Assembly: GCF_020037015.1 (NCBI RefSeq)
Contig: NZ_JAIQDE010000007.1
Span: 179,886 to 243,885 of the forward strand
Reading direction: 5' to 3'
Length of the DNA stretch: 64,000 nt
From: Corallococcus sp. AS-1-6
Lineage (GTDB): Bacteria; Myxococcota; Myxococcia; Myxococcales; Myxococcaceae
The translations under genes and the position numbers were made by a program. The notes beneath the pieces are model-generated. The model was not told the origin of the DNA and ran no database searches. It saw nothing but the letters and a program-made list of their open reading frames with translations. Positions 1 through 64,000 of this stretch are shown here, piece by piece; the stretch's first letter is position 1, and the number at the start of each line of letters is the position of its first letter.

Positions 1-195
1 GACCTGTGCCTGCGCGCGGGCGAAGCCGGGCTGCGTGTCCTCTACGCTCCCCATGCGCGCCTCGTGCGCACCCGTGCGCGGGAGGGCGCACCTGCGGCTT
101 CCCACGATGCCGACCGGCTCCGTGAAGCGTGGGTTCGCGCGGGACGGACCGACCCCACAGGGCATCCGCGGCTCGGCTTCGTCCAGACACCGTAG
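1..195 (+). CDS. Partial CDS: C-terminus of a family-2 glycosyltransferase (5' end lies outside the window)
   Basis: Frame 1 reads DLCLRAGEAGLRVLYAPHARLV... up to a TAG at 193-195. The DxCLR...G.R..Y.P.A...H pattern is the conserved C-terminal motif of GT2 enzymes. It is co-directional with the downstream glycosyltransferase gene. Confidence 0.5.
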   Translation, partial: DLCLRAGEAGLRVLYAPHARLVRTRAREGAPAASHDADRLREAWVRAGRTDPTGHPRLGFVQTP

Positions 196-271
196 AAAAG
201 AACAGCAAGCGCGCTTCCCTCCATGAGGAGCGGGCGGCCTGCCAGCCTTGACGCTCTCAGGGGGGGATGAC

Positions 272-3200
272 ATGGAGGACATCCGCCAAGGAGAGGGGGG
301 GCGTGCCTTGCCTGCCGCGAGGGTCTGCCTTCCGGACGCCACGAACATGCATCCACAGCTCAATCCCCTGGAACATCCCCTCTGCCTCACGCAGCCCCTG
401 CGCCTGCTGGAGTCCTCCGCCTGGGTGGAGCACGTCCCGTTCGCGATGTTCCTGGTGGACCTGCTGCGTCCCGCGACGCTGGTGGAGCTGGGGACGCACA
501 CCGGCGTGTCCTACTCCGCGTTCTGCCAGGCGGTGGACGCGCTGAAGCTGGAGACGCGCTGCCACGCGGTGGACACCTGGCAGGGCGACCCGCACGCGGG
601 CTTCTACGGGCCGGACGTCCTCGCGGACCTGCGCGCGCACCACGACCCGCTCTACAGCCGGTTCTCCCAACTGCACCCGATGACCTTCGACCAGGCCCTG
701 GGCCAGTTCGAGGACGGCTCCATCGACCTGCTCCACATCGACGGCTGCCACGAGTACGCGCAGGTGAAGGCGGACTTCGAGCGCTGGCGCCCCAAGCTGA
801 GCGCGCGCGGCGTCGTCCTCTTCCACGACACCCACGTGCACGAGCGCGACTTCGGCGTCTGGCGGCTGTGGGAGGAGCTGCGGGGCCAGCATCCCTCCTT
901 CGAGTTCGAGCACGGCTTCGGTCTGGGCGTGCTCGCGGTGGGCCCGGAGCAGCCGGAGGGGCTGTTGGCCCTGACGAGCACCCGGGACGCGGAGCGCGAA
1001 CACGTGCGGCAGGCCTTCGCCACGCTCGGCGGGCGCCTGACGCTCCTGCTGCACCGGCAGCACCTGCTCGACGCCTACGGCCAGAAGGAACAGCAGGCCG
1101 CGGACCACGCGCGTCAGGCGCAGCAGCTCCAGGCGGAGCTGGACGCCGCCCGCGAAGCGGCGCGCGACACCGCGAGCACCCTTCGCGAGTTCGAAGGCCG
1201 GCTCGCGCGGATGGGCCTGGCCCAGCGGATGCTCCAGGAGGAGCTGGGCCGCAAGAACGCCCGCATCTACGAACTGGACGCGCACGTGGCGACCCAGGGC
1301 TCGCAGTTGGCGCACATCAACGGCAGCCTCGCCTGGAAGGCCATCAACCGCTACTGGGCCATGCGCGAGCGCGTGCTGCCCCCCGGCACGAAGCGCGGCC
1401 ACCTCTACCAGAAGAGCAAGGGCACGCTGCACAAGGTGGGCGCGAAGCTGATCAAGCTGCCCGCGAAGAAGGGCGCCCTCCAGGCCCTGCGCGCCGCGAA
1501 GGCCGCCCTCACGCCGGCCGCCCCCGTCCCCCCCACCGCCGCCTTGGTCGAGGCCCCGAGCGCGCCGCCCGCGCGCCCGGCGCCGTGGACCGCGCCGCTC
1601 ACGCACGTCTCCCAGGCCAGCCTGGGCCGGCGCATCCTGATCATCGCGGAGCTGTCGCTGCCCCAGTGCAAGCGCTACCGCGTGGATCAGAAGGTCGCCA
1701 TGTTCCACCGGCTCGGGTACGACGTCACCGTCCTGCGCTGGAACGACCACGAGGAGTGCAAGGCCGCGCTCCAGTTCCACGGCCTGGTCATCTACTACCG
1801 GGTGCCCGCCTTCCCCGGCGTGGAGGAGCTGCTGGCGGAGACCCGGCGCCTGGGCCTCCCGCACTTCTTCGACGTCGACGACCTCATCTTCGACGTGGAG
1901 GAGTACCAGCGGAACACCAACGTGCAGCGGCTGCCCGCGAACGAGCGCGAGCTGCTGCTCAACGGCGCGAAGCTCTACCGCAAGGCGCTCAGCCTGTGTG
2001 AGCACGCCATCGCCAGCACGCCCACCATCGCGGAGCAGATGTCCCGCGTCATCTCCGGCAAGGTCTACGTCGTCGAGAACTGCCTGGACGACGGCATCCT
2101 GGAGCTGGCCCGGGAGATGGAGGCGCGCCCGCCCGCGGTGGACCCGGACACGGTCACCATCGGCTACGGCAGCGGAACGCGCACGCACGACGCGGACTTC
2201 ACCATCGCCGCCGACGCCATCCTCGCGGTGATGGAGCGCCATCCGAACGTGCGCCTGGCCATCCACGGCTTCCTGGAGCTGCCGGAGGGCTTCTCGCGCT
2301 TCTCCGACCGCGTCTTCCGCATTCCGTTCCTGGACGCGGACGACTACCTGCGCGCGCTCGCGTCCTGGCAGATCTCCATCGCGCCGCTGGAGCAGACGGT
2401 CTTCAACGACGCCAAGAGCAACATCAAGTTCATCGAGGCGTCCATCTTCCGCGTGCCCGCGGTGTGCTCCGGCTCCGGGCCGTTCCGGGAGATCATCGAC
2501 CACGGCCGCAACGGCTTCATCGCCACCACCCGTGAGGAGTGGGAGTCCGCGCTCTCCGCGCTGGTGCAGGACGCGTCGCTGCGCAAGCGCATGGGCGAGG
2601 AGGCGCACCGCAGCGTGCTGTCGCGCTACCACCCGGCGGTCGTGGCCACGGAGCGGCTGCAGCCCATCCTCCAGCACCTGCCGCCCGCGCCGCCGCCGCG
2701 CCTGAAGGTCCTGGAGGCCAACATCCTCTTCGCGCCCCTGAGCTTCGGCGGGGCCACCGTCGTCACGGAGCAACTGGCGCACCAGTTGAAGGCGGAGGGC
2801 TGCGACGTCACCGTGTTCACCGGCATCATGAACTCGCCGCTGCCCGCCTATTCGGTGGTGCGCTACGAGGCGCTGGGCCTGCCGGTCATCGCCACCCAGG
2901 TGCCGTCCCTCACCGACCGCGCCCAGGAGTACCAGAACCCGCGCATGGGGGAGACCTTCACCCAGGTGCTCAAGGCCGTGCGCCCGGACGTGGTGCACTT
3001 CCACTCCATCCAGCTCCTGAGCTCCGCGCTCGCCACGGCGTGCGCCGCGGAGGGCATCCCGTACACCATCACCGTGCATGACGCGTGGTGGCTGTGCGAG
3101 CGCCAGTTCATGGTCCGCGAGGACTCCACGTACTGCGGCCAGAAGGGCATCGACCTGCGCGTGTGCACCAAGTGCGTGCCGGACTCGCGCTACACCTTCA

Positions 3201-3958
3201 AGCGCACGTTCGCCCTGCGCAAGGTGCTGGACGGCGCGGCCCTGCTGCTGGCGCCCAGCGAGTTCCAGCGCCAGCTCTACATCGCCAACGGCGTCGCGCC
3301 GGAGCGCATCGTCGTGAACAAGAACGGCGTGCTGCTGCCCGGCCGCGCGCGCGCCCCGCGCCCCGCGAACGCCCCCGTCCGCTTCGCCTACCTGGGCGGC
3401 CGCGCGGGGCACAAGGGGTACTTCTGGCTCAAGGACATCCTGGAGTCGGTGCCGGAGTCCGGCTGGATCCTGAAGATGACCGACATCCAGTTGCGCATGG
3501 GGTCGGCCTCCATCGACGCGAAGGAATGGAAGGTGAAGGGCCAGGTGGAGGTGGTGCCTCCGTATGATCAGGACGGGATGGACGCCTTCTTCGACGGAGT
3601 GGACGTGCTGCTGATGCCCTCGCAGTGCAAGGAGAGCTTCGGGCTGACCGTGCGCGAGGCCATGGCCCGGAACGTGTGGGTGGTCACCACGGCGTCGGGC
3701 GGCGTCAGCGAGGACATCGTGGAGGGCGTCAACGGCAACGTCGTGGACATGTCGGACGCCGACGGCTTCCGCCGCGTGCTGCGCGACCTGGTGGCCCACC
3801 CGGAGCGCATCGCGCGCGACCCGAACGCCCAGCGCACTCCGGTGCGCGACTACGAGACCCAGGCCCGGGAGCTTCACTCGCTCCTGTCCGGCCTGGTGAA
3901 TCCTCCCGCCCGGAGCACGCCCCGCCAGGACGCCAGCGCCGCGGTGCCCCACCGTTGA
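272..3958 (+). CDS. Multidomain polysaccharide biosynthesis protein: N-terminal TylF/MycF-type class I SAM-dependent sugar O-methyltransferase, a coiled-coil segment, a GT-B glycosyltransferase domain and a C-terminal GT4 glycosyltransferase
   Basis: This is the 1236-aa ORF, with a likely start at MEDIRQ preceded by a G-rich RBS. The N-terminus has [13 protein letters not shown]...[15 protein letters not shown] (TylF-like MT). Residues ~270-340 are Q/E/R/A-rich coiled coil. Next comes a Pro-rich linker and a first GT-B-like domain. The last ~380 aa carry the GT4 E-x7-E signature ([11 protein letters not shown]). The antisense 1231-aa ORF is R/G/H-rich junk. Confidence 0.8.
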
Positions 3959-3975
3959 ACCCCCGGAGACGCTCC

Positions 3976-4848
3976 ATGCCCTTGTCCCAGCTCAAGGCCC
4001 TGATTCCTCCCGCGATCAAGACCGCCGTGCGCGCACAGCTCCAGACGGGGCTGCTGCGCACGGAGAACCAGTTGGCATCGCTCCGGTCTCGCTGGTCGCC
4101 GCCGGCCCCCGTGGAGCCGTCACCGCCGGTCGTCGAGGCGCCGCCACCGCCGGCCCCCGCGCTTCCGCCCATCACCCGGGAGCTCATCGCGGCCCAGTAC
4201 CTGCGCGGCGAGGGCCTGGAGATTGGAGCCCTGTCCAATCCCACGAAGGTGCCCGCCGGGGTCCGGGTCCGCTATGTGGACGTGGCGCCCATCGACGTGC
4301 TGCGCGCCCGCTTCCCGGAGGTGGCCGACCGCATCGTCACGCCGGACATCGTGGACAACGGCGAGGAGCTGGGCACGGTGGCGCCGGACTCCCAGGACTT
4401 CGTCATCGCCAACCACGTCCTGGAGCACTGCGAAGATCCCATCGGCACGCTGAAGAACTTCCTCCGGGTCCTGCGGCCCGGAGGCATCCTCTTCATGGCC
4501 ATCCCGGACAAGCGCTTCACCTTCGACCTGCCCCGGGAGCTCACCTCCGCGGCGCACGTCGTGGAGGACCACCTGAAGGGGCCGGAGGTCTCCCGGCGCG
4601 CCCACTACGACGAGTGGCTGCGCCTCATCGACCGGAAGGAGGGCGAGGAGCTGGCCCGCCTGACGGAGGACTTCCTCCAGAACCGCACGAACATCCACTT
4701 CCACGTGTGGACCTTCAACGAGATGTCCGAGCTGTTCTCCGCGGCCCGCAACCAGTTGGGCCTGCCCTTCGACGTCAAGCTGGCCTTCCTGGATCCGCCG
4801 TGTCTGGAGGTGGTGTGGGTCCTGGAAGTGACGAAGCCCCGGTCCTGA
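3976..4848 (+). CDS. Class I SAM-dependent methyltransferase (Methyltransf_11/23-like)
   Basis: ATG at 3976 lies 17 nt after the previous stop, with GGAG upstream. Motifs include LEIGALSNP and ANHVLEHCEDPIGTLKNFLRVLRPGGILFMAIPDK. It sits in a glycan cluster. Confidence 0.75.
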   Translation: MPLSQLKALIPPAIKTAVRAQLQTGLLRTENQLASLRSRWSPPAPVEPSPPVVEAPPPPAPALPPITRELIAAQYLRGEGLEIGALSNPTKVPAGVRVRYVDVAPIDVLRARFPEVADRIVTPDIVDNGEELGTVAPDSQDFVIANHVLEHCEDPIGTLKNFLRVLRPGGILFMAIPDKRFTFDLPRELTSAAHVVEDHLKGPEVSRRAHYDEWLRLIDRKEGEELARLTEDFLQNRTNIHFHVWTFNEMSELFSAARNQLGLPFDVKLAFLDPPCLEVVWVLEVTKPRS

Positions 4849-4852
4849 GCGC

Positions 4853-6250
4853 CTACGCCGGACCGTAGTAGCGCTGGTACACGGTGGTGAGCGTCACCAC
4901 CGTGGTGAGCAGGATGAAGCCGGCGATGAGCACCGGCTTGAGGCGCGTCAGCGCGCGCGGTGCCCAGGTGGGCGGGGCCAGCGCCACCACCAGTAGCGGC
5001 GTGTAGGGCAACAGGTAGCGGCCCTGCACCCCGTCCACGTGGTTCGCGCCCGGCGCCGTCCACGCCAGGTACAGCATGGCCTGGATGGCCAGTACGCCCG
5101 CCACCGCCACCCCCAGCGCCACCGCGCGCTCGCGCCAGCCCACCTTCGGGGCGGCCCCGTCGGCGTCCAGCACCATCACCCCCAGGAGCAACGCGGCCAG
5201 CCCGAGGAGCGCGGGGCGGGGCATCGGCGTGTCCAGCCAGCCCAGCACGCCGCCGCCCTGGTGCAGGAAGTCCGGCAGCCGCGTCCAGAAGTCGCTCACC
5301 AGCACGCCCAGCACCTGGAAGGGGTGCGCGCGCACGTGGGCCACCTGCGCCACCACCTCGCTGGGGCGGAAGATGTCCCGCACCGTGGCGGACCACGCGA
5401 ACTGGAGCAGCGCGGGCACGGCGACGATGGCGGCCAGCGCCAGGGCATAGCGGCCGCGCGTCCCCAGCCGGGTGAGCGGCAGCAGCAGGAACACCAGCGT
5501 CAGCGGCAGGTAGGCCTGCTTGCACAGCGCCACGAACACCGCGCTCGCCAGCAGCAGGCCCAGTTGCTTCGCGCCCAGCGGCCCCGGGTGCGCGAAGGTG
5601 AAATGCAGCGACAGCGCCACCAGCAGCAGGCACGCCGACATCGTGATGGGGTCCGCGGACACGGACGCGCGCTGGAAGAGCACCATGGGCGTGAGCGCCA
5701 GCAGCGCGAAGGCCCACCGCTGGAAGGGCATCAGGCGCAGCGCCACCGCGGTGAGCACCAGCGCCACCAGCACGTTGCCCAGCCGGCCCGCCCACAGCAC
5801 CACCACCGGGGGCGCCTCCAGGATCCGCGCGGGCGCCATGCCCAGCGACTGCGGGAAGTAGACCAGCGGGAAGTAGATGGCGGACGCGGCGAAGCGCCAC
5901 TCCTGGGTGTCCTGGGGCGCCAGCGCCGCGTGCATCGCGTCGCGCAGGCGCTGCCGGTCCTGGCGCGCCGCGGGGTTGCCGCCCACGCCCTCGGACACCT
6001 CCTGCGCCACCCGCACGATGCTGCGCGGGAGCTGCCCGCCCGCGTCACCCACCGGGATGCGCGTGGCCGTGAGCTGCCCCTCGGAGACCTGGTACGCGCG
6101 GTAGAAGTGCGCCGGCTCGTCCGCCACCTGGAACGGCGGGGTGAGGAAGCTCAACACCGCGCCCAGCACCGCGGCCACGACGAGGAAGGCCACGACGGGC
6201 GCGATGAAGAACGGACGCAGCGGGGACGGGGACGGAGCAGACGGAAGCAT
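4853..6250 (-). CDS. DUF2142 family polytopic membrane protein (GT-C-like periplasmic glycosyltransferase candidate)
   Basis: 465 aa with >=10 predicted TM helices. The N-terminal ADEPAHFYRAYQVSEG motif is typical of DUF2142. It is downstream in an operon with GT2 and a small membrane protein. Confidence 0.7.
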   Translation of the reverse strand: MLPSAPSPSPLRPFFIAPVVAFLVVAAVLGAVLSFLTPPFQVADEPAHFYRAYQVSEGQLTATRIPVGDAGGQLPRSIVRVAQEVSEGVGGNPAARQDRQRLRDAMHAALAPQDTQEWRFAASAIYFPLVYFPQSLGMAPARILEAPPVVVLWAGRLGNVLVALVLTAVALRLMPFQRWAFALLALTPMVLFQRASVSADPITMSACLLLVALSLHFTFAHPGPLGAKQLGLLLASAVFVALCKQAYLPLTLVFLLLPLTRLGTRGRYALALAAIVAVPALLQFAWSATVRDIFRPSEVVAQVAHVRAHPFQVLGVLVSDFWTRLPDFLHQGGGVLGWLDTPMPRPALLGLAALLLGVMVLDADGAAPKVGWRERAVALGVAVAGVLAIQAMLYLAWTAPGANHVDGVQGRYLLPYTPLLVVALAPPTWAPRALTRLKPVLIAGFILLTTVVTLTTVYQRYYGPA

Positions 6251-6277
6251 GGAGGACGGAGGGGGCCCGGTGGGCCC

Positions 6278-6694
6278 TCAGGCGGCGTGCGGGTCGCGCC
6301 GGGCTGCGGCGGCGGGGGGGACGGCTTCGGGACGGGGCTGCGCGCGCGCGGCGCGCTCGGCCTCCGCGGAGGTGAGCAGGGCGACCTCCTGGGCCAGCCG
6401 CTTGAGCTGCTGGCGCTGATCCGCCACCTGGAGGCTCAGCCGGTACACCAGCCACATGAGGCACGACAGGGCGATGAAGAAGAGGGCGGACGGGGCGTAG
6501 TAGATGCCCATGGCCGCGGCCAGCGCGTCGATGCCGTGGCGCCACAGCGACAGGCCCGCGATGGCCGCCGCCACCAGCAGCCACGCGAAGGTGTGCCGCT
6601 CGCTGGTGCGCCGGCCCCGGGCCGACCACAGGACGCTGAAGGCGAAGACGGCCGCGAAGGCCACGCCGATGAGGCTGGAGCGAAGCATGGGCAT
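6278..6694 (-). CDS. Small membrane protein (DUF2304-like; GtrA-like flippase candidate) with a C-terminal coiled coil
   Basis: Start MPMLRSS at 6694 overlaps the GT2 stop (TGATG). It has 3-4 TM helices followed by a QQLKRLAQEVALL coiled coil. GT2 + DUF2304 + DUF2142 is a common triad. Confidence 0.5.
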   Translation of the reverse strand: MPMLRSSLIGVAFAAVFAFSVLWSARGRRTSERHTFAWLLVAAAIAGLSLWRHGIDALAAAMGIYYAPSALFFIALSCLMWLVYRLSLQVADQRQQLKRLAQEVALLTSAEAERAARAQPRPEAVPPAAAARRDPHAA

Positions 6695-7392
6695 CAGACG
6701 GGACGGACCCGCTCCATGAGCAGGGCGAAGGACACCTTCGCCATGTAGAAGGCCGACTTCCACGGCGTCAGCGAGCTGGTGCCGGTGAGGCGCGGCCGCA
6801 TGCGCACCGGCACCTCCGCGATGGCGAAGCCCTGGCGCGCCGCCATCAGCACGCTCTCCGGCTCCGGGTAGTCATGCGGGTGGACGCGCGCGAAGAAGCG
6901 GATCGCCTGCGGACCGAAGCCCCGGAAGCCGGAGGTGGGGTCGGTGATGCGGTGGCGGCTCAGCGTGGACAGCAGGCCCGCCAGGAACCGGTTGCCGAAG
7001 CGGCGCAGCCGCGTGGAGCGGAAGCTGGTGACGCCCGCGAAGCGGCTGCCGATGACCAGCTCCACGCCCGACTGGAGCGCCTCGCGCAGCGCGGGCACGG
7101 ACGCCGGGTCATGCTGGCCGTCGCCGTCCATGCGGATGACGTGGTCGTACCCGTTGCGGGACGCGAACAGCAGGCCGCTGGCCTCGCCCGCGGCGACGCC
7201 CAGGTTGAAGGGATGGCTGAGCACCCGCGCCCCGCAGTCCCGCGCGCGCTGCGCCGTGGCGTCGCGCGAGCCGTCGTCCACCACGAGCACGTCGAACTCC
7301 GGCAGCGCCTCGCGCAGCTCCGCCACCGTCGAGCCGATGCACTCCTCTTCGTTGAAGGCCAGCAACACGATGAGGCCCCGTCGGGTGTCCAT
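6694..7392 (-). CDS. GT2 polyprenol-phosphate glycosyltransferase (DPM1/ArnC/GtrB-like)
   Basis: LIVLLAFNEEECIG...VLVVDDGSRD...RMDGDGQHDP are classic GT2-A motifs (DxD, DGQH). It is 232 aa. Confidence 0.8.
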   Translation of the reverse strand: MDTRRGLIVLLAFNEEECIGSTVAELREALPEFDVLVVDDGSRDATAQRARDCGARVLSHPFNLGVAAGEASGLLFASRNGYDHVIRMDGDGQHDPASVPALREALQSGVELVIGSRFAGVTSFRSTRLRRFGNRFLAGLLSTLSRHRITDPTSGFRGFGPQAIRFFARVHPHDYPEPESVLMAARQGFAIAEVPVRMRPRLTGTSSLTPWKSAFYMAKVSFALLMERVRPV

Positions 7393-7684
7393 TCAGCCCC
7401 CTCCTGCGTCGTCCGGGCCTTCTACCGTTACCCGGCACGCGCGAACAACCCGCTACGCCCGGTTCTCCAACACTCGCGCAATGAAGATACCCGCGTCCTC
7501 CAGCCTCAGGCCCCGGGCCAGCGCTCCCAGCCCCTGGCCCGCCAGGGAGACGAGCGGCCGGGGGAGCCTGCGCAGGGCGCGCGCCCGGTCCGCCAGGCTG
7601 TCGGCCTCGAAGTCCAGGCCCCCGAAGGTGTCCCTGACGCTTCCGCGCGTCCCCCGTCACGTGGCCGCCCGGCTCCCAGGCCGG

Positions 7685-8188
7685 TCAGCGGCCCCGGCGC
7701 CGCGAGGGCGCGCGGCGCGGCGGCTCCTTCGGGGGCTCCTGTGGAGTGGGAGGCAGGCGCGACAGCAACTGCTCCAACTGGCGCTCCACCTCCTGGCGCC
7801 ACAGGGACTGCGTGCGCGCCTGGACGCGCTGGTGCTCGTGGATGAGCGCGAGCGCGTCCAGGATGGCCTCGTTGAACTCCACCTGCCGCCGGAGCGCCTC
7901 GTTGATGAAGGGCTGGAACGCCAGCCGGAAGGCGCGCTTGGCCATCACCAGCGCGGGCCCCACCAGGGGCCGGTGGGATGAAGGCGGATCCGCGTAGCGC
8001 GCGTCCCGCTTCAGCCGCGCGCCCTCCAGGAACGGGGGCCACGCGGCGTTGATGGCCGGGGCCTGGGTGGCGGCGAGGCGCCGGCGCAGCGCCTCCACCT
8101 TCTCGGGCTCCGGCGTGGGCAGCCGCGCCAGGGACTCCAGCACCGCCTCCACCGTGGGGTCGCGGGTGATGAGGTCCTCAGCGCGCAT
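7685..8188 (-). CDS. Hypothetical protein
   Basis: 167-aa ORF. It overlaps the 3' end of the upstream GT4 gene by 11 nt. There are no recognisable motifs. Coding status rests only on the operon context. Confidence 0.35.
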   Translation of the reverse strand: MRAEDLITRDPTVEAVLESLARLPTPEPEKVEALRRRLAATQAPAINAAWPPFLEGARLKRDARYADPPSSHRPLVGPALVMAKRAFRLAFQPFINEALRRQVEFNEAILDALALIHEHQRVQARTQSLWRQEVERQLEQLLSRLPPTPQEPPKEPPRRAPSRRRGR

Positions 8189-9824
8189 GCGGGTGTCCTC
8201 CCACGTCCAGCTCCCTCGCCAGCTCCGCCGCGAGCGACACCAGGTCGCGCCCCGGGGTGAGCTCCCACAGCTTCTTTCCCAGGACCTGCTTGACGCCCGC
8301 GTCCGGCGCGCGGCGGGCCTCCCAGACGCCCGCGACGCACGCCTCCGGCGGCAGCCGCGACACGGTCCTCCGGGCGACCTCCTCCCCGGCGCCCGCGAAC
8401 AGCAGCGGCCCGGAGGCGCACCGCACGCCCGTCTCCAGCGACGACGACGGCGGGCTGACCCCCTCCAACCCGAAGGAGGGCTCGTCCGGCGTGAAGCGCC
8501 GCACCCGCGTCACGCCCTCGTGCTCGTCGCGCGGAGCCAACTGGAGGGGCAGCACCTGCCGGCGCACCGTCCACAGGCTCGCGTCCGGCAGCCGGTCCAC
8601 CACCGCGCGCGCCAGCCGGGACATGGGCGCGTCCGGCGCGGCGTCGAAGCCCGGGCACACGACGGTGGCGGCGGGTCCGGCGGGAGGGCGGGCGTGGGGC
8701 GCGGCTCCCTGGAGGAAGGGCGTGAGCGCCTCGCGCACGCGCTGGGCCACGGCCTGCTGGTCCAGGGACGCCAGGCGCTGGCGCTGCGCCTCCACCACCC
8801 GCGAGCGCAGGGCGGGGTCGCGCTCCAGCACCGCCAGCAGCCCCGCCACCTGCGCGGGGTCGTCCGACAGGGTGGTGAGGCCCGCGCCGCCCATGGTCTC
8901 CGGCACCGCCGCGGCGCCGTAGGCCACCACCGGCACGCCCCGGTACATGGCCTCCAGCAGCGGCACGCCGAAGCCCTCGTGGCGGCTCATGGAGAGGTAC
9001 GCGGTGGCGGAGGCGAAGCACGCGGACAACTGGGCGGCGTCCACCCGCCCCAGGAACACCACGCGATCCGGGCCCAGTTGCTCGCGCAGCGCCAGCACGG
9101 ACGCGTCATAGGGCGCGCTGCTGTAGAGCGTCCCCGCCACCAGCAGCCGGCTCCGGGGCTGGTACAGGCGCTGGTAGGCGGTGAAGACGCGCAGCACGTC
9201 CTCCAGCCGCTTGCTGGGCACGGTGCGGCCCACGAAGAGCACGTTGGCGCACCCGTCCGCCATCTGCTCGCGCAGGGCCGCGTCCGGCGCCACGTTGAAC
9301 GCGTTCCAGTCCACCGCGAAGGGCAGGACGCTCGCGTCCGGGTAGCCCGCGGCGGACAGCTCCTCCACGCTGAAGTGCGAGTAGGCCCAGGCGTGCGTCA
9401 CGTGCTCGCGGAGCTGGAGCAGCTCCTCGCGCGCCAGCATGCAGCCGCGGGCGACGTGGCGGTCCGTGCCCTCGAAGAACCGCTCGGGCGTGACGTTGTG
9501 GTACAGCAGCGCCTTGCGCCCCTTGGCCTTGGCCACCAGCGGCACCAGCCTCGACTCGAAGCTGTGGTGGACGAGCAGCGCGGTGTCCCGGCCCGCGTCG
9601 CGGGCGTAGTCCAGGGCGGGGCGCACCTCGTCGCGGCACGCCTCGTCCCACTGCTCCGCGTAGATCTCCGACGCGTACCCCCACCCGCGCAGCAGGTCGC
9701 GCAGGTAGCGCACCTGGTTGCCCACGGCGTCGCCCCAGGCCAGCCGCGGCACGAGCTGGTGGACCGCTCCGGCGCTCGAGGACGCGGTCCCTCGCTTGCT
9801 GTTCCAGAGGCTCACGTTGGGCAA
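8178..9824 (-). CDS. Glycosyltransferase family 4 (GT-B)
   Basis: 548 aa. EGFGVPLLEAMYRGVPVV is the GT4 E-x7-E motif. N-terminal and C-terminal Rossmann-like halves are present. Confidence 0.75.
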   Translation of the reverse strand: MPNVSLWNSKRGTASSSAGAVHQLVPRLAWGDAVGNQVRYLRDLLRGWGYASEIYAEQWDEACRDEVRPALDYARDAGRDTALLVHHSFESRLVPLVAKAKGRKALLYHNVTPERFFEGTDRHVARGCMLAREELLQLREHVTHAWAYSHFSVEELSAAGYPDASVLPFAVDWNAFNVAPDAALREQMADGCANVLFVGRTVPSKRLEDVLRVFTAYQRLYQPRSRLLVAGTLYSSAPYDASVLALREQLGPDRVVFLGRVDAAQLSACFASATAYLSMSRHEGFGVPLLEAMYRGVPVVAYGAAAVPETMGGAGLTTLSDDPAQVAGLLAVLERDPALRSRVVEAQRQRLASLDQQAVAQRVREALTPFLQGAAPHARPPAGPAATVVCPGFDAAPDAPMSRLARAVVDRLPDASLWTVRRQVLPLQLAPRDEHEGVTRVRRFTPDEPSFGLEGVSPPSSSLETGVRCASGPLLFAGAGEEVARRTVSRLPPEACVAGVWEARRAPDAGVKQVLGKKLWELTPGRDLVSLAAELARELDVGGHPHAR

Positions 9825-9938
9825 GGCATTTACCCCTGGCCCGGACCGGCCACAAGTGGTCGCGCGCTTGCCTTGACGGGGATCCGTCCCTCCGCTACGG
9901 AGGGCGCTTTCTCCCGACGTACGAGTGGTGGCGTGTCA

Positions 9939-10964
9939 ATGAACGTCCTGGTGACAGGGGGCTGCGGCTTCATCGGCTCCAACCTGGTGAAGTACCTCCG
10001 CCGCGAGCGGCCCGACTGGAAGATCATCAACCTCGACAAGCTCACGTACGCGGGCAACCTCGAGACCCTCGCCGACCTGGAAGGCGACCCGAAGCACGTC
10101 TTCGTGCGCGGCGACATCGGCAACCGGGAGCTGGTGGAGCACCTGCTCGTCCAGCACGGCGTCGACGCCGTGATGCACCTGGCGGCCGAGAGCCACGTGG
10201 ACCGCTCCATCCTGGGCCCGGAGGTGTTCATCAACACCAACGTGCTGGGCACCCAGCAGCTCCTGGAGGCCTGCCGCGCCCGGGGCGTGAAGCGCTTCCT
10301 GATGGTCTCCACCGACGAGGTCTACGGCTCGCTGGGCCCCACGGGCGCCTTCACGGAGACCTCTCCGCTGCAGCCCTCCAGCCCGTACTCCGCCTCCAAG
10401 ACGTCCTCGGACCTCATCGCGCTGGCCTACCACCACACGTTCAAGATGGACGTGGTGGTGACGCGCTGCTCGAACAACTACGGCCGCTACCAGTTCCCGG
10501 AGAAGCTCATCCCGCTGATGGTGGTGAACGCGCTGCACGACAAGCCGCTGCCCGTCTACGGCGACGGCGCCAACGTGCGCGACTGGCTCCACGTGGAGGA
10601 CCACTGCCAGGGCCTGCTGGTGGCGCTGGAGAAGGGCCGTGCGGGCGAGGTCTACAACATCGGCGGCGGCTCCGAGCGGCGCAACATCGAGATCGTCAAG
10701 GGCATCCTGGGCCTCTTGAAGAAGCCCGAGTCGCTCATCCAGTACGTGGCGGACCGGCCCGGCCATGACCGGCGCTACGCCATCGACCCCACGAAGATCC
10801 GCACGGAGCTGGGCTATCAGCCGAAGCACACCTTCGAGCAGGGGCTGGCGGAGACGGTGACCTGGTACATGGAGAACCGCGCCTGGTGGGAGCGCGTCAC
10901 CAGCGGCGCCTACCGCCAGTACTTCGACACCCAGTACAAGGCCCGTCTGCAGGGGCGGGGTTAG
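9939..10964 (+). CDS. rfbB: dTDP-glucose 4,6-dehydratase
   Basis: MNVLVTGGCGFIGSNLV... carries the GxxGxxG NAD motif and the YxxxK signature (YSASKTSSDL). It is 342 aa and first in a canonical rfbBDAC order. Confidence 0.9.
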   Translation: MNVLVTGGCGFIGSNLVKYLRRERPDWKIINLDKLTYAGNLETLADLEGDPKHVFVRGDIGNRELVEHLLVQHGVDAVMHLAAESHVDRSILGPEVFINTNVLGTQQLLEACRARGVKRFLMVSTDEVYGSLGPTGAFTETSPLQPSSPYSASKTSSDLIALAYHHTFKMDVVVTRCSNNYGRYQFPEKLIPLMVVNALHDKPLPVYGDGANVRDWLHVEDHCQGLLVALEKGRAGEVYNIGGGSERRNIEIVKGILGLLKKPESLIQYVADRPGHDRRYAIDPTKIRTELGYQPKHTFEQGLAETVTWYMENRAWWERVTSGAYRQYFDTQYKARLQGRG

Positions 10965-10968
10965 CGCC

Positions 10969-11868
10969 ATGCGCTTCGTCGTCACGGGGGCCAACGGCCT
11001 GGTGGGCAGCCGCGTCTGCGCGCAGTTGACCGAGCGCGGACACGAAGTCGTGGGCCTGGGGCGCGGGCCCCGGCGCACGGGGGGCACGCACGGCTACGTG
11101 GAGGTGGACCTCACGCGCGAGCAGGACGTGGCCTCGGCCATCGCCCAGGCCCGTCCGGAGGCCATCATCCACCCCGCCTCCATGACGGAGGTGGACGCGT
11201 GTGAGAAGGACCCGGACGCGGCCTACGCGGCGAACGTCCACGCCACCGCGGCGGTGGCCCGCGCGGCGAAGGCGGCGGGCGCGCACCTGGTGCACGTCTC
11301 CACGGACTACGTCTTCGACGGGGACGCGGGGCCTTATTCGGAGGACGCGCTGCCCAACCCGCGCGGCGTCTACGCGCTGACCAAGCACATGGCGGAGCAG
11401 GCGGCGCGCGTCTTCGTGCCGGGCTGCGCCATCGCGCGCACCGCGGTGGTGTACGGCTGGCCCGCGGCGGGGCGCCCCAACTTCGGGGCCTGGCTGGTGG
11501 GGGCGCTGGAGAAGGGCCAGCCGGTGAAGCTCTTCGAGGACCAGGTGGTGTCCCCCAGCTTCGCGGACAGCGTGGCCGCCATGCTGGTGGAGCTGGGCGA
11601 GCGGCGGCTCGGCGGCGTGTGGAACACCTGCGGCGGCACGGTCATCGACCGGGTGGGCTTCGGCCGGGCGCTCTGCGAGGTGTTCGGCTTCGACGCGTCG
11701 CTCATCACCCCCACGCGGATGGCGGACCTGAAGCTGGCCAGCCCCCGCCCGCTGCGAAGCGGCCTCAAGACGGACAAGGTTCGTACGGAGCTGAAGGCCC
11801 AACCGCTGGAGCTGGCGGAGTCCCTGGCGCGCTTCCACGCGGCCTGGAAGGCGCACCGCGCCGGTTGA
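10969..11868 (+). CDS. rfbD: dTDP-4-dehydrorhamnose reductase
   Basis: [16 protein letters not shown]... 299 aa. It lies immediately after rfbB and has the typical RmlD length and motifs. Confidence 0.85.
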
Positions 11869-11939
11869 GCATCCGCGCGTGGCGGCCGGGCCGCGCGCAT
11901 CCGTTTCGCGGCCGCGCCGTGGAACACAGGGGAGCACGC

Positions 11940-12821
11940 ATGAAGGGAATCATTCTGGCCGGGGGTTCGGGCACGCGCCTGTACCCGCTGACGCGCGTGG
12001 TGAGCAAGCAACTGCTGCCCGTCTACGACAAGCCGATGATCTACTACCCGCTGACGACGCTGATGCTGGCGGGCATCCGGGAGATCCTCGTCATCTCCAC
12101 GCCGCAGGACCTGCCGCGCTTCCGCGAGCTGCTGGGCGACGGGGAGCAGTGGGGCATCCGCCTCCAGTACGCCGAGCAGCCGCGCCCGGAGGGCCTGGCG
12201 CAGGCGTTCGTCATCGGCCGGGACTTCGTGGGCAAGGATCCGGTGTCGCTCATCCTGGGTGACAACATCTTCTACGGCCACGGCATGGGGGAGCTCACGC
12301 AGCGCGCGTCGAAGCGCACGCAGGGCGCCACGGTGTTCGGCTACTACGTGAAGGATCCGGAGCGCTACGGCGTGGTGGAGCTCAACGCCCAGCACAAGGC
12401 CGTCAGCATCGAGGAGAAGCCGGCGAAGCCCAAGTCGCACTACGCCGTCACGGGCCTGTACTTCTACGACAACCAGGTCATCGACATCGCGGCGAACCTC
12501 AAGCCGGGCAAGCGCGGCGAGTACGAAATCACCGACGTCAACGCGGAGTACCTGCGCCGCGGCCAGCTCAACGTGGAGCTGATGGGACGCGGCTATGCGT
12601 GGCTGGACACCGGCACGCACGAGTCGCTGATGCAGGCCTCCAACTACATCGAGATCATCGAGCGCCGTCAGGGCCTCAAGGTGGCCTGTCCGGAGGAGAT
12701 CGCCTTCCGCATGGGCTACATCGACGAGCAGCGGCTGACGGCGCTGGCGGAGCCCATGCGCAAGAACGAATACGGCCAGTACCTGTTGGACCTGGTGGAG
12801 AAGCGGGGGGCGGTGTCGTGA
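11940..12821 (+). CDS. rfbA: Glucose-1-phosphate thymidylyltransferase
   Basis: [18 protein letters not shown]...[11 protein letters not shown] is the hallmark RmlA N-terminus. It is 293 aa. Confidence 0.9.
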
Positions 12822-13363
12822 AGGTCACCCCGCTGGCGATTCCGGACGTCCTGCTCATCGAGCCGAAGGTGTTCGGCGACGACCGGGGCTTCTTCCTCGA
12901 GTCCTTCCACGCGAAGCGCTACGCGGACGTGGGCGTCGTGGGACCGTTCGTGCAGGACAACCTGTCGCGCTCGGTGAAGGGCACGCTGCGAGGGCTGCAC
13001 TTCCAGGAGCCGAACGCGCAGGGCAAGCTGGTGCAGTGCCTGGCGGGCGCGGTGTGGGACGTGGCGGTGGACATCCGCAAGGGGTCGCCCACGTTCGGCC
13101 GCTGGGTGGCCGCGGAGCTGACGGGCGAGAACAAGCACCAGCTCTGGGTGCCGGCGGGCTTCGCGCACGGGTTCTGCGTGGTGAGCGACTCGGCGGACTT
13201 CTTCTACAAGTGCACGGCGCTGTACTCCCCGGAGTCCGAGCGCAGCGTGGTCTGGAATGATCCGGACCTGGCCATCCCCTGGCCCGTGAAGGAGCCCCTG
13301 CTCTCGCCCAAGGATCAGCGCGCGCCCCGGCTGAAGGACGCGCCCGTGCTGCCCGTCTTCTGA
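12818..13363 (+). CDS. rfbC: dTDP-4-dehydrorhamnose 3,5-epimerase
   Basis: GTG start overlaps the rfbA stop (GTGA). [13 protein letters not shown] and [11 protein letters not shown] are RmlC cupin motifs. It is 181 aa. Confidence 0.85.
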
Positions 13364-13509
13364 CGTGAAAGGCGGCCGGGCAGGCGTGGCGTGGGGGGCT
13401 TGCCATTCCTCTCCTCCTGCGCGGTGAGCAGGCAGGGGGGCGGGCCTCGTCCCGGGGGTGGAAGCCAGCCGGGGGATGGAATGCCCAATCTCCTCCAAGG
13501 AGGAGACGC

Positions 13510-14571
13510 ATGGTCCTGCCCGGCAGGGGAATGAGTTGGAAGGAGTTCTTCAAATCCCTCAAGGACGAGTGGGGGCGCGACAACGTGGGCAACGTCGCGG
13601 GGGCGCTGACGTTCCAGAGCATCCTCGCGCTCTTCCCGTTCTTGCTGTTCCTCGTGTCGCTCGCGGGCGTGCTGATTGATCCGCACCAGGCGCAGCAGCT
13701 CATCCAGGAGCTGTCGAAGGTGGCGCCGCAGGAGGTGACGAAGATCCTCGGCGAGCGCCTGGAGGCGCTGGCGAGCAGCAATCCGGTGGGGCTCCTGACC
13801 ATCGGTGGCGTGGGCGCCATCTGGGCGGCGTCGGGCGGTGTGGTGGCGCTGATGGAGGCGCTCAACACGGTCTACGGCGTGACGGAGAAGCGCCCGTTCT
13901 GGAAGAAGCGCGGCATCGCGCTCCTGACGACGCTGGGGACGGCGGTGACGGTGGTGCTGGCGGCGCTGGTCGCCATCGTGACGCCGGCCATCGCGAACAA
14001 GCTGGGCGAGCCGTTCACCAGCATCGTGCTGTGGCTGCGCATGCCGGTGGCGGGCCTGCTGATGATGCTGCTCCTGGCGGTGCTGTACTACGTGCTGCCG
14101 GACGTGAAGCAGAAGTTCAAGTTCATCACCCCGGGGTCGGTGGTGAGCGTGATCATCTGGGTCATCGCCTCGTGGGGCTTCTCGAAGTACGTGTCGAACT
14201 TCGGCTCGTATGACGTGAACTACGGCGCCATCGGCGGTGTCATCGTGATGCTGCTGTGGATGCAGATCTCCTGCATGGTCGTGCTGCTGGGCGCGGAGAT
14301 CAACGGCATCCTCGAGCACAAGTCGCCGGAAGGGAAGTCGCCGGGCGCGCGAGACCCGAACGCGCCGGGACCGAACGTGACGAAGTCGGAGGCGGAGGAG
14401 CGGGGCGCGAGCCTGCCCGGCGCCACGGACTTCCGTCCCATCCCGCCCGAGCCGCGTTACGAGAGCCGCCCGGTGGCGCTGAGCAAGACGCCGCTGGCCG
14501 CCGCGGCGAAGTGGGCGGCGGGCGTGGGCCTGGGCGTGTTCCTGATGCGCCGCAGGTCCGCCGCGCGGTAG
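13510..14571 (+). CDS. YihY/BrkB (virulence factor BrkB / ribonuclease BN-like) family inner-membrane protein
   Basis: NVAGALTFQSILALFPFLL is the family signature. It has six TM helices. An alternative start is at 13531. Confidence 0.75.
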   Translation: MVLPGRGMSWKEFFKSLKDEWGRDNVGNVAGALTFQSILALFPFLLFLVSLAGVLIDPHQAQQLIQELSKVAPQEVTKILGERLEALASSNPVGLLTIGGVGAIWAASGGVVALMEALNTVYGVTEKRPFWKKRGIALLTTLGTAVTVVLAALVAIVTPAIANKLGEPFTSIVLWLRMPVAGLLMMLLLAVLYYVLPDVKQKFKFITPGSVVSVIIWVIASWGFSKYVSNFGSYDVNYGAIGGVIVMLLWMQISCMVVLLGAEINGILEHKSPEGKSPGARDPNAPGPNVTKSEAEERGASLPGATDFRPIPPEPRYESRPVALSKTPLAAAAKWAAGVGLGVFLMRRRSAAR

Positions 14572-14625
14572 GCCGTGTCGTCCATCTGCGGGCGGTCCTC
14601 GAAAGGGGGCCGCCCGTCGTCATTT

Positions 14626-15111
14626 TCACGGCAGGGGGGAGGTGACGTAGTCCACCCCGTCGGAGTGGCAGCCGTGACAGGTCGAGTGGGCGCGGCCGTA
14701 GTAGTTCCGGGTGTAGTCGGGCCCGAAGCCCTCGTAGAAGATCCAGGTGTCCTTGCCGGGGCCTTCCGAGACCTTCACGTCCAGCGCGTGACCCCGGAGC
14801 GTCTTCCCGTCGTCCTCGAAGAGCTCCTTCACCAGGATGCTGCCCACGGGATGCGTGGCGTTGCCGTCGCGCAGCGAACGCGCGACGACGTCGTTGAAGA
14901 ACACGCGGACCTTGCTGCCATGGGGCGCGCGTGTGTCGTGGACCGAGGGCTCCGCGAGCCAGGAGGTGTACTGGCCCGAGCGGACGAAGGCGGTGATGCC
15001 GGTCTCGGACGTGTCGATGCCCTGGACGACGCCGAGGCCCTCGTCCACGGAGGAGGAGGGGCCGCAGGCGGCGGCGAACAGGACCATGAGCGGCAGCAGG
15101 TGGGCGCGCAT
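14626..15111 (-). CDS. Lipoprotein with a single C-terminal CxxCH haem motif (cytochrome P460 / cytochrome c'-beta family candidate)
   Basis: 161 aa. It has a signal peptide with a lipobox (AAACG) and CHGCH near the C-terminus. Size and motif placement fit P460/c'-beta. Confidence 0.45.
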   Translation of the reverse strand: MRAHLLPLMVLFAAACGPSSSVDEGLGVVQGIDTSETGITAFVRSGQYTSWLAEPSVHDTRAPHGSKVRVFFNDVVARSLRDGNATHPVGSILVKELFEDDGKTLRGHALDVKVSEGPGKDTWIFYEGFGPDYTRNYYGRAHSTCHGCHSDGVDYVTSPLP

Positions 15112-15159
15112 GGCCAGGACTACGCAGGGGGCGAGGGGGCGGTTACAGCAGGGCCCGGC

Positions 15160-15780
15160 TCAGCGCGGCGCGTAGTTGTGGCTCAGTTCGAAGACGAGCG
15201 TCTTCACGATGGGCGGGATGGAGAGCTCGATGCGGCCCCGGTTCAGGTCGCCGTGGGTGACCTGGTAGGAGAGGCCGCCGAACTCGTCATCGAAGGTGTA
15301 GTTGTCGTTGTCGAAGATGGAGATTTCGAGCGGGTAGCGCAGCAGGTTGGAGGTGATGATCTGGCAGCCGCCGGAGCGCCATTCGGGATCCCAGCTCTCG
15401 CTTTCCTCGGTGCGGGTGCGTTCGGGAGCGGAGGGGCAGTTCATCTCCACGACGACGTCCGGCGGGGAGCCGTCGGAGTCCCAGTCCTCGCCCGTGTCCG
15501 GGTCGACGTCCGCGATGGTGGCGTACCGGGGCTGGATGAAGGTGCGCATCACGCCCACGTAGCAGGTGTGCTGGTCGAGCCGGCAGACACTGCCCTCCGC
15601 GCAGGGTTCACAGACGCTGCCATCGGGGCCGCATTCCGAGTCGCTCCGGAACGAGATGCACTCGTTGAACGAGGAGCAGCACCCATCCGCGCAGTTCTCC
15701 GGGGTGCAGTCGTAGGGACCGCAGGCGGGGAGCCACAGCGCGCACATCAGGATGAACAGCCAACCGCCGAGGACTTTCAT
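15160..15780 (-). CDS. Cysteine-rich secreted lipoprotein, hypothetical
   Basis: 206 aa. Lipobox LPACG. There are more than 18 Cys in the first 90 mature residues, then an acidic region. Confidence 0.5.
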   Translation of the reverse strand: MKVLGGWLFILMCALWLPACGPYDCTPENCADGCCSSFNECISFRSDSECGPDGSVCEPCAEGSVCRLDQHTCYVGVMRTFIQPRYATIADVDPDTGEDWDSDGSPPDVVVEMNCPSAPERTRTEESESWDPEWRSGGCQIITSNLLRYPLEISIFDNDNYTFDDEFGGLSYQVTHGDLNRGRIELSIPPIVKTLVFELSHNYAPR

Positions 15781-15803
15781 GAGCGCGGTGAACGCTACCC
15801 GCT

Positions 15804-16312
15804 TCAGGGCCTTCCGTCCCGGGCCTTGCGTGCGATGGCTTTCTCGTAGGTGGCCTGAAGCTCCCGGAACACCGAGCGGGGAGGGCGCGGCGCGTCCAGG
15901 TGCAGGTGACGCAACTCCTTCATGAACGCGTCCCAGAGGGGCGGGCCGCCCTTTTCAAGCAGCTCCGCGCGCACCGAAAGCTCCTCGGTCACCTGCGTGT
16001 GCCGGCGGCCCCAGGCGCCCATGTGCGCGAGCAGGGGCACCAATTGGATGGACGCCTCCGTGAGGCTGTAGATGCCCTTCTGCTGGTGGTTCGGATCCGG
16101 GCGGCGCGACAGCAGCCCGGACGCGGTCAGGCGCTTCAGCCGGTCCGCGAGGATGTTGGAGGCGATGCCCTCCTCGCTCCGTGAAAGCAGGTCGCCGTAG
16201 CTGCGCCGGTTCCCGAACATGACGTCGCGGATGACGATCAGGCTCCAGCGGTCGCCGAGCTGTTCGAGCGTCAGGTTGATGGGGCAGCCGGAGCGCCCTG
16301 TCTGCGGCATGG
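15804..16312 (-). CDS. HxlR-family winged-helix transcriptional regulator
   Basis: Start at MPQTGRSGCPINLTLEQLGDRWSLIVIRDV (canonical HxlR N-terminus). It is divergent from the GST gene. Confidence 0.75.
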
Positions 16313-16394
16313 CCGTGCTCCTGGGGTTGCTGCTTGCAGTATGCAAGGGGTCGAAATACGGTTCAACTCGTTGTGAAACACAAGGGGTCGGACG

Positions 16395-17054
16395 ATGTCG
16401 CTCGCGGTCTACGGTCACTACTTCTCTTCGTACACGCAGAAGGTGCTCATCGCGCTGTATGAGAACGGAACGCCCTTCGAGTTTCGAAGCATCAGCCCGG
16501 AGACGCCGGAGCACTCAGCCGAGTGGCTGCGCCGCTGGCCGCTGCGCAAGTTCCCGCTGCTGGTGGACGGTGACCGTCAGGTCGTCGAGACGAGCATCAT
16601 CATCGAGTACCTCCAGCTCAAGCATCCCGGGCCGGTGCGCCTGCTGCCCGAGGATCCGATGGCCGCGCTGGACGTGCGGTTCCTCGACCGGTTCTTCGAC
16701 CTGCACGTCATGAACGCGGCCCAGCACGCCGTGGACGGGGCGTTGACGGGGGACCCGGTGAAGCGCCAGGACGGGATGAAGCTGGCGGTGGAGAAGCTGG
16801 AGCGCGCCTACGGCTGGATTGAAGGGCAGTTGGGGGGCAGTATCTGGGCGGCGGGCAACGACTTCACGTTGGCGGACTGTGCGGCGGCGCCGTCGCTGTT
16901 CTACGCGGACTGGACGCACCGGATTCCCGAGTCGTGCCCCCAACTGCGCGCCTATCGCGCGAGGTTGCTCGCGCGTCCGTCGGTGGCCCGCGCGGTGGAC
17001 GGGGGCCGGCCGTATCGGCATCTCTTCCCGCTGGGAGCGCCAGACCGCGATTGA
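16395..17054 (+). CDS. Glutathione S-transferase
   Basis: The N-terminal thioredoxin-like domain (LAVYGHYFSSYTQKVLIAL, FPLLVDGD) and a C-terminal alpha domain are present. It is 219 aa. Confidence 0.8.
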   Translation: MSLAVYGHYFSSYTQKVLIALYENGTPFEFRSISPETPEHSAEWLRRWPLRKFPLLVDGDRQVVETSIIIEYLQLKHPGPVRLLPEDPMAALDVRFLDRFFDLHVMNAAQHAVDGALTGDPVKRQDGMKLAVEKLERAYGWIEGQLGGSIWAAGNDFTLADCAAAPSLFYADWTHRIPESCPQLRAYRARLLARPSVARAVDGGRPYRHLFPLGAPDRD

Positions 17055-17131
17055 GCGCGGGTCAGGGCCGACGGGAACTGCTGCGGAAGCATGCGGCCTG
17101 ATTACGACCCATCCGGTGTCTCAACACGCCG

Positions 17132-18130
17132 GTGCGGTACATGCCCCAGGAAGCGATACCGTGGCATGGTCTGCTATGCATACGCCCCGTGACATCCCAA
17201 GTCGGCAAATACCAGCGCATCCGCCTGCTCGCTGAAGGCATCATCGAGGACTATCTGGCCAGGGCCGACGGTCCGCAGGGCATCGAGAAGACGCTGGTGC
17301 TCCAATGCCTCCGCACGGACATGGCCGAGCAGGTGGATTTCCCGGAGATCTTCCTAGACACGGCGAGAAGCGCCGCCCGGCTCACGCACCCGCACCTCGT
17401 GAAGGCCTTCGACGTGGGTGAGGCGGACGGCACGTACTTCCTCGCCAGGGAGCACATCGACGGGCCCAGCCTGCGCAGGGTGATCCAACACCTGGTGGCT
17501 CAGCGGATGACCCTGGCGGCGACTCTATGCGCGCGCATCATCTCGCAAGCCTGCGAGGGGCTCGCCTATGCCCATGACCTCACCGACCCGAAAACGCACG
17601 AGCCGCTGAGGCTCATCCACCGACACATCAGGGCGTACAATATCCTCCTGTCGCGCCAGGGGACGACCCAGGTGGTGGACTTCGGCATCGACGATTTCCG
17701 CGATCGATGGGCTCCCCGACACCTCATCCCTAACCTGAGCAAGTACAGGTACATGGCGACCGAGGAGGCCAGGGGCGTGCCGGTGGATCGGCGGGTGGAC
17801 GTATACGCGCTCGGTGTGGCGCTCTACGAGTTGCTCACCACGCGCAGGCCCTTTGATTCCACGCCCGACGGGGGCTTGTTTCAGGCCGCCTTGTTCGAAC
17901 CCATCGTGCCCGCCGAGCAGTACCGGCCAGACCTGCCCGATTCCCTTCGAGCCATTCTCGCCCGGGCGCTCGCGAAGGAGCGGGAGCAGCGCTACCCGGA
18001 CTGCCACGCGTTCCGGAAGGGCCTGGAGGACTTCATCCTCTCGGAAGGGGAGCCGGTGACTTCGCGGCAGTTGGCCCGGTTCGTCCAGCAGGTCACCGCG
18101 AGCGACGATTCCATCCCTCGCCCGTCATGA
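17132..18130 (+). CDS. Ser/Thr protein kinase-like protein with degenerate catalytic motifs (probable pseudokinase)
   Basis: The kinase fold is recognisable. The DFG is present (VVDFGID) and an APE-like loop is present. However HRDLKPEN is replaced by HRHIRAYN, so there is no catalytic Asp. There is no Gly-rich loop or VAIK lysine. Confidence 0.6.
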   Translation: MRYMPQEAIPWHGLLCIRPVTSQVGKYQRIRLLAEGIIEDYLARADGPQGIEKTLVLQCLRTDMAEQVDFPEIFLDTARSAARLTHPHLVKAFDVGEADGTYFLAREHIDGPSLRRVIQHLVAQRMTLAATLCARIISQACEGLAYAHDLTDPKTHEPLRLIHRHIRAYNILLSRQGTTQVVDFGIDDFRDRWAPRHLIPNLSKYRYMATEEARGVPVDRRVDVYALGVALYELLTTRRPFDSTPDGGLFQAALFEPIVPAEQYRPDLPDSLRAILARALAKEREQRYPDCHAFRKGLEDFILSEGEPVTSRQLARFVQQVTASDDSIPRPS

Positions 18131-18160
18131 GCTGATCGAAGACGGGGGGCGCGGTTCGCG

Positions 18161-19612
18161 CTACTCCACCGTGAGCAGGAACTGGGCGGATGCTGGATGG
18201 CCCGTCACCGCGAGGACGCGAGACTCCTCTTTGTCCCATTGCCACGCTTTGCCTTGCGACTGCCAGGAGCAGGGCTCGACGGTGATGGTCAGCGGTCCTG
18301 AGCCCTCGCTCCGGGGCTTGAAGGTCACCTCCAGCTCCGCAGTGGCACCGCTCTCCAGTCCGGCGGTAACCCCCACGAGGTTCACGCGGTGCTCCTCCAC
18401 CATCGGGAGCGGCTGGCAGCGATACCGCACGCTCACGTCCACCACGCGAGCGCCAAGGAGCACTCCAGACACGCGGATCCGCACCGCCTCGCAAGCGGTC
18501 CCATCATTGCGCACCGTCGCCCGCCACGTCTCGGTCACGGGCGAGGACACGGTCAGCGGCGCCGAGGAGTGCTCGGTCCAGTGGATTGCGGGCATCTTGT
18601 AGCCCACGTGCATGAGCGGCGCGCCCGGGCTCACCTGACGGTTCGAGGCGTGGATGCGCAAGGGCTGTCCGGGCTCAGCGGTGAGCAGGAAAAGCGCGTC
18701 ACTGTCCTCGGCGCCCACCCACCACTGGTCAGGCCCTGCGGGCGTCACGGACACGAAGGTGGGCCATTCCCCCGCGAGCGTTTCCAGCACCTGGAGCCCG
18801 GGCAGGGACACCAGGAGGACCTTGTCCTGCACAAAGTGGAGCGCCCGCTCCGAGTCGAGAACGCACACCCCTTTACCGCCCCAGGTCAGTTCAACGTCAT
18901 CTTCGTCCTCATCCTCATCGTTGGACGGGAGGGAGCCGAGCAGGGGGCCGTCGAGCGCGAAGTGGAGGAGCGCCGTCTGCCGGTAGTTGATGACGAGCAG
19001 GAGAAGCACGCCGTGGGGAGTGGCCTGGGCCCGCCAGATGTCCTGCTCACTGCCCGGCTCCACCTGGAGCGCTCCCTCCGGTTGAGCCGCCCCCGGGCGG
19101 AGCACGTAGACGCGGCCTCGTCCCTTCTCCACGACGGTGATGCCAAAGGGGCTCGTGTCGAGGAACGCCCCATCGGGAGACTGACGAGGGGGACTTCCCT
19201 CGGAATACCCGTACCCATGCGTAGCTCTTACGGGCTTGGGCAAGGCCACCGGCTCCCACTGCGGCCCGGACGCATCGGTCATGAAGAGGGTGGCCAACTT
19301 GAGGGCACCGTCCACCACCGTTCCAATGAGCCGGCCCCCATCGGTGATGAGATCGAAGCACTCCCTGGGAAGAGCCTGGACGGAAGCGCTCGCATCGGTG
19401 CCCACGGAGAAGACACGCCGATCCCCACTGCCCACCCAGACGTCCGCTGACTCATTGAGCGCGGCGAGCACCACGGGCGCGGACAGAGGATTCGGAACGT
19501 CTCCACTGACTTCCCGGAGCACACCTTCGGCTCCGTGGAACACGATGAGCCGATGCGGCCTGAGATCGAACAGCCACTGCCCACGGGCCATAAGACGGCG
19601 TCTCGGGTACAT
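18161..19612 (-). CDS. Hypothetical protein
   Basis: 483-aa ORF with normal high-GC composition. No motifs were recognised. The antisense ORFs look like junk. Confidence 0.45.
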   Translation of the reverse strand: MYPRRRLMARGQWLFDLRPHRLIVFHGAEGVLREVSGDVPNPLSAPVVLAALNESADVWVGSGDRRVFSVGTDASASVQALPRECFDLITDGGRLIGTVVDGALKLATLFMTDASGPQWEPVALPKPVRATHGYGYSEGSPPRQSPDGAFLDTSPFGITVVEKGRGRVYVLRPGAAQPEGALQVEPGSEQDIWRAQATPHGVLLLLVINYRQTALLHFALDGPLLGSLPSNDEDEDEDDVELTWGGKGVCVLDSERALHFVQDKVLLVSLPGLQVLETLAGEWPTFVSVTPAGPDQWWVGAEDSDALFLLTAEPGQPLRIHASNRQVSPGAPLMHVGYKMPAIHWTEHSSAPLTVSSPVTETWRATVRNDGTACEAVRIRVSGVLLGARVVDVSVRYRCQPLPMVEEHRVNLVGVTAGLESGATAELEVTFKPRSEGSGPLTITVEPCSWQSQGKAWQWDKEESRVLAVTGHPASAQFLLTVE

Positions 19613-19744
19613 GGTTCTGCATCATACCCGCTGACGCATCGCTTGATGCTGCCTTGGGTTAGACGGGGGCGGTAGTAGGCCTCATCTCCTCATTGCAGAG
19701 GCAAGCGTGTGAAGCTGACGCCGATCGTCTAGAGTGCCTACGCT

Positions 19745-20590
19745 ATGACTGTAAAGTACCCTGATCCATTCTTAGAGGTGAGAGTTGAGCATCTTGAGCT
19801 TCCTCTTCCGTTAACCGGCCTATGTGCCGGATACGAAGGAGGGCAATGGCGAAGTGCTCGTCTAGCAGACCACTTGTTCCAGTGGCTTCCATATGCCGCG
19901 CTCAACCAGGAACATCAGCTTTCATTTGGGCCGCACAATTTTGTCGAAATGCTAAGACTTGCGGCTGCTCACATCTACAACTCACAGAAGACTGAGAGCA
20001 GAGGAGAGTTAGGCGAACTGCTTCTCCACCTTGCCTGTGTTTTGCATTTCGGAGCTGTGCCGGTGCTGTGTAAGTTGATTCTGAAGAGTTCGTCGAACGA
20101 CACCGTGAAGGGGTTTGATGGCGTTCACGTTGTTGCCAAAACGGACGGTTTTGAATTGTGGCTCGGAGAGTCAAAATTCTACACCGACGCAAAGATGGCT
20201 ATTCGTGATGCAGTGGAGTCAGTCAAGAGCCATATCTTGCCGAGTTTCCTCACGGCTGAAAAAGCAATGGTCTTTGGTCATGTGGGGCAAGGCATTCCTC
20301 ACCGAGAAGCTGTTTTGCAACTATTTAAGTCACAAACATCGGGGGATAAGCTTCTGAAATTGGCCGTTTTCCCAGTGTTGGTCGCTTACGAGAGCGTGTC
20401 TGTTGCGAGCTTTGCTGAAGTTTCGGCGGAATATGTCAATAGGCTTGCTGAGGAGGTTGCTGGCTTGAGGGCATATTTTGCTGAGAAGACGCAGGGGTTG
20501 ACGCTGCGGTTTCAGCTTGTTTTTGTTCCCCTGGGAAAGAAGAAGGATGTTGTTGATAGTTTTGATAGAAAGCTGGTGCCCTTCCTATGA
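19745..20590 (+). CDS. HamA-like protein (DUF1837-type, PD-(D/E)xK-like nuclease motif) of a Hachiman-like defence pair
   Basis: 281 aa in a ~50% GC island. FDGVHVV ... ELWLGESKFY forms a D...E.K triad. Its stop overlaps the helicase start (ATGA). Confidence 0.55.
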   Translation: MTVKYPDPFLEVRVEHLELPLPLTGLCAGYEGGQWRSARLADHLFQWLPYAALNQEHQLSFGPHNFVEMLRLAAAHIYNSQKTESRGELGELLLHLACVLHFGAVPVLCKLILKSSSNDTVKGFDGVHVVAKTDGFELWLGESKFYTDAKMAIRDAVESVKSHILPSFLTAEKAMVFGHVGQGIPHREAVLQLFKSQTSGDKLLKLAVFPVLVAYESVSVASFAEVSAEYVNRLAEEVAGLRAYFAEKTQGLTLRFQLVFVPLGKKKDVVDSFDRKLVPFL

Positions 20591-22704
20591 GCATTGTTGA
20601 GCGCCTTCGCAAGCTTGAGTCGGCCGATTCGCTTACGTCAAACGACGTGTTTGATGCAATTTTTGCGGCTGGCTCCATTTTGAGTGGCGCTGATCGAGAG
20701 GCAGACAGCGCGCTCGAAATTGCAATAAGGCTACTTGAAGCCCGTCGAAAGGGGCAGTTGCCAGAAGGCTGTGAGGAAGCGGTTGAGTACTTGGCGGAAG
20801 AGTGTGGGCTTTATCCCTATGTTGACCCAAAGCATTTCGGGCACTTGACCAGATCGGTAATTGAAGCACATGCAATAGATCTCCGCGGGAAGGTCTATTT
20901 GCATTCAAAGCAGATGCAGGTTCTGTTGTGGCTGCTGTCTGGCGACAATGTTATACTCAGCGCCCCGACGAGTTTTGGGAAGAGTTTGTTGGTTGATGCT
21001 TTGCTGGCACGCTCGCGCCCGCATACCGTTGTGATGATTCTTCCGACAATTGCGTTGATTGATGAGGCTAGGCGGAGGTTGGCCGCAACGTTTGGTGAGT
21101 CGTATTTTGTCATCACCTCTGTGTCTGATGTGTATGATGGCGAGCGCCCAACAATCTTTGTGCTCACTCAGGAGCGGTTTCTTCAGCGCGATGATGTTGG
21201 CGATATTGATTTGCTTTTCATTGATGAGTTTTATAAGCTTGATCCTGATCGGCAGGATGGTCGCTATGAGACGCTAAATCTCGCTCTCTATAAGGCGCTG
21301 CCGCGAGCTCGCCAGTGCTTTATGGCTGGGCCTCACATTCAGACTATCGAGCTTGGGGAAAAGTGGGCGGGCAATTTCAGGTTTGTGAAAACTGACTACA
21401 GGACTGTGACTGTAAATATCATTGACAGAAGGGCTGGGGGCGAGAGGTTGGCGGTCTTTCTGTCGGATATTTCTGCTGTGGAAGGCCAGAGTTCACTGGT
21501 GTTTACTGCGTCGCCTGCTTCGGCCGAAACGCTCATGGGCGATATGTTGCAGCATGGAGTTAGTTATTTGTCGAGCTTTTCCAGTCTGCTCGGCGATTGG
21601 GTTGAACGCAATTATCATATGGGTTGGATAGTGGCCGAGGGGTGTCGACATGGTGTTGTTGTTCATCATGGTCGAGTGCCGAGAGCGCTGGGACAGTTAT
21701 TTGTTCAATTGTTTGACCGTGGTGATATAAAAATTCTGATTTGCACTTCCACTTTGATTGAGGGGGTGAATACTTCGGCGGCAAATGTGTTCGTTTATGA
21801 CAAAAAGATAAGTCGTACTGATTTTGATTTCTTTTCATTTGCGAATATTCGTGGCCGTGTTGGTCGGATGATGCGTCACTTTGTGGGTAATGCTTATCTG
21901 TATCATGAGCCGCCTAGCGAGGTTGAAACCCGTGTTGATGTTCCTGTGCTCTCAGATCCAGGGTTGTCGACTGATTTTCTTGTAATGAATGTTGAGTCCG
22001 AGGAGTTGTCGCCCATAGGGAGGGAACGGCAGAGAAGTTTGCCGATCTCGACAGGCTTATCGGAATCCGTCTTGCGCGAACATGGGGGGATGGGGGTTGA
22101 ATTGCTTGTTGATGTGTTTGAGCGAGTAAAGGAAGTTTTGCGCACAGATCCCGGGAAGCTCATTTGGGTGAGGCTTCCTAGTTTTGATCAGCGTAGAGTG
22201 ATTGCTGAGCTTGCTTTGCGTGTCACTCATGGGCGAAAGCAGCCTTCGGGTCTTCATTCTGGGCCGAGGGTGTCGTGGGCGTGGTCTCAGCTGCAGAAGC
22301 TGAATTCATTCTCGGCGTTCTTGAGTTGGTTTGTGACGACGTTTCATTCGGCGGAGACGGAAAAAGGGCTGGATGCGGCATTCCAGTTCTTGCAGGCATG
22401 CGAGTTTGCCTTCCCTCGGGCGATTGCCGCTATTGAGGCCCTGGTTATGCAAGTTGTCCCGCATGCGCAGGTGTCTTATGGTTTGTTTATTGCTGGTATG
22501 GAAAACTGGTTTCGGCCATCTTGGATGAAAGAGCTTGATGAGGCCGGCATACCGATTCCGCTAGCAGAACGGCTGCGAATGTTTATCGGACAGGTTGATG
22601 GTAAGAGCGAGGCTCTGAGTAGGTTGAAGGGGTTGGACTTGTCTGGTATTTCCGGACTGGATGCTGTGGACTTGTATGTGCTCAGGAGTGCGCTGGGTTC
22701 GTAG
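20587..22704 (+). CDS. HamB-like superfamily-2 DExx-box helicase
   Basis: 705 aa. Motif I is APTSFGKSLL, motif II is LLFIDEFYKLD and motif VI is FANIRGRVGRMMR. It has a helicase-C core (ICTSTLIEGVN). It is low GC and translationally coupled to the upstream gene. Confidence 0.7.
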   Translation: MSIVERLRKLESADSLTSNDVFDAIFAAGSILSGADREADSALEIAIRLLEARRKGQLPEGCEEAVEYLAEECGLYPYVDPKHFGHLTRSVIEAHAIDLRGKVYLHSKQMQVLLWLLSGDNVILSAPTSFGKSLLVDALLARSRPHTVVMILPTIALIDEARRRLAATFGESYFVITSVSDVYDGERPTIFVLTQERFLQRDDVGDIDLLFIDEFYKLDPDRQDGRYETLNLALYKALPRARQCFMAGPHIQTIELGEKWAGNFRFVKTDYRTVTVNIIDRRAGGERLAVFLSDISAVEGQSSLVFTASPASAETLMGDMLQHGVSYLSSFSSLLGDWVERNYHMGWIVAEGCRHGVVVHHGRVPRALGQLFVQLFDRGDIKILICTSTLIEGVNTSAANVFVYDKKISRTDFDFFSFANIRGRVGRMMRHFVGNAYLYHEPPSEVETRVDVPVLSDPGLSTDFLVMNVESEELSPIGRERQRSLPISTGLSESVLREHGGMGVELLVDVFERVKEVLRTDPGKLIWVRLPSFDQRRVIAELALRVTHGRKQPSGLHSGPRVSWAWSQLQKLNSFSAFLSWFVTTFHSAETEKGLDAAFQFLQACEFAFPRAIAAIEALVMQVVPHAQVSYGLFIAGMENWFRPSWMKELDEAGIPIPLAERLRMFIGQVDGKSEALSRLKGLDLSGISGLDAVDLYVLRSALGS

Positions 22705-22756
22705 ATTGGTGGATGTTGACTGTTTGATTCGTACGCCAGCGACTTGCCACAGCACG

Positions 22757-22800
22757 AAAACGCCGCCTCGCTTCCGGAGGACCGGAAACGGGCGGCGTTT
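22757..22800. terminator. GC-rich stem-loop between the convergent helicase and ABC-F genes (bidirectional terminator candidate)
   Basis: AAACGCCGCC ... GGCGGCGTTT is a perfect 10-bp inverted repeat with a nested CTTCCGG/CCGGAAG stem. It sits directly after both stop codons. Confidence 0.45.
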
Positions 22801-22825
22801 GCACTGCCTCGAATGACTGTGCCGA

Positions 22826-25830
<3,005 letters not shown>

Positions 25831-25962
25831 AGTCCGGGCGCGTGGCCCGCCGGCCGCCCTCCGGCCGGGTTGTGACGGGCGCCACGCGAACAGCGGTGCG
25901 CGGGGACGTGGCGGGTTAGCCTGCGGTGCCCGGGCCGTGTTGCCCGGCGCCCTCTCCGCCGC

Positions 25963-27147
25963 ATGGACCCGCGCGTCGCCACCCTCCTGAGTCACGTCCG
26001 CGCGAACGCGGAGAACCGGCCCGGCGTGTACCGGTTCTTCGGTCCCGCCGGGGAGCTGCTCTACGTGGGCAAGTCCGTGCGGGTGCGCACGCGGCTGTTG
26101 TCGTACTTCCGCGCGGACGAGGGCGAGAAGGCCTGGGAGATCGTCGCCCAGGCGCACCAGGTGGAGTGGGAGTACACGGCCAGCGAGTTCGCGGCGCTCC
26201 TGCATGAGTTCCGCCTCATCAAGAGCCACCGGCCCCTCTACAACGTGGAGCACAAGCGCGACCGCGCGCACTGCTTCCTCCAGCTCACGCGAGAGGCCGT
26301 GCCCCGGCTGCGCGTGGTGGGCCAGCCCGGCGGCGGCGGGAGCGCGGAGTACTTCGGGCCCTTCCACGGCCGGCACACCATGGCGGACGTGGTGCGCGCG
26401 GTGAACGACCTGCTGGAGCTGCGCGACTGCCCGTCGGAGACGCCCATGCGGCTGGCGGATCAGATCCAGCTCTTCCCGCTGAAGGATGATCCGCGGTGCA
26501 TGCGCGGACAGACGGCGCGGTGCCTCTCGCCGTGCGCGGGCGGGTGCACGACGGCGGAGTACCTGGCGCAGGTCGCGCTGGCTCGGGCGTTTCTCAACGG
26601 CGAGTCGGACCGGCCGCTCGTCATCCTGCGTGAGCGCATGGCGATGGCGGCGCGGCGGCTCCAGTTCGAATACGCGGCGGAGCTGCGCGACCGCGCGGAG
26701 CGGCTGGAGAACGTGCAGGCGTGGATCGTCGAGCTGGGGCGCACGCTGCGGCGGCTGTCGCTGATCTACACGGCGCGCGGATATGACGGTGAGGACCGCA
26801 CGTATGTCCTCAGGCGGGGGCGGATCCGCGCGGAGGTCCCCACGCCCCGGACGCTGGAGGAGCAGGCGGCGCTGGACGCGCGCGTGCGGGCCATCTTCGA
26901 CGTGCCGGAGCCGGAGGCGATTGGCCTCCGCGCGCAGGAGGCCCAGGAGGTGATGCTGGTCGCGAAGTGGTTTCGCCTGCATCCGGACGAACTGGATGCG
27001 ACGGTGCCTCCTCCGGCGCGGGCCGGGAGCGATGAGCCCTTCGAAGAGGCGGCGGAGGCACGGGCTGCGCTCGCTCGCACGTTGGAGCGCACCGTGGAGG
27101 GGCCGGAGGAACCAGAGCCCGAGGGTGCCGCTGAGCCGGCGGGGTGA
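25963..27147 (+). CDS. GIY-YIG nuclease + UVR domain protein (UvrC N-terminal-half homolog)
   Basis: It has a GIY-YIG motif (GVYRFFGPAGELLYVGKS), a Cys cluster and a UVR motif (RLQFEYAAELRDRAERLE). The RNaseH/HhH C-terminal half of UvrC is absent. Confidence 0.65.
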   Translation: MDPRVATLLSHVRANAENRPGVYRFFGPAGELLYVGKSVRVRTRLLSYFRADEGEKAWEIVAQAHQVEWEYTASEFAALLHEFRLIKSHRPLYNVEHKRDRAHCFLQLTREAVPRLRVVGQPGGGGSAEYFGPFHGRHTMADVVRAVNDLLELRDCPSETPMRLADQIQLFPLKDDPRCMRGQTARCLSPCAGGCTTAEYLAQVALARAFLNGESDRPLVILRERMAMAARRLQFEYAAELRDRAERLENVQAWIVELGRTLRRLSLIYTARGYDGEDRTYVLRRGRIRAEVPTPRTLEEQAALDARVRAIFDVPEPEAIGLRAQEAQEVMLVAKWFRLHPDELDATVPPPARAGSDEPFEEAAEARAALARTLERTVEGPEEPEPEGAAEPAG

Positions 27148-27307
27148 TGACGCCGGACATCACCCCGCGCACGGCTGTCATCAGGGGCGCGGACCTGCGC
27201 TGAGGAGGTCAGGCTGGAAAGACAGGGGTTTGGCGTTCGCCCCGGGCGCTGGCACGCGCCGTGCTGAAGTGACAGGCATCCCCGCTGTTCCTTCGAGGCC
27301 CTGTCCC

Positions 27308-28009
27308 ATGGCGATCTCCTCCCTGCGTCCGTCCTCCAGCCCGTGCGCGAAGCCCTCTCCCGAAGCCGCGCAGGCCCCGCGGAACGTCGTGGTGAAGGTC
27401 GTCAACCCGGATGGCTCGCACGTGAAGACGGTGGACTCCGCGAAGCAGCCCCAGGAGTTCGCGAAGCTGCTGAAGGACATGGGCCTGACGAAGGAGGCCC
27501 TGCTGAAGGGCGAGGGCGCGAAGAGCCACTGTCCGAAGCCCACCGGCTCGCAGAGCTTCCAGAACAACTGGAACCGCGACAGCTTCGAGCCGTCCAAGGC
27601 GCAGGGCGCGAAGGGCCCGTCCTCTGGCAAGAGCGCGGATGCGGTGGCCCAGGACATCGCGAAGGAGGCCACGTCCTGGAAGTATGACTATTCGGGCGGC
27701 AAGTCGTGGGATGCCGCCATGAAGAACGCCGGCAACTTCGACGCGTCCAAGTCCGGCGTCTGCGTGGACATGGCCATCGAGGCCGAGCAGCGCTTCGAGC
27801 AGGCCGGCGTGGACGCGCAGGTCGTCTTCGGCAATACGGACCAGGGCCTTCATGCGTGGGTGGAGTTCAAGGACGACAAGGGCCAGTTCCAGGCCTTCGA
27901 CCCCACCGCCGCGGCCTGCACCAAGAAGGCCGACGACGCCATCACCCCGTATGACGGCGGCGCCTACAAGTACCAGGGCGTCACGGAGACCCACCAGGCC
28001 GTGGGCTGA
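27308..28009 (+). CDS. Hypothetical protein, possible transglutaminase-like Cys/His/Asp core
   Basis: 233 aa. It has a low-complexity N-terminus, then GVCVDMA ... HAWVEF ... FDP in the C/H/D order of transglutaminase-like cysteine peptidases. The 3' end overlaps the convergent acetyltransferase by 29 nt. Confidence 0.35.
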   Translation: MAISSLRPSSSPCAKPSPEAAQAPRNVVVKVVNPDGSHVKTVDSAKQPQEFAKLLKDMGLTKEALLKGEGAKSHCPKPTGSQSFQNNWNRDSFEPSKAQGAKGPSSGKSADAVAQDIAKEATSWKYDYSGGKSWDAAMKNAGNFDASKSGVCVDMAIEAEQRFEQAGVDAQVVFGNTDQGLHAWVEFKDDKGQFQAFDPTAAACTKKADDAITPYDGGAYKYQGVTETHQAVG

Positions 28010-28580
28010 GGTTCCGGATGACGCGACAGGGATTGCCGGCGGCGAAGACATACGGGGGGATGTCCCGCGTCACCACGCTCCCCGCGCCGATGGTGGTCCC
28101 CTCGCCGATGGTGACGCCCGGGCAGATGATGGACCCGCCGCCAATCCACACCTTGGCGCCGATGGTGATGGCGCGGCCCAGCTCCGGACCCTTGATGCGC
28201 TCATCCGGATCCAGGGGATGCGTGGCCGCGTACACCTGCACGCCCGGGCCGAAGGACACGTCGTCGCCAATCGTCACCGTGTTGCAGTCCAGGATGACGC
28301 AGTTGAAGTTCATGAAGACGCGCTCACCCAGCCGGATGTGCTCGCCGTAGTCGCAGAGGAACGGCGGTTCGATCCACGTCCCGGCGCCCACCTTGCCCAG
28401 AAGCTCGGCGAGCAGGCTCTCCCGCAGCGGCAGTGCGTCCTCGGTGGACTGGTTGTAGGCGCGCAGGAGCTTCCGGGCGCGGATCCGCTCGGCCACCAGT
28501 TGCGGGTCGGTGGCGCTGTACAGCTCGCCCGCGAGCATCTTCTCTTTCTCGGTTCGTGCCATGCCCTGAAGGTTAGTCAT
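27981..28580 (-). CDS. Hexapeptide-repeat sugar O-acetyltransferase (maltose/galactoside acetyltransferase family)
   Basis: EKEKMLAGELY is the N-terminal motif. Left-handed beta-helix repeats are present (IGDDVSFGPGVQVY, IGAKVWIGGGSII). Confidence 0.8.
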   Translation of the reverse strand: MTNLQGMARTEKEKMLAGELYSATDPQLVAERIRARKLLRAYNQSTEDALPLRESLLAELLGKVGAGTWIEPPFLCDYGEHIRLGERVFMNFNCVILDCNTVTIGDDVSFGPGVQVYAATHPLDPDERIKGPELGRAITIGAKVWIGGGSIICPGVTIGEGTTIGAGSVVTRDIPPYVFAAGNPCRVIRNLSPRPGGSP

Positions 28581-28657
28581 CCGTTCTCCTGGATGGTGAA
28601 CAGCCCGCCTCCCGGCTGCGCGGACACGGGTGACACCGGACGGCGCGGCCAGCGAGG

Positions 28658-29440
28658 ATGCCGGCCATGAGGACTGAGCGGGTCGAGGAGACGCTGGAGC
28701 GCATCCGTCGCGAGGTGGAGCGGACGCCGGACGGCGTGCTGGCCTTCGATGGCGACGGCACGCTGTGGAGCGGGGACGTGGGGGACGACCTGTTCATGGC
28801 CCTGCTGGAGCACGGCGGCGTGCTCCCCGAAGCGCGCGAGGCCCTGGAGTCGCTGGGGGCCCGCCATGGCGTGGAGGGGCATCCGGACGCGGTGACGCTG
28901 GCGCACGCGCTGTTCAAGGCGTTCGAGGCCGGGCGGCTGCCGGAGAAGGACACCTACGAGATGATGGCGTGGATCTTCGCCGGCTGGCACGCGGAGGAGC
29001 TGCGCGGCTTCGCCCACGACGTGGTGGCCCGGCGGGGCGTGGCCGGCCGCGTCCACCCGGAGGCCCGCCGCGTGGTGGAGTGGGCCCGGGGGCAGGGCGT
29101 GGACTGCTACGTGGTCAGCGCGTCACCGCGCGCGGTGGTGGAGGCCGCCGTGCGCGAGGTGGGCATCCCGCCGGACTTCGTGGTGGCGTGCACGCCGAAG
29201 GAGCAGGGCGGACGGCTGCTGACGTCCGTCTTCGAGCCCGTGCCCTACGGCCCCGGCAAGGTGAACAGCCTGAGGCTGCGGACGGACCGGCCGCTCTACG
29301 CGGCGTTCGGAGACAACGTGTTCGACCTGGAGCTGCTCGCGGCCTCCCGCGTCCCGGTGGCCATCCGGCCCAAGGCGCGGCTGCGCGACCGTGCGGCGGA
29401 GCTGCCCGCGCTGGTGCAACTGCACCCCGAAGAGGCCTGA
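28658..29440 (+). CDS. HAD-superfamily hydrolase (subfamily IB-like)
   Basis: Motif I is the DxD (AFDGDGTLW). A GDN motif lies near the C-terminus (AFGDNVFD). Confidence 0.7.
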   Translation: MPAMRTERVEETLERIRREVERTPDGVLAFDGDGTLWSGDVGDDLFMALLEHGGVLPEAREALESLGARHGVEGHPDAVTLAHALFKAFEAGRLPEKDTYEMMAWIFAGWHAEELRGFAHDVVARRGVAGRVHPEARRVVEWARGQGVDCYVVSASPRAVVEAAVREVGIPPDFVVACTPKEQGGRLLTSVFEPVPYGPGKVNSLRLRTDRPLYAAFGDNVFDLELLAASRVPVAIRPKARLRDRAAELPALVQLHPEEA

Positions 29441-29446
29441 CGCGAA

Positions 29447-29521
29447 ACGGGCGTGGAGGAAGCCTCCACGCCCGTCTCACTGAAACCTCACGCGCCGCTT
29501 CGTGGGGGACCACGAAGCGGC
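29447..29521. terminator. Two GC-rich hairpins between the convergent HAD and OmpA genes
   Basis: ACGGGCGTGGAGG-aagc-CTCCACGCCCGT (13 bp) and GCCGCTTCGTGG-gggac-CACGAAGCGGC (11-12 bp) are both perfect stems. Confidence 0.4.
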
Positions 29522-29543
29522 GTCATGTCGGGCCCCGCGAGGG

Positions 29544-31298
29544 TCAGCCCCCCGTCACGGGGATGAACTCCACGCGGCGGTTCGCGCTGCGGCCCTCTGG
29601 CGTCTCGTTGGACACGCGCGGACGGTCGGGGCCGTAGCCCTTCGCCTCCAGCCGCGAGCCCGCGATGCCCTTCTGGATGAGGTACGCGCGCACGCGGTTC
29701 GCGCGCTGGTGGCTCAGCGTGCGGTTGGCCTCCTCCGGGCCGCTGTTGTCCGTGTGGCCTTCGATCCGGACCTTCAGCTTCGGGTTCGCCTTCAGGTAGG
29801 CCACGATGTCATCCAGTTGCTGCTGCTCGTTCTCCTGGAACTCCGACTGGTTCACCTGGAACTGGACGATGTGCTCCAGCGGCGACTTCGTCTCCTCCGC
29901 GGGCTGCTCCTCGGGAGGCGGCTGGGGCTTGGGCTCCTCGGGCTTGGGCTGCGGCTTCGCGGGGCAGCCACGCTCGGACGCGGGGCCCGCCTCGTTCGGG
30001 CAGGCGTCGTCCTTGTCCGGCACGCCGTCGCCATCCGTGTCCTTCACCGGGCAGCCGCGCTCGGAAGACGGACCGGCCTCGTTCGGGCAGGCGTCGTCCT
30101 TGTCCGGCACGCCGTCACCATCCGTGTCCTTCACGGGGCAGCCGCGCTCGGAAGACGGACCGGCTTCGTTCGGGCACTGGTCCTCGCGGTCCACCACGCC
30201 GTCGCCGTCCGTGTCCTTGTCCGGGCAGCCGTTGTTCTCCACGGAGCCGCCCTCCAGCGGGCAGCGGTCGTCCTTGTTGGCCACGCCGTCGCCGTCGTCG
30301 TCCTCGTTGGGGCACTGCTCCGGCGTGTGGCTGCGGCCCGTGCGGCAGCGGTCCACGGGCTCGGGCTCGTTCGCGTACGCGATGCCCGCGGCCAGCCGGA
30401 ACGACGGCGTGCCCGGGATGTCCGTGAAGCCGTGCCCGCCGAGCGCGAAGGCCTCGAAGCCCGCGCCCACCGGCAGCCGCACGCCGCCCAGCAGCTCCAG
30501 CGCCACGTCCGACTCCACGAGCGACTCGGCGGCCTGCAGCGCGACTTCGGCGCGCAGCCCCTTGCCGCGCGTGGCCACCACCACGCCCTGCTCCAGCTCC
30601 GTGCCGACGTCGCGGCCCGGCTCGACCTCCTTGGAGCGGATCCGGATGCCCGCGTTGGCGCCCAGCACCACGGGGCCCACCTCGCGGCTGATGGACACGC
30701 GGGGCGCGAACTGGAACCCGGCCCAGCCCGCCTGACGGCCGAACGCGTCCGCCGTGCCTCCCGGAATCCCGATGTCCAGGCCCAGGCCCAGGAACACCGG
30801 CGCGCCTTCCTCGCGCCGCAGCAGCTCGTAGCGCACGCCCAGCTCCGGCGTGCCCAGGCCGAACGAGTCCGGCTCGCTCACGCCCACCAACTGCTCCGCG
30901 CCGTGACCGCCCTGCGCGATGATGACGGGCAGCTTCGCGGAGAACTCCAACCGGTCCACCGGCGACCACGCGCCGGCCAGCCAGCCCGCGGTGCGGTAGT
31001 GGAGGATGGAGCGCTCCAGCCCGTCACTGCCCTGGAGCAGCAGGATGCCGCGCTCGTAGTTGACCATGAGGAGCAGGCGGTAGCCGCCCTCGGGGAGCAC
31101 GCGGCCGGTGTCCACCAGCATCGAGTCCGTCGCCGCCGGCGTGAAGCGCAGGCGCTCCAGGTCCAGCGGGACGAGCGGGCTCGTAGGGGTCTGCGCGAAC
31201 GCGGCGGGGGTGACGGCGGTGGCCAGCAGCGCGGCCAGCGCCCAGCTCTTTGCCTTCATACGCAAGGGGAGGTCCATTCGAGAAAAGAGGGAGCGCAT
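29544..31298 (-). CDS. OmpA-family outer-membrane protein with thrombospondin type-3 (calcium-binding) repeats
   Basis: It has a signal peptide and a beta-rich N-terminal half. Repeated DTDGDGVPDKDDACPNE units are TSP3. The C-terminus is an OmpA-like domain (RIEGHTDNSG...NRRVEF). Confidence 0.8.
   Translation of the reverse strand: MRSLFSRMDLPLRMKAKSWALAALLATAVTPAAFAQTPTSPLVPLDLERLRFTPAATDSMLVDTGRVLPEGGYRLLLMVNYERGILLLQGSDGLERSILHYRTAGWLAGAWSPVDRLEFSAKLPVIIAQGGHGAEQLVGVSEPDSFGLGTPELGVRYELLRREEGAPVFLGLGLDIGIPGGTADAFGRQAGWAGFQFAPRVSISREVGPVVLGANAGIRIRSKEVEPGRDVGTELEQGVVVATRGKGLRAEVALQAAESLVESDVALELLGGVRLPVGAGFEAFALGGHGFTDIPGTPSFRLAAGIAYANEPEPVDRCRTGRSHTPEQCPNEDDDGDGVANKDDRCPLEGGSVENNGCPDKDTDGDGVVDREDQCPNEAGPSSERGCPVKDTDGDGVPDKDDACPNEAGPSSERGCPVKDTDGDGVPDKDDACPNEAGPASERGCPAKPQPKPEEPKPQPPPEEQPAEETKSPLEHIVQFQVNQSEFQENEQQQLDDIVAYLKANPKLKVRIEGHTDNSGPEEANRTLSHQRANRVRAYLIQKGIAGSRLEAKGYGPDRPRVSNETPEGRSANRRVEFIPVTGG
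29960..30230. repeat. Three tandem copies of an 87-bp unit inside the OmpA-TSP3 gene (encodes ERGCPVKDTDGDGVPDKDDACPNEAGPSS)
   Basis: Near-identical DNA units are visible from 29960. The third copy is diverging. Confidence 0.6.
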
Positions 31299-31301
31299 GT
31301 C

Positions 31302-34300
31302 TCAGTTCCCCCGGGCCGGGTTCTGACGGCGACGCGACGTGCCCCAGGCCGCCAGCGCGGCGAGGAGCGCCAGCGCGGACGAGCCGCCGCCGGTGCTGTC
31401 GCAGCCACCGCCAGCGATCTCCACGACCTGCGCCTGGACCCGGACCTGGAACGTGCACTGCGCGGTGTTGCCCGCCTCATCCGTGGCGGTGACGGTGACC
31501 TGCGTGGCCCCCGGCGCGAACGCGCTGCCTGAGTCGGGCGAGGACGTCACGGTGGGATTCGCCGTCACCGCGTCCGTGGCCGTGGGCGTGAACGTCACCT
31601 GCGTGTCCGGCGCCACCGTGATGTCCGCGGGGCAGGTGACGGTGGGCGCGGTGGTGTCCTGCACCGTCACCGTGAACGTACAGGTGAGGCCGGTGGAGGT
31701 CGCGGTGACCGTCGTGGTGCCAATGGGGAAGAGCGCGCCCGACGGCTGCGAGTAGCTCACCGGGAGGCCCGCCGGCTCCAGCACCGCGGGGTCGTAGGTC
31801 ACGATCGCGCCGTCCGGATCCGTCGCCTCCACGACGAGGTTCGCGGGGCAGGTGAGGGTGGGGGCCACGACGTCCTCCGTCACGTTGAGGGTGACGGTGG
31901 CGACGTTGCTGTCCGTGGCGCAGTCGCGGACGCGGTACGTGAAGCTGTCCGGGCCCACGTAGCCCGCGGCGGGCGTGTACTCGAGGTTCCCCTGCGCGCT
32001 GGTGCCCAGCGTGCCGTGCTGCGGCGGGGTGACGATCGTCCAGGTCAACACCTGTCCGACGTCCGGATCCGTGCCGGCCAGGGCGAGCGCCGTCGGCGTG
32101 TCCTTCTGGATGGTGACCGTCTGGTCCGCCGCCGTCGGGGGCTGGTTGGCGACGACCGTCACCATGCGGCCGCCGGGGATGGCGTTAGCGAAGACGGAGA
32201 GCGCGTAGGTGCCCAGCGGCACGTCGGCGGGCACGGTCACCGTCGCGCGGGTGTCGGAGGTGTTGCTGCTGGGGAGCGTCCAGAGACGCCCGCCCTCCGC
32301 GGCCTGCAGGCGCACCAGCGGGAAGTCGGTGGGCGAGTCCGCGCTGTTGCCGCCGCTTCCGCCGGAGATGCCCCGGAACCGCTGGCCCTCCACGACGGTG
32401 GGGCAGGCGGCGACGAGGGTCGCCGGGTTCGTCACCGTGGGCTTCCAGGCGGTCTGGGCCCGGGTGTCGTCATACACCTGCGCGTTGGTGGCCTCCTGAC
32501 CGCCCGCCAGCAGGACCTCGCCCGAGGACAGGGCGACGCTGAACAGGCCTCCCGCGGCAGTGGGGTCCGCGACGTTGATCCACGCGCGGAGGAGGGGGTC
32601 ATAGACCTCCGCCGTGTTGGCGTAGTCGCCATTCGTGGTGATGCCGCCCGCGGCCAGCACCTTGCCGGAGGCCATCAGCGTGGCGGTGTGCAGCCAGCGC
32701 GGCTGCGAGAGCGCGCCCACGGACGTCCAGGTGTTGGTGCCGGGCGCGTAGAGCTCCGAGGACGTGAGCTCCGTGCCGCCCGAGATGCCGCCCGCCGCGA
32801 GCACCTGGCCCGACGGCAGCAGCGTCAGCGTCAGCTCGTCCCGGGCGCCCGCGAGGCCCGCCGCCGGGGTCCAGGTGTCGTTGGCGGGGTTGTAGATCTC
32901 CGCCGAGGCCAGCGCCGTGCCACCGGCGTTGTGGCCGCCAGCGACGAGCACCCGGCCGTCATGCAGCAGCACGGCGCGGTGTCCGGCGCGCGCCGCGACG
33001 AGCGAGCCCGCCGCGGTCCACGTATTCGTGTCGGGCGCGTAGAGCTCCGCGCTGCCCAGCACCGTGGTGTTCTGCTGACCGCCGACCACGAGCACGCGGC
33101 CATCCGGCAGGAGCGTGGCGGTGTGCAGGTGGCGCGGGCTCAGCATGTTCTCGGTGGCCAGCCACGTGTTGGTGGTGGGGTCGAAGCGCTGCGCGTTGGG
33201 CGTCGAGGTGTTCACGTTGCGGCCACCCGCGACCAGGACCTGTCCCGAGCGCAGGAGGGTGGCGGTGCCCCGCTCGCGCGGCACGTCGAGGTCGGGCAGG
33301 GCGGTCCACGCGTTGCTCGCGCGGTCATACAGCTCCGCCGCGGGTGACGACGTGAAGAGGCCGCGGCCTCCCACGACGAGCACCTGGCCGGAGGGCAGCA
33401 GCGCCGCCGCGGAGTCGGTCCGGGGCGTGCCCATGGTGCCAGCGGGAGACCAGCGGCTCAGGGCGGGGTCGTAGACCTCCGTCTGCGCGAAGAACGTCGT
33501 CCCGGGGGTCGTGGAGAATCCGCCCGCGATGAACACCTTGCCCGAGGGCAGCAGCGTCGCGGTGTGGTTCTCGCGGCCGACGCCCATGGTGCCGCCGGAG
33601 GTCCACGTGCCGGTGGCAGGGTCGTAGATCTCGGCCGAGGTCAGCGCCGGCGACCCGAAGACAGAGCCGCCGGTGACGAGCACCCGGCCGTCAGGCAGCA
33701 GCGTGGCCATGTGGCCGGCGCGCGCGGACGCGAGGCTGCCGGTCGCGGTCCAGGTGTTGGCCGCCGGATCGTAGAGCTCCGACTGGCTCGTGGCGCCGCC
33801 CGCGGCGAAGCCACCCGCGACGAGCACGCGGCCGTCGGGGAGCAGGGTGCTGGTGAAGTAGTGCCGGGCCACCAGCGGGGGCGCCGCGGCGGACCAGGTG
33901 CCGGTGGCCGGATTGTAGAGGTCGGCGCCGGACACCTCTCCGCTGCCGCTGAAGCCGCTCACCACGAGCACGCGCCCATCGCGCAGCCGCGTGGCGCTGT
34001 GCGCGTTCCGGCCCACGGACATGGAGCCCGTGGCGGTGAAGGCGTTGGTCGCGGGGTCGTAGAGCTCCGCGGTCGCGAGCCGGACGCCGCCACCACCGGT
34101 GCCGCCCGCGATCAGGACCTGGCCCGTGGCCAGCAGCGTGGCCGTGGGGAGGCTGCGGGTGGAGGCCATGTTGCCCGTGCCGGACCAGGTGTTGGCCACG
34201 GGATCATAGATGCGTCCCCCCTGCGAGCCGTCGGTCAGCACCAGCACCTTGCCCGAGGGAAGGAGCACGGCCAGGGTGATGTTGCCCGTGAGGCTGGAGG

Positions 34301-34601
34301 TCCCCGCGGAGGCCCAGGTGTTGGTGGCGGGATCGTAGGTGTCCGCCGCGCTCACGAAGCCGGTCGTGTTGACGCCGTTGACGACGAGCAGCTTCCCGTT
34401 GGGTAGCAGGACGGCCGCGTGTTGCCCGCGTGGCGTCCCCATGGGAGCGGTGGCGTACCAGGCCGGCGGCGCCGCGAGACGGGCGTGAGCGGCGCGGATG
34501 CCCTCGGATGCCGCCGGGCGCTCGTTCCCGCCGCAGGACAGAAGGCCCAGGCTCGCGGCGAACAACAGGAGCCTGCTCCAGACAGCGCGTTGTGACCGCA
34601 T
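31302..34601 (-). CDS. Large surface lipoprotein with Kelch-repeat beta-propellers, Ig-like/HYR domains and a C-terminal MYXO-CTERM sorting signal
   Basis: 1099 aa with a lipobox LLSCGG. There are >=12 Kelch-like repeats (TLLPDGRVLVVGG...YDP..NTW). Domains of HYR type follow (APTLTCPANLVV). The tail GGGCDSTGGGSSALALLAALAAWGTSRRRQ is the MYXO-CTERM pattern. Confidence 0.8.
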   Translation of the reverse strand: MRSQRAVWSRLLLFAASLGLLSCGGNERPAASEGIRAAHARLAAPPAWYATAPMGTPRGQHAAVLLPNGKLLVVNGVNTTGFVSAADTYDPATNTWASAGTSSLTGNITLAVLLPSGKVLVLTDGSQGGRIYDPVANTWSGTGNMASTRSLPTATLLATGQVLIAGGTGGGGVRLATAELYDPATNAFTATGSMSVGRNAHSATRLRDGRVLVVSGFSGSGEVSGADLYNPATGTWSAAAPPLVARHYFTSTLLPDGRVLVAGGFAAGGATSQSELYDPAANTWTATGSLASARAGHMATLLPDGRVLVTGGSVFGSPALTSAEIYDPATGTWTSGGTMGVGRENHTATLLPSGKVFIAGGFSTTPGTTFFAQTEVYDPALSRWSPAGTMGTPRTDSAAALLPSGQVLVVGGRGLFTSSPAAELYDRASNAWTALPDLDVPRERGTATLLRSGQVLVAGGRNVNTSTPNAQRFDPTTNTWLATENMLSPRHLHTATLLPDGRVLVVGGQQNTTVLGSAELYAPDTNTWTAAGSLVAARAGHRAVLLHDGRVLVAGGHNAGGTALASAEIYNPANDTWTPAAGLAGARDELTLTLLPSGQVLAAGGISGGTELTSSELYAPGTNTWTSVGALSQPRWLHTATLMASGKVLAAGGITTNGDYANTAEVYDPLLRAWINVADPTAAGGLFSVALSSGEVLLAGGQEATNAQVYDDTRAQTAWKPTVTNPATLVAACPTVVEGQRFRGISGGSGGNSADSPTDFPLVRLQAAEGGRLWTLPSSNTSDTRATVTVPADVPLGTYALSVFANAIPGGRMVTVVANQPPTAADQTVTIQKDTPTALALAGTDPDVGQVLTWTIVTPPQHGTLGTSAQGNLEYTPAAGYVGPDSFTYRVRDCATDSNVATVTLNVTEDVVAPTLTCPANLVVEATDPDGAIVTYDPAVLEPAGLPVSYSQPSGALFPIGTTTVTATSTGLTCTFTVTVQDTTAPTVTCPADITVAPDTQVTFTPTATDAVTANPTVTSSPDSGSAFAPGATQVTVTATDEAGNTAQCTFQVRVQAQVVEIAGGGCDSTGGGSSALALLAALAAWGTSRRRQNPARGN

Positions 34602-34730
34602 CGATGAAACCCCGATCCGCGAGGGCTGGCGCGACCACGACCGTCGGCCCGCCGCTCGACGTGAACACTCCGGGTTGCGGATTATCAGTGCGCCGGGTGC
34701 TGGGGCAATGCGTTAAAGAATCCGGTGTGG

Positions 34731-35786
34731 TTACCCATCACGTGGGTCGTAGACCTTCTCGGGAGGGGCCTCCAGGAAGCGGCGCCACCAGAGACGGGCC
34801 TCGTCCTGGGTGTACCCCTCGAAATTGTTGAAGGGAGTGGAAGGCAGGAGCCACGGTTCCAGGAACCGCGCCAGCTCCCGATAGGCCGGCAGCGTCTCAC
34901 CCCACTTCGTGTTCCCCGCGAGCGGCGCGGGGCCCAGGCCGATCAGGGCACGACCTCCACTGAGTTCCTGGACGGAGGTCTCCGGGTGGCTCAGGTGCGA
35001 GCGGAGCGCATGGGCGCCGCCAATGGTTTCGAGGAGGGGAGGGCCCAGGAAGTTCATCCAGTGGATGCCATCCACTCCTTCTCCCATGCCCCACGTGCTC
35101 TCTCGTGGGACATCCCAGCCGGGATGCTGGACCAGTTGATCCTTCAGGAGGGGAAGGAGCCTCGATCTCCCACGGGTGAACGAAAGCGACAGTCCCGCAT
35201 GGCCCGTGCTGAAGGGAAGGAGCTCCGCCAGCGAAAGCGCCAGCTCACGTGCCTTCACGGGCCCCTGGTCCTCCAGATATCGCATGGGGACCTTCACACT
35301 CAGAACGCTGTACTCAGAAGAAGGTTCTCGCCAGGGAAGACGAGAGCGGAAGCTGAATTCATAGCCACTGGGGTCCGACTCTCCACCGACGAGATGGACC
35401 CACGTGTCAAAGCCCCGCTTGGTCAGCGTGCGGAACCAGATGGAGTCCTGGTCCATGTCATCCAAGGGCTCGAAGCGAGACCTCTCGACATGGCGCCGCA
35501 GCTCCTCCCAGAACTCAGGTGTGAGCGGGAACGCCGCCTCACTGATGTCGGGGTCATAGCCCGTGGTCAATTTTTCAGGCGCATGTCCAATGGCGTTGAG
35601 AAACAGGTCCAGTGACTGTCTCGCATATGGAGCAAGTGAGCCGTGGTCATGCGGCAGATAGAACACGATGCGCAGGACAAGCTGGACCCTGGGAAGTGTC
35701 GTGGCGAAGTGCTCGGAGGGAGTGTAGCTAGTCACGAATGATCCCGAACTGAGGTGTGATGATGGCGGGGTTGCACTGCCCATCAA
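34731..35786 (-). CDS. Hypothetical cytoplasmic protein; candidate immunity protein (start uncertain)
   Basis: 351-aa ORF immediately downstream of, and overlapping, the lipoprotein gene. It has slightly lower GC and no recognised motifs. Confidence 0.4.
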   Translation of the reverse strand: MMGSATPPSSHLSSGSFVTSYTPSEHFATTLPRVQLVLRIVFYLPHDHGSLAPYARQSLDLFLNAIGHAPEKLTTGYDPDISEAAFPLTPEFWEELRRHVERSRFEPLDDMDQDSIWFRTLTKRGFDTWVHLVGGESDPSGYEFSFRSRLPWREPSSEYSVLSVKVPMRYLEDQGPVKARELALSLAELLPFSTGHAGLSLSFTRGRSRLLPLLKDQLVQHPGWDVPRESTWGMGEGVDGIHWMNFLGPPLLETIGGAHALRSHLSHPETSVQELSGGRALIGLGPAPLAGNTKWGETLPAYRELARFLEPWLLPSTPFNNFEGYTQDEARLWWRRFLEAPPEKVYDPRDG

Positions 35787-36453
35787 GGTTTGCGTACCGG
35801 GTCATCTGCGCCTGTGTTTCTGGAACCGAGCGCGGATTGCTCTTTCGTGCCTTGAGGCACGGAAACTTGAAGTCGTAGATGCACTGGGCCTGATCCGGTC
35901 GGCCTGAGGCGTGAAGGACGATGTCAGGCTTCAGGATGTCCTGGTTCCCCGCCTTGCCCGTGCGAATCACATAGCTCGGCTCGATCGAAACGTTGTTGGG
36001 GAAGAGCCGGAGGATTTCGCGCCGCACGCATGCGAAGGCAACGTCATGCTTCATCGTCCCAAGCTCGGCCTGTCGTCGGATGGGATCGCCGTTCTTGTCG
36101 TAACCCACCACACGCATGCACTCCGTGTCATCCGGGGACTTCCCCTCACCGTACTCACGCTCATTGACGAGGTGGTTCGCCTCCTTCGCGCACTCCACCA
36201 GCAGGTGCTCGATGCGGGCCACGTCCGCGGCCTCCAGGAGCTTCATCGTGGCTCCCGCCGAGGCCGCGGCCCTCGCGGCCTTGTCCACCCACGGCAGGAA
36301 CGCCTCGTCCCCCGGCTGCGTGTAGCAGGCGGGATTGCGCAGGCAGCCACTGGTCGCGGAGTCTGTGGACTGCGCGTACTGCCTTGGCCCCGAAGCGCAC
36401 GACAGGCACAGCAGGGCCACCAGCCCACACAGCAGGCGCCCCTCAATCATCAT
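35728..36453 (-). CDS. Lipoprotein with C-terminal PD-(D/E)xK-like nuclease motif (candidate polymorphic toxin, SitA-like)
   Basis: Start MMIEGRLLCGLVALLCLSCASG (lipobox). The C-terminal region KPDIVLH ... IYDFKF forms PD...(D)xK. GC is visibly lower (~58-60%). Confidence 0.5.
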   Translation of the reverse strand: MMIEGRLLCGLVALLCLSCASGPRQYAQSTDSATSGCLRNPACYTQPGDEAFLPWVDKAARAAASAGATMKLLEAADVARIEHLLVECAKEANHLVNEREYGEGKSPDDTECMRVVGYDKNGDPIRRQAELGTMKHDVAFACVRREILRLFPNNVSIEPSYVIRTGKAGNQDILKPDIVLHASGRPDQAQCIYDFKFPCLKARKSNPRSVPETQAQMTRYANLDGQCNPAIITPQFGIIRD

Positions 36454-37426
36454 CTTCACCCGCGTCGTGCGCCGCCGCGTTGAAGAGGCCGAAGCCCCCG
36501 GCCTCCTCGCTGGAGATGTCCGCCCGGCGCAGAGCAGGGGAGTCCCGCGTCTGTCCCACCGCCATCCACCGGGGCGCCGCCAGCAGCACGCCGTCCCTCG
36601 GCAGCTCCGGGAGCAGGTGCTCCAGGTCGCCAAGGATGAACTCCGCGTGCCCCACGCTCTCCGGCTCCGGCAGCCCCACCGGCGGATGCCACGCGCCTCC
36701 GTCCAGGTGCCCGAAGGGGAAGCTCCCCGTGCCGCTCGCCCCTCCGTACCCGCCCTCCAGCAGCCGCCTTGTCCGCTCCACCCCTCCCGTCACCGCCGGC
36801 AGGCACACGCGCGTCAGCCAGTCCCAGGTCGCCGCGCCCTCCTCCACGGGCCAGTCCAGCTCCACCGTGTCGTCCGCCTTCGCCAGCAGCGCGTCGATGT
36901 ACGCACACGCCGCCCGCGGCCCCAGCACGCCGCCCCGGCGCGCCTCCTCCACCGCCGCGGGCCACAGCTCCTCGCGGTAGTAGTGCGCGAAGTAGAAGCC
37001 CGGCTCGTCCCACTCCGGACGCGCGCCCCGCGGCAGCTTCGCCAGCACCAGCCCGCTCGACAGGTACGCGGGCCCCGTGGCCCGGGGATGGAACTGGCTG
37101 AAGGCCAGCCGGAACACCCGCACCGCCAGCCCCGCCTCCTCCGTCGCCTCCAACCCCTCCGGACACCCCGCGCGCAGGTGGAAGTCGTCGAAGCGCAGGA
37201 ACACGTCCACCCCCATGCCCACCGCGCTCCGACACAGCGACTCCAGGCACTCCGCCAGCGGATGCCCCGCATGCACGGGGGCCTCCCACGCCGCCGCCCG
37301 CACCGTGCGCGTCTCTGCCTCCACCCGCAGCGACAGCCGCACCCGGCCGCCCCCGAACGCAGCCTCCCCGTGCCGGACGTCCTCCCCGTGAAGCACGCCC
37401 CGATGTTCCTGCCCTGGAGTCGTCAT
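36443..37426 (-). CDS. Hypothetical protein (327 aa), first gene of the three-gene minus-strand operon
   Basis: It is protein-like, whereas the antisense frame is R/P/H junk. There is no signal peptide. Its stop is 5 nt before the lipoprotein start. It may be DUF2334 deacetylase-like (weak). Confidence 0.45.
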   Translation of the reverse strand: MTTPGQEHRGVLHGEDVRHGEAAFGGGRVRLSLRVEAETRTVRAAAWEAPVHAGHPLAECLESLCRSAVGMGVDVFLRFDDFHLRAGCPEGLEATEEAGLAVRVFRLAFSQFHPRATGPAYLSSGLVLAKLPRGARPEWDEPGFYFAHYYREELWPAAVEEARRGGVLGPRAACAYIDALLAKADDTVELDWPVEEGAATWDWLTRVCLPAVTGGVERTRRLLEGGYGGASGTGSFPFGHLDGGAWHPPVGLPEPESVGHAEFILGDLEHLLPELPRDGVLLAAPRWMAVGQTRDSPALRRADISSEEAGGFGLFNAAAHDAGEDDD

Positions 37427-37474
37427 GCTAGGCACCCATCCTTTCCCACACGTCCCCTCCAGGCCAGGAGCCCC

Positions 37475-38326
37475 ATGTCCGAGCCCTCCCATCCGCGCGA
37501 CGGCGACTTCGAGCTCGTCACCCTGCGCAACGGCCACCGCGCCGTGCGCCACCTGGGCCATGGCGAGGTCATGCACCCCGCGGTGGGCCCGTGGCAGGAG
37601 GCCCTGCGCCTCTACGTCGACCAGCCCGGCCTCGCGGACCGCCTGCGCCAGCCCGGCCCGCCGCTCGTCATCCACGACGTGGGCCTGGGCGCCGCCACCA
37701 ACGCCGTCGCCGCGCTCACCCGCGCCCGGGAGCTGGGCCCCGAGCGCGCCCGCGACCTGCACATCGTCAGCTTCGAGGTGGACCTGGCCCCCCTGCGGCT
37801 CGCGCTCGCGGACGCGGAGGGCTTCCCCTTCCTCCAGCCGTTCCGCGAGGCCGCCGAGCGCCTCATGAAGCACGGCGCCTGGTCCGAGCCCGGCCTCCAG
37901 TGGACCCTCAAGCTGGGGGACGCCGTGCCCTTCCTGGAGCCGGACGCGCAGCTCCCCCCCGCGGACCTCGTCTTCTTCGACCCGTTCTCACCCGCGTCCA
38001 ACCCGGACATGTGGACCGAGGCCGTGCTCGCCCGGGTGCGCCGGCATTGCCGGGAAGACGGGGAGGGCGCCCTGCTGATGACCTACAGCGCGGCCACGCC
38101 CACCCGCGTCACGCTGCTGCTCGCGGGGTTCTACGTGGGCGCCGGCGCTTCCACCGGCACCAAGGGGGAGACCACCGTGGCCTCGACCCGCTACGAGACA
38201 CTGACCGCCCCGCTGGGGACCCGGTGGCTGGAGCGCTGGGAGCGCTCGTCCTCCCGGGCCCCGCACGGCGGCACCCTCACGCCTGAGGTCGAGCGTCGCC
38301 TCCGGACCCATCCTCAGTGGCGCTGA
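37475..38326 (+). CDS. MnmC N-terminal-domain-like SAM-dependent methyltransferase (DUF752)
   Basis: VIHDVGLGAATN and FFDPFSPASNPDMWTEAVL...LLMTYSAA match the MnmC methyltransferase-domain signature (FLDGFAP..NP.MW). Confidence 0.7.
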   Translation: MSEPSHPRDGDFELVTLRNGHRAVRHLGHGEVMHPAVGPWQEALRLYVDQPGLADRLRQPGPPLVIHDVGLGAATNAVAALTRARELGPERARDLHIVSFEVDLAPLRLALADAEGFPFLQPFREAAERLMKHGAWSEPGLQWTLKLGDAVPFLEPDAQLPPADLVFFDPFSPASNPDMWTEAVLARVRRHCREDGEGALLMTYSAATPTRVTLLLAGFYVGAGASTGTKGETTVASTRYETLTAPLGTRWLERWERSSSRAPHGGTLTPEVERRLRTHPQWR

Positions 38327-38903
38327 GCGCCCCTTCCACGGGGGCCTCGCTCCAGCGCAGGTGGAACGTGGCCGCCGTGCCGTCGAACTCCTCCGGCAGC
38401 GCCACCACCCGCCACCCCCCGCACAGCGCCACCGCGCGCGCCAGCAGGCCCGCCGCGAACGTCGGCTGGTCCGCCAGCACGTCGTTCATCCAGAGCTCCA
38501 GCGACGTCGCGCTGCGCTCCACGATTTTGACTTCACTGAAGTTGTTGCCGGCGCGAAAGCCCAGGTCCGCCCGCAGCAGCATCCTCCGGGGACCGGCCAG
38601 CCGGCCCACGCCCAGCAGCGCGCGGCCAAAGAACGTCCCGAAGTAGGCGTCCATGAAGCGCTCGCCCAGGGAGTAGTACGCGGCCTCCGCCGGCACGCCG
38701 CCGTAGACGTGGCCCGCCGCGATGCGCAGGAACTCCCGCCACTGCTCCAGCGAGTAGGTGCGCTCCAGCTTCTTGTCGAGGTCCAGCCCAGCCCGCTTGA
38801 GGTGCTCTCGGCACGCGGGCGTCAGGCGATTCTCCAACGCGCGGACGAAGAGCGCCTCGACGGTCTGGGCGAAGACAAGCTTCTCAGGATTCATGCGGAG
38901 CAC
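38277..38903 (-). CDS. DUF2378-like hypothetical (Myxococcales paralogous family)
   Basis: 208 aa. It overlaps the 3' end of the convergent MnmC-like gene by 50 nt. Confidence 0.45.
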   Translation of the reverse strand: MLRMNPEKLVFAQTVEALFVRALENRLTPACREHLKRAGLDLDKKLERTYSLEQWREFLRIAAGHVYGGVPAEAAYYSLGERFMDAYFGTFFGRALLGVGRLAGPRRMLLRADLGFRAGNNFSEVKIVERSATSLELWMNDVLADQPTFAAGLLARAVALCGGWRVVALPEEFDGTAATFHLRWSEAPVEGALSATEDGSGGDARPQA

Positions 38904-38973
38904 CCTACACGAAGCCCCCCATGCGATGCTCCCCCACCTGTGTACTGACGTTCAGTGCCGTGCCCCCCGAGTG

Positions 38974-39999
38974 TCAGGAAGCTGGCGCGCGCCGCACCCT
39001 TCGTGAACTCCGGGTGTTTTCAGACCCCGTGCTGACGGACCGCGCCACGAGTCCGCGCAGCCACTGGTGCGCGGGGTCGCCGTCGAAGCGCTCGTGCCAG
39101 ACCTGGAGGATGTCGAAGGAGCGCAGGGGGATGGGCGGGGGGAACACCTGGAGCGCGTACGCGTCCTTGAACGCGGCGATGAGGCGGCGGGGCGCGGTGA
39201 GGACGTGGTCCGAGCGCGACACCGCCAGCGGCGCGATGAGGAAGTAGGGCACGCGCACGGCGATGCGGCGCGGGGGCAGGCCGAGCTGGGCCAGGGCCAG
39301 GTCCACCGCGCCCACGCCGTCGCCCTTCGGGCTGATGAGGATGTGGGACAGCTCCAGGTAGGTGTCCACGTCCAGCGTGCGGCGCACGGTGGGGTGGTCC
39401 TTGCGCACCACGCAGACGAAGTCCTCGGTGAGCAGCCGCTGCTGGCGCAGGCCCGGCCCGGACGGCGCCGGCGCGACGATGATGGCCAGGTCCACCTCGC
39501 CCGTCTCCAGGTGGCTGGGGAAGGTGTGGCTGTCCACGTGCAGCACGGACAGGTCCACGCCGGGGGCCTCGCGGCCCAGGAGCTCCAGCGCGCCCGGCAG
39601 GAGCACCGACCCGAAGAAGTCGCGCGTCGCCACCGTGAAGCGGCGCTTCGCGGTGGCGGGCGCGAACGCGGGCTCGTCGCACAGGGCCCGCCGCAGCTCC
39701 GCCAGCCCCCGCTTGAGCGGCGCGGCCAGGGCCTGCGCGCGCGGCGTCAGCACCATGCCGCCCCGGCCGCGGATGAGGAGCGCGTCGCCCAACAGCTCCC
39801 GCAACTGGGCGAGCGCGTGGCTCATCGCGGACTGGGTGAGGCCCACGCGCGCGGCGGCGCGGGTGACGTGCACCTCGTGCAGCAGCGCGTCCAGCGCCAC
39901 CATCAGGTTGAGGTTGATGCCGGAGAGGTCCACCTCGGCGGGGGAGGGCGCTGGGGTTTCATGAGCGCGGCGCATGGAGGCATGCATAGCATGCAGTGG
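38974..39999 (-). CDS. LysR-family transcriptional regulator
   Basis: HTH INLNLMVALDALLHEVHVTRAAARVGLTQSAMSHALAQLRE. A substrate-binding domain is present. It is divergent from the NmrA gene. The start is approximate. Confidence 0.75.
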   Translation of the reverse strand, partial: PLHAMHASMRRAHETPAPSPAEVDLSGINLNLMVALDALLHEVHVTRAAARVGLTQSAMSHALAQLRELLGDALLIRGRGGMVLTPRAQALAAPLKRGLAELRRALCDEPAFAPATAKRRFTVATRDFFGSVLLPGALELLGREAPGVDLSVLHVDSHTFPSHLETGEVDLAIIVAPAPSGPGLRQQRLLTEDFVCVVRKDHPTVRRTLDVDTYLELSHILISPKGDGVGAVDLALAQLGLPPRRIAVRVPYFLIAPLAVSRSDHVLTAPRRLIAAFKDAYALQVFPPPIPLRSFDILQVWHERFDGDPAHQWLRGLVARSVSTGSENTRSSRRVRRAPAS

Positions 40000-40056
40000 C
40001 CTCATGCAGGGCGCGGGGGCACTGTTCGGCCATCTCGCGGTCGCTGGAGGCACCCC

Positions 40057-40950
40057 ATGTCCATCGTCATCAACACCCCGAACGGCAACATCGGTCGTCC
40101 CCTCGTGGAGAAGCTGCTCAAGGCGGGCAGGAAGGTCACCCTCATCTCGCGCACGCCGGAGAAGGTGGCGGACCTGGTGAAGCAGGGCGCGAGGCTGGTG
40201 CAGGGCTCCATCGACGAGCAGGCCACGCTGGACGCGGCGCTCGCTGGCGCGGAGGCGCTGTTCTGGCTGTCTCCGCCCGCCATCCGCCCGGACTTCCACG
40301 ACTGGGCGAAGGCCAACGGCCAGCGGGCCGCGGAGCGCGTGAAGGCGCACGGCGTGAAGCGCGTGGTGATGCTCTCCAGCGTCGGCGCGCAGAGCGGGGC
40401 GGGCACCGGGCCGGTGTCCGCGATGAAGTCCATCGAAGAGGCCTTCCAGGCGGCGGCGCCGGACGTCGTCAGCCTGCGCGCGGGCTTCTTCATGGAGAAC
40501 CTGCTGCGCGACGTGCCGGGCCTGGCGAAGGCGGGCGCGCTCTACAGCTCGAACCCGGAGACCCAGCCCTTCCCCATGGTCGCCACCGCGGACATCGCGG
40601 CCAAGGCCGCCGAGTTCCTGTTGGACCCTTCATGGACGGGCCACCGCTACGTGGGCGTGCACGGGCCCAAGGACCTCACCTATCCGGAGGTCGCCAGCAT
40701 CCTCACCCAGGTGCTGGGCCAGCCCGTGAAGTACGTGCGGGTGGGGCTGGACGACCTGCGCAAGGGGATGCTGGGCGCGGGCATGCCCGCCTTCGCGGCG
40801 GACACCTTCGTGGAGATGTACGGCGCCATCCAGGACGGGCGCATGGCTTCGGCGGAGCCGCGCTCGAAGGAGACCACCACGCCCACCACGCTGGCGGAGT
40901 TCGCCAGCACCGTGCTCAAGCCGGCGGTGGAGCGGGCGCGCGCGTCCTGA
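40057..40950 (+). CDS. NmrA-family NAD(P)-binding protein
   Basis: [32 protein letters not shown] is the Rossmann N-terminus. It is 297 aa. Confidence 0.8.
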
Positions 40951-41089
40951 CAGCGCCCGCCTGTTCGCTCGTATCAGCAACAGGAGGGGGAGACGTGCGC
41001 TGCCCCGCCCCCTCCCTGACAACTGGTGCACGATGGGGGCCTGCCGGAGATTGCTCCGGTACGGTCACCCCACCGAAGACGAGCGCACC

Positions 41090-43858
41090 ATGGACGAGCA
41101 ACGCCCCGCCAAGCCCCCGGCCCGGACGGACCCCTCCATCGACCTGCTCCACCAGCGGACCCGTCAGCCGCTGGAGGTCATCTTCTCCCCCCGCAGCGTC
41201 GCGGTGGTGGGGGCGAGCGAGCGGCCCGGCAGCGTGGGCCGCACCGTCCTCTGGAACCTCATCAGCAGCCCGTTCGGCGGCACCGTCTACCCGGTGAACC
41301 CGCAGCGGCCCAACGTGCTCGGCATCAAGGCGTGGCCCTCCCTGCGCGCGCTGCCGGAGCCGGTGGACCTGGCCGTCATCGTCACCCCCGCGAAGTCCGT
41401 GCCGGCCATCATCCGCGAGTGCGCGGAGGTCGGCGTCAAGGGCGTCATCATCATCTCCGCGGGCTTCAAGGAGACGGGGCCGGAGGGCGCGAAGCTGGAG
41501 CAGGAGGTGCTGCACATCGCGCAGGCCGCGAACCTGCGCATCATCGGGCCCAACTGCCTGGGCGTGATGCGCCCCACCAGCGGCTTCAACGCCACCTTCG
41601 CCAAGGGCATGGCCCGCCCCGGCAACGTGGCCTTCATCAGCCAGTCCGGCGCGCTGCTCACCTCCATCCTCGACTGGAGCCTGCGCGAGGCCGTGGGCTT
41701 CAGCGCCTTCGTCTCCGTGGGCTCCATGCTGGACGTGGGCTGGGGGGACCTCATCGACTTCCTCGCGGATGATCCGATGACGCGCTCCATCCTGCTGTAC
41801 ATGGAGTCCATCGGCGACGCGCGCGCCTTCCTGTCCGCCGCGCGCGAGGTGGCCCTCACCAAGCCCATCATCGTCATCAAGGCCGGCCGCACCGCGCAGG
41901 CCGCGCAGGCCGCCGCGTCCCACACCGGCACGCTCGCCGGCAGCGACGAGGTGCTCTCCGCCGCCTTCCGCCGCGCGGGCGTGCTGCGCGTGGACTCCAT
42001 CGAGGACCTGTTCCACATGGCGGAGGTGCTGGCCCGCCAGCCCCGGCCCTCCGGCCGCAGGCTCACGCTGCTCACCAACGCGGGCGGCCCCGCGGTGCTC
42101 GCCACGGACGCGCTCGTGTCCGGCGGCGGCGAGCTGGCCGTGCTGTCCGACGACACCCGGAAGCAACTGGACGGCTTCCTGCCGCCGCCGTGGAGCCACG
42201 CCAACCCGGTGGACATCCTGGGAGACGCGGACGCGGAGCGCTACGCGAAGGCGCTGGAGACTACCGGCGCGGACCCCAACAGCGACGGCCTGCTCGTCAT
42301 CCTCACCCCGCAGGACATGACGGAGCCCACCCAGACGGCGGACCGCCTCAAGGGCTACGCGAAGCTGCCCGGCAAGCCCGTGCTCGCCAGTTGGATGGGG
42401 GGCTCCGAGGTCGCCGCGGGCGAGCGCATCCTCAACGACGCGGGCATCCCGACCTTCGGCTACCCGGACACCGCGGCCCGCGTCTTCAACTACATGTGGC
42501 GCTACTCGGACAACATCGCCGGGCTCTATGAGACGCCCACGCTGGCGGAGGAGCCCACCGGCGGAGGCCGCGACGTCGCCCGCGCCCTGGTGGACGAGGC
42601 CCGCGCCTCCGGCCGCACCCTGCTGTCCGAGTACGAGTCCAAGCGCCTGCTGGCCGCCTACGGCATCCCCACCGTGGAGACGTGGCTCGCCACGACGGAG
42701 GACGAGGCGGTGGAGAAGGCCCGCGCGCTGGGCTTCCCCGTGGTGCTCAAGCTGCACTCGCTCACGGTGACGCACAAGACGGACGTGGGCGGCGTGCGGC
42801 TGGACCTGCGCGACGAGGCCCAGGTGCGGGACGCGTACCGCGCCATCCGCGACGCGCTCGCGGAGCGGGGCCTCCAGGACGCGCTCCAGGGCGTCACCGT
42901 GCAGCCCATGGCGAAGCTGGACGGCTACGAGCTCATCCTGGGCAGCAGCCTGGACGCGCAGTTCGGGCCGGTGCTGCTCTTCGGCGCGGGCGGCACGCTG
43001 GTGGAGGTGATGCAGGACCGGGCCCTGGGCCTGCCGCCGCTCACCACCACGCTGGCGCGGCGGATGATGGAGCGCACGCGCATCCACCACGCGCTCAAGG
43101 GCGTGCGCGGCCGGGCCCCCGTGGACCTGGGCGCGCTGGAGCGGCTGATGGTGCGCTTCAGCCAACTGGTGGTGGAGCAGCCCCTCATCCGCGAGCTGGA
43201 CATCAACCCGCTGCTCGTCTCCGGTGAGCGCATCATCGCGCTGGACGCGCGCGTGGTGCTGCACCCGCCGGACGTGCAGGCCGCGTCGCTGCCGAAGCTC
43301 GCCATCGAACCGTACCCGCACCAGTACGCGAAGGTGCTCACGCTGAAGAACGGCGAGCAGCTCCTGGTGCGCCCCATCCGCCCGGAGGACGAGCCCGCCA
43401 TGGGCCGCTTCCACCAGGCCCTCTCCGAGCAGACGGTGTTCATGCGCTACGCGGGCCTGATGAAGCTCAGCCAGCGCGTGGCCCATGAGCGCCTGGCGCG
43501 CATCTGCTTCAACGACTACGCGCGGGAGATGGCGCTCGTCGCGGAGAGGCCGTCCCCGGACGGGAAGGGCGGGGGAGAGATTCTGGCGGTGGGCCGGCTC
43601 ACGCGCCTGCGCGGCACGAAGGACGCGGAGTTCGCCATCACCGTCAGCGACACGGCCCAGCGGCTGGGCCTGGGCACGGAGCTCTTGCGGCGGCTGGTGG
43701 ACATCGGGAAGGACTGGGGCCTGCGCCGCATCGTCGCGGACATCCTCACGCGCAACCGCGGCATGCAGGCCGTCAGCAAGAAGCTGGGGTTCACGCTCCT
43801 GGAGCACGAGGAGCTGGCCCCGGACATGGTCAAGGCCGTGAAGGTGCTCAACGGCTGA
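41090..43858 (+). CDS. Bifunctional ADP-forming acetyl-CoA synthetase-like (CoA-binding + ATP-grasp) / GNAT acetyltransferase (Pat-like protein acetyltransferase)
   Basis: It has a CoA-binding N-terminus ([14 protein letters not shown]), a succinyl-CoA-synthetase-like flavodoxin domain, an ATP-grasp domain, and a C-terminal GNAT domain ([20 protein letters not shown]). It is 922 aa. Confidence 0.8.
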
Positions 43859-43888
43859 CCGTGCCCGGGGCTCCCCGTCACCTGGGCA

Positions 43889-44704
43889 CTACACGTCGTC
43901 GCAGGGCGTGCCCAGCCGCGCGCCCGTGTAGACGCCCAGCTCGTTGTAGATGAAGGGCAGGTTCTCACCCACCGGCACCGCGCGCAGCTTCTGGCGCTTG
44001 CTCTTCACCACCCAGAACGATGGCTCCTCGCGGTCCACCACGAGGCGCAGGTCGCCGCCCTGCGTGGAGAAGATCTCCCCCTGCGAGTCGGTGACGACGT
44101 TGAGCATCTTCTGCTGCTTCACCTGGCCGCGCTGGCCCGTGAAGATGCGGAAGCTCTTGTTGTCCGCGCCGATGCCGCGCTCCACCAGGTAGTAGACGCC
44201 CTTGTCGTCGCGCAGCAGGGCGTACGGCTGGAACTTCACCGGGTTGGGCTGGTAGGCCGCCTTGCGCAGCAGCTCCCGGGCCTGGTCCGCGGGCACCGGC
44301 TGCTGCGGCAGGGTCTTCTCCCCGCAGCTCAGCGTGCACGTCTTCTGGTCCTCGCTGAGCTTCAGGTACGACACGACCCGGTAGTCCATGCCGCGGAAGT
44401 TGTCGTTGGCCTTGGGGTTGAAGAAGCGGGGCTCGAAGAAGCCGCCCTCCGTGGCGTTGGGGTAGCCCACGGGCGCCACCTGCGTGAACGTCTTGCCGTC
44501 CCCGTAGTACAGCTCGCCGTCGTGCTCGGGCGTCTGGGGCAGGAGGACCGTGTAGTGGCCCTTGCCGTCCGCGCAGACCTTCGCGGACTCCAGCACCATG
44601 CGCTCGCGCAGCTTCTGCTCCTTGCCCCAGGGGGGATCCATCGCGAGCGCGGCTTGCGGGGCCAGGACGAGCCCCAGGGCGATGACCATGCGTCGAAAAG
44701 TCAT
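43889..44704 (-). CDS. Secreted hypothetical protein
   Basis: Signal peptide MTFRRMVIALGLVLAPQAALA. It is 271 aa. Confidence 0.5.
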   Translation of the reverse strand: MTFRRMVIALGLVLAPQAALAMDPPWGKEQKLRERMVLESAKVCADGKGHYTVLLPQTPEHDGELYYGDGKTFTQVAPVGYPNATEGGFFEPRFFNPKANDNFRGMDYRVVSYLKLSEDQKTCTLSCGEKTLPQQPVPADQARELLRKAAYQPNPVKFQPYALLRDDKGVYYLVERGIGADNKSFRIFTGQRGQVKQQKMLNVVTDSQGEIFSTQGGDLRLVVDREEPSFWVVKSKRQKLRAVPVGENLPFIYNELGVYTGARLGTPCDDV

Positions 44705-44721
44705 GTCAGTGGGCTTTCGTT

Positions 44722-45552
44722 CTAGAGGGTGTCGGTGAAGAAGGAGGTGGTCGCGTCCGGCTGGACCGTCTCACCGGAGGTCACGGTCCAGATGACCTTC
44801 TGGGCCTCCAGCTTCAGCGCGGCCTTCGCGTCCATGCGGCACTCCACCGTCTGGAGCTTCTGCTGGATGGTGCGCTTCGCCTCGTCGGAGCGCTCGCACA
44901 GCTTCTGGAGCGACTCCAGCGGGCCCGCGCAGTAGCTGCCGAAGGACATCTCGTTGATCTGCTCGTCCGTGATGGAGTCCCAGGCCACGGTGGACGTCAG
45001 CTTGGAGCCGCACGCCTTGTTCGTCGCCTCCAGGGCCTCCGCCAACTGCGTCTCCGCCTGGCTCGCCCAGAACTTGCGGTCGAACGCGAGCAGGGCCTGG
45101 TACTTCTTGTCGCCCTCCAGGTCCTGGTAGCGCTCGAAGACCTTCTCCACCTTCAGCGCGCCCGTCTTGCCCGTGTCCGGCTTCAGGTGCGTGTAGCCCG
45201 TGTGGTTCACGCCGCTGAACACGAGGTCCTCGTAGCCGCCCCGGTCATGCACGGAGACGAAGCGCTGCTTGCGGCCGCGCCACAGCGTCCAGTACTCCAT
45301 GGCGCGGCTGTCCCGGCCCACGGAGGCGACCAGCACCTGGCCGTCCAGCTCGCTCTTCGTGCCGTCGAAGGCGACCAGCGCCTTCTTCGCGTCACCGGGC
45401 TCCAGCGCGATGAGGGTGATCTTCTCGCCGGCCTCGTTGGAATACACCTTGCCGGTGGCGGGCTTCGTCCCCGCCACCTCGCTGTCGGGCCGCACACCCC
45501 GGGTACACCCCAGGGACAGCGCCACGACCCCCACTGCCAGTAGCACTCTCAC
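44722..45552 (-). CDS. Hypothetical lipoprotein
   Basis: Lipobox VALSLGCTRG. It is 276 aa. Confidence 0.5.
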   Translation of the reverse strand: MRVLLAVGVVALSLGCTRGVRPDSEVAGTKPATGKVYSNEAGEKITLIALEPGDAKKALVAFDGTKSELDGQVLVASVGRDSRAMEYWTLWRGRKQRFVSVHDRGGYEDLVFSGVNHTGYTHLKPDTGKTGALKVEKVFERYQDLEGDKKYQALLAFDRKFWASQAETQLAEALEATNKACGSKLTSTVAWDSITDEQINEMSFGSYCAGPLESLQKLCERSDEAKRTIQQKLQTVECRMDAKAALKLEAQKVIWTVTSGETVQPDATTSFFTDTL

Positions 45553-45612
45553 GACGACTCCTTGGATTGCGGGCGCGCCCCCGCTCTGGAGCTTCCGCGC
45601 GCCCGGACGACC

Positions 45613-47253
45613 CTACAGGTCGATATCGTACTGCGAACAGTATTGTCGGACCCTTGGACGTTCCGTTGCCGGGACGCGGGTCCATTGCGCCCGCGCGTTC
45701 GCCAGGTCGTGCTGCTGGCAGTACACGCGCGTGAGCAGCGAGAACGACAGGCCGGTGATCTTCGTGCGCTGGCTGCGCCGGATGTGACGCAGCGCTTCCG
45801 ACGTGTTGGACGCGTCCAGCGCCTTCTGCGCCGCCGCCAGGTCCTCGCGCACGCTGTCCGGCATGGACTCCGGGGTGCCGCGCGGCTTCGGCCTGGCCGT
45901 CACCGTGGACGGCTCCGCGGTGGGCTGCCGGGGCTCCTCCGGCTCCGTCGGCTGTGGCTGCTGGGGCTCCGGGTCCACGGGCGGCTTCGGATCCACCGGC
46001 TGCGCCACGACCACTGCGGGCGGCGGGGTGACGGGCGCCGCGGGCTGGGCTTGCGGCTGGACCGGCGGATCCGCCACGACGGCGGCGGGCGGCGCCACAC
46101 CCGGGCGCTTCCAGAAGAAGGCGACGGCGAACGCGATGATGACCGCCAGCCCCACGGCCACGGCCACCGGCCACTTCGGACGGGCGTGGGCCAGCGGCTG
46201 CGCGGGCAGGGACGCTGTCTCGGGCCCGGAAGGGGCGTGCGGGCGCATGCCCACCGTGGGGATGTGCTCCTCGCGGTCCGGCAGACGCGGGGAGGACGGC
46301 GGGGCCGTGGGAGGGGTGGGGCGCGAGCGCTGCTCCGGCTTTGCCTCCGCGAGCGTCTGGAGCGGGCTGCCCGTCAGCTCCAGGATGAACGCGCCGACGT
46401 CCGGGTAGCGGTCCTCCGGCTTCTTCGCCATGGCGCGGGAGATGGCCGCCACCACGTGCGGCGGCGTCTGGGGCGCCAGCGTCAGGAGCGGCGGGGGCTC
46501 CAGGTGGACGATCTGGTAGATGAGCTCCGCGACGTTCTCGCCGGAGTAGGGCGGCCGGCCCGCGAGCATCTCGTAGACGATGCAGCCGAACGCGAAGAGG
46601 TCCGTGCGCGCGTCCACGTTGCTGTTGTGGCCCATGGCCTGCTCCGGGGCCATGTACTGCGGCGTGCCCATCAGCACGGAGTCCAGCGTCTGCACCGTGC
46701 GCGAGTCCACGAGCTTGGAGATGCCGAAGTCGAGCAGCTTCACGCGCTCGCCCACGACGCCGCCCGCCTCCGTGGGCACGAGGAACACGTTGCCCGGCTT
46801 CAGGTCGCGGTGCACCACGCCCGCGCGGTGCGCCGCCTGCAACGCCGCGCCCATCTGCCGCGTGATGGAGAAGACCTCCTCCAGCGGCAACTGCTTCTGC
46901 TTGCGCAGCCGGCGCGACAGGCCCTCGCCGCGCAGGTACTCCATCACCATGAAGGGCGTGCCGTCCTCCAGGGTGTCGAAGTCCAGCACCTCCACGATGT
47001 TCGGGTGCCCCAGCCGCGAGGCGATCTCCGCCTCACGCCGGAAGCGCACCGCCACCTCTTCCGACAGCGCCTCCGCGCCGTGCAGCACCTTGATGGCGAC
47101 CTGCTTGCCCGGCAGGCGCAGGTGGCGCGCGAGGAACACCGCGCCCATCCCACCCTTGCCCAGCACGGTGCCAATCTCATACGTGGAGCGCAGGATCCGT
47201 CCCGTCGTCAACGGCTCGCTCTGCGCGGAGGTCGGTTCGGTTGGCTTTTGCAT
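45613..47253 (-). CDS. Ser/Thr protein kinase with Pro-rich linker and C-terminal TM/extracytoplasmic domain
   Basis: GKGGMGAVF, VAIK, HRDLKPGN, DFG and APE are all intact. It is 546 aa. Confidence 0.85.
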   Translation of the reverse strand: MQKPTEPTSAQSEPLTTGRILRSTYEIGTVLGKGGMGAVFLARHLRLPGKQVAIKVLHGAEALSEEVAVRFRREAEIASRLGHPNIVEVLDFDTLEDGTPFMVMEYLRGEGLSRRLRKQKQLPLEEVFSITRQMGAALQAAHRAGVVHRDLKPGNVFLVPTEAGGVVGERVKLLDFGISKLVDSRTVQTLDSVLMGTPQYMAPEQAMGHNSNVDARTDLFAFGCIVYEMLAGRPPYSGENVAELIYQIVHLEPPPLLTLAPQTPPHVVAAISRAMAKKPEDRYPDVGAFILELTGSPLQTLAEAKPEQRSRPTPPTAPPSSPRLPDREEHIPTVGMRPHAPSGPETASLPAQPLAHARPKWPVAVAVGLAVIIAFAVAFFWKRPGVAPPAAVVADPPVQPQAQPAAPVTPPPAVVVAQPVDPKPPVDPEPQQPQPTEPEEPRQPTAEPSTVTARPKPRGTPESMPDSVREDLAAAQKALDASNTSEALRHIRRSQRTKITGLSFSLLTRVYCQQHDLANARAQWTRVPATERPRVRQYCSQYDIDL

Positions 47254-47336
47254 CGGCGGTCCAAATTCCTACTAAACCGGGCCGACACGATTGGAAAGCA
47301 CCTGGGTCGAATCCTCCCCCACGGGTCGTCTGCGCA

Positions 47337-47367
47337 GGCTCGGGCTCTCAGGTTCTGAGAGCCCGAG
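47337..47367. terminator. Perfect 13-bp stem-loop (CTCGGGCTCTCAG-gtt-CTGAGAGCCCGAG) followed on the + strand by CTGTATTTTTAT
   Basis: It lies in the 162-bp gap downstream of DUF4142 (minus) and upstream of the kinase (minus). The U-tract is on the + strand, where no upstream + gene exists. Confidence 0.4.
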
Positions 47368-47415
47368 CTGTATTTTTATCCAGAGACCGAAAAAGCGCTC
47401 CGGACGGTGCGCGGG

Positions 47416-48051
47416 CTACGGCGTGGTGGGCGGCAGCACGATGTTCGACTGGATGTCGCTCGCGGAGTTGATGTGCATCTGCACGGCCTGCCGCTCGGCG
47501 GTCGCCTCCTGCGCCAGGGCGGTGTTCTTGATCTGCGGCGACAGCAGGCTGTCCGCGAGGAAGGCGACGCGCGCGTGCGCGTTGAGCTGCGCGCTGATCA
47601 GCGCCAGGTCGAGCCCGGTGCCGACGGGCGGAGCCTCCGGACTGGAGAGGATCCGCATCATCTCCTGGACCTCCGCCTGCAACTGGAGGCTCAGCGCGCT
47701 GTCCTCGGGCGTGATGCCCTGGGCCGCGATGAGCGCGTCCAGGCGCTGCTTCACCGCGGTGTGCTCCGTCACCATCTGGTTGTTGAAGTCGCGCACGGCC
47801 TGCTCGGTGGCGAGCGGCGCGGCGTACTGGCCCAGCATCACCTCGCCCTCGTTGGCCACCTGCAGGATGCGGGCGATCTGCGCGTCGTTGAGCGTCAGCA
47901 CCACGCCCGCGTCGGTGCCCGAGTCCGGGGCCTGCTGCTGTGGCGCGTCCTGCGGCGTCGGCTCCTTCACTTCGCTCCCACACCCGTAGCCCAGCGCCAG
48001 CGCCCCCGCCAGCAGCGTCCCCATCCAGATCTTCGCTGTCCGCATGTCCAA
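47416..48051 (-). CDS. DUF4142-family lipoprotein
   Basis: Lipobox LGYGCG. It is an all-alpha protein with the DUF4142-like repeat character. Confidence 0.55.
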   Translation of the reverse strand: MDMRTAKIWMGTLLAGALALGYGCGSEVKEPTPQDAPQQQAPDSGTDAGVVLTLNDAQIARILQVANEGEVMLGQYAAPLATEQAVRDFNNQMVTEHTAVKQRLDALIAAQGITPEDSALSLQLQAEVQEMMRILSSPEAPPVGTGLDLALISAQLNAHARVAFLADSLLSPQIKNTALAQEATAERQAVQMHINSASDIQSNIVLPPTTP

Positions 48052-48191
48052 ACCCCCGTGAATGTCGCGGGGGCAGGATGGGGAGGCCCTCCAGCCATGG
48101 CCATGCGCGCTTCAGCCGTTGCCACTGTGCCCGTGAGCACGGACCGGGCAGGCAGGCCGTCAGGCGCGACCCGCCGGCCAGACCCACCAGG

Positions 48192-48334
48192 ATGTTTCAC
48201 GGGCATGTTTCAGCCCGCGTCATGACGGAGGAGGTTGGATCCAGAGCGGCGAGCAGGCAGTTCTCAGACATTGGAAAATGCGTCGCACGTCGCGCAACGT
48301 TGACAGTGAAACACCGGATGGTGTCTCGTGTTTC
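48192..48334. promoter_or_regulatory. Direct repeat ATGTTTCA-N5-ATGTTTCA (48192-48212) plus nested palindrome GAAACACC-GGAT-GGTGT-CTC-GTGTTTC (48307-48334) upstream of, or at, the 5' end of the 11-gene + operon
   Basis: Read directly from the sequence. The palindrome arms are the reverse complement of the direct-repeat unit. Confidence 0.3.
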
Positions 48335-49420
48335 CAGATGGACGGTTCACGGCGCGTCACTGTTCTCTCCTTGCACCGGGGTTCCGCGAGCATCGTCCGC
48401 GCCCTGGTGCCCCACTTCGATCTGCCGCCGGCGGAGCTCGCCGCGAGGCTGTTCCGCGCCCCCGCGGTGCTGGCGTCGGGCCTTCCGGAGGACCTCGCCC
48501 GGGGCCTGTCGGAGGTGCTGGGCAACGCGGGCCTGCGCGTGGTCGTGGAGCCGGATGACGCGCCCCTTCCTCCTCCCGCCGGGCAGACCTACGACGTGGC
48601 GCTGTACGTGCGTGACGGCGGGCGCTTCCGCGAGGTCTGCGCGGAGCTGGCGGCCGTCCTGGGCTGTCCCCTGGCGGACGCCGCCTCGGCGCTCTGCGCC
48701 ACGCCGCCCACGGTGGTCGGCTCCGTGTCCCAGGCCACGGTGGACGCGCTCCGGGAGCGCTTCGCCGCGCTGGGCGCGGAGGTGGACGCCAGCCATCCGC
48801 CCACCGCCCACTATGACGTCTTCGCCACGGAAACGGTCAGCCTCGCGATGGTCCGCTCGGTGCTGGAGGCGCAGGGCGTGACTCCGGGCGAGCCGCCGCT
48901 GGTGGCCCGGGACCTCTCGCACGAGCAGGCGGAGCGCGTGTGGCGGGAGCTGGGAGCGCGGGGTGGGGTGCGGTTGTTGGATCACGCCTTCCAGCGCTTC
49001 GACGTCAGCCTCCTGGAGGCCCCCGCCGACGCCGGCTTCCCGGAGCTGCTGGTGCGGGAGACGGGCATGCCCCCGGCGCTGGTGCCGAAGGTGCTCAAGC
49101 GGCTGCCGGTGGTGCTGCACACGGGGCTGTCGCGCGCGGACGTGGTGGCGCGCACCGCGCCCCTGGAGGCCGCGGGCGCGAAGCTGGCCGTGCAGCTCAT
49201 CAACTTCCGCAGCTTCCGCCTGACGGTGGAGGACTCGAAGGACCCCGCCGTGGCCGCGGAGCTGCTGTCTTCGGGGCTGGGGCTGCAAGCCAACGAGGCG
49301 CGCACCGCGCTCTCCCGGCTGCCGCATACCTTCCAGGCCACGGTGGGGGACACGCGCGCGCGCTGGCTCGTCGCGGAGCTGCGCGCGCGGGGCACGCGGA
49401 CGTCGCTGGTGTCCCAGTGA
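48278..49420 (+). CDS. Protein built from five tandem ribosomal bL12 (L7/L12) C-terminal-domain-like repeats
   Basis: Each ~70-aa unit fits the bL12-CTD pattern. One example is DVALYVRDGGRFREVCAELAAVLGCPLADAASALCATPPTVVGSVSQATVDALRERFAALGAEVDAS. The start may be 48338. Confidence 0.55.
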   Translation: MRRTSRNVDSETPDGVSCFQMDGSRRVTVLSLHRGSASIVRALVPHFDLPPAELAARLFRAPAVLASGLPEDLARGLSEVLGNAGLRVVVEPDDAPLPPPAGQTYDVALYVRDGGRFREVCAELAAVLGCPLADAASALCATPPTVVGSVSQATVDALRERFAALGAEVDASHPPTAHYDVFATETVSLAMVRSVLEAQGVTPGEPPLVARDLSHEQAERVWRELGARGGVRLLDHAFQRFDVSLLEAPADAGFPELLVRETGMPPALVPKVLKRLPVVLHTGLSRADVVARTAPLEAAGAKLAVQLINFRSFRLTVEDSKDPAVAAELLSSGLGLQANEARTALSRLPHTFQATVGDTRARWLVAELRARGTRTSLVSQ

Positions 49421-49965
49421 GCGAGCTCGCGCTGCACTTCCGCGTGGCGGAGCAGGGCAAGGTGTTCGCGCTGGCTGGCCGGCATGACGAGGCGCTGCGC
49501 CACTACCGGGAGGCGCTGCGGCTGGCCGCGCTCCAGGGCGGCTCCGACGTCTGCCAGCGCCACTATGCGTGGTGCGTGCTCGAGTCGCTGGAGCGCTCGG
49601 GGGCCCACGAGGCCGTCATCTCCTTCTGCCTGCGCGTGGAGGCCCACTACCAGCAGCAGCCTCCCACGAGCGACCTGGCCCGTCAGGACCTGGCCGCGCA
49701 CCACGAGCGGCACGGCCTGGCGCTGGCGAAGCTGGGGCGCCTGGCCGAGGCGCGCACGCGGCTGGAGTCCGCGGTGGCGCTGGCCGGCGCCGGGCGGCTC
49801 CCGCTGTCGGAGCGGGTGCTGGGCTGGGCGCGCACCGGACTGCACGTGGACGCGCGCCGCATCACGCTGGAGCAGGACCGTCACGCCTACTGGGTCGTCC
49901 GTCCCGACACCGTTCGTCCCGACATCGCCGTCGCACTTCCTCCCGTCGCCGCACCCTTGGGGTAG
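49417..49965 (+). CDS. Hypothetical alpha-helical (TPR-like) protein
   Basis: GTG start overlaps the previous stop (GTGA). ALRHYREALRLAA resembles a TPR repeat. It is 182 aa. Confidence 0.4.
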   Translation: MSELALHFRVAEQGKVFALAGRHDEALRHYREALRLAALQGGSDVCQRHYAWCVLESLERSGAHEAVISFCLRVEAHYQQQPPTSDLARQDLAAHHERHGLALAKLGRLAEARTRLESAVALAGAGRLPLSERVLGWARTGLHVDARRITLEQDRHAYWVVRPDTVRPDIAVALPPVAAPLG

Positions 49966-49968
49966 ACC

Positions 49969-52065
49969 ATGCCGAAAGCAGGGAAGATCCTCGCGGATCT
50001 CAACATCTCCGACTTCATCCGGGACATGGGGCTCGCCATCGCCGAGGCCCAGACCAAGCTGGACACCAACAGCGTGGATCAGACGCTGCGCATGGGGCAG
50101 ACCGTCCTGCCGGGCATGACGCAGAACCTGCTGGCCCTGGGGTTGCGGCCGGCCTTCTACCACTTCCAGTACGCCGACCTGGAGGTGAACCTCAACGTCT
50201 ACTACTCGACCACCATCGACGTGGGCGCCAACTTCAACTACGACAACGAGAACGAGTCGAGTGAGTACAGCCTCGAGACGTCCTCCGCCAGCGGCAGCGC
50301 CACCCTCACGGTGCAGGACGGCGAGGGCATTCCCCCCTACGCCTGTCTGGCGTTGGTGGCCAACGCGCCGGGCCACCTCACGGTGGGCACCACCAGCTAC
50401 GCGCTGGACGGCGGCGTGGGCCCCAACAGCAGCGGCCTGCCCGTCACGCGCCAGGACACGCTGTGGGAGACGGCGCAGGAGCTGCTCGTGGCCCTGCGCA
50501 ACAACTCCGTCTGGACCAACCAGGCCGCGGGGGACCTGCAGGGCGTCTTCATGGACTGGGAGATGCAGTCGGGCGTCACCGCCAGCACCAACCGCCCGGA
50601 CCTCTACGCCATCAACCGCTCGGTCATCACCGTGCGGACCTCGCCGCAGGCGGCGCCCGGCGACAACCTGGTCATCGCGCGGCTGGGCAGCGTGACGCCC
50701 GCGCCCGCGCTGCTGCTGCCGGCCACCAACGGCACGCGCTACACCAGCACCGCGGCGACGGTGGGCGCGGCGCTGGCGGACATCGGGCAGCAGGTGGACC
50801 CGGCCGCCTTCGTCGTCGTCTCCGGCGCTGACTGCAACCGGGCCATCTACTTCGACACCGACGTCCACGACGTGCCCACCACCACCTACGGCACGGACCG
50901 CGAGCCCTCCGCCATCCTCGACGCGGTGGCGGCGCTGCTGGCGGAGCACCCGTCCGCCTCGCTGGACCTGGAGGGTTGGGCGGATCAGCGCACGCCGCCG
51001 GCCCCCGGCTACAACCAGCGCCTGTCGCAGCGGCGCGCGGACTTCGTCCTGCGGGCGCTGACGTCGCGGGGCGTGGCGGCCAGCAGGCTCAAGGCCCGGG
51101 GCATGGGCGCGACGGTCAGCTTCAGCAGCTCCGACCTGGCGGCCAACCGGCGCGTCGTCTTCCAGTTCTCCGGCGTGCCCGCGTCGCTGGTGGCCCGCAC
51201 CGGTGCGGCCACGGCCGCCTTCGACCCCACGGGGACGGACCGGGAGGCCCGCATCGTGCCGCGCACGCGCGCCGCCGCGAACGCGCCCACCACGGCCGTC
51301 GTCACCTTCCGCGGCACGGACTTCACCCAGGGCACCGCGTCCCAGGGCACCACCTTCGCGGTGGGCGCCACCGCGGAGTCCACCGCCGCCAACCTGGCCC
51401 GCGCCATCCGCGACGCCAACGCCAACACCGCCTTCGGCGCCTTCGCGCGCGGGGACCGCGTCTACCTGTACGGCACCGGTGACCACGCCCTGTTCACCCT
51501 GTTCGCGCGCACGCCCACCGCGCCGGCCCTGTCCGCGGCGGGCTCCATCCGCGTGGCCCGCCGCTTCGGTGACGGCCGCCCGCCGGCCTCGCCCCAGCCG
51601 CGCGACACCGTCGTCATCGACAACGTGCAGTTGGTGGCCGTGGAGGCAGGCGTCGCCCCGCAGCCGGGGCAGTTCACGCTGGGGGTGACGGCCGCGGACA
51701 CGGCGCGCAACCTGGCCGCCGCCATCACGGCGGGCTCCAGCTCCGGCGTGCTGGCCGCGGGCCTCCAGGCCCAGTCCGCGGGCAACATCGTCACCGTCTC
51801 CGGCCCCTCCGGCACCATGCTGGGCACCAGCAACCCCGCCGCCTTCCTGCTGTCGGCCAACCGCATCGCCGGCAAGCCGTCCGCGGACCGCGAGGAGAGC
51901 TCCGAGCGCGAGCTGCGCGCCCTCAACGTGGATGCGCACGCTTCGGTGAAGTACGAGATGAGCGTGTCCGGCAGCTCGACCATCAAGGCCCGCCTGGTGG
52001 CGGTGCCCGCGCCGCCCCAGTTCCTCCAGGCCATCGGCGACTACCTCGAACGCTGGTACCCGTAA
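49969..52065 (+). CDS. Paralog-family protein with split conserved domain and a ~550-aa insertion containing an OmpA-like peptidoglycan-binding domain
   Basis: The N-terminus (ILADLNISDFIRDMGLAIAEAQTKLD...LGLRPAFYHFQYADLEVNL) and the C-terminal 60 aa (YEMSVSGSSTIKARLVAVPAPP) match the family. The middle has an OmpA-like segment (LDLEGWADQ...NQRLSQRRADFV...NRRVVFQF). Confidence 0.65.
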   Translation: MPKAGKILADLNISDFIRDMGLAIAEAQTKLDTNSVDQTLRMGQTVLPGMTQNLLALGLRPAFYHFQYADLEVNLNVYYSTTIDVGANFNYDNENESSEYSLETSSASGSATLTVQDGEGIPPYACLALVANAPGHLTVGTTSYALDGGVGPNSSGLPVTRQDTLWETAQELLVALRNNSVWTNQAAGDLQGVFMDWEMQSGVTASTNRPDLYAINRSVITVRTSPQAAPGDNLVIARLGSVTPAPALLLPATNGTRYTSTAATVGAALADIGQQVDPAAFVVVSGADCNRAIYFDTDVHDVPTTTYGTDREPSAILDAVAALLAEHPSASLDLEGWADQRTPPAPGYNQRLSQRRADFVLRALTSRGVAASRLKARGMGATVSFSSSDLAANRRVVFQFSGVPASLVARTGAATAAFDPTGTDREARIVPRTRAAANAPTTAVVTFRGTDFTQGTASQGTTFAVGATAESTAANLARAIRDANANTAFGAFARGDRVYLYGTGDHALFTLFARTPTAPALSAAGSIRVARRFGDGRPPASPQPRDTVVIDNVQLVAVEAGVAPQPGQFTLGVTAADTARNLAAAITAGSSSGVLAAGLQAQSAGNIVTVSGPSGTMLGTSNPAAFLLSANRIAGKPSADREESSERELRALNVDAHASVKYEMSVSGSSTIKARLVAVPAPPQFLQAIGDYLERWYP

Positions 52066-52074
52066 GGAGTCCCC

Positions 52075-52578
52075 ATGCCCGGAAACAACACCACGCAGGG
52101 CCAGCGCGCGATGATGACGGTGCTGGACGCGCCGCTGCCCGAGCTCATCGAGCGGCTCGGGCGCGCGGTGGCGGACGCGCAGCACGCGCTGGACGTCAAC
52201 TCGCTGGACATCGCCAAGCGCATGTCCGAGCGCACCGTGGACCTGGGCGACGGGCAGTTGTGGAGCCTGCTCGCGCTCGGCTTCACGCCCACGTTCTACG
52301 CCTTCGCCGAGGCCACGCTCGAGGCGAAGCTCACCTTCACCATCCGCGAGTCCACGGAGTTCTCCGTGGGCGGCGGCGCGACGGGCGGCATGGCCGGCAT
52401 CTTCTCCGTGACGGTCAACGCCGAGTACAGCCGCAAGTACGGCTTCGAGGTGCAGGGCGCCAGCTCCATCGCCGCGCGGCTGGTGTCGCTGCCTCCGCCC
52501 GCGCGCCTGCACCAGTTGCTCAACGAGATCGCCGCCCAGCCGCCGCTCCCCGCGGCCTCCACCAATACCTCCGCCTGA
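52075..52578 (+). CDS. Paralog-family protein (minimal, 167 aa)
   Basis: LPELIERLGRAVADAQHALD ... LGFTPTFYAFAEATLEAKL ... YSRKYGFEVQGASSIAARLVSLPPPA. Confidence 0.6.
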   Translation: MPGNNTTQGQRAMMTVLDAPLPELIERLGRAVADAQHALDVNSLDIAKRMSERTVDLGDGQLWSLLALGFTPTFYAFAEATLEAKLTFTIRESTEFSVGGGATGGMAGIFSVTVNAEYSRKYGFEVQGASSIAARLVSLPPPARLHQLLNEIAAQPPLPAASTNTSA

Positions 52579-52600
52579 AGCGCGCAAGGACCCAGACACC

Positions 52601-53173
52601 ATGCCCAACGTCGGTCAGGAACTGCTGAACGTCCCCATGGGGGACATGATTCGTGAGATGGCGACCGCCATCGCGGAGGCGCAGCTCGAGCTGGACAAGA
52701 GCGGGATGCTCGTCGCGGAGATGATGAGCGGCGAGGCGCTGCTGCGGGACGCCGACGGGAACATCCAGCTCGACGGCTCCGGCAAGCCCATCCGGGTGGA
52801 CACCAAGGTGTCCTTCGCGGGCACGCCCTCGTCCATGATGGAGCTGGGCTTCGCGCCCAATTTCTACCAGTTCGTGGACACCATCATCGAGGTGAAGATC
52901 GCCATCAAGATGACGGAGAGCACGGAGAGCAAGGTGGCGACGCAGAGCACCTCGCGGACGGCCGGCGGGCTGCGCCTCTTCAAGCGCGGCGGCGCGCCCC
53001 AGGCCGTGGTGACGACCGTGGACGCCAGCTACACGCGCAAGTACGACTACAGCGTGGAGGGCTCCAGCCTGCTGCGCACCAAGCTGGTGCCGGTGCCTCC
53101 GCCGGCCCTCTTCGAGGAGCGGGTGCGCGCGCTCATCGCGTCCAGGGCCGGCACCACGCCCACCACGAAGTAG
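52601..53173 (+). CDS. Paralog-family protein (190 aa)
   Basis: LLNVPMGDMIREMATAIAEAQLELD ... LGFAPNFYQFVDTIIEVKI ... YTRKYDYSVEGSSLLRTKLVPVPPPA. Confidence 0.6.
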   Translation: MPNVGQELLNVPMGDMIREMATAIAEAQLELDKSGMLVAEMMSGEALLRDADGNIQLDGSGKPIRVDTKVSFAGTPSSMMELGFAPNFYQFVDTIIEVKIAIKMTESTESKVATQSTSRTAGGLRLFKRGGAPQAVVTTVDASYTRKYDYSVEGSSLLRTKLVPVPPPALFEERVRALIASRAGTTPTTK

Positions 53174-53191
53174 CCCGGGAGAGCGCGCACC

Positions 53192-53782
53192 ATGCCTACC
53201 AACTCCATTGGTCAGGATCTGCTCAACGTCCCCTTCGGGGAGATGGTCCGCAACCTGGGCAACGCCATCGCGGATGCCCAGTACGCCCTGGACAGCTCCT
53301 CGCTGAAGATCGCCCAGCTCATGGCGGGCTACCGCATCGACGACAGCGGCAACGCCGTGCGGGACGGGGCCGGCTTCGTGAAGCTGGGCACCACCGAGTA
53401 CCCGCTGCTCCTGCTCGGCTTCACGCCCACGTTCTACCAGTTCGTGGAGACCATCATCGAAGTGAAGATGGAGATCTCCATGCACGAGTCCACCGATGAC
53501 TCGACCCAGACGCGCGACCGCAAGGTGGACCGCGACAAGGGCATCCTCACCACGCTGGTGAAGGGCCACAAGAGCCACGTCACCACCGTCACGGCCAAGC
53601 ACTCGCAGAAGTACAGCTATTCCGCCGAGGGCTCGAGCCTCATCCGCACCAAGCTGGTGCCCATTCCCCCTCCGGCGGCGCTCCAGCAGATCTGCGCGGA
53701 GATCGCCAAGGGCCTCAAGGGCACCGCGGAGGGCGAGGCCGTCAGCGGGAAGATCGACACCGCCGTGGGCAACGTCACCTGA
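53192..53782 (+). CDS. Paralog-family protein (196 aa)
   Basis: LLNVPFGEMVRNLGNAIADAQYALD ... LGFTPTFYQFVETIIEVKM ... HSQKYSYSAEGSSLIRTKLVPIPPPA. Confidence 0.6.
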   Translation: MPTNSIGQDLLNVPFGEMVRNLGNAIADAQYALDSSSLKIAQLMAGYRIDDSGNAVRDGAGFVKLGTTEYPLLLLGFTPTFYQFVETIIEVKMEISMHESTDDSTQTRDRKVDRDKGILTTLVKGHKSHVTTVTAKHSQKYSYSAEGSSLIRTKLVPIPPPAALQQICAEIAKGLKGTAEGEAVSGKIDTAVGNVT

Positions 53783-53800
53783 CGCAGAGGGGCGCCGCGC

Positions 53801-54739
53801 ATGTCACACGTCCGTTGGGAAGACCTGCTGGAGGAGGACGCCGCCGGGGCCTCCGACGCCGCTGGCGCGGCCGCTCCTGCTCCGGGAGCGGACACGCCCG
53901 TGCCGTCGCTGGAGCAGGTGGCCGCCAGCGACCCGGAGCTGGCGGCGCTGCTGAAGGAGCGCCGGCAGCTCGAAGACACGATGAAGGCGCTGAGCGGCGT
54001 GCAGGAGGCGCCCGTGGACGAGCGGCTGGCGAAGCAGTTCCCCGTCGTCCAGCACACGCCGGAGTCGCGCATCGCGGAGCGCAAGCAGCACGAGCGGGAC
54101 ACCGCGCGGCGGCTGCTGGAGCAGAAGCTGTACGCCCGGCGCCGGACGGAGGCGGAGGAGGCCGAGCGGGTGGAGGAGCTGCGCCGCGAGCGCCTGCAGG
54201 CGGGGAAGGCGGCCCGGCGTCAGGCGCAGAAGCAGCAGACGCTGCGCCAGCAGTGGGCGCGCAAGGCGCGTGAGCGCGCGAAGCTGGCCACGCGGCTGGC
54301 GGAGCGCGCCCTGGAGTCCCCGGGCCGGGGCCGCATGAAGCTGGGGGAGCTGGGGTCCGCGACCCGGCGGCTGGCGGACGCGGCGGAGGAGGCGCGCTCG
54401 GTGGCGCGCAGGCCCCTCGCGCTGGAGAAGGGCCAGACGCTGCCCTCGCTCGGGCAGGTGGGACGGGCCCTGGGGGGGCGCGGCGGGCTCACGATAGGGA
54501 AGGTGGAGAAGGGGGTGGCGGTGGCGCGCGAGCTTCGGGGGATGGATCCCCGCTCGCTGGACACCGAGGCCCTGATGATGCGCGGACTGGCGATGGCCGG
54601 CATGGACATGGAGTCCATGGAGCAGCAGATGGACATGGAGATGGAGCGCGCCGGCATGGGCATGGACGACATGGACGCGCGCGACACGGCACGTGACGCG
54701 CGGCGGGAACGCGGGCGCCAGGGAGCGCGGGATGAGTGA
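53801..54739 (+). CDS. Glu/Arg/Ala-rich coiled-coil protein with Met/Asp-rich C-terminal tail
   Basis: The 312-aa body contains EAEEAERVEELRRERLQAGKAARRQAQKQQTLRQQWARKARERAKL. The tail is MDMESMEQQMDMEMERAGMGMDDMDARD. Confidence 0.5.
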   Translation: MSHVRWEDLLEEDAAGASDAAGAAAPAPGADTPVPSLEQVAASDPELAALLKERRQLEDTMKALSGVQEAPVDERLAKQFPVVQHTPESRIAERKQHERDTARRLLEQKLYARRRTEAEEAERVEELRRERLQAGKAARRQAQKQQTLRQQWARKARERAKLATRLAERALESPGRGRMKLGELGSATRRLADAAEEARSVARRPLALEKGQTLPSLGQVGRALGGRGGLTIGKVEKGVAVARELRGMDPRSLDTEALMMRGLAMAGMDMESMEQQMDMEMERAGMGMDDMDARDTARDARRERGRQGARDE

Positions 54740-55397
54740 CACGACACAGCAGGCGCAGGAGTTGTTCGGCACGCTGGACGAGTACCTGCTCGAGCTGGCC
54801 GACGGCCTGGCGAAGGCCCAGCAGGAGCTGGGAGGCATCTCCGCGGCGGGCGCGCCCGGCCGGCAGTTCACCTACTACGTGCCGAAGCTGGAGTTCGAGC
54901 TGCGGATGGACCTGCGGGTGGAGACGTCCACCACCACCACCGGACCGGTGGCCAACGGGAAGATATTGAAGATGCGGCCCGTGCGGCTGGCGGACGTGGC
55001 CTCTTCGCAGACGAAGACGGAGATCGTCAGCGTGATCCGCGGCAGCTTCGTCGCGGTGCCGGCCAACGAGGGCCTGCCTCCGGTGGTGCTCGACGCCCGC
55101 TGCGTCATCGGCGACGGGGGCGTGCCGGGCGTGGTGGTGCGCGTGCGCAACGCCGCGGGCGAGGCCCTGCCGGGCGTGGAGGTGGAGTTCAACCTGGACC
55201 GCAGGACGACGCAGTCGCTGTCCGGCGTGGCGCCGCTGGCGGGCACGGACGTGGTGCTCGCGGTGGTGAGGACGGACGCGGCGGGGGAGGCGCGGACGAC
55301 GCTGCGCGTGGCGGCCGGCGAGCAGGCCCGCATCCTGGCGCTCACGGTGGACGCCGCGTCGCGGACGCTGGCGCTGTCCTGTGAGGTGGCTCGATGA
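54732..55397 (+). CDS. Paralog-family N-terminal half fused to an Ig-like / carboxypeptidase-regulatory-like beta-sandwich
   Basis: ELFGTLDEYLLELADGLAKAQQELG ... FTYYVPKLEFELRMDL, then VVVRVRNAAGEALPGVEVEF...TDAAGEARTTLRV. It overlaps the previous gene by 8 nt. Confidence 0.55.
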   Translation: MSDTTQQAQELFGTLDEYLLELADGLAKAQQELGGISAAGAPGRQFTYYVPKLEFELRMDLRVETSTTTTGPVANGKILKMRPVRLADVASSQTKTEIVSVIRGSFVAVPANEGLPPVVLDARCVIGDGGVPGVVVRVRNAAGEALPGVEVEFNLDRRTTQSLSGVAPLAGTDVVLAVVRTDAAGEARTTLRVAAGEQARILALTVDAASRTLALSCEVAR

Positions 55398-56125
55398 AGG
55401 TCCGGGCCGTGTTCCACAAGGCCACGGGAGTCCCCGTGGCGGGAATGAAGGTGGCGTGGTGGGTCCCCGCGAAGACGGGCACCTTCGAGCTGCGCGACAC
55501 CGGGGTGACGAACGAGGCGGGCGTGCTGGAGATGGAGGTCAGCAGCGCCACCTTCGGCTCCCACCTCCGGCTGGGCTCCGCCGGGGTGGCCACCTTCCCG
55601 GTGAAGATGAGCAGCACCCTCATCGACTACGGGACGATGGTCGTCCTGGAGCCCGCGAGGGAGGACGTGCGCGCCGTGTCCTCCGCCGCGGTGGAGCCCA
55701 CCCAGGAGCCCGCCCTGGAGCAGGGCACGTCCCTGGTGCTGTCCGACAAGCTGAAGTCGGCGGGCCAGCAGATCGAAGCGGTGCGCGCGTCGCTGACGAC
55801 GGTGCGGTTGAGCACCGTCCGCGTGCGGTGGATGGAGACGACGCCCGAGGGCGTGACGGAGGCGGAGGCCCAGTTCGTGGAGCAGTCGCCCGCCGCGCCC
55901 GAGACGGGCGACGCGCCGGCCCGCGAGGTGCCGGACTTCCGGGGGCTGACGGCCTCGGCGGCCCGGCGGCGCGCGGCGGAGGCGGGGCTGCGGGTGGACC
56001 CGATGCCGCTCTTCGTCAAGGAGCCCGGGCAGTGGGGCCGCGTGCTGCGGCAGGTGCCGGAGCCGGGCAAGCCGCTCGCTTCGGGCCCCGTGCAGTTGAT
56101 CATTGGCCAGGCGATGGAGGGCTGA
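55394..56125 (+). CDS. Carboxypeptidase-regulatory-like beta-sandwich + C-terminal PASTA-like domain protein
   Basis: ATGA overlap with the previous gene. It has VPVAGMKVAWWVP...TNEAGVLEMEV. The C-terminus VPDFRGLTASAARRRAAEAGLRV...GRVLRQVPEPGKPLASGPVQLIIG fits PASTA. Confidence 0.55.
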   Translation: MKVRAVFHKATGVPVAGMKVAWWVPAKTGTFELRDTGVTNEAGVLEMEVSSATFGSHLRLGSAGVATFPVKMSSTLIDYGTMVVLEPAREDVRAVSSAAVEPTQEPALEQGTSLVLSDKLKSAGQQIEAVRASLTTVRLSTVRVRWMETTPEGVTEAEAQFVEQSPAAPETGDAPAREVPDFRGLTASAARRRAAEAGLRVDPMPLFVKEPGQWGRVLRQVPEPGKPLASGPVQLIIGQAMEG

Positions 56126-56128
56126 ACC

Positions 56129-56797
56129 ATGGCGGATTCGAATGACGTCCCGCAGTTGGAGGCGCTGAGCGCGCCGCTGGGCGCGTTGATCTCCTCGGTG
56201 GGCCGCGGCGTGGCGGAGGCGCAGCGGGAGCTGGACGCGGCGACCATCGAGCGGATCCGCGAGCTCTACGCCTCGGACGAGGACCTGGCGGTGGAGCTGC
56301 AGCGCATCGGCTACCGGCCGACCTGGTACCACATCCCCGAGGCCGAGGTGGAGATCGCCGTGGCGCTGTCCATCACCTCGGAGGAGCGGACGCAGGGGCG
56401 CACGCGCCTGAAGATGTACGGCGCGCCCCTGGACGCCAGCTACACCAACCGCTTCGCCTACAGCCTGACGGCGCAGTCGCGGCTGAAGTTCCGCGTGGTG
56501 CCGGTGCCGCCCTCGCCCCAGGCGGAGGCGCTGGTGGTGGTGCCGGCGGTGGTGGGGAAGACGGTGGGGGACGCGCGGGCGCTGCTGTCCGCCATCGGCG
56601 TGCCCCACCGGTTCCCCAGCGGCGCGGCGGACGCCGCCCTGGTCCTCTCGGCCTCGGCCGAGCCGGGGACGCTGCTGCCGCGCGGCACCGAGCTGGTGCT
56701 CACCGTGCAGACGACCGGCGGAGGGAAGCTCCCGCCCACCGGAGTCCTCACCCGCTCGCCCGTCCTGGAGACCGTGGCCGCCGAGCCCTTGAAGTGA
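56129..56797 (+). CDS. Paralog-family domain fused to C-terminal PASTA-like domain
   Basis: LGALISSVGRGVAEAQRELD ... GYRPTWYHIPEAEVEIAVAL ... YSLTAQSRLKFRVVPVPPSP, then VPAVVGKTVGDARALLSAIGV...PGTLLPRGTELVLTV. Confidence 0.55.
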   Translation: MADSNDVPQLEALSAPLGALISSVGRGVAEAQRELDAATIERIRELYASDEDLAVELQRIGYRPTWYHIPEAEVEIAVALSITSEERTQGRTRLKMYGAPLDASYTNRFAYSLTAQSRLKFRVVPVPPSPQAEALVVVPAVVGKTVGDARALLSAIGVPHRFPSGAADAALVLSASAEPGTLLPRGTELVLTVQTTGGGKLPPTGVLTRSPVLETVAAEPLK

Positions 56798-56816
56798 ACG
56801 GACGGTCCGTGCCGCG

Positions 56817-57251
56817 ATGGAGGCCCCTGGCGCGATGAGTGACGCCATCGACCTGGAGGCCCTGCTGATGGACCTGCGTGAGTCGCTCGCGCGGGTCCAG
56901 GCGCGGCTCGGCGCCGGCCCCATCGTGCTGGGGCCGGTGGAGCTGGAGCTGCACGGCGCGGTCACCGCGGACGGGACGGGGATGCACTTCACCCCCGGAG
57001 GCCCCGGCGAGGTGCGGGCCGTGTTCGTCCAGCAGGGCCCCGAGGCGGCACCGCCTTCCGCGCCGGAGCTGCTGGGCCTGACGCGGAGCGCCGCCGTGCG
57101 CAAGGCCCGCCTGGCCGGAGCCTCGCTGGAGGTGACGGACGTGCCCTGCCTGTCGCCGGAGCAGGCGGGGCGGGTGTGCTGGCAGCGCCCCGCGGCCGGA
57201 GCGCCCCTGACGGAGGGTCACATCGCGGTGGGACTGTACGTTACCGGCTGA
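56817..57251 (+). CDS. Small protein with C-terminal PASTA-like domain
   Basis: LLGLTRSAAVRKARLAGASLEVTD...WQRPAAGAPLTEGHIAVGLYV. The start may be 56835. Confidence 0.45.
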   Translation: MEAPGAMSDAIDLEALLMDLRESLARVQARLGAGPIVLGPVELELHGAVTADGTGMHFTPGGPGEVRAVFVQQGPEAAPPSAPELLGLTRSAAVRKARLAGASLEVTDVPCLSPEQAGRVCWQRPAAGAPLTEGHIAVGLYVTG

Positions 57252-57302
57252 GCCGCGCGATTTTTCACGGAGCCCCGGCGCCAACCCCTAGAGTCGGGCC
57301 CG

Positions 57303-59864
57303 ATGAGTGCCTCCGCCGACACCCGCGCCCCGCTCGCCGCCCTGCTGCCCAAGCCCGGCGAGCCCCCACTCGACGCCGACGAGATCCTCAACCGCTTCGT
57401 GAGCTACGTGGCCACGAACGGCTTGAGCCTGTACTCCGCCCAGGAGGAGGCCATCCTGGAGCTCCTGAGCGACAAGCACCTGTTCCTCAAGACGCCCACG
57501 GGCTCCGGCAAGTCGCTGGTGGCCATGGCGCTCCACTTCAAGGCCATGGCCGAGGGCAAGGTGTCGTTCTACACGTGCCCCATCAAGGCGCTGGTGAACG
57601 AGAAGTTCTTCGCGCTCTCCAAGGCCTTCGGCCCGGAGAACGTGGGCATGCTGACGGGCGACGCGTCCATCAACCGCGAGGCGCCCATCCTCTGCTGCAC
57701 GGCGGAGATCCTGTCGAACCTCGCGCTGCGTGACGCGTCCGCGCGCGTGGACGCGGTGGTGATGGACGAGTTCCACTACTACTCCGACAAGGAGCGCGGG
57801 GTGGCCTGGCAGATCCCGCTGCTGGCGCTGCCCAAGACGCAGTTCCTGCTGATGTCCGCCACGCTGGGCGACACGCACGTCATCGAGCAGAGCCTGGAGA
57901 AGCTCACCGGCCGAGAGGTGGCCACGGTGCGCAGCTCCGAGCGCCCCGTGCCGCTGGACTTCGACTACCGCGAGGTGCCGCTGCACGAGACCATCCAGGA
58001 CCTCATCGCGCGCGGGAAGTACCCCGTCTACCTGGTGAACTTCACGCAGCGGGCCGCGGCCGAGCAGGCGCAGAACCTGATGTCCGTGGACTTCAACACC
58101 AAGGAAGAGAAGGAGGAGATCCGCCAGGCGCTGCTGGACGCCCCCTTCGATACGCCCTACGGCAAGGACTTCCAGCGCTTCCTGCGCCACGGCATCGGCA
58201 TGCACCACGCGGGCCTGCTGCCCAAGTACCGCCTGCTGGTGGAGAAGCTGGCGCAGCAGGGCCTGCTCAAGGTCATCAGCGGCACGGACACGCTGGGCGT
58301 GGGCGTGAACATCCCCATCCGCACGGTGCTCTTCACGCAGTTGTTCAAGTTCAACGGCGAGAAGCTGGCGACCTTGAGCGTGCGCGACTTCAAGCAGATC
58401 GCCGGCCGTGCGGGCCGCAAGGGCTTCGACACCGAGGGCAGCGTGGTGGCGCAGGCCCCGGAGTACATGATTGAGAACATCCGCCAGGCGGCGAAGGAGG
58501 CCGCGGGCAAGAAGAAGTCCCCCAAGGCGAAGCCGCCGCAGAAGGGCTTCGTGCAGTACGACAAGAGCACCTTCGAGCGGCTCCAGAACGGCCTGCCGGA
58601 GCCGCTGGAGTCGCGCTTCGACGTGACCCACGGCCTGCTGCTCAACCTGCTCCAGAGCGACAAGACGGAGGGCAGCGGCGGCTACCGGCGGCTGGTGCAG
58701 TTGGTGATGCGCTCGCACAGCTCCGACTACACGAAGAAGAAGATCCTGAAGGACGCGGCGATGTACTTCCGCACGCTGCGCGAAGCGGGCATCGTCAAGG
58801 TGGTGCAGTGGGAGAAGCACTCGGCGACGGTGGAGGTGGCGGAGGACCTGCAGCGCGACTTCAGCCTCAACCACACGCTGTCCCTGTACCTGCACGAGAC
58901 GCTGGAGCTGTTGGACCCCACGCTGGACACGTACGCGCTGGACGTCGTCACGCTGGTGGAGTCCATCCTGGAGAACCCGGAGGTGGTGCTGTACGCGCAG
59001 TTGCACCAGTTGAAGGGGGAGAAGATCCAGGAGATGAAGGCGCGGGGCGTGGAGTACGACGACCGCATGGAGGAGCTGGAGAAGCTGGAGTGGCCCAAGC
59101 CCAACCGTGAGTTCATCTACGGCACCTTCAACGCCTTCGCGAAGAAGCACCCGTGGGTGGGCGAGGAGAACATCCGGCCCAAGTCCATCGTCCGGGACAT
59201 GTTCGAGCGCTTCATGTCCTTCCACGACTACGTGCGCGAGTACGGCCTCCAGCGCAGCGAGGGCGTGCTGCTGCGCTACGTGGGGGACGTCTACAAGTCG
59301 CTGGTGCAGACGGTGCCGGAGAAGTTCCGCAACGAGGACCTGGACGACATCATCGACCACCTGCGCGCGACGCTGCGTCAGGTGGACTCCAGCCTCCTGG
59401 ACGAGTGGGAGCGGATGCGCAACCCGGAGGCCCCCATCGAAGTGAAGCCGGTGGTGGACCTCAAGCCCAAGGAGCTCACGGAGGACCCCAAGGCCTTCGC
59501 CGCGCGCGTGCGCGAGGAGCTGCACCGGCTGCTGCGCGCGCTGGGCCAGCGCCGCTACCTGGACGCGCTGGGCATGCTGGACAACGCGCTGGGCGAGTGG
59601 ACCGCGCCGAAGCTCGAGCAGGCCATGGCGCCGTACTTCGAGGAGCACAAGCTGGTGGTGCTCACGCCCCAGGCGCGCAAGCCGGCGAACACGCAGCTCA
59701 AGGAGTCCGGTACGCGCCAGTGGGAGGCCCAGCAGCGCATCATGGACCCCGAGGGCCATGGGGACTGGGTCATCGACTGTGAGATTGACCTGCGCGGCCG
59801 GCGCATGGACGACGGCCCCATCCTGATGCTGCGCCGCATTGGCGGCATGGCCGCCTGGTCGTAG
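57303..59864 (+). CDS. Ski2/Lhr-like DExH-box helicase (DUF3516-type)
   Basis: Motifs are TPTGSGKS (I), MDEFHYY (II), MSATL (III) and QIAGRAGRKG (VI). HHAGL resembles the Ski2 HHSGL. It has a ~450-aa C-terminal extension and is 853 aa. Confidence 0.8.
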   Translation: MSASADTRAPLAALLPKPGEPPLDADEILNRFVSYVATNGLSLYSAQEEAILELLSDKHLFLKTPTGSGKSLVAMALHFKAMAEGKVSFYTCPIKALVNEKFFALSKAFGPENVGMLTGDASINREAPILCCTAEILSNLALRDASARVDAVVMDEFHYYSDKERGVAWQIPLLALPKTQFLLMSATLGDTHVIEQSLEKLTGREVATVRSSERPVPLDFDYREVPLHETIQDLIARGKYPVYLVNFTQRAAAEQAQNLMSVDFNTKEEKEEIRQALLDAPFDTPYGKDFQRFLRHGIGMHHAGLLPKYRLLVEKLAQQGLLKVISGTDTLGVGVNIPIRTVLFTQLFKFNGEKLATLSVRDFKQIAGRAGRKGFDTEGSVVAQAPEYMIENIRQAAKEAAGKKKSPKAKPPQKGFVQYDKSTFERLQNGLPEPLESRFDVTHGLLLNLLQSDKTEGSGGYRRLVQLVMRSHSSDYTKKKILKDAAMYFRTLREAGIVKVVQWEKHSATVEVAEDLQRDFSLNHTLSLYLHETLELLDPTLDTYALDVVTLVESILENPEVVLYAQLHQLKGEKIQEMKARGVEYDDRMEELEKLEWPKPNREFIYGTFNAFAKKHPWVGEENIRPKSIVRDMFERFMSFHDYVREYGLQRSEGVLLRYVGDVYKSLVQTVPEKFRNEDLDDIIDHLRATLRQVDSSLLDEWERMRNPEAPIEVKPVVDLKPKELTEDPKAFAARVREELHRLLRALGQRRYLDALGMLDNALGEWTAPKLEQAMAPYFEEHKLVVLTPQARKPANTQLKESGTRQWEAQQRIMDPEGHGDWVIDCEIDLRGRRMDDGPILMLRRIGGMAAWS

Positions 59865-59870
59865 GGCGTA

Positions 59871-60164
59871 TCAGGCGGGCGGCGGCTTGGTGATTCCGGA
59901 GCCTTGGGCCGCCTCGCGCACGGTGCGGGCGGCGACCTCCACCTCCGCGAGGATGCGGCGCGCGTGCTGGAGCAGGGCCTCGCCGGTGGGCAGCAGGCGC
60001 ATGCCCTTGGGGACGCGCTCGAAGAGGGGCGTGCCCAGCTCATCCTCCAGGGCGAGGATGTGACGGCTGAGCGGCGGCTGGGTGAGGTGCAGCCGGCGCG
60101 CGGCCCGGCCCACGTGGCCCTCTTCCGCCACCGCGACGAAGGACTGGAGGTGCGTGATGCTCAC
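59871..60164 (-). pseudogene. Truncated LysR-family regulator: HTH domain only (97 aa), abutting the helicase 3' end
   Basis: MSITHLQSFVAVAEEGHVGRAARRLHLTQPPLSRHILALEDELGTPLFER is a complete LysR HTH. The ORF stops 6 nt from the helicase stop. There is no substrate-binding domain. Confidence 0.5.
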
Positions 60165-60256
60165 GCGCGGGAGGCTAGCGCGAGTCGTGCGCGCCGTGCA
60201 CGCGGGCCGCGTGATGCCAGAACAGCATTGGACGTTCCGGACGGGCGGGTGCCACC

Positions 60257-61057
60257 TTGCCCGGCATGGGCATCCCTCTCTTCAAGGGCAGTGAAGTGGA
60301 ACGGCTGCGGCTGGCGGGCCGCGCGGCGGCGGGCACACTGGAGCACGTGGCCTCCCGGCTCCAGCCGGGCGTGACGACGGCGGACATCGACACCTGGGTT
60401 CGCGAGGACACGGCCCGGCGCGGAGGCACCCCGAGCCAACTGGGCTACAAGGGCTATCCGGCCACGGTGTGCACCAGCCGCAACCACGTGGTGTGCCATG
60501 GCGTCCCGCGCGCGGATGAGGTGCTGAAGCCCGGCGACATCGTCAACGTGGACGTGACGACGCACCTGGACGGCTTCCACGGCGACACGTCCGCCACGTT
60601 CATGATTGGCGAGGTCTCCGCGGACGCGAAGCACGTCGTGGACGTGGCGCGGCGCTGCCGGGACGTGGGCGTGTCCGTGGTGCGGCACGGCGCGCGGCTG
60701 GGGGACATTGGCGCGGCGGTGATGGCGCTGGCGAAGGCGGAGGGGTGCAGCGTGGTGGAGGAGTTCGGGGGCCACGGCATCGGCAGGCAGATGCATGGGG
60801 AGCCGCACGTGCCGCACGTGGCCAGGGCGGGCACGGGCATCACGCTGAAGTCGGGGATGGTCATCACCATCGAGCCGATGATCAACCTGGGGCGGCCGGA
60901 CATCCGGATGATGCCGGACGGGTGGACCGTCGTGACCGCGGACGGCAGCCTGTCCGCGCAGTTCGAGCACACCGTGCTCGTCACCCGCGACGGCTGCGAG
61001 ATCCTCACCCCCAGCGAGCTGTCCCTGCACATCCCCGTGAGCCATCCGAAAAGCTGA
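60257..61057 (+). CDS. map: Type I methionine aminopeptidase
   Basis: Metal ligands are in the canonical pita-bread context (DIVNVDVT, HGIGRQMHGEP, ITIEPMIN). It is 266 aa. Confidence 0.85.
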   Translation: MPGMGIPLFKGSEVERLRLAGRAAAGTLEHVASRLQPGVTTADIDTWVREDTARRGGTPSQLGYKGYPATVCTSRNHVVCHGVPRADEVLKPGDIVNVDVTTHLDGFHGDTSATFMIGEVSADAKHVVDVARRCRDVGVSVVRHGARLGDIGAAVMALAKAEGCSVVEEFGGHGIGRQMHGEPHVPHVARAGTGITLKSGMVITIEPMINLGRPDIRMMPDGWTVVTADGSLSAQFEHTVLVTRDGCEILTPSELSLHIPVSHPKS

Positions 61058-61114
61058 TGGCTCATCGCTTCTGACATCTGGTGTCCGCAGGCAGCCAGGC
61101 GCATCTCCTGGCGA

Positions 61115-62092
61115 ATGGAAACGCCTCCACCGCTCCCTGTTGTCCGTCCCCGGGCCTGGACGGCAGGGCATGTCGTGATGCCGCTCGGCGCGGCGCTCTG
61201 CCTGCTGCCTTCCGTCTCCACCGGAGTGGCGCTGCTCGCGGGGCTGTGCGTGGCCCTGACCGTGGGGAATCCGTTCGCGGGGAAGACGCGAGCCCTGACG
61301 CCCCGGCTGTTGTCCCTGGCGGTGGTGGGGCTGGGCGCGGGCATGGACCTGCGCACGGTGCTCGCCGCGGGGCGTGAGGGGCTGGGCTACACGGTGGTGG
61401 GCATCGCGCTGTGTTTGACGCTGGGCGTGGGGCTCGCCCGGCTGCTGGGCGTGCCTCGCGTGACGGGGCTGCTCATCAGCGTGGGCACGGCCATCTGCGG
61501 TGGGAGCGCCATCGCGGCGGTGGTGCCGGTGCTGCGGCCCCAGGAGCATGAGACGTCGGTGGCCCTGGGGACGGTGTTCCTGCTCAATGCCGTGGCGCTG
61601 TTCGTCTTCCCCGTCGTGGGGCACGCGGTGGGGCTGACGCCGCACCAGTTCGGACTGTGGTGCGCGATGGCCATCCACGACACCAGCTCCGTGGTGGGCG
61701 CGGCGTTGCGCTACGGCCCGGAGGCGCTGGCGGTGGCCACGCCCGTGAAGCTGGCGCGGGCCCTGTGGATCCTCCCGCTGACGGTGGGCCTGGCCGCGTG
61801 GCGGCGGCGCGAGGGCCACACGGTGACGGGCCGGGTGCGCCGGCCGTGGTTCATCGCCGGGTTCCTCGGCGCGGCGGCGATCGTGACGGTGTTCCCGTCG
61901 CTCGCACCGGTGGGGCAGGGCGTGGCGGCCGTCGCCCGGCAGGTGCTCGTGGTGACGCTGTTCCTGCTGGGAGCGGGGCTGACGCGCGAGACGTTGAAGG
62001 CCGTGGGCCTCCGTCCGCTCGCGCAGGCGGTGGTGCTGTGGCTGATCGTGGCGGGCCTGTGCCTGGGCGCGCTGCTCCTGGGCTGGGCGTGA
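61115..62092 (+). CDS. YeiH/UPF0324-family inner-membrane protein (putative sulfate exporter family)
   Basis: 325 aa with ~10 TM helices and the pattern ICGGSAIAAV. A LysR gene is adjacent. Confidence 0.65.
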   Translation: METPPPLPVVRPRAWTAGHVVMPLGAALCLLPSVSTGVALLAGLCVALTVGNPFAGKTRALTPRLLSLAVVGLGAGMDLRTVLAAGREGLGYTVVGIALCLTLGVGLARLLGVPRVTGLLISVGTAICGGSAIAAVVPVLRPQEHETSVALGTVFLLNAVALFVFPVVGHAVGLTPHQFGLWCAMAIHDTSSVVGAALRYGPEALAVATPVKLARALWILPLTVGLAAWRRREGHTVTGRVRRPWFIAGFLGAAAIVTVFPSLAPVGQGVAAVARQVLVVTLFLLGAGLTRETLKAVGLRPLAQAVVLWLIVAGLCLGALLLGWA

Positions 62093-62101
62093 GCCTCCGG
62101 C

Positions 62102-63016
62102 TCAGGGCAGCAGCACGGGGGGCGTGGCGCGGGCATGGCGCAGGAAGCGGCCCGCGGCTCCGGATGGCTCGGCCACGGGCAGGGCCCAGGAGAAGGCTCG
62201 CGGGATTCGCAGCCCCGGGACGGGCAGCACCTGGAAGCGGCCCTGGGACAGCTCGCCGTCGATGCTCCAGCGGGACAACAGCGCCACGCCCAGGCCCAGG
62301 GACACGGCCCGCTTGATCGCCTCGGTGCTGCCCAACTGGAGGTCGCCGCGTCGCGGCCCCTTGCGCACGCCCGCCTTGCGCAGGGCCCTATCCAACACGG
62401 CGCGCGTGCCGGAGCCCTGCTCCCGCCACAAGAGCGGCACCTCCCGCAGCGCCTCCATGGTGCGGATCCGCGACCACTCGGCCGGCCCCTGGGACGAGAC
62501 GACCGGCACCAGCTCGTCATCCAGGTAGCGCTCCAGCCGGATGCCGGGCGCCCTCGCGTGGCCCTCCACCAGCCCGAGCGGTACCCGGCCCTCCGACAGC
62601 CACGTCAGCACGTCGCGCGTATTGCCTACTTCCAGACGGACCTGGAGCTCGCGGTGCGTCCGCAGGAAGGACGCCAGCAGGCCCGGCACGATGGCGTTGG
62701 CCACGGTGGTGCTCGCCGCCAGCGCCAGCTCTCCCGTGAGCGTCTCCCCCGCCGCGATGGCGAGCGCCGCCTCGTCCAGCAGGCCGTGGATGCGCTGGGC
62801 ATAGTCGAAGAGCACGCGCCCCGCCGCGTTCAGCCGCACCCCGCGTGCCGTGCGCACGAGGAGCGGTTGGCCGCAGTCCGCCTCCAGTTGCCGGACCTGC
62901 GCGGTGACCGCGGGCTGCGACAGGTGGAGCAGGCGCGAGGCGGCGGAGATCTGCCCGGTCGAGGCGACGACGCGGAAGGTTTCGAGCCTGCGGGGGTCGA
63001 CGAACAAGGCCGTCAT
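62102..63016 (-). CDS. LysR-family transcriptional regulator
   Basis: Start MTALFVDPRRLETFRVVASTGQISAASRLLHLSQPAVTAQVRQLE. A full substrate-binding domain is present. It is 304 aa. Confidence 0.8.
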   Translation of the reverse strand: MTALFVDPRRLETFRVVASTGQISAASRLLHLSQPAVTAQVRQLEADCGQPLLVRTARGVRLNAAGRVLFDYAQRIHGLLDEAALAIAAGETLTGELALAASTTVANAIVPGLLASFLRTHRELQVRLEVGNTRDVLTWLSEGRVPLGLVEGHARAPGIRLERYLDDELVPVVSSQGPAEWSRIRTMEALREVPLLWREQGSGTRAVLDRALRKAGVRKGPRRGDLQLGSTEAIKRAVSLGLGVALLSRWSIDGELSQGRFQVLPVPGLRIPRAFSWALPVAEPSGAAGRFLRHARATPPVLLP

Positions 63017-63149
63017 CCTAGACGAGACGCGAAAGAGGGGGCGCCCGCATCGCTGGGTGTTGAGAAGGGGGCGCTTGCGTCCGCCTGCCCGGCCGGGCAG
63101 GCGGTGGTTCTCGTTGGAAGCGTCAGGGCCTTTGATAGGTTGCCGCCCC

Positions 63150-64000
63150 ATGAAGAAGATTTTGGTCGCGCTCCTCGTGCTCATCGTCCTGGCGGTCGCG
63201 GGTGCAGGCGGCGTGTTCATGCACTTCCAGAACGCCACCACCGCGCCGCACGCGGCGGCGGATCCGGCGCCCAGGGAGTTCGTGGTGAAGAAGGGCGCGT
63301 CCGCGCGCTCGCTGGGCCAGCAGCTCCAGGCCCAGGGCTTCCTGGACGACCCCAACGTCTGGCGCTTCCACCTGTGGCGCCGGGGCAGCCTCAACGTGAA
63401 GGCCGGCCGCTTCATGCTCAGCCCCACCGCCTCCGTGGCGGAGCTCGCCAACGCCCTGGAAGGCCAGCCGCTGCCGGAGGACGTGCCCTTCGCGATGATC
63501 GAAGGCTGGCGCCTGCGCGACACCGACCAGGTGCTCGCCGCCCAGGGGCTCATCAAGCCCGGGGAGTACATCGCCGCGGCCAGCCAGCCGGGCCGCTTCG
63601 CCGCGCCGTTCCCGCTGCCCACGCGCAGCCTGGAGGGCTACCTCTACCCGGAGACGTACGGAATCATCGCGGCCAACTTCAAGGTGGAGTCCTTCATCCA
63701 GCGGCAGATCGACACCTTCCGCGCGCGCTTCTACGACGAGCACAAGGAGGAGATCGCCAAGAGCGGCCGGTCGCTGCACGACATCGTCGTGATGGCTTCC
63801 ATGCTGGAGCGCGAGGAGCCCGTGCCCTCCCAGCGCGCGCTCGTCGCGGGCATCCTCTGGAAGCGCGTGGACAAGGGCTTCCCGCTGGGCGTGGACGCCA
63901 CCAGCCGCTACGAGCTGGCGGAGTGGAACGACCGCAAGGCGTTCCTCAAGCGGCTGCGGGACAACTCGGATCCGTGGAACTCGCGCACCCGCGCGGGCCT
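63150..64000 (+). CDS. mltG: Endolytic murein transglycosylase MltG (YceG-like), 3'-truncated by window end
   Basis: It has a signal-anchor MKKILVALLVLIVLAVAG. The YceG motifs are EGYLYPETY and LVAGILWKR. Confidence 0.8.
   Translation, partial: MKKILVALLVLIVLAVAGAGGVFMHFQNATTAPHAAADPAPREFVVKKGASARSLGQQLQAQGFLDDPNVWRFHLWRRGSLNVKAGRFMLSPTASVAELANALEGQPLPEDVPFAMIEGWRLRDTDQVLAAQGLIKPGEYIAAASQPGRFAAPFPLPTRSLEGYLYPETYGIIAANFKVESFIQRQIDTFRARFYDEHKEEIAKSGRSLHDIVVMASMLEREEPVPSQRALVAGILWKRVDKGFPLGVDATSRYELAEWNDRKAFLKRLRDNSDPWNSRTRAG

Follow-up and report, generated by a model that had tools for sequence, protein, structure and literature searches.

A single open reading frame at positions 272–3958 (plus strand) of the stretch of Corallococcus DNA analysed here (the window, 64,000 nucleotides) joins an O-methyltransferase, a long coiled coil, a basic proline-rich linker, a divergent GT-B module and a GT4 module. 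This fusion protein is likely to be a single-polypeptide polymerase–terminator for a glycan exported by an ABC transporter, the leading candidate for the product being the O-polysaccharide of Corallococcus coralloides lipopolysaccharide (LPS). The principle behind this design has been established in Klebsiella pneumoniae O12 WbbB and O7 ORF6, Escherichia coli WbdD/WbdA and Geobacillus WsaE. The module set of the fusion protein is uncharacterised and is a variant of this terminator–ruler–polymerase design, a concept that the present finding leaves unchanged.

Serum resistance and phage adsorption depend on O-antigen chain length, as do motility and development in myxobacteria; the idea that a coiled coil serves as its ruler rests on a few enterobacterial systems. 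The family described here would add a version that is distant in evolution, consists of one polypeptide and uses the simplest possible cap, a methyl group.

Organization of the fusion protein

The gene lies within one open frame of the plus strand (248–3958, by ORF scan), with a clean frame plot, a GC3 of 0.96 and a GC2 of 0.45. Its start codon is ambiguous: ATG 272 (1,228 residues) has the better Shine–Dalgarno-like run, and the N termini of homologues point to the equivalent of ATG 347 (1,203 residues). Residues are numbered here from ATG 272. An equally long frame on the minus strand, translating into low-complexity Arg, Gly and Ala, was rejected as a high-GC artefact.

Pfam identifies Methyltransf_24, Glyco_trans_1_2, Glyco_transf_4 and Glycos_transf_1 in the protein, and the original prediction of a methyltransferase, coil, Pro-rich linker and two GT-B domains joined in a single ORF is borne out by the reading frame, Pfam and AlphaFold. 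Fifteen loci belonging to several genera encode the same order of domains, as do dozens of database entries 1,166–1,254 residues long, and the fusion is therefore no assembly artefact. In the three catalytic modules, motifs are invariant over 29–36 homologues sharing 38–94% identity.

At the N terminus is a SAM-dependent O-methyltransferase domain (425–976, plus strand; Pfam, AlphaFold and Foldseek), the predicted chain-terminating module. Residues 71–187 match Methyltransf_24 (PF13578; 89.1 bits against a gathering threshold of 26.3), AlphaFold pLDDT is mostly >90, and the motifs VELGxHxGxS, HIDGxH and FHD are invariant among homologues, the SAM-binding and HIDG/HD motifs being intact. The closest solved structure is Mycobacterium hassiacum MeT1 (6g7d/6g80), a sugar 1-O-methyltransferase that is the top Foldseek match (6g80, E 2e-10) and is followed by cation-dependent COMT-like O-methyltransferases; the profile match to 6g7d spans and aligns the HIDG...HD motifs, at 16–21% identity. 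The TylF-type label first given to the domain did not hold, as no TylF family occurs in the Pfam output at E ≤ 0.01 and the domain is structurally nearest to MeT1 and COMT-like enzymes; judged by these matches, the domain is Methyltransf_24/MeT1-like and not demonstrably TylF. By analogy with the established systems, methylation would be the act that terminates the chain.

Following the methyltransferase is a coiled coil (986–1321, plus strand), the predicted molecular ruler. AlphaFold models residues 239–350 (214–325 when counted from ATG 347) as an unbroken, proline-free helix of ~112 residues, roughly 16–17 nm in length. The heptad register is constant over roughly residues 265–365, 19 of the 26 a/d positions being hydrophobic or Ala, and the hydrophobicity of the coil has power at periods of 3.5 (z 4.4, p 0.005) and 7/3 (z 4.0), with no signal at 3.6. 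Register, periodicity and model thus agree with the coil that had been predicted, but not with its length: the register span and the AlphaFold helix put it at about 90–112 residues, exceeding the ~70 first estimated. A ruler function is suggested by analogy with WbdD and WbbB.

Between the coil and the glycosyltransferase modules is a basic Pro-rich linker (1328–1627, plus strand), predicted from its composition and AlphaFold model to be a membrane-proximal tether. It contains 13 Pro in 96 residues and short amphipathic helices, carries a net charge of +14, and is modelled with low pLDDT as short helices. The net charge of the linker is +5 to +14 in 29/29 homologues, even though nearly all the full-length proteins carry a net negative charge; this charge pattern is consistent with membrane binding by the linker.

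GT-B module 1 (1640–2680, plus strand), a predicted chain-extending glycosyltransferase, is divergent and of the Glyco_trans_1_2 type. PF13524 covers only its C-terminal half (residues 650–794, 35 bits against a cut-off of 25), and the first Glu of the EX7E motif is missing. AlphaFold gives two Rossmann-like halves (pLDDT about 90) with a secondary structure that fits GT-B, hhalign aligns the module with the donor-binding domain of module 2 (probability 69%, E 4e-5), and its length is kept at 366–376 residues among homologues.

GT-B module 2 (2702–3904, plus strand), the predicted second chain-extending glycosyltransferase, is canonical. It comprises Glyco_transf_4 (residues 825–1020, 81 bits) and Glycos_transf_1 (residues 1083–1178, 88 bits), with an invariant EX7E motif (E1121/E1129) and an invariant Cys4 insertion (C942, C955, C965 and C968); both domains, EX7E and the GT-B fold place it in the GT4 type of CAZy. 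In structure matches the glycosyltransferase part of the protein is GT4-like, as is the O-antigen enzyme WbnH, and ManT (7qsg) is among the top GT4 matches. GT4 enzymes are configuration-retaining. In some relatives of the fusion protein the third module consists of WsaF_N/WsaF_C domains. The donors used by the two modules may include dTDP-rhamnose; the GT2 proteins of the cluster could be the rhamnosyltransferases, and the polymerase could comprise more than the fusion protein.

The gene cluster and its exporter

The flanking region was taken from a locus of C. coralloides KYC2213 (L006) that is 100% identical to the window. A search for wzm and wzt outside the window, advised by the original prediction, found both upstream and on the same strand as the fusion gene: wzm (L006 3225–4004; Pfam ABC2_membrane) and wzt (L006 4001–5311; Pfam ABC_tran and Wzt_C) end about 4.3–6.4 kb upstream of the window start. 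Wzt_C spans residues 290–411 of Wzt (45.4 bits against a cut-off of 30.4), and the closest solved relative of the ATPase is the Aquifex O-antigen Wzt (E 3e-59). In loci with a fused methyltransferase in which Wzt was found, 7/7 Wzt proteins align through the C-terminal Wzt_C domain; in loci lacking the methyltransferase, Wzt has a C-terminal extension in only 6/13.

Genes of the Wzx, Wzy, Wzz and Wza families are found neither in the cluster nor in the rest of the window. The original prediction would have fallen with a Wzx/Wzy-made product and no wzm/wzt near the cluster; with wzm/wzt present and Wzx/Wzy absent, the ABC-transporter route stands. The "characteristic marker" given for this assembly strategy is an extended coiled coil that carries the terminator at its far end, and a Wzt carbohydrate-binding module (CBM) is present in all characterised examples of terminated O-polysaccharides (PMC11231755). 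The locus has the features of this coiled-coil terminator–polymerase class: Wzm/Wzt, a Wzt CBM domain, an extended coil and a methyltransferase distal to the glycosyltransferases.

At the window start is the 3' end (1–195, plus strand) of a gene for a 733-residue GT2-family glycosyltransferase, complete in L006 (7648–9849; Glycos_transf_2 E 2e-31 and a second GT2-like stretch) and kept upstream of the fusion gene in Myxococcaceae loci; it is a candidate adaptor or backbone enzyme. After the fusion gene comes the second stand-alone methyltransferase already noted there, the class I enzyme MT2 (3973–4848, plus strand; Pfam Methyltransf_11/23/12), which has a helix at its N terminus and a linker rich in Pro. 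The MT2 and fusion genes are immediate neighbours in Corallococcus, Rhodopila and two MAGs, one of Myxococcaceae and one of Alphaproteobacteria; in Variovorax, MT2 is encoded about 1 kb upstream of the fusion gene.

Encoded next on the minus strand is an accessory trio. The DUF2142 polytopic membrane protein (4853–6250; Pfam E 6e-70), presumably of GT-C type, is a predicted periplasmic side-chain glycosyltransferase, and in the distant loci L015 and L018 its gene accompanies the di-glycosyltransferase gene and that of the small GT2. The small DUF2304 membrane protein (6278–6763; Pfam E 1.6e-23), of GacJ/Rv3632 type, is predicted to activate the polyprenyl-phosphate sugar synthase encoded beside it; where its frame starts is uncertain, as it overlaps the next gene. 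This gene encodes the predicted synthase, a small GT2 (6694–7392; Pfam Glycos_transf_2) that is GacI/PpgS/AglJ-like, its best NCBIfam matches being AglJ and PpgS (E 1e-23, below cut-offs). In Streptococcus pyogenes, GacL is a polytopic membrane transferase that decorates the exported polymer, a rhamnan in streptococci; unlike the GacL system, the trio has DUF2142 as its predicted membrane transferase, and no dedicated flippase gene was seen with it. The pairing of a GT2 synthase with a DUF2304 protein is shared with S. pyogenes GacI/GacJ and Mycobacterium tuberculosis PpgS/Rv3632, in which GacJ stimulates GacI and Rv3632 stimulates PpgS (bioRxiv 10.1101/180810).

Farther along the minus strand are a 167-residue protein (7685–8188) with no Pfam or NCBIfam match, kept in the forms of the cluster found in Myxococcaceae (L001, L003 and L004 carry homologues), and a 548-residue GT4-family glycosyltransferase (8178–9824; Pfam Glycos_transf_1 E 3e-21), another candidate adaptor or backbone enzyme. 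As originally noted, dTDP-L-rhamnose genes lie downstream: the cluster ends with the predicted rfbBDAC (9939–13363, plus strand), comprising rfbB (9939–10964; GDP_Man_Dehyd/Epimerase), rfbD (10969–11868; RmlD_sub_bind), rfbA (11940–12821; NTP_transferase), all by Pfam, and rfbC (12818–13363; RmlC-like translation). The BrkB, HxlR, GST and kinase genes downstream are unrelated.

In the mechanism that we propose, the strongly basic linker would keep the two C-terminal GT-B modules close to the membrane while they extend the glycan, and the GT2 and GT4 proteins encoded nearby would serve as adaptors or co-polymerases. The coil (about 112 residues, about 16 nm and probably oligomeric) would project the MeT1-like O-methyltransferase off the membrane. 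A non-reducing end reaching the methyltransferase would be O-methylated, ending its extension, and coil length would therefore set the modal chain length. Wzt would recognise the methyl cap through its C-terminal carbohydrate-binding domain, such that Wzm/Wzt export capped chains only, and in the periplasm the GT2–DUF2304–DUF2142 trio may add a side-chain sugar from a polyprenyl-phosphate donor. The final acceptor would presumably be lipid A–core, yielding LPS O-antigen.

Related systems and alternative readings

The likeness to WbdD and WbbB systems that was originally proposed holds for architecture (the methyltransferase–coil–glycosyltransferase order) but not for sequence, in which no similarity was detected. 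In E. coli O8/O9a (K. pneumoniae O3/O5), WbdD has its methyltransferase at the end of a coil ruler, as in the fusion protein; at its membrane end is WbdA, a polymerase with two glycosyltransferase modules, and the cap is recognised by the CBM of Wzt. In O8 a bare methyl group serves as the cap, and WbdA belongs to GT4. The fusion protein looks like a WbdD-style terminator fused to a WbdA-type polymerase. WbdD and WbdA are, however, two separate proteins, with a kinase in the O9a form, whereas the fusion is one protein without a kinase domain in Pfam; their polymer is polymannose, whereas the present cluster holds rml genes. WbdD gave no PDB match to the full protein (E ≤ 0.01) or to the methyltransferase profile (E ≤ 1), and is not among the best 50 Foldseek matches. 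WbbB of K. pneumoniae O12 and Raoultella terrigena has the same N-to-C order of termination module, coil ruler and two-module polymerase, and its cap is likewise read by the CBM of the exporter Wzt. Its terminator is a GT99 β-Kdo transferase and its polymerase GT102/GT103, whereas the terminator here is a methyltransferase; no WbbB chain is among the PDB sequence matches to the full protein (E ≤ 0.01).

K. pneumoniae O7 ORF6 (1,414 residues) likewise has an N-terminal methyltransferase-containing terminator, a coil and two polymerising C-terminal glycosyltransferases; these are rhamnosyltransferases, and ORF6 both terminates and polymerises (PMC11231755). The O7 cluster, like the present one, contains wzm, wzt and rml genes, and export depends on its terminator (Kelly et al. 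2024, PMC11231755). ORF6 differs in adding methyl-phosphate by means of an extra kinase and an Ig-like CBM, both absent from the fusion protein, in its CgnL-like methyltransferase (MeT1/COMT-like, Methyltransf_24, in the fusion) and in its GT2 modules of GT-A fold (GT-B/GT4 in the fusion).

Geobacillus stearothermophilus NRS 2004/3a WsaE is summarised in reviews as trifunctional, with two rhamnosyltransferase domains and, at the N terminus, an O-methyltransferase by which the terminal rhamnose is capped; wzm/wzt lie immediately upstream and rml genes downstream, and binding of the methylated end by Wzt is predicted. The architecture and gene order of the fusion match this published description. 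WsaE differs in making a Gram-positive S-layer protein glycan, and these review summaries do not mention a coiled coil for it. MeT1 acts on a mannoside, methylating the reducing-end 1-OH; MeT1 and ManT, of methylmannose polysaccharide synthesis, are cytoplasmic, lipid-carrier-independent and separate small enzymes, unlike the fusion.

The same complex could instead use methylation as decoration, with the Methyltransf_24 domain, MT2 or both O-methylating sugars in every repeat, the coil only oligomerising or scaffolding, and chain length set otherwise. In mycobacterial polymethylated polysaccharides sugars are O-methylated within the chain, and MT2 is conserved beside the fusion gene, so one or both methyltransferases could modify internal residues; methylation by WsaE in vitro is also summarised as independent of chain length. 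A per-residue modifier would, however, be expected beside the polymerase, and the methyltransferase lies at the far end of a long heptad coil, the length of which shifts in heptad blocks while the enzymes stay constant. Together with the carbohydrate-binding domain of Wzt, in characterised systems the companion of terminal caps, and the fold-family level of the MeT1 and GT4 similarities (14–21% identity), this makes decoration unlikely.

Whether the product is an O-antigen is a separate matter, as the mechanism proposed could build a different glycan exported by an ABC transporter, for instance a rhamnan that is capsule-like or on the cell surface, or a protein-linked glycan as in S-layers. 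WsaE, the closest single-protein analogue, is summarised as making a protein-linked glycan, and no WaaL ligase or initiating phosphoglycosyltransferase gene lies within the 84 kb examined. Among 185,579 species genomes scanned, no relative of the fusion protein was detected in Myxococcus xanthus, and the locus is therefore variable within the family. Yet M. xanthus makes its O-antigen through a Wzm/Wzt pathway with ligase and priming enzyme identified as genes separate from Wzm/Wzt (PMC7484181), so that their absence from the present cluster would not be unusual. Capsule export genes (KpsD/E and Wza) and an oligosaccharyltransferase are absent, and a CBM-bearing Wzt combined with rml genes and a coiled-coil terminator is the classical O-polysaccharide signature; a product of another kind is quite improbable. 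Least expected of all is an exopolysaccharide made by a Wzx/Wzy route, the fusion being a multi-domain glycosyltransferase with a tailoring methyltransferase. Myxobacteria do carry several Wzx/Wzy pathways elsewhere in their genomes (PMC7484181), but the wzm and wzt of this cluster on the strand of the fusion gene, and the absence of Wzx, Wzy, Wzz and Wza from every gene of the cluster and window, make this route highly improbable.

Coil-length variation and the wider family

Read as a polymerase–terminator, the fusion protein may, we tentatively suggest, be the founding example of a self-contained class with a wide distribution. Its members would combine a MeT1-like methyltransferase, coil, basic tether, GT-B and GT4 modules and usually an MT11 partner, add a bare O-methyl cap without a kinase, and tune chain length by heptad-stepped coils (46–207 residues) across Myxococcota, Burkholderiaceae, Halomonadaceae and Acetobacteraceae-related lineages. 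The labels 'glycosyltransferase' and 'class I SAM-dependent methyltransferase' are at present given to proteins of Corallococcus, Pyxidicoccus, Caballeronia, Paraburkholderia, Vreelandella and Rhodopila that are probably chain-length-determining polymerase–terminators.

The natural series of coil lengths makes the ruler hypothesis testable by comparison and by heptad engineering. Should coil length predict modal O-polysaccharide length, the ruler rule would extend beyond Enterobacteriaceae and be predictable from sequence. Variation of the coil in heptad blocks gives indirect support to its setting chain length. Among homologues, the anchor-to-anchor distance across the coil ranges from 46 to 207 residues, and module 1 stays at its near-constant length. 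The 53 distinct coil lengths are non-uniform modulo 7 (chi-square p 0.013), a moderate heptad-phase statistic with two phases enriched, not one, and include a ladder of 74, 81 ... 137. Between close relatives, coil indels are clean blocks of +7, +14 and +21, the +21 block being a tandem RDQLTQT repeat.

The fusion protein and its domains

At window positions 272–3958 on the plus strand is a single gene, referred to here as the mega gene, whose product joins a methyltransferase (MT), a coiled coil, a linker, a divergent GT-B glycosyltransferase (GT module 1) and a GT4-type glycosyltransferase (GT module 2). The window has a G+C content of 70% and consequently carries long open reading frames on both strands; here, ORFs 248..3958 (+) and 257..3952 (−) overlap. 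Owing to a GC3 of 0.96 in the plus frame (GC2, 0.45), a third-position G+C of ~0.95–1.00 throughout it, and a minus-strand translation that is Arg/Gly/Ala-rich noise, the plus-strand gene is real; the minus-strand frame is a high-GC shadow ORF. The start codon is ambiguous between two in-frame ATGs, one at 272 (the originally predicted start, preceded by GGGGGGA; residues are numbered from it) and one at 347 (the equivalent of the start of annotated homologues), and function is unaffected by the choice. Exact matching of the protein, with either start used, gave no hit.

Pfam matches on the plus strand comprise Methyltransf_24 (residues 71–187, 89 bits), Glyco_trans_1_2 (residues 650–794, 35 bits), Glyco_transf_4 (residues 825–1020, 81 bits) and Glycos_transf_1 (residues 1083–1178, 88 bits). 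AlphaFold models the N-terminal 458 residues (36 aligned sequences, mean pLDDT of 83) as a confident α/β methyltransferase fold, a helix running without a break through residues 239–350 and three short helices, followed by a Pro-rich stretch that is disordered as far as GT module 1. The model of residues 457–1228 (mean pLDDT of 89, pTM of 0.84) consists of two tandem modules of two Rossmann-like halves apiece. Pfam and AlphaFold thus bear out the original prediction of the ORF and its domains, the length of the coil excepted.

The sole solved relative of the MT detected by sequence is 6g7d (E-value of 0.019), with the invariant HIDGxH...FHD motifs aligned, and structural comparison ranks that enzyme, MeT1 of Mycobacterium hassiacum, first (PDB 6g80, E-value of 2e-10), ahead of cation-dependent catechol- or caffeoyl-CoA-type O-methyltransferases. 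As MeT1 is a sugar O-methyltransferase, a carbohydrate hydroxyl is, by analogy, a plausible substrate; the label ‘TylF-type’, originally applied to this domain, is rejected, as no Pfam TylF model matched. The EX7E motif is invariant in GT module 2 (E1121/E1129), and its first Glu is missing from GT module 1; the donor-binding domains of the two modules align by hhalign with a probability of 69% (E-value of 4e-5).

Following the coil is a linker segment with 13 prolines and a net charge of +14. In every one of the 29 aligned homologues this segment has a net charge between +5 and +14, and almost all of these proteins are net acidic as a whole. Directly after the coil (window ~1325–1360), most homologues (P0013–P0119) carry the motif S-T-S-W-R-x-T-x-P-x-R, which is also kept where the C-terminal GT modules differ and is degenerate in myxobacteria.

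A coiled coil of variable length

The helix spanning residues 239–350 is of the coiled-coil kind and not simply amphipathic, as indicated by a single heptad register throughout, hydrophobicity power at periods of 3.5 (z of 4.4) and 7/3 (z of 4.0) with none at 3.6 (5,000 shuffles), and hydrophobic residues or Ala at 19 of 26 a/d positions. The originally proposed coil is therefore present, with a heptad register and an AlphaFold helix, and is longer than the ~70 residues first assigned to it.

Between conserved anchors, the coil segment measures 99 residues in several Corallococcus, 106 in Pyxidicoccus xibeiensis, 120 in C. praedator, and 99, 106 or 113 among Caballeronia and Paraburkholderia species, while the length of GT module 1 stays at 366–376 residues. 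The differences align as clean blocks: +7, +14 (a repeated ERDRVIQE unit) and +21 (a tandem RDQLTQT repeat). Across 97 homologues the anchor distance is 46–207 residues, and the 53 distinct lengths are non-uniform modulo 7 (chi-square P of 0.013, kinship ignored), with two heptad phases enriched (phase 4, n = 13; phase 1, n = 14) and lengths climbing from 74 to 137 in a ladder of 7-residue steps. A single heptad phase over all homologues is not significant by the binomial test after correction, a weaker result than the first 29 sequences suggested. As the modulo-7 statistic is moderate, more weight is given to the clean indels of 7, 14 and 21 residues between close relatives, which are the stronger observation. 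In sequence comparison, the coil behaves like a spacer of variable length that holds its register, as a ruler would, which is no proof that it sets chain length.

Gene cluster and exporter

The upstream neighbour of the mega gene is cut by the window edge, and its missing part was read in the Corallococcus coralloides KYC2213 locus (L006), which matched at 100% when one genome per species was scanned (subtracting 9654 from an L006 position gives the window position). There, all on the same strand, lie wzm, wzt, a gene for a 569-aa protein, a gene for a 733-aa GT2 protein and the mega gene. Upstream of the window, therefore, are the two exporter genes whose presence near the cluster was to be checked: wzm (ABC2_membrane) and wzt (ABC_tran and Wzt_C, the latter scoring 45.4 bits, above its cut-off of 30.4), the Wzt ATPase being closest to the structurally characterized Aquifex O-antigen transporter (E-value of 3e-59). 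A scan of the whole window for Walker A and LSGGQ motifs found only an ABC-F ATPase (22826–24661) and no polysaccharide ABC transporter. The alternative of an exopolysaccharide made by a Wzx/Wzy route without wzm and wzt is at odds with this exporter pair and with the ~20-kb cluster, within which no Wzx, Wzy, Wzz or Wza was found. WaaL and an initiating transferase are likewise missing from the cluster.

Downstream of the mega gene are a stand-alone methyltransferase gene, MT2 (3973–4848 (+)), a convergent block of three genes (4853–7392 (−)), genes for a 167-aa protein and a GT4 protein, and rfbB, rfbD, rfbA and rfbC, after which unrelated genes follow; both the second methyltransferase and the rfb genes are where they were first described. 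Among solved structures, MT2 has no informative relative (best E-value of 0.026). In Myxococcota, Alphaproteobacteria and Variovorax (L001, L002, L004, L008, L014, L053, L060 and L069), its gene lies beside the mega gene as a conserved neighbour. Appended to MT2 is a helical segment, comprising an N-terminal helix and Pro-rich linker in myxobacteria and a long C-terminal helical extension ending ...W..MLPLRR in the alphaproteobacterial versions; this segment may serve in docking or as a membrane element.

Three proteins are encoded by the convergent block: a DUF2142 membrane protein, which we take to be the membrane transferase of the trio; a GacJ-like protein of the DUF2304 family; and a small GT2 protein, which is matched best by two polyprenyl-phosphate sugar synthases, AglJ and PpgS. 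The trio looks like a three-component periplasmic side-chain glycosylation system for an exported polymer. In the DUF2304 family, GacJ activates GacI and Rv3632 activates PpgS (bioRxiv 10.1101/180810). In Oleiphilaceae and Terasakiispira, too, the pair of DUF2142 and small GT2 genes is found, there beside di-GT genes that have no MT part.

Two further proteins of the cluster match no family: the 167-aa protein (7685–8188 (−)) and the 569-aa protein encoded between wzt and the GT2 gene (L006 5868–7577), which has only sub-threshold GT2 hints and is conserved in all Myxococcaceae versions of the cluster.

Distribution, related systems and a proposed mechanism

A protein search returned 2,681 proteins at E ≤ 1e-10, the best matches (1,166–1,254 aa, with the same Pfam set) coming from Corallococcus, Pyxidicoccus, Cystobacter, Paraburkholderia, Caballeronia, Vreelandella and Rhodopila. 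The methyltransferase–coil–GT module is also joined to other third modules (WsaF_N/WsaF_C or GT2). Among 79 genomic loci, the full fusion is present in 15. Another 56, mostly Acetobacteraceae, encode the two GT modules but no methyltransferase, and in 7, all of them from Actinomycetota, the modules are spread over separate genes. This pattern is what has been called, in Klebsiella, the ‘variable distribution of catalytic modules’ (PMC11231755). For the most part, stand-alone two-GT loci (within L011–L078) are from Acetobacter, Gluconobacter and Neokomagataea and have no wzm or wzt within 10 kb; some include part of the coil. In Myxococcaceae, synteny of wzm, wzt and the genes for the 569-aa and GT2 proteins with the mega gene is conserved; ~2.3 kb of extra sequence between the GT2 gene and the mega gene in four loci (L002–L004 and L007) is absent from C. 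coralloides.

According to Kelly et al. 2024 (PMC11231755), a coiled-coil protein characteristically marks this assembly strategy. In the same account, O12 WbbB has terminator and polymerase in a single polypeptide, the methyltransferase-kinase of O7 ORF6 is joined through a coil to two rhamnosyl-GT2 modules, and the carbohydrate-binding module (CBM) of Wzt reads the cap in all characterized terminated O-polysaccharide examples. The mega protein lacks the kinase and internal CBM of ORF6, and has a methyltransferase where WbbB has a Kdo transferase; WbdD and WbdA, unlike it, are split, and their methyltransferase family is unrelated. Geobacillus WsaE, as reviews describe it, has an N-terminal 2-O-methyltransferase and two rhamnosyltransferase domains, with wzm–wzt upstream and rml downstream, whereas the mega protein has a long coil and a Gram-negative host. 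The proposed likeness to WbdD and WbbB thus holds for design and not for sequence homology, as no relatives of either were found by phmmer, profile search or Foldseek. The design principle is already established and the mega protein applies it, in a combination of modules that is uncharacterized yet widespread.

These results support the original interpretation of a polymerase and terminator of an ABC-transporter-dependent pathway. In the mechanism we propose, the GT modules and basic tether would sit at the membrane, the site of Und-PP-linked chain growth, and the coil (112 residues × ~0.148 nm, roughly 16–17 nm) would hold the methyltransferase out in the cytoplasm. Extension would halt once the non-reducing end is methylated, only capped chains would be admitted to Wzm/Wzt by the Wzt binding domain, and the accessory trio would add a side-chain sugar in the periplasm. 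Wzt aligns through its C-terminal binding domain in 7/7 full-fusion loci with a detectable Wzt, which are phylogenetically clustered, and in 6/13 MT-less loci with Wzt, a sequence pattern that fits this model. With its natural heptad ladder and simple predicted methyl cap, the family is well suited to testing the ruler hypothesis beyond Enterobacteriaceae.

Elsewhere in the window, an island of ~49% G+C (~19.6–22.8 kb) contains a two-gene Hachiman anti-phage system (19745–22704 (+)) encoding HamA (DUF1837, 281 aa, E-value of 5e-103) and HamB (helicase, 705 aa, E-value of 3e-193). Its G+C content within a 70% G+C genome suggests horizontal acquisition; an Rfam search of the island matched no family. 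Unrelated to the cluster are a gene for a 1,099-aa Kelch β-propeller protein with Big_9/cadherin-like and HYR domains (31302–34601 (−)), adjoined by one for an OmpA/TSP3 protein, and a gene for a 941-aa protein that unites CoA-ligase/ATP-grasp and GNAT acetyltransferase parts in one fusion (41033–43858 (+)).

What the first reader, a model, noticed from the sequence alone, without database searches (positions are those of the whole stretch)
19613..22825. Low-GC two-gene island: PD-(D/E)xK-like protein + SF2 DExx helicase, Hachiman-like anti-phage module
- Composition drops abruptly from ~70% to ~50% GC (visual estimate).
- The drop matches the boundaries of two translationally coupled genes and nothing else.
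- The two genes are a 281-aa protein (FDGVHVV/ELWLGESKFY triad) and a 705-aa helicase. The helicase has motifs I, II and VI but no other enzymatic domain.
- This two-gene architecture, gene order and size range match Hachiman (HamA DUF1837 nuclease + HamB helicase).
- The island is flanked by a hairpin terminator. It lies between a housekeeping ABC-F gene and an unrelated gene.
- It carries no integrase or tRNA. This fits a defence-island cargo acquired horizontally.
Basis: partly seen in the sequence, partly recalled or inferred. Interest (0 to 1): 0.75.

Follow-up and report, generated by a model that had tools for sequence, protein, structure and literature searches.

The report
Horizontally acquired Hachiman anti-phage gene pair
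This low-GC stretch is a complete two-gene Hachiman phage-defence system (HamA nuclease plus HamB helicase) that a Corallococcus strain gained by horizontal transfer; it is an ordinary member of a known system, and it lies in a chromosomal slot where related species carry other defence systems.

Summary
GC falls from 0.71 to 0.50 over exactly two genes whose coding sequences overlap by the four bases ATGA. These are hamA (19745-20590, 281 aa) and hamB (20587-22704, 705 aa).

- **Family matches:** HamA matches Pfam HamA/DUF1837 (1.4e-45) and PADLOC HamA1 (4.9e-103). HamB matches PADLOC HamB1 end to end (2.7e-193) and the solved AbpB helicase 8ZUE_B (8.4e-78).
- **Fold and catalytic residues:** The AlphaFold model of HamA finds the three solved HamA structures as its top matches. 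The nuclease residues D125/E137/E142/K144 and the helicase motifs I, II, V and VI are invariant in the subfamily alignments.
- **Subtype:** There is no HamC and no Cap4 fusion, so this is type I (I-A architecture).
- **Island limits:** Synteny puts the island at about 19641-22751. The hairpin at 22758-22800 is the conserved terminator of the neighbouring ABC-F gene, not island DNA.
- **The slot in relatives:** It holds Hhe+PD-Lambda-1, Shedu, Tiamat and other cargo, and it is empty in one species.
- **A second allele:** Another Corallococcus strain has a Hachiman allele in the same slot. Its synonymous divergence is saturated while the flanks are 97.5% identical, so the two were acquired separately.

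This is a new member of a known kind, and interest is low. The hotspot is the only mildly new element.

The parts
19641..19744 (+). Island-specific sequence upstream of hamA (104 bp). It is presumed to hold the promoter and ribosome-binding site, but neither was identified.
   Evidence: Homology to relatives that carry the 483-aa gene ends at about 19637-19642. It is not homologous to the 520-bp upstream region of the second Corallococcus allele in L081. No sigma-70 consensus site was found and no ORF of HamC size is present.
19745..20590 (+). hamA: a 281-aa protein made of a DUF1837 domain only, the PD-(D/E)xK-type effector nuclease. Putative catalytic residues are D125, E137, E142 and K144.
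   Evidence: Pfam HamA 1.4e-45. PADLOC HamA1 4.9e-103, profile positions 3-277 of 279. The AlphaFold2 model (pLDDT 84.9) has as its top Foldseek matches 8zue_A, 8vxy_A and 8vx9_A. D125, E137, E142 and K144 are invariant in 27 homologues. GC3 is 0.51.
20587..22704 (+). hamB: a 705-aa SF2 (Ski2/Hel308-like) helicase, the sensor and ATPase. Its start codon overlaps the hamA stop codon (ATGA).
   Evidence: PADLOC HamB1 2.7e-193, profile positions 8-706 of 709. Pfam DEAD plus Helicase_C. 8zue_B (AbpB) 8.4e-78 over residues 21-665. Motifs I (S125-K132), II (D213-Y216), V (T387-N395) and VI (R422-R427) are invariant in 27 homologues. The overlap was read directly.
22705..22751 (+). Island-specific spacer downstream of hamB.
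   Evidence: It lies between the hamB stop codon and the point at about 22752 where all relatives become alignable.
22758..22800 (.). GC-rich hairpin. It is the native intrinsic terminator of the convergent ABC-F gene and marks the right edge of the insertion slot. It may also stop hamB transcription.
   Evidence: 10-bp perfect outer stem plus an inner stem. On the minus strand it is followed by TTTTCGTG. It is conserved in all 11 relatives aligned and in the empty-slot genome L006.
22826..24424 (-). ABC-F family ATPase gene: the conserved right anchor of the slot and not part of the system.
   Evidence: Pfam ABC_tran x2 plus ABC_tran_Xtn. NCBIfam ABC-F family ATPase 9.7e-186. 70-100% identical in 80 Myxococcaceae genomes. 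GC3 is 0.955.
18161..19612 (-). 483-aa protein of unknown family: the left flank of the island and not part of the system.
   Evidence: No Pfam, PADLOC or NCBIfam hit. It is 82-85% identical in L002, L003, L008 and L009, which carry other cargo. It is split into 361 + 118 aa in L081.

Best explanation
The island is an intact type I Hachiman anti-phage system. Its architecture is I-A: a stand-alone DUF1837 nuclease HamA plus the SF2 helicase HamB, expressed as one translationally coupled operon.

The mechanism below is inferred from the characterised E. coli systems. HamA and HamB form a heterodimer in which HamB's N-terminal helical region holds the nuclease in check while the complex scans intact double-stranded DNA. 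Phage replication or DNA damage produces free single-stranded DNA ends. When such an end enters the HamB active site, ATP hydrolysis and RecA-domain ratcheting activate or release HamA. HamA then degrades phage and host DNA without discrimination, which is abortive infection.

What is shown here: family membership of both proteins, the HamA fold, intact catalytic and helicase motifs, the operon structure, purifying selection, foreign composition, and location in a defence hotspot. What is inferred: complex formation, the trigger, nuclease activity, and protection against myxophages.

The cassette reached this Corallococcus strain (protein identity 100% to Corallococcus sp. AS-1-6) by horizontal transfer. 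It sits in a slot between the ABC-F terminator and a 483-aa gene, with no integrase. The most likely route is homologous recombination through the conserved flanks.
For: - Profile hits: Pfam HamA 1.4e-45; PADLOC HamA1 4.9e-103 and HamB1 2.7e-193, both end to end.
- Solved relatives: HamB to 8zue_B 8.4e-78 over the full length; HamA to the C-terminal domain of 8zue_A 1e-7, or 4e-10 with a profile.
- Fold: the HamA model has the three solved HamA chains as its only matches with E <= 0.001, followed by FokI.
- Catalytic residues: D125/E137/E142/K144 are invariant. The E-x-K pattern matches the mutated, essential E138/K140 of ECOR31 HamA (PMC12278908) and E150/K152 of DEC14B HamA (PMC11914072).
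- Helicase motifs are invariant.
- Conserved cassette: the same unit (HamA 280-281 aa, 4-bp overlap, HamB 705-717 aa) recurs in Methylorubrum, Pseudomonas and metagenomes beside integrases, an IS element or a filamentous prophage. In every host it is 13-16 GC points below its flanks.
- Selection: dN/dS between the two Corallococcus alleles is 0.08-0.13.
- Context: the same slot holds Hhe+PD-Lambda-1, Shedu, Tiamat and PD-Lambda-1+PDC-M04A in relatives, and it is empty in C. llansteffanensis.
Against: - No experiment exists for this subfamily or for any myxobacterial Hachiman.
- The subfamily profile does not reach ECOR31 HamA by sequence; only the fold comparison does. ECOR31 HamB matches only in RecA2 (1.5e-9). 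Mechanistic details taken from ECOR31 may therefore not transfer.
- The nearest solved helicase, AbpB, works with a Cap4 nuclease that is absent here.
- No promoter was identified.
- The equivalence of the catalytic residues rests on motif pattern and invariance, not on a residue-level superposition.
Confidence: 0.92

Rival explanations
1. An AbpAB-like (type I-B) Hachiman, in which the DUF1837 domain is only a scaffold and another domain does the cutting.
For: Among solved structures both proteins are closest to AbpA/AbpB (8ZUE): HamB 8.4e-78, and HamA 4e-10 with TM 0.66.
Against: HamA is 281 aa and the Pfam profile covers residues 39-262, so there is no N-terminal Cap4 or other domain. At the four invariant positions D125/E137/E142/K144, AbpA has E, Q, F and E. 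The paper on that structure describes the AbpA DUF1837 as lacking active sites (PMC11914072).
Confidence: 0.03
2. A type II Hachiman (HamC-HamA-HamB) that has lost HamC or has it elsewhere.
For: The proteins also score highly against the PADLOC type II models: HamA2 2.2e-80 and HamB2 3.4e-175.
Against: Only 104 bp lie upstream of hamA inside the island, with no ORF above 23 aa on the + strand. The neighbouring 483-aa protein has no Pfam hit, so no DUF3223. Homologous cassettes in four other hosts also consist of two genes. The type I models score higher.
Confidence: 0.02
3. A decayed or domesticated remnant: a helicase-nuclease pair that no longer works in defence, for example one used in DNA repair, or silent foreign DNA.
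For: No promoter consensus was found. GC3 of 0.51 in a genome with GC3 around 0.9 implies poor codon adaptation. The neighbouring 483-aa gene is a pseudogene in the other Hachiman-bearing strain.
Against: Both ORFs are full length against their profiles. There are no gaps against the second allele, and dN/dS is 0.08-0.13. All catalytic and helicase motifs are invariant.
Confidence: 0.03

Closest known systems
Type I-A Hachiman: E. coli ECOR31 HamAB (PDB 8VX9; Tuck et al., Cell 2024, PMC12278908) and E. coli DEC14B HamAB (PMC11914072)
   Same: Two genes in the order hamA then hamB. HamA is a DUF1837 domain alone with an intact E-x-K nuclease motif. HamB is an SF2 helicase with intact ATPase motifs. 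The HamA fold matches 8VX9_A and 8VXY_A (Foldseek probability 1.00, TM 0.51-0.57).
   Different: Sequence similarity to ECOR31 is very low. The HamA subfamily profile does not detect 8vx9_A. ECOR31 HamB has 1174 aa against 705 here, and matches only over RecA2 (1.5e-9). The C-terminal OB-like barrel described for ECOR31 HamB was not examined here.
AbpAB, the type I-B Hachiman of E. coli K-12 (PDB 8ZUE; PMC11914072; PMC10732053)
   Same: The helicase is of similar size (729 aa against 705) and aligns over nearly its whole length (8.4e-78). The DUF1837 domain of AbpA aligns over residues 26-248 of HamA and is the best fold match.
   Different: AbpA has 565 aa with an N-terminal Cap4 nuclease, and its DUF1837 domain lacks the catalytic residues. 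Here HamA has no N-terminal domain and keeps D125/E137/E142/K144.
Type II Hachiman (hamC-hamA-hamB, for example Sphingopyxis witflariensis, as cited in PMC13064477)
   Same: HamA and HamB score strongly against the PADLOC HamA2 and HamB2 models (2.2e-80 and 3.4e-175).
   Different: There is no HamC/DUF3223 gene in or beside the island.
Defence hotspots at fixed chromosomal positions (a general concept, from my own knowledge of the E. coli and Pseudomonas literature)
   Same: A slot bounded by conserved core genes carries different defence systems in different strains and is empty in one.
   Different: No integrase, tRNA or terminal repeats occur at this slot. Turnover seems to go through homology in the flanks, as suggested by a 537-bp duplicate of the ABC-F 3' end in L003.

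Membership tests
Hachiman (type I) | HamA carries a DUF1837 domain (Pfam PF08878) scoring above the curated threshold. | tested here: met
   156.4 bits against a cut-off of 25, E 1.4e-45, profile positions 2-229 of 230. PADLOC HamA1 PDLC00170 4.9e-103.
Hachiman (type I) | HamA adopts the PD-(D/E)xK-like fold seen in solved HamA structures. | tested here: met
   AlphaFold2 model with pLDDT 84.9 and pTM 0.86. The Foldseek top three matches are 8zue_A (3.8e-9), 8vxy_A (3.3e-6) and 8vx9_A (4.9e-5), followed by FokI.
Hachiman type I-A | Nuclease active-site residues (D...E-x-K) are conserved in DUF1837. | tested here: met
   D125, E137, E142 and K144 are invariant in 27 homologues of 55-86% identity. 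The pattern G-E-S-K corresponds to the mutated E138/K140 (ECOR31) and E150/K152 (DEC14B) reported. No residue-level structural superposition was done.
Hachiman (type I) | HamB is an SF2 helicase of the HamB family with intact ATPase and helicase motifs. | tested here: met
   PADLOC HamB1 PDLC00180 2.7e-193, profile positions 8-706 of 709. Pfam DEAD 9e-9 and Helicase_C 3e-5. 8zue_B 8.4e-78. Walker A, DEFY, motif V and motif VI are invariant.
Hachiman (type I) | hamA and hamB are adjacent on the same strand and form one operon. | tested here: met
   ATGA overlap at 20587-20590. The same arrangement occurs in five other loci: L081, L082, L083, L085 and L086.
Hachiman type II | A third gene, hamC (DUF3223), is present. 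| tested here: not met
   There is no ORF of suitable size in the 104 bp upstream and no DUF3223 hit in the neighbouring proteins.
Hachiman type I-B (AbpAB) | An N-terminal Cap4-type nuclease is fused to a catalytically dead DUF1837 domain. | tested here: not met
   HamA has 281 aa and DUF1837 covers residues 39-262. The catalytic residues are present here and substituted in AbpA.
Hachiman (any type) | HamA and HamB form a heterodimer, and DNase activity is ATP-dependent. | not testable with these tools
   No complex prediction or biochemistry is available. This is inferred from PMC12278908 and PMC11914072.
Hachiman (any type) | The system confers resistance to phage. | not testable with these tools
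   No experimental data exist for this subfamily or for myxobacteria.
Genomic island / horizontally acquired DNA | Atypical composition together with presence/absence polymorphism among close relatives. | tested here: met
   GC 0.503 against 0.706, and GC3 0.51-0.52 against 0.81-0.955. The island is absent from C. coralloides KYC2213, whose right flank is 98.9% identical, and from the slot in all 80 ABC-F loci. The slot is empty in L006.

The most novel reading that the evidence does not exclude
The interval just downstream of the ABC-F terminator may be an integrase-free defence hotspot across the genus Corallococcus. In this reading, whole defence cassettes, including divergent alleles of the same system, are swapped by homologous recombination through the conserved flanks. 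The incoming DNA would arrive by transformation or transduction, which was not examined.

Three observations do not exclude this. Two Hachiman alleles with saturated synonymous divergence occupy the same slot between flanks that are 97.5% identical. C. aberystwythensis carries a 537-bp direct duplicate of the ABC-F 3' end, which looks like the scar of a Campbell-type integration. A short leader after the terminator is semi-conserved in front of unrelated first cargo genes.

Separately, this compact Hachiman lineage (an AbpB-like helicase with an active minimal HamA) could resemble the ancestor of AbpAB before the Cap4 fusion. It might also sense phage SSB, as AbpAB does.
Probability: 0.45. Interest if true: 0.4.

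Novelty: new member of a known kind. Interest (0 to 1): 0.2.

Why it matters
It matters little for the biology of Hachiman itself. PADLOC models recognise both proteins end to end, so standard defence-system finders should call the pair automatically. It is already in public databases, annotated as a DUF1837 protein and a DEAD/DEAH helicase.

There are three modest points of value:
1. It documents Hachiman in myxobacteria. No paper in the searched library treats myxobacterial Hachiman or this strain.
2. It marks a well-delimited defence hotspot with an empty-site reference, which could be mined for unknown cargo. Candidates are the GGDEF protein in L011, the ATPase-methyltransferase in L009 and the unknown ORFs in L003.
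3. It is a clean example of two deeply diverged alleles of one defence system sitting at one locus. That bears on how defence genes turn over without dedicated mobility genes.

Tried and rejected
- **Terminal repeats or att sites at the island ends:** only short chance matches were found.
- **tRNA anywhere in the window:** none.
- **Sigma-70 promoter scan:** 0 sites found against 2.2 expected.
- **Rfam scan of 19300-23100:** only a chance mir-30 hit at E 0.062.
- **NCBIfam:** no HamA or HamB model exists. The helicase gives only weak Hel308/RecG-type hits far below their cut-offs.
- **Plasmid and phage collections:** the closest relatives reach at most 41% (plasmids) and 33% (phages) protein identity, and at most 36% over most of the protein's length, so no donor replicon was identified.
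- **Exact-sequence look-up of the window's HamB:** it failed twice, although the protein is in the homology database.
- **Reaching ECOR31 HamA by sequence with a subfamily profile:** this failed. Fold comparison was needed.
- **In-situ divergence of the two Corallococcus alleles:** rejected, because dS is 1.3-2.1 or saturated, against 0.07-0.08 in the adjacent ABC-F gene.
- **The hairpin as part of the island:** rejected, because it is conserved in every aligned relative and in the empty site.
- **The kinase plus 483-aa pair as part of the Hachiman system:** rejected, because both occur with other cargo in L002, L008 and L009.
Full report
**1. Observation**

The composition profile shows 400-nt windows at 0.65-0.70 GC on both sides and 0.445-0.54 between about 19600 and 22800. 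The hamAB coding span is 0.503 GC, against 0.706 for the rest of the 64-kb window. The lowest 3-kb window of the whole sequence (0.503) starts at 19751; the lowest one clear of the island is 0.662. Third-position GC is 0.51 for hamA and 0.52 for hamB. The neighbours have 0.955 (ABC-F), 0.886 (GST), 0.844 (kinase) and 0.81 (the 483-aa gene).

The low-GC stretch holds two plus-strand ORFs, 19745-20590 (281 aa) and 20587-22704 (705 aa). They overlap by ATGA. The whole window has no tRNA, and the island contains only these two genes.

**2. Identity of the two proteins**

- The 281-aa protein matches Pfam HamA (PF08878) at 1.4e-45 across essentially the whole profile. It matches PADLOC HamA1 at 4.9e-103.
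- The 705-aa protein has Pfam DEAD and Helicase_C domains and nothing else. It matches PADLOC HamB1 at 2.7e-193 over profile positions 8-706 of 709.
- Every strong PADLOC hit for either protein is a Ham model.
- Against solved structures, HamB aligns over residues 21-665 with AbpB of the E. coli K-12 Hachiman (8zue_B, 8.4e-78). It aligns only over RecA2 with ECOR31 HamB (8vx9_B, 1.5e-9).
- HamA aligns with the C-terminal DUF1837 domain of AbpA (8zue_A) at 1e-7, or 4e-10 with a 27-sequence profile.
- An AlphaFold2 model of HamA (pLDDT 84.9, pTM 0.86) has three Foldseek matches with E <= 0.001: 8zue_A, 8vxy_A and 8vx9_A. These are the three solved HamA chains. FokI comes next.

**3. Functional integrity**

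In a 27-sequence alignment of HamA homologues (55-86% identity), D125, E137, E142 and K144 are invariant. The G-E-S-K element has the E-x-K pattern of the residues whose mutation abolishes defence: E138/K140 in ECOR31 (PMC12278908) and E150/K152 in DEC14B (PMC11914072). AbpA, whose DUF1837 domain is reported as catalytically dead, has E, Q, F and E at these four positions.

In a 27-sequence HamB alignment (45-77% identity), Walker A (S125-K132), motif II DEFY (213-216), motif V (T387-N395) and motif VI (R422-R427) are invariant.

**4. Subtype**

There is no HamC. Only 104 bp of island DNA lie upstream of hamA, with no usable ORF, and the neighbours have no DUF3223 hit. HamA has no N-terminal extension. 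By the scheme of PMC11914072 this is type I-A, the majority class (86% of HamA sequences in that study). Its helicase is nevertheless much closer to the type I-B helicase AbpB than to ECOR31 HamB.

**5. Source and boundaries**

Both proteins are 100% identical to entries from Corallococcus sp. AS-1-6, annotated as 'DUF1837 domain-containing protein' and 'DEAD/DEAH box helicase'.

A scan of species-representative genomes with the ABC-F protein returned 80 Myxococcaceae loci. None has hamAB beside ABC-F. C. coralloides KYC2213 has an identical ABC-F protein and a right flank that is 98.9% identical over 11 kb. Yet it carries other genes in the slot: a 1785-aa DUF4011/MTES_1575 helicase-nuclease (PADLOC Hhe/PDC-S37), PD-Lambda-1 and a SIR2-like protein.

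DNA homology to the relatives resumes at window 22748-22758 in every case. On the left, where the 483-aa gene is present, homology ends at 19637-19642. The foreign segment is therefore about 19641-22751.

The hairpin at 22758-22800 is conserved in all 11 relatives aligned and in the empty-slot genome. On the ABC-F strand it is followed by TTTTCGTG. It is therefore the ABC-F terminator, not island DNA, although it may also stop hamB transcription. No terminal repeats flank the island.

**6. The slot is a defence hotspot**

Occupants in Corallococcus-group genomes:

| Occupant of the slot | Loci |
|---|---|
| Hachiman | window; L081 (sp. CA049B) |
| Hhe + PD-Lambda-1, with or without SIR2 | L001, L004, L005, L007, L012, L017 |
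| PD-Lambda-1 + PDC-M04A/DUF3800 | L002 |
| Shedu SduA (1.6e-132) | L008 |
| Tiamat TmtA (9.7e-110) + a NERD/UvrD helicase | L010 |
| AAA_21 ATPase-methyltransferase + a Kelch protein | L009 |
| GGDEF protein of 776 aa | L011 |
| Unidentified cargo | L003 |
| Empty slot (C. llansteffanensis) | L006 |

**7. Two Hachiman alleles in one slot**

Corallococcus sp. CA049B has hamAB in the same position and orientation. The genes are only 73.3% (hamA) and 72.0% (hamB) identical in DNA, with no gaps. The adjacent ABC-F gene is 97.5% identical, and the left-flank genes are 89-95% identical.

Synonymous divergence is 1.3-2.1 for hamB and saturated for hamA, against 0.07-0.08 for ABC-F. dN/dS is 0.08-0.13. 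The upstream regions (104 bp against 520 bp) are unrelated.

The two alleles therefore diverged long before the two hosts did. They arrived separately or by allelic replacement, and both are under purifying selection.

**8. The cassette elsewhere**

About 3,900 HamB relatives score E <= 1e-30. The next closest are 62-65% identical and come from Methylorubrum, Methyloceanibacter and metagenomes; those from Pseudomonas, Devosia and Pseudorhizobium are 55-58% identical.

The same two-gene unit (HamA 280-281 aa, 4-bp overlap) lies in three kinds of mobile context:
- between integrase genes in Methylorubrum;
- beside a Pf-like filamentous prophage in Pseudomonas;
- near an IS element in a metagenomic contig.

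In every host it is 13-16 GC points below its flanks. No close relative is in the plasmid or phage collections.

**9. Mechanism**

This section is inferred from the E. coli work read. HamAB is a heterodimer. HamB restrains HamA while it surveys intact double-stranded DNA. A single-stranded DNA end entering the helicase site triggers ATP hydrolysis and a conformational change that activates HamA. HamA then degrades all DNA in the cell, which is abortive infection.

Nothing in the sequence contradicts this. The low similarity to ECOR31 and the closeness to AbpB leave the exact trigger open. It could be DNA ends or phage SSB; the latter is reported for AbpAB in the paper titled (PMC10732053).

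**10. Verdict**

The finding is a well-preserved, horizontally acquired type I Hachiman system: a new member of a known kind, and of low interest in itself. The surrounding integrase-free hotspot is the only mildly new element.

Noticed in passing
window 19641-22751 slot; loci L001-L012, L017, L081 downstream of ABC-F: The interval after the ABC-F terminator is a defence hotspot across Corallococcus. Different genomes carry Hachiman, Hhe+PD-Lambda-1(+SIR2), PD-Lambda-1+PDC-M04A, Shedu, Tiamat+NERD/UvrD helicase, an ATPase-methyltransferase, or a GGDEF protein. The slot is empty in C. llansteffanensis.
   Followed up: partly
L003 1257-1789 and 6894-7430: C. aberystwythensis has a 537-bp direct duplicate (95% identity) of the ABC-F 3' end plus terminator. 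The two copies bracket about 5 kb of cargo, which includes an HTH_23/HTH_32 transposase-like ORF. This looks like the scar of a single-crossover (Campbell-type) integration through ABC-F homology.
   Followed up: partly
L001, L002, L004, L008, L011, L012, L017, about 35-40 bp after the ABC-F terminator: A short leader ending in G-rich sequence followed by ATG is semi-conserved directly after the terminator, although the first cargo gene differs between genomes (Hhe, PD-Lambda-1 and others). It is absent where hamAB sits in the opposite orientation.
   Followed up: no
window 17132-18130 (+): A 332-aa Ser/Thr kinase hits the PADLOC PD-T4-6 models at 1.6e-50 over the full model length. Pfam Pkinase gives only 1e-21. 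This may simply reflect the abundance of such kinases in myxobacteria, but the gene lies inside the variable region.
   Followed up: no
window 18161-19612 (-): A 483-aa protein with no Pfam, PADLOC or NCBIfam hit. It is conserved at 82-85% in several Corallococcus species, next to the kinase wherever the contig extends that far. It is split into 361 + 118 aa in strain CA049B. Only about 28 bp upstream of its start codon are conserved.
   Followed up: partly
L083/L084 1-5110: In Pseudomonas sp. AG1028 the homologous hamAB cassette lies directly beside a Pf-like filamentous prophage (Zot, Phage_Coat_B), with an Arc-family repressor gene just upstream of hamA.
   Followed up: no
window 29955-30290: An in-frame 87-bp tandem repeat of about 3.2 copies, or 1.9 copies at period 174. 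It is also repeated in the relatives. By eye, the minus strand encodes an aspartate-rich motif like a thrombospondin type 3 repeat.
   Followed up: no
window 24328-26982 (-): An 884-aa ORF with no Pfam or PADLOC hit, conserved at 60-98% across Myxococcaceae next to ABC-F. Its 3' end overlaps the upstream extension of the longest ABC-F ORF, so the true ABC-F start is probably near 24424, as in the 532-aa gene call in L081.
   Followed up: no
tool behaviour: The exact-sequence contig look-up found nothing for the window's HamB or for P0001, although the homology search lists P0001 from NCBI on a 359,885-bp contig. The source contig could therefore not be fetched.
   Followed up: no

Follow-up and report, generated by a model that had tools for sequence, protein, structure and literature searches.

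Known SitA toxins and TsiV immunity proteins

The SitA lipoprotein toxins of Myxococcus run from SitA1/2 to SitA7 (eLife 2017, PMC5562445; mBio 2021, PMC8546572), and SitA orthologs occur only in species with traAB (eLife 2017, PMC5562445). The families are defined by escort domains of ~375 aa, and AHH nucleases have been described for SitA4 and for the SitA5 allele that was tested (PMC8546572). SitA1/2 and SitA3 have an escort of ~375-400 aa and usually an upstream sitB gene whose product carries a signal peptide. SitA6 (TIGR02269/PF09533, DUF2380) proteins are small and non-modular, with a TIGR02269 profile of 209 aa. A second group of nuclease-immunity pairs, TseV/TsiV, is known from Salmonella bongori (TseV1-4) and P. 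aeruginosa (PA0822/PA0821) (eLife 2022, PMC9635880).

We analyzed a stretch of 64,000 nt from Corallococcus sp. AS-1-6 (the window), in which the gene for a 241-aa lipoprotein, the putative toxin, is followed by an overlapping gene of the TsiV/DUF3396 family. Our explanation as a whole, to which we assign a probability of roughly 0.6, is that the two genes form a polymorphic toxin-immunity cassette whose lipoprotein nuclease is delivered by TraA/TraB outer-membrane exchange (OME). Systems of this kind are known, but neither Pfam nor NCBIfam has a named family for the toxin side. Comparison with SitA/SitI revealed a highly similar plan: an outer-membrane-type lipoprotein with a C-terminal nuclease, a cytoplasmic immunity gene directly downstream that overlaps the toxin gene, multiple divergent paralogs per genome and a family confined to OME-capable myxobacteria. 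The two are not identical. In particular, the nuclease is of the PD-(D/E)xK type, whereas the SitA nucleases are AHH, WHH or tRNase, and the lipobox is separated from the nuclease by only ~50 residues, which leaves no room for an escort domain of ~375 aa. The partners also differ, as SitI1 is a SUKH protein, the SitA5 ahh loci carry Imm11 and SitI6 is a double-CXXCG protein, so that none is TsiV among the SitI types that could be checked.

The SitA family closest in layout to the toxin is SitA6. The window toxin showed no match to the SitA6 models TIGR02269 and PF09533 at E <= 1, and the positive control, P0190, scored 91.6 bits against the TIGR02269 cut-off of 85.75. P0190 is a SitA6-family protein that itself carries the nuclease of the toxin family together with TsiV. 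SitA4 and SitA5 are unlikely matches because SitA4 and the tested allele of SitA5 are AHH nucleases, a judgment made from their descriptions only. Compared likewise by description only, the toxin family could possibly be the published SitA7, a non-modular "predicted DNase". The label "SitA/SitI-like" given in the original prediction is therefore apt as an analogy, but membership in a named family is not established, as there is no SitA6 match and no SitA1/2 or SitA3 escort; a sitB gene is likewise missing at the window locus.

Organization of the locus

The features of the locus are listed in Table 1. The original prediction had described a minus-strand operon of three genes, and all three ORFs were found where it had placed them, with the last one read as 351 aa from a TTG (34731-35786). 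The downstream ORF exists and overlaps the toxin gene as described, but the 351-aa length is less likely than one of 334 aa. Alternative starts extend up to TTG 35786, and GTG 35735 is most likely the start, a choice that we prefer because of the comparison with orthologs and paralogs. From this GTG, the immunity gene lies directly downstream and overlaps the toxin stop by 8 nt (GTGACTAG), and the layout fits that of SitA/SitI, as had been proposed. A promoter and terminator scan inside the operon gave nothing useful.

Table 1. Features of the toxin-immunity locus; positions are counted from the first letter of the window.
Feature	Position	Strand	Basis
Putative toxin gene, 241-aa lipoprotein with PD-(D/E)xK nuclease domain	35728..36453	-	ORF call
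Predicted type II signal peptide and lipobox, M1 to C19 (…LLCLSC-ASG)	36397..36453	-	conserved Cys column
Short mature N-terminal region, residues 20-69	36247..36396	-	motif conserved in lipoprotein homologs
PD-(D/E)xK nuclease domain, residues 70-241	35731..36246	-	
Nuclease residue E82	36208-36210	-	
Nuclease residue D177	35923-35925	-	
Nuclease residues D194-F-K196	35866-35874	-	
Nuclease residues Q216xxxY220	35794-35808	-	
Putative immunity gene, TsiV/DUF3396 family, 334 aa from GTG 35735 (most likely start)	34731..35735	-	Pfam PF11876 match
Low-GC island over the toxin-immunity pair	34731..36250	.	500-nt windows, GC3
Upstream 327-aa hypothetical gene, neighbour only	36443..37426	-	ORF call

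The three-gene unit did not hold, and we place the 327-aa gene outside the module, since it precedes the toxin gene in the 10 syntenic Corallococcus loci but in none of the other 68. This gene is restricted to the genus Corallococcus, has only 8 close homolog clusters and shows a host-like GC3 of 0.91; its product matched no Pfam or NCBIfam family, and the AF2 model (pLDDT 41.5) was too poor for a fold search. Because its stop overlaps the lipoprotein ATG by 11 nt, we considered the 327-aa protein as a SitB analogue. This was rejected on the basis of an N-terminus that, by eye, is unlike a signal peptide, the host-like GC and the lack of co-conservation outside Corallococcus.

The cassette sits among ordinary genes at a chromosomal position that is conserved across Corallococcus species, and no mobile-element genes were present near it at the window locus. 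A conserved position without mobile elements is less typical of sitAI loci.

The C-terminal nuclease domain

The C-terminal ~170 residues of the toxin have a PD-(D/E)xK fold of the RecB/Cas4-like type. The motif pointed out in the original prediction, KPD177IVLH…IYD194FK196F, is present, and no other part of the family is as well conserved: among 202 homologs, D177 is kept in 202, D/E194 in 201 and K196 in 194. The combination of the motif set D…(D/E)xK…QxxxY with a restriction-endonuclease-like fold is that of the RecB/Cas4-like branch, and the predicted domain would be expected to act as a metal-dependent DNase. The sequence identity to RecB/Cas4-like nucleases (Cas4 SSO0001, 4ic1; RecE; Dna2; AddA/B) is only 8-18%, and these proteins function in DNA repair or CRISPR adaptation, in contrast to the exported-toxin role proposed here. 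We found no Pfam or NCBIfam match for the toxin at E <= 1, and 39 family members gave no Pfam match even at E <= 10; searches of PDB chains with the toxin profiles A1 and A3 returned nothing meaningful and no TseV3 match.

Additionally, four cysteines (88, 112, 142 and 199) are conserved in the nuclease domain. Because all four of these invariant residues are also kept in cytoplasmic T6SS-type homologs, they hint at a metal or Fe-S site; their positions differ from those of the Cas4 Fe-S ligands. A metal or Fe-S site could not easily be loaded in a Sec-exported protein, a hint against the reading of the toxin as a lipoprotein delivered by OME.

Comparison with TseV3 revealed a related catalytic arrangement, as TseV3 is a PD-(D/E)xK protein with D230…D245-V-K247 and the toxin has a D…D-x-K set alike. 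In contrast to TseV, the toxin has a QxxxY motif, and it comes closest in fold to Cas4/RecB-like proteins and not to VRR-Nuc; no sequence similarity to VRR-Nuc (PF08774) or TseV3 was detected in Pfam or among PDB chains. Because of this lack of likeness, it is the immunity side that carries the pairing of the toxin with TsiV.

Lipoprotein signal and short N-terminal region

The lipobox reported in the original prediction, LCLSC-ASG, is present within the sequence LLCLSC19-ASGPRQ, and the Cys is kept in 37 of 37 homologs having an N-terminus. We consider it highly likely that the toxin is an exported lipoprotein, with C19 as the predicted lipidated Cys. The prediction also remarked on the absence of Asp at +2, which is true but belongs to the E. 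coli sorting rule. The rule for the myxobacterial outer membrane is no Lys at +2 and no Ala at +7 (eLife 2017, PMC5562445), and it is satisfied as well: the +2 residue is A, V, S or T among the homologs and never Lys, and the +7 residue is Q in the window protein. Outer-membrane sorting is predicted on this basis.

Residues 20-69 carry the motif YAQSxDSATSGC37LRNPAC43YTQPG, which is conserved across the lipoprotein homologs and missing from long-form homologs, the PAAR-like ones included; the matches of these homologs begin at about profile position 75-85. In the structure model, this region had low pLDDT values (47-68). The region may serve as a tether or as a mini "escort".

The immunity protein

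The downstream ORF matched Pfam PF11876 (TsiV/DUF3396) with an E-value of 3.4e-40 and 138.6 bits against a cut-off of 25, and the same match was found in all 31 sampled toxin partners. The family profile also matched PDB 7DRG, the solved immunity protein PA0821 (E = 2.8e-15), so that the immunity family is shared with the TseV/TsiV pairs; only the family profile reached PA0821, and the single immunity sequence matched none of the solved structures. A literature search for DUF3396 together with Myxococcus found no paper.

Linkage, divergence and distribution

We found that the TsiV gene adjoins the toxin gene in all 78 loci examined, which bears out the expected co-conservation; in 76 of them, it is located downstream with an overlap of 1-37 nt. 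The divergence of toxin and immunity protein is correlated (Mantel r = 0.76, 0 of 2000 permutations). Several genomes hold 2-4 divergent paralogous pairs (C. coralloides has two paralogs, one at this locus and one at L040), tandem pairs occur at 10 loci, and one locus (L046) has a truncated toxin with an intact immunity gene. At the syntenic locus, identities were 60-78% for the toxin and 54-76% for the immunity protein compared with 80-97% for the flanks, and thus the pair diverges faster than its surroundings.

The GC content of the operon had been described as slightly lower than that of its surroundings. The difference is real, but it is a marked drop, and it is confined to the toxin and the downstream gene, excluding the 327-aa gene. 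The pair has a GC content of 58-66% in 500-nt windows and GC3 values of 0.81 and 0.74, whereas the flanks have 72-76% and 0.90-0.96, respectively. The drop takes GC down to 58-63%, compared with 73-75% on either side. Of 78 related loci, 77 had a pair with lower GC than the flanks.

The search for toxin homologs yielded 141 proteins, all from Myxococcales, and every member of the family that we saw was annotated as hypothetical or as a lipoprotein. The window toxin is 99% identical to a hypothetical protein of Corallococcus coralloides. The lipoprotein form was only found in Corallococcus, Myxococcus, Pyxidicoccus, Archangium, Cystobacter, Hyalangium and Vitiosangium (Myxococcaceae/Archangiaceae), genera that we take to carry traAB. 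One locus was labelled "Comamonas", probably in error; all others belong to Myxococcaceae or Archangiaceae.

We also found the same nuclease followed by TsiV behind other N-terminal regions. In one case (P0207, L079), a Tox-PAAR-like domain precedes the nuclease and DUF2169 lies upstream. In another (P0190, L080), the preceding region is that of TIGR02269, the "SitA6 family polymorphic toxin lipoprotein".

Proposed mechanism and alternative explanations

The TsiV immunity match, the linkage, the composition and divergence, the distribution and the modularity together strongly support the toxin-immunity reading, and the locus is very likely such a pair. In the proposed mechanism, the Sec/SPII signal peptide would direct export of the toxin, which would receive its lipid at Cys19 and stay attached to the outer membrane, as suggested by the lipobox and the myxobacterial sorting rule. 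The immunity gene would be translationally coupled and its product cytoplasmic; by analogy with TsiV3/TseV3 (eLife 2022, PMC9635880), the TsiV-family protein may bind the cognate nuclease and block its DNA-binding site. TraA/TraB exchange would then pass the lipoprotein into the outer membrane of a neighbour with a compatible TraA, as for SitA, and the toxin would enter the recipient cytoplasm and degrade DNA unless a matching immunity allele is present. The cassette would thus be one digit of a kin-discrimination "barcode" that poisons close relatives without the matching antidote. OME is the probable delivery route. Against it stands the mature N-terminus of ~50 residues, which leaves the crossing of the inner membrane unexplained when compared with escorts of ~375 aa (PMC8546572); SitA6 proteins, however, are of much the same small size.

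The same lipoprotein pair might instead be delivered by outer-membrane vesicles or used in contact-dependent killing during predation, with the immunity protein serving only to shield producer cells and their siblings. This explanation draws on the same toxin-immunity and lipoprotein evidence, the very short N-terminal region has no recognisable escort domain, and myxobacterial vesicles carry lytic proteins (review PMC10433427). We nevertheless regard it as unlikely, as the lipoprotein form is confined to OME-performing myxobacterial lineages, the multi-paralog, fast-diverging and allele-specific pattern fits the discrimination of close relatives better than the killing of unrelated prey, and in P0190 a genuine SitA6-family lipoprotein carries the nuclease module.

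A T6SS effector-immunity pair of the TseV/TsiV type, suggested by an immunity family that is named for T6SS and by the Tox-PAAR-like homologs beside DUF2169 and TsiV, is very improbable. The PAAR-like-plus-nuclease architecture of TseV occurs in distant homologs only; the window protein instead has a conserved Sec/SPII signal with a lipobox and contains no PAAR, VgrG, Hcp or adaptor domain. No T6SS, VgrG or PAAR genes were found within ~8 kb of the pair, and the loading of T6SS effectors takes place from the cytoplasm, which rules out export as a lipoprotein. We rejected the window protein as a T6SS effector on the basis of the lipobox and the lack of T6SS neighbours. The stable position of the locus among ordinary genes within Corallococcus and the hypothetical or lipoprotein annotations would also suit a non-toxin function, either as a nuclease with housekeeping duties in the periplasm or outer membrane, such as eDNA scavenging, aided by an accessory protein, or as what is left of a decayed restriction-like system. 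Such a function is likewise very improbable in view of a partner from a recognised immunity family at every locus, the reuse of the module by T6SS and SitA6-type delivery domains, and the rapid divergence, paralogy, tandem arrays and truncated toxin with intact immunity gene, which are signatures of toxin-immunity systems.

Within the preferred reading of a lipoprotein toxin delivered by OME, we tentatively suggest, with less than even odds, that the family is an undescribed seventh SitA-type family. In such a "minimal" SitA, a stretch of ~50 residues bearing a Cys-loop motif would stand in for the large escort, and the nuclease-TsiV module would be common to OME (the SitA6 fusion), T6SS (the PAAR-like form) and stand-alone lipoprotein routes.

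Biological implications

Pfam and NCBIfam cover the immunity side of this pair and not the toxin, and a toxin family profile would allow sitAI-like loci to be counted more accurately in the genomes of Corallococcus, Archangium and related organisms. If our explanation is true, TsiV/DUF3396 immunity extends from T6SS to lipoprotein-delivered toxins, and the very small lipoprotein toxin would offer a way to study how an outer-membrane-anchored nuclease enters the cytoplasm without a large escort. If the "minimal" SitA reading also holds, myxobacteria would supply the kin-discrimination toxins of two delivery systems from one pool of modules. If confirmed, our explanation itself would add a toxin-immunity family to the repertoire that sets myxobacterial social compatibility, the "self-identity barcodes".

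Organization of the window locus

The minus strand carries, one after another in the claimed order, all three open reading frames (ORFs) of the original prediction. The 327-aa ORF and the lipoprotein gene overlap by 11 nt, stop to ATG (ATGATGATTGA); between the lipoprotein stop and the GTG of the downstream gene the overlap is 8 nt (GTGACTAG). This last gene had been read as a 351-aa ORF, which would start at a TTG; because orthologs and paralogs begin it at a position equivalent to the GTG, most often overlapping by the 4 nt of ATGA or GTGA, the 334-aa form is likely the correct one.

Minus-strand genes of the toxin locus and the basis of their limits
Feature	Position	Strand	Basis
327-aa hypothetical ORF	36443-37426	minus	ORF reading
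241-aa lipoprotein (toxin) ORF	35728-36453	minus	ORF reading
Immunity gene, 334 aa from GTG 35735	34731-35735	minus	ortholog/paralog start comparison

The window is high-GC myxobacterial DNA (69.6%). A slight GC dip had been ascribed to the whole operon; the dip is real, but it is larger than slight (minimum 58-63% in 500-nt windows versus 72-76% in the flanks) and covers only the toxin and downstream genes. Their GC3 values were 0.81 and 0.74, respectively, versus 0.90-0.96 in the neighbours, and that of the 327-aa gene was host-like (0.91).

A Corallococcus coralloides protein shares 99% identity with the lipoprotein, and the related locus L005 (strain KYC2213) represents the same region. 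The neighbours encode OmpA/TSP3, Kelch lipoprotein, MnmC-like methyltransferase, DUF2378, LysR, NmrA and acetyl-CoA-synthetase-like/GNAT proteins; no T6SS genes were found among the neighbouring genes examined. Directly downstream of the immunity gene, a position kept in most syntenic Corallococcus loci, lies a 1099-aa protein (31302-34601, minus strand) in which numerous Kelch repeats accompany Big_9/cadherin-like and HYR domains; its N-terminus has a lipobox-like sequence, LGLLSCGG. The DUF2378 protein (38277-38903, minus strand; Pfam E = 2.6e-58) belongs to a family that corresponds to TIGR02265, among the Myxococcus-specific paralogous families.

Structure of the toxin and its immunity partner

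Computational analysis showed that the toxin is a lipoprotein that is exported, carries a PD-(D/E)xK nuclease domain with an intact active site and is translationally coupled to a TsiV immunity gene next to it. The N-terminus, MMIEGRLLCGLVALLCLSC19-ASG, forms a type II signal peptide whose lipobox Cys is residue 19, and the C-terminus contains KPD177IVLH…IYD194FK196FPC; the predicted lipobox (LCLSC-ASG) and nuclease motif (KPDIVLH...IYDFKF) were thus both found. The toxin had no Pfam or NCBIfam match, and 39 homologs had none even at E <= 10. The AlphaFold2 (AF2) model, with 39 homologs as input, showed a mean pLDDT of 85.1, and most of residues 70-241 exceeded 90. Fold comparison of this model gave Cas4 SSO0001 (4ic1; score 9.0), Cas4 (4r5q; 7.1), BpuSI (7.0), a restriction-endonuclease-like protein (3ijm; 6.9), Dna2 and RecE (6.8), RecB (6.2), AddA (6.1) and lambda exonuclease (4.9), and Foldseek returned weaker matches of the same fold class.

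Across 202 homologous domains, the catalytic residues D177, D/E194 and K196 were conserved in 202, 201 and 194, respectively, and Y220 (200), H136 (197), Q216 (193), H181 (193) and E82 (E or D; 183) were also retained. Cys88, Cys112, Cys142 and Cys199 (window 35857-36192) were all present in 197/202 domains. All four are kept in PAAR-like homologs, which have no signal peptide and are presumably cytoplasmic; this is a hint that the Cys bind a metal or Fe-S cluster instead of forming periplasmic disulfides. Such a site is odd for a Sec-exported lipoprotein.

The downstream ORF had been proposed as an immunity gene, and sequence comparison identified its product as a member of the TsiV/DUF3396 immunity family (PF11876, 'TsiV, type VI immunity for VRR-NUC'; E = 3.4e-40, 138.6 bits, cut-off 25). 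All 31 partner proteins sampled from related loci matched TsiV (best 1.2e-71), and their profile matched the solved immunity protein PA0821 (PDB 7DRG; E = 2.8e-15). TsiV proteins neutralise the PD-(D/E)xK nuclease effectors TseV1-4, and in the TseV3:TsiV3 crystal structure the putative DNA-binding site is covered by TsiV3 (eLife 2022, PMC9635880).

Linkage and population pattern

One genome per species was scanned, which gave 201 relatives; of these, 78 loci were retrieved. The loci came from Corallococcus, Myxococcus, Pyxidicoccus, Archangium, Cystobacter, Hyalangium, Vitiosangium and Myxococcaceae MAGs, with a single exception: L074 (BNCN01000019.1, titled Comamonas sp. KCTC 72670), the sole non-myxobacterial record with the lipoprotein toxin-TsiV pair, which probably reflects a labelling error or contamination and not genuine presence in a betaproteobacterium. 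A TsiV homolog adjoins the toxin in all 78, directly downstream in 76 and directly upstream in two Pyxidicoccus loci (L009 and L010:4895-6717), so that the downstream ORF is co-conserved with the lipoprotein.

The family shows the population signatures of polymorphic toxins. At least two pairs lie within 12 kb in 10 loci, and several genomes hold 2-4 dispersed pairs; in C. coralloides KYC2213 the window-type locus is accompanied by L040, whose toxin is 40% identical. Locus L021:4094-7688 is a tandem toxin-immunity-toxin-immunity array. Pairwise toxin and immunity identities were correlated (Mantel r = 0.76, reached by 0/2000 permutations), which shows that toxin and immunity genes are passed on together as one unit, the correlation alone being no proof of specificity. 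At the syntenic Corallococcus locus, identity to the window was 80-97% for flanking genes, 60-78% for the toxin and 54-76% for the immunity protein. In Corallococcus carmarthensis (syntenic, L046:6001-7361), the toxin is cut to its last ~113 residues (128-aa open frame) beside a full-length TsiV gene, which looks like an orphan immunity gene next to a decayed toxin. The pair was GC-poorer than its flanks in 77/78 loci (means 64.0% versus 69.8%).

The 327-aa protein had no family match in Pfam or NCBIfam, and its homologs occur only in Corallococcus and one related MAG; among the 78 loci, its gene precedes the toxin only in 10 syntenic Corallococcus loci. Its AF2 model was unusable (pLDDT 41.5), with a moderately confident beta-beta-beta-alpha segment at residues 15-110. 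Its overlap with the toxin gene recalls the overlapping sitB-sitA genes of M. xanthus (PMC5562445). SitB, however, bears a signal sequence and is conserved together with sitA. A role of the 327-aa protein as SitB analogue was rejected because both features are missing; the gene is thus treated as a neighbour, probably giving read-through transcription in Corallococcus.

Reuse of the module and proposed delivery of the toxin

An exhaustive profile search for the toxin family gave 243 cluster representatives, most of 250-290 aa and matching over their full length; a lipobox lay near the N-terminus in 129 of the 202 full domains analysed. A few longer homologs share the nuclease part alone, at the C-terminus. 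In homologs P0207 and P0233 the N-terminal part is a Tox-PAAR-like domain (PF13665; E = 9e-37 and 1e-19), and the P0207 contig order, DUF2169, PAAR-like nuclease, TsiV, is that of the TseV-type T6SS layout. P0190, from a soil metagenome, is a hit to the TIGR02269 model, 'SitA6 family polymorphic toxin lipoprotein' (91.6 bits, cut-off 85.75), ends in the window-type nuclease and is followed, with a 4-nt overlap, by a TsiV gene (E = 1.1e-58). In these two genes (L080:1100-3297), TsiV stands in place of the double-CXXCG SitI6 immunity. The P0190 sequence, read by eye, has 'RPHVPLF' at the expected AHH motif position, so its SitA6 part may be a catalytically dead carrier. Since P0207, P0190 and the short lipoproteins all pair the nuclease with a TsiV gene, the two form a portable module common to a T6SS delivery domain, a named SitA family and the short lipoprotein form.

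In the proposed mechanism, the toxin would work like a SitA toxin: it would be delivered by TraA/TraB outer-membrane exchange (OME) and act as a DNase, and its TsiV partner would neutralise it by binding. We favour this delivery route (probability about 0.6) because of the outer-membrane lipobox, the restriction to OME lineages, the absence of nearby T6SS genes and the one SitA6-family fusion homolog. The lipobox has no Lys at +2 and no Ala at +7, as the myxobacterial outer-membrane sorting rule specifies (PMC5562445). The lipoprotein form is confined to lineages performing TraAB exchange. The toxin-bearing myxobacterial lineages presumably carry traAB. A different route for the lipoprotein, by OMVs or predation for example, ranks second to OME and is rather doubtful. 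T6SS delivery, the layout seen around P0207, is unlikely for the window toxin. Family members are annotated solely as hypothetical or lipoprotein; that the window lipoprotein is a non-toxin is nevertheless unlikely.

The toxin has no match to the SitA6 HMM, is too short for the escort domains of SitA1/2 and SitA3, and is a PD-(D/E)xK protein, whereas AHH nucleases make up SitA4 and the SitA5 allele that has been tested. SitA7, cloned from M. fulvus, is described only as a 'predicted DNase' of non-modular type (PMC8546572); it is somewhat less likely than not that the window family is SitA7. Among the papers searched, none named both DUF3396 and Myxococcus. Whether or not it is SitA7, the toxin-TsiV pair adds one more case to an already known class of systems; it is useful for annotation and would not surprise a specialist.
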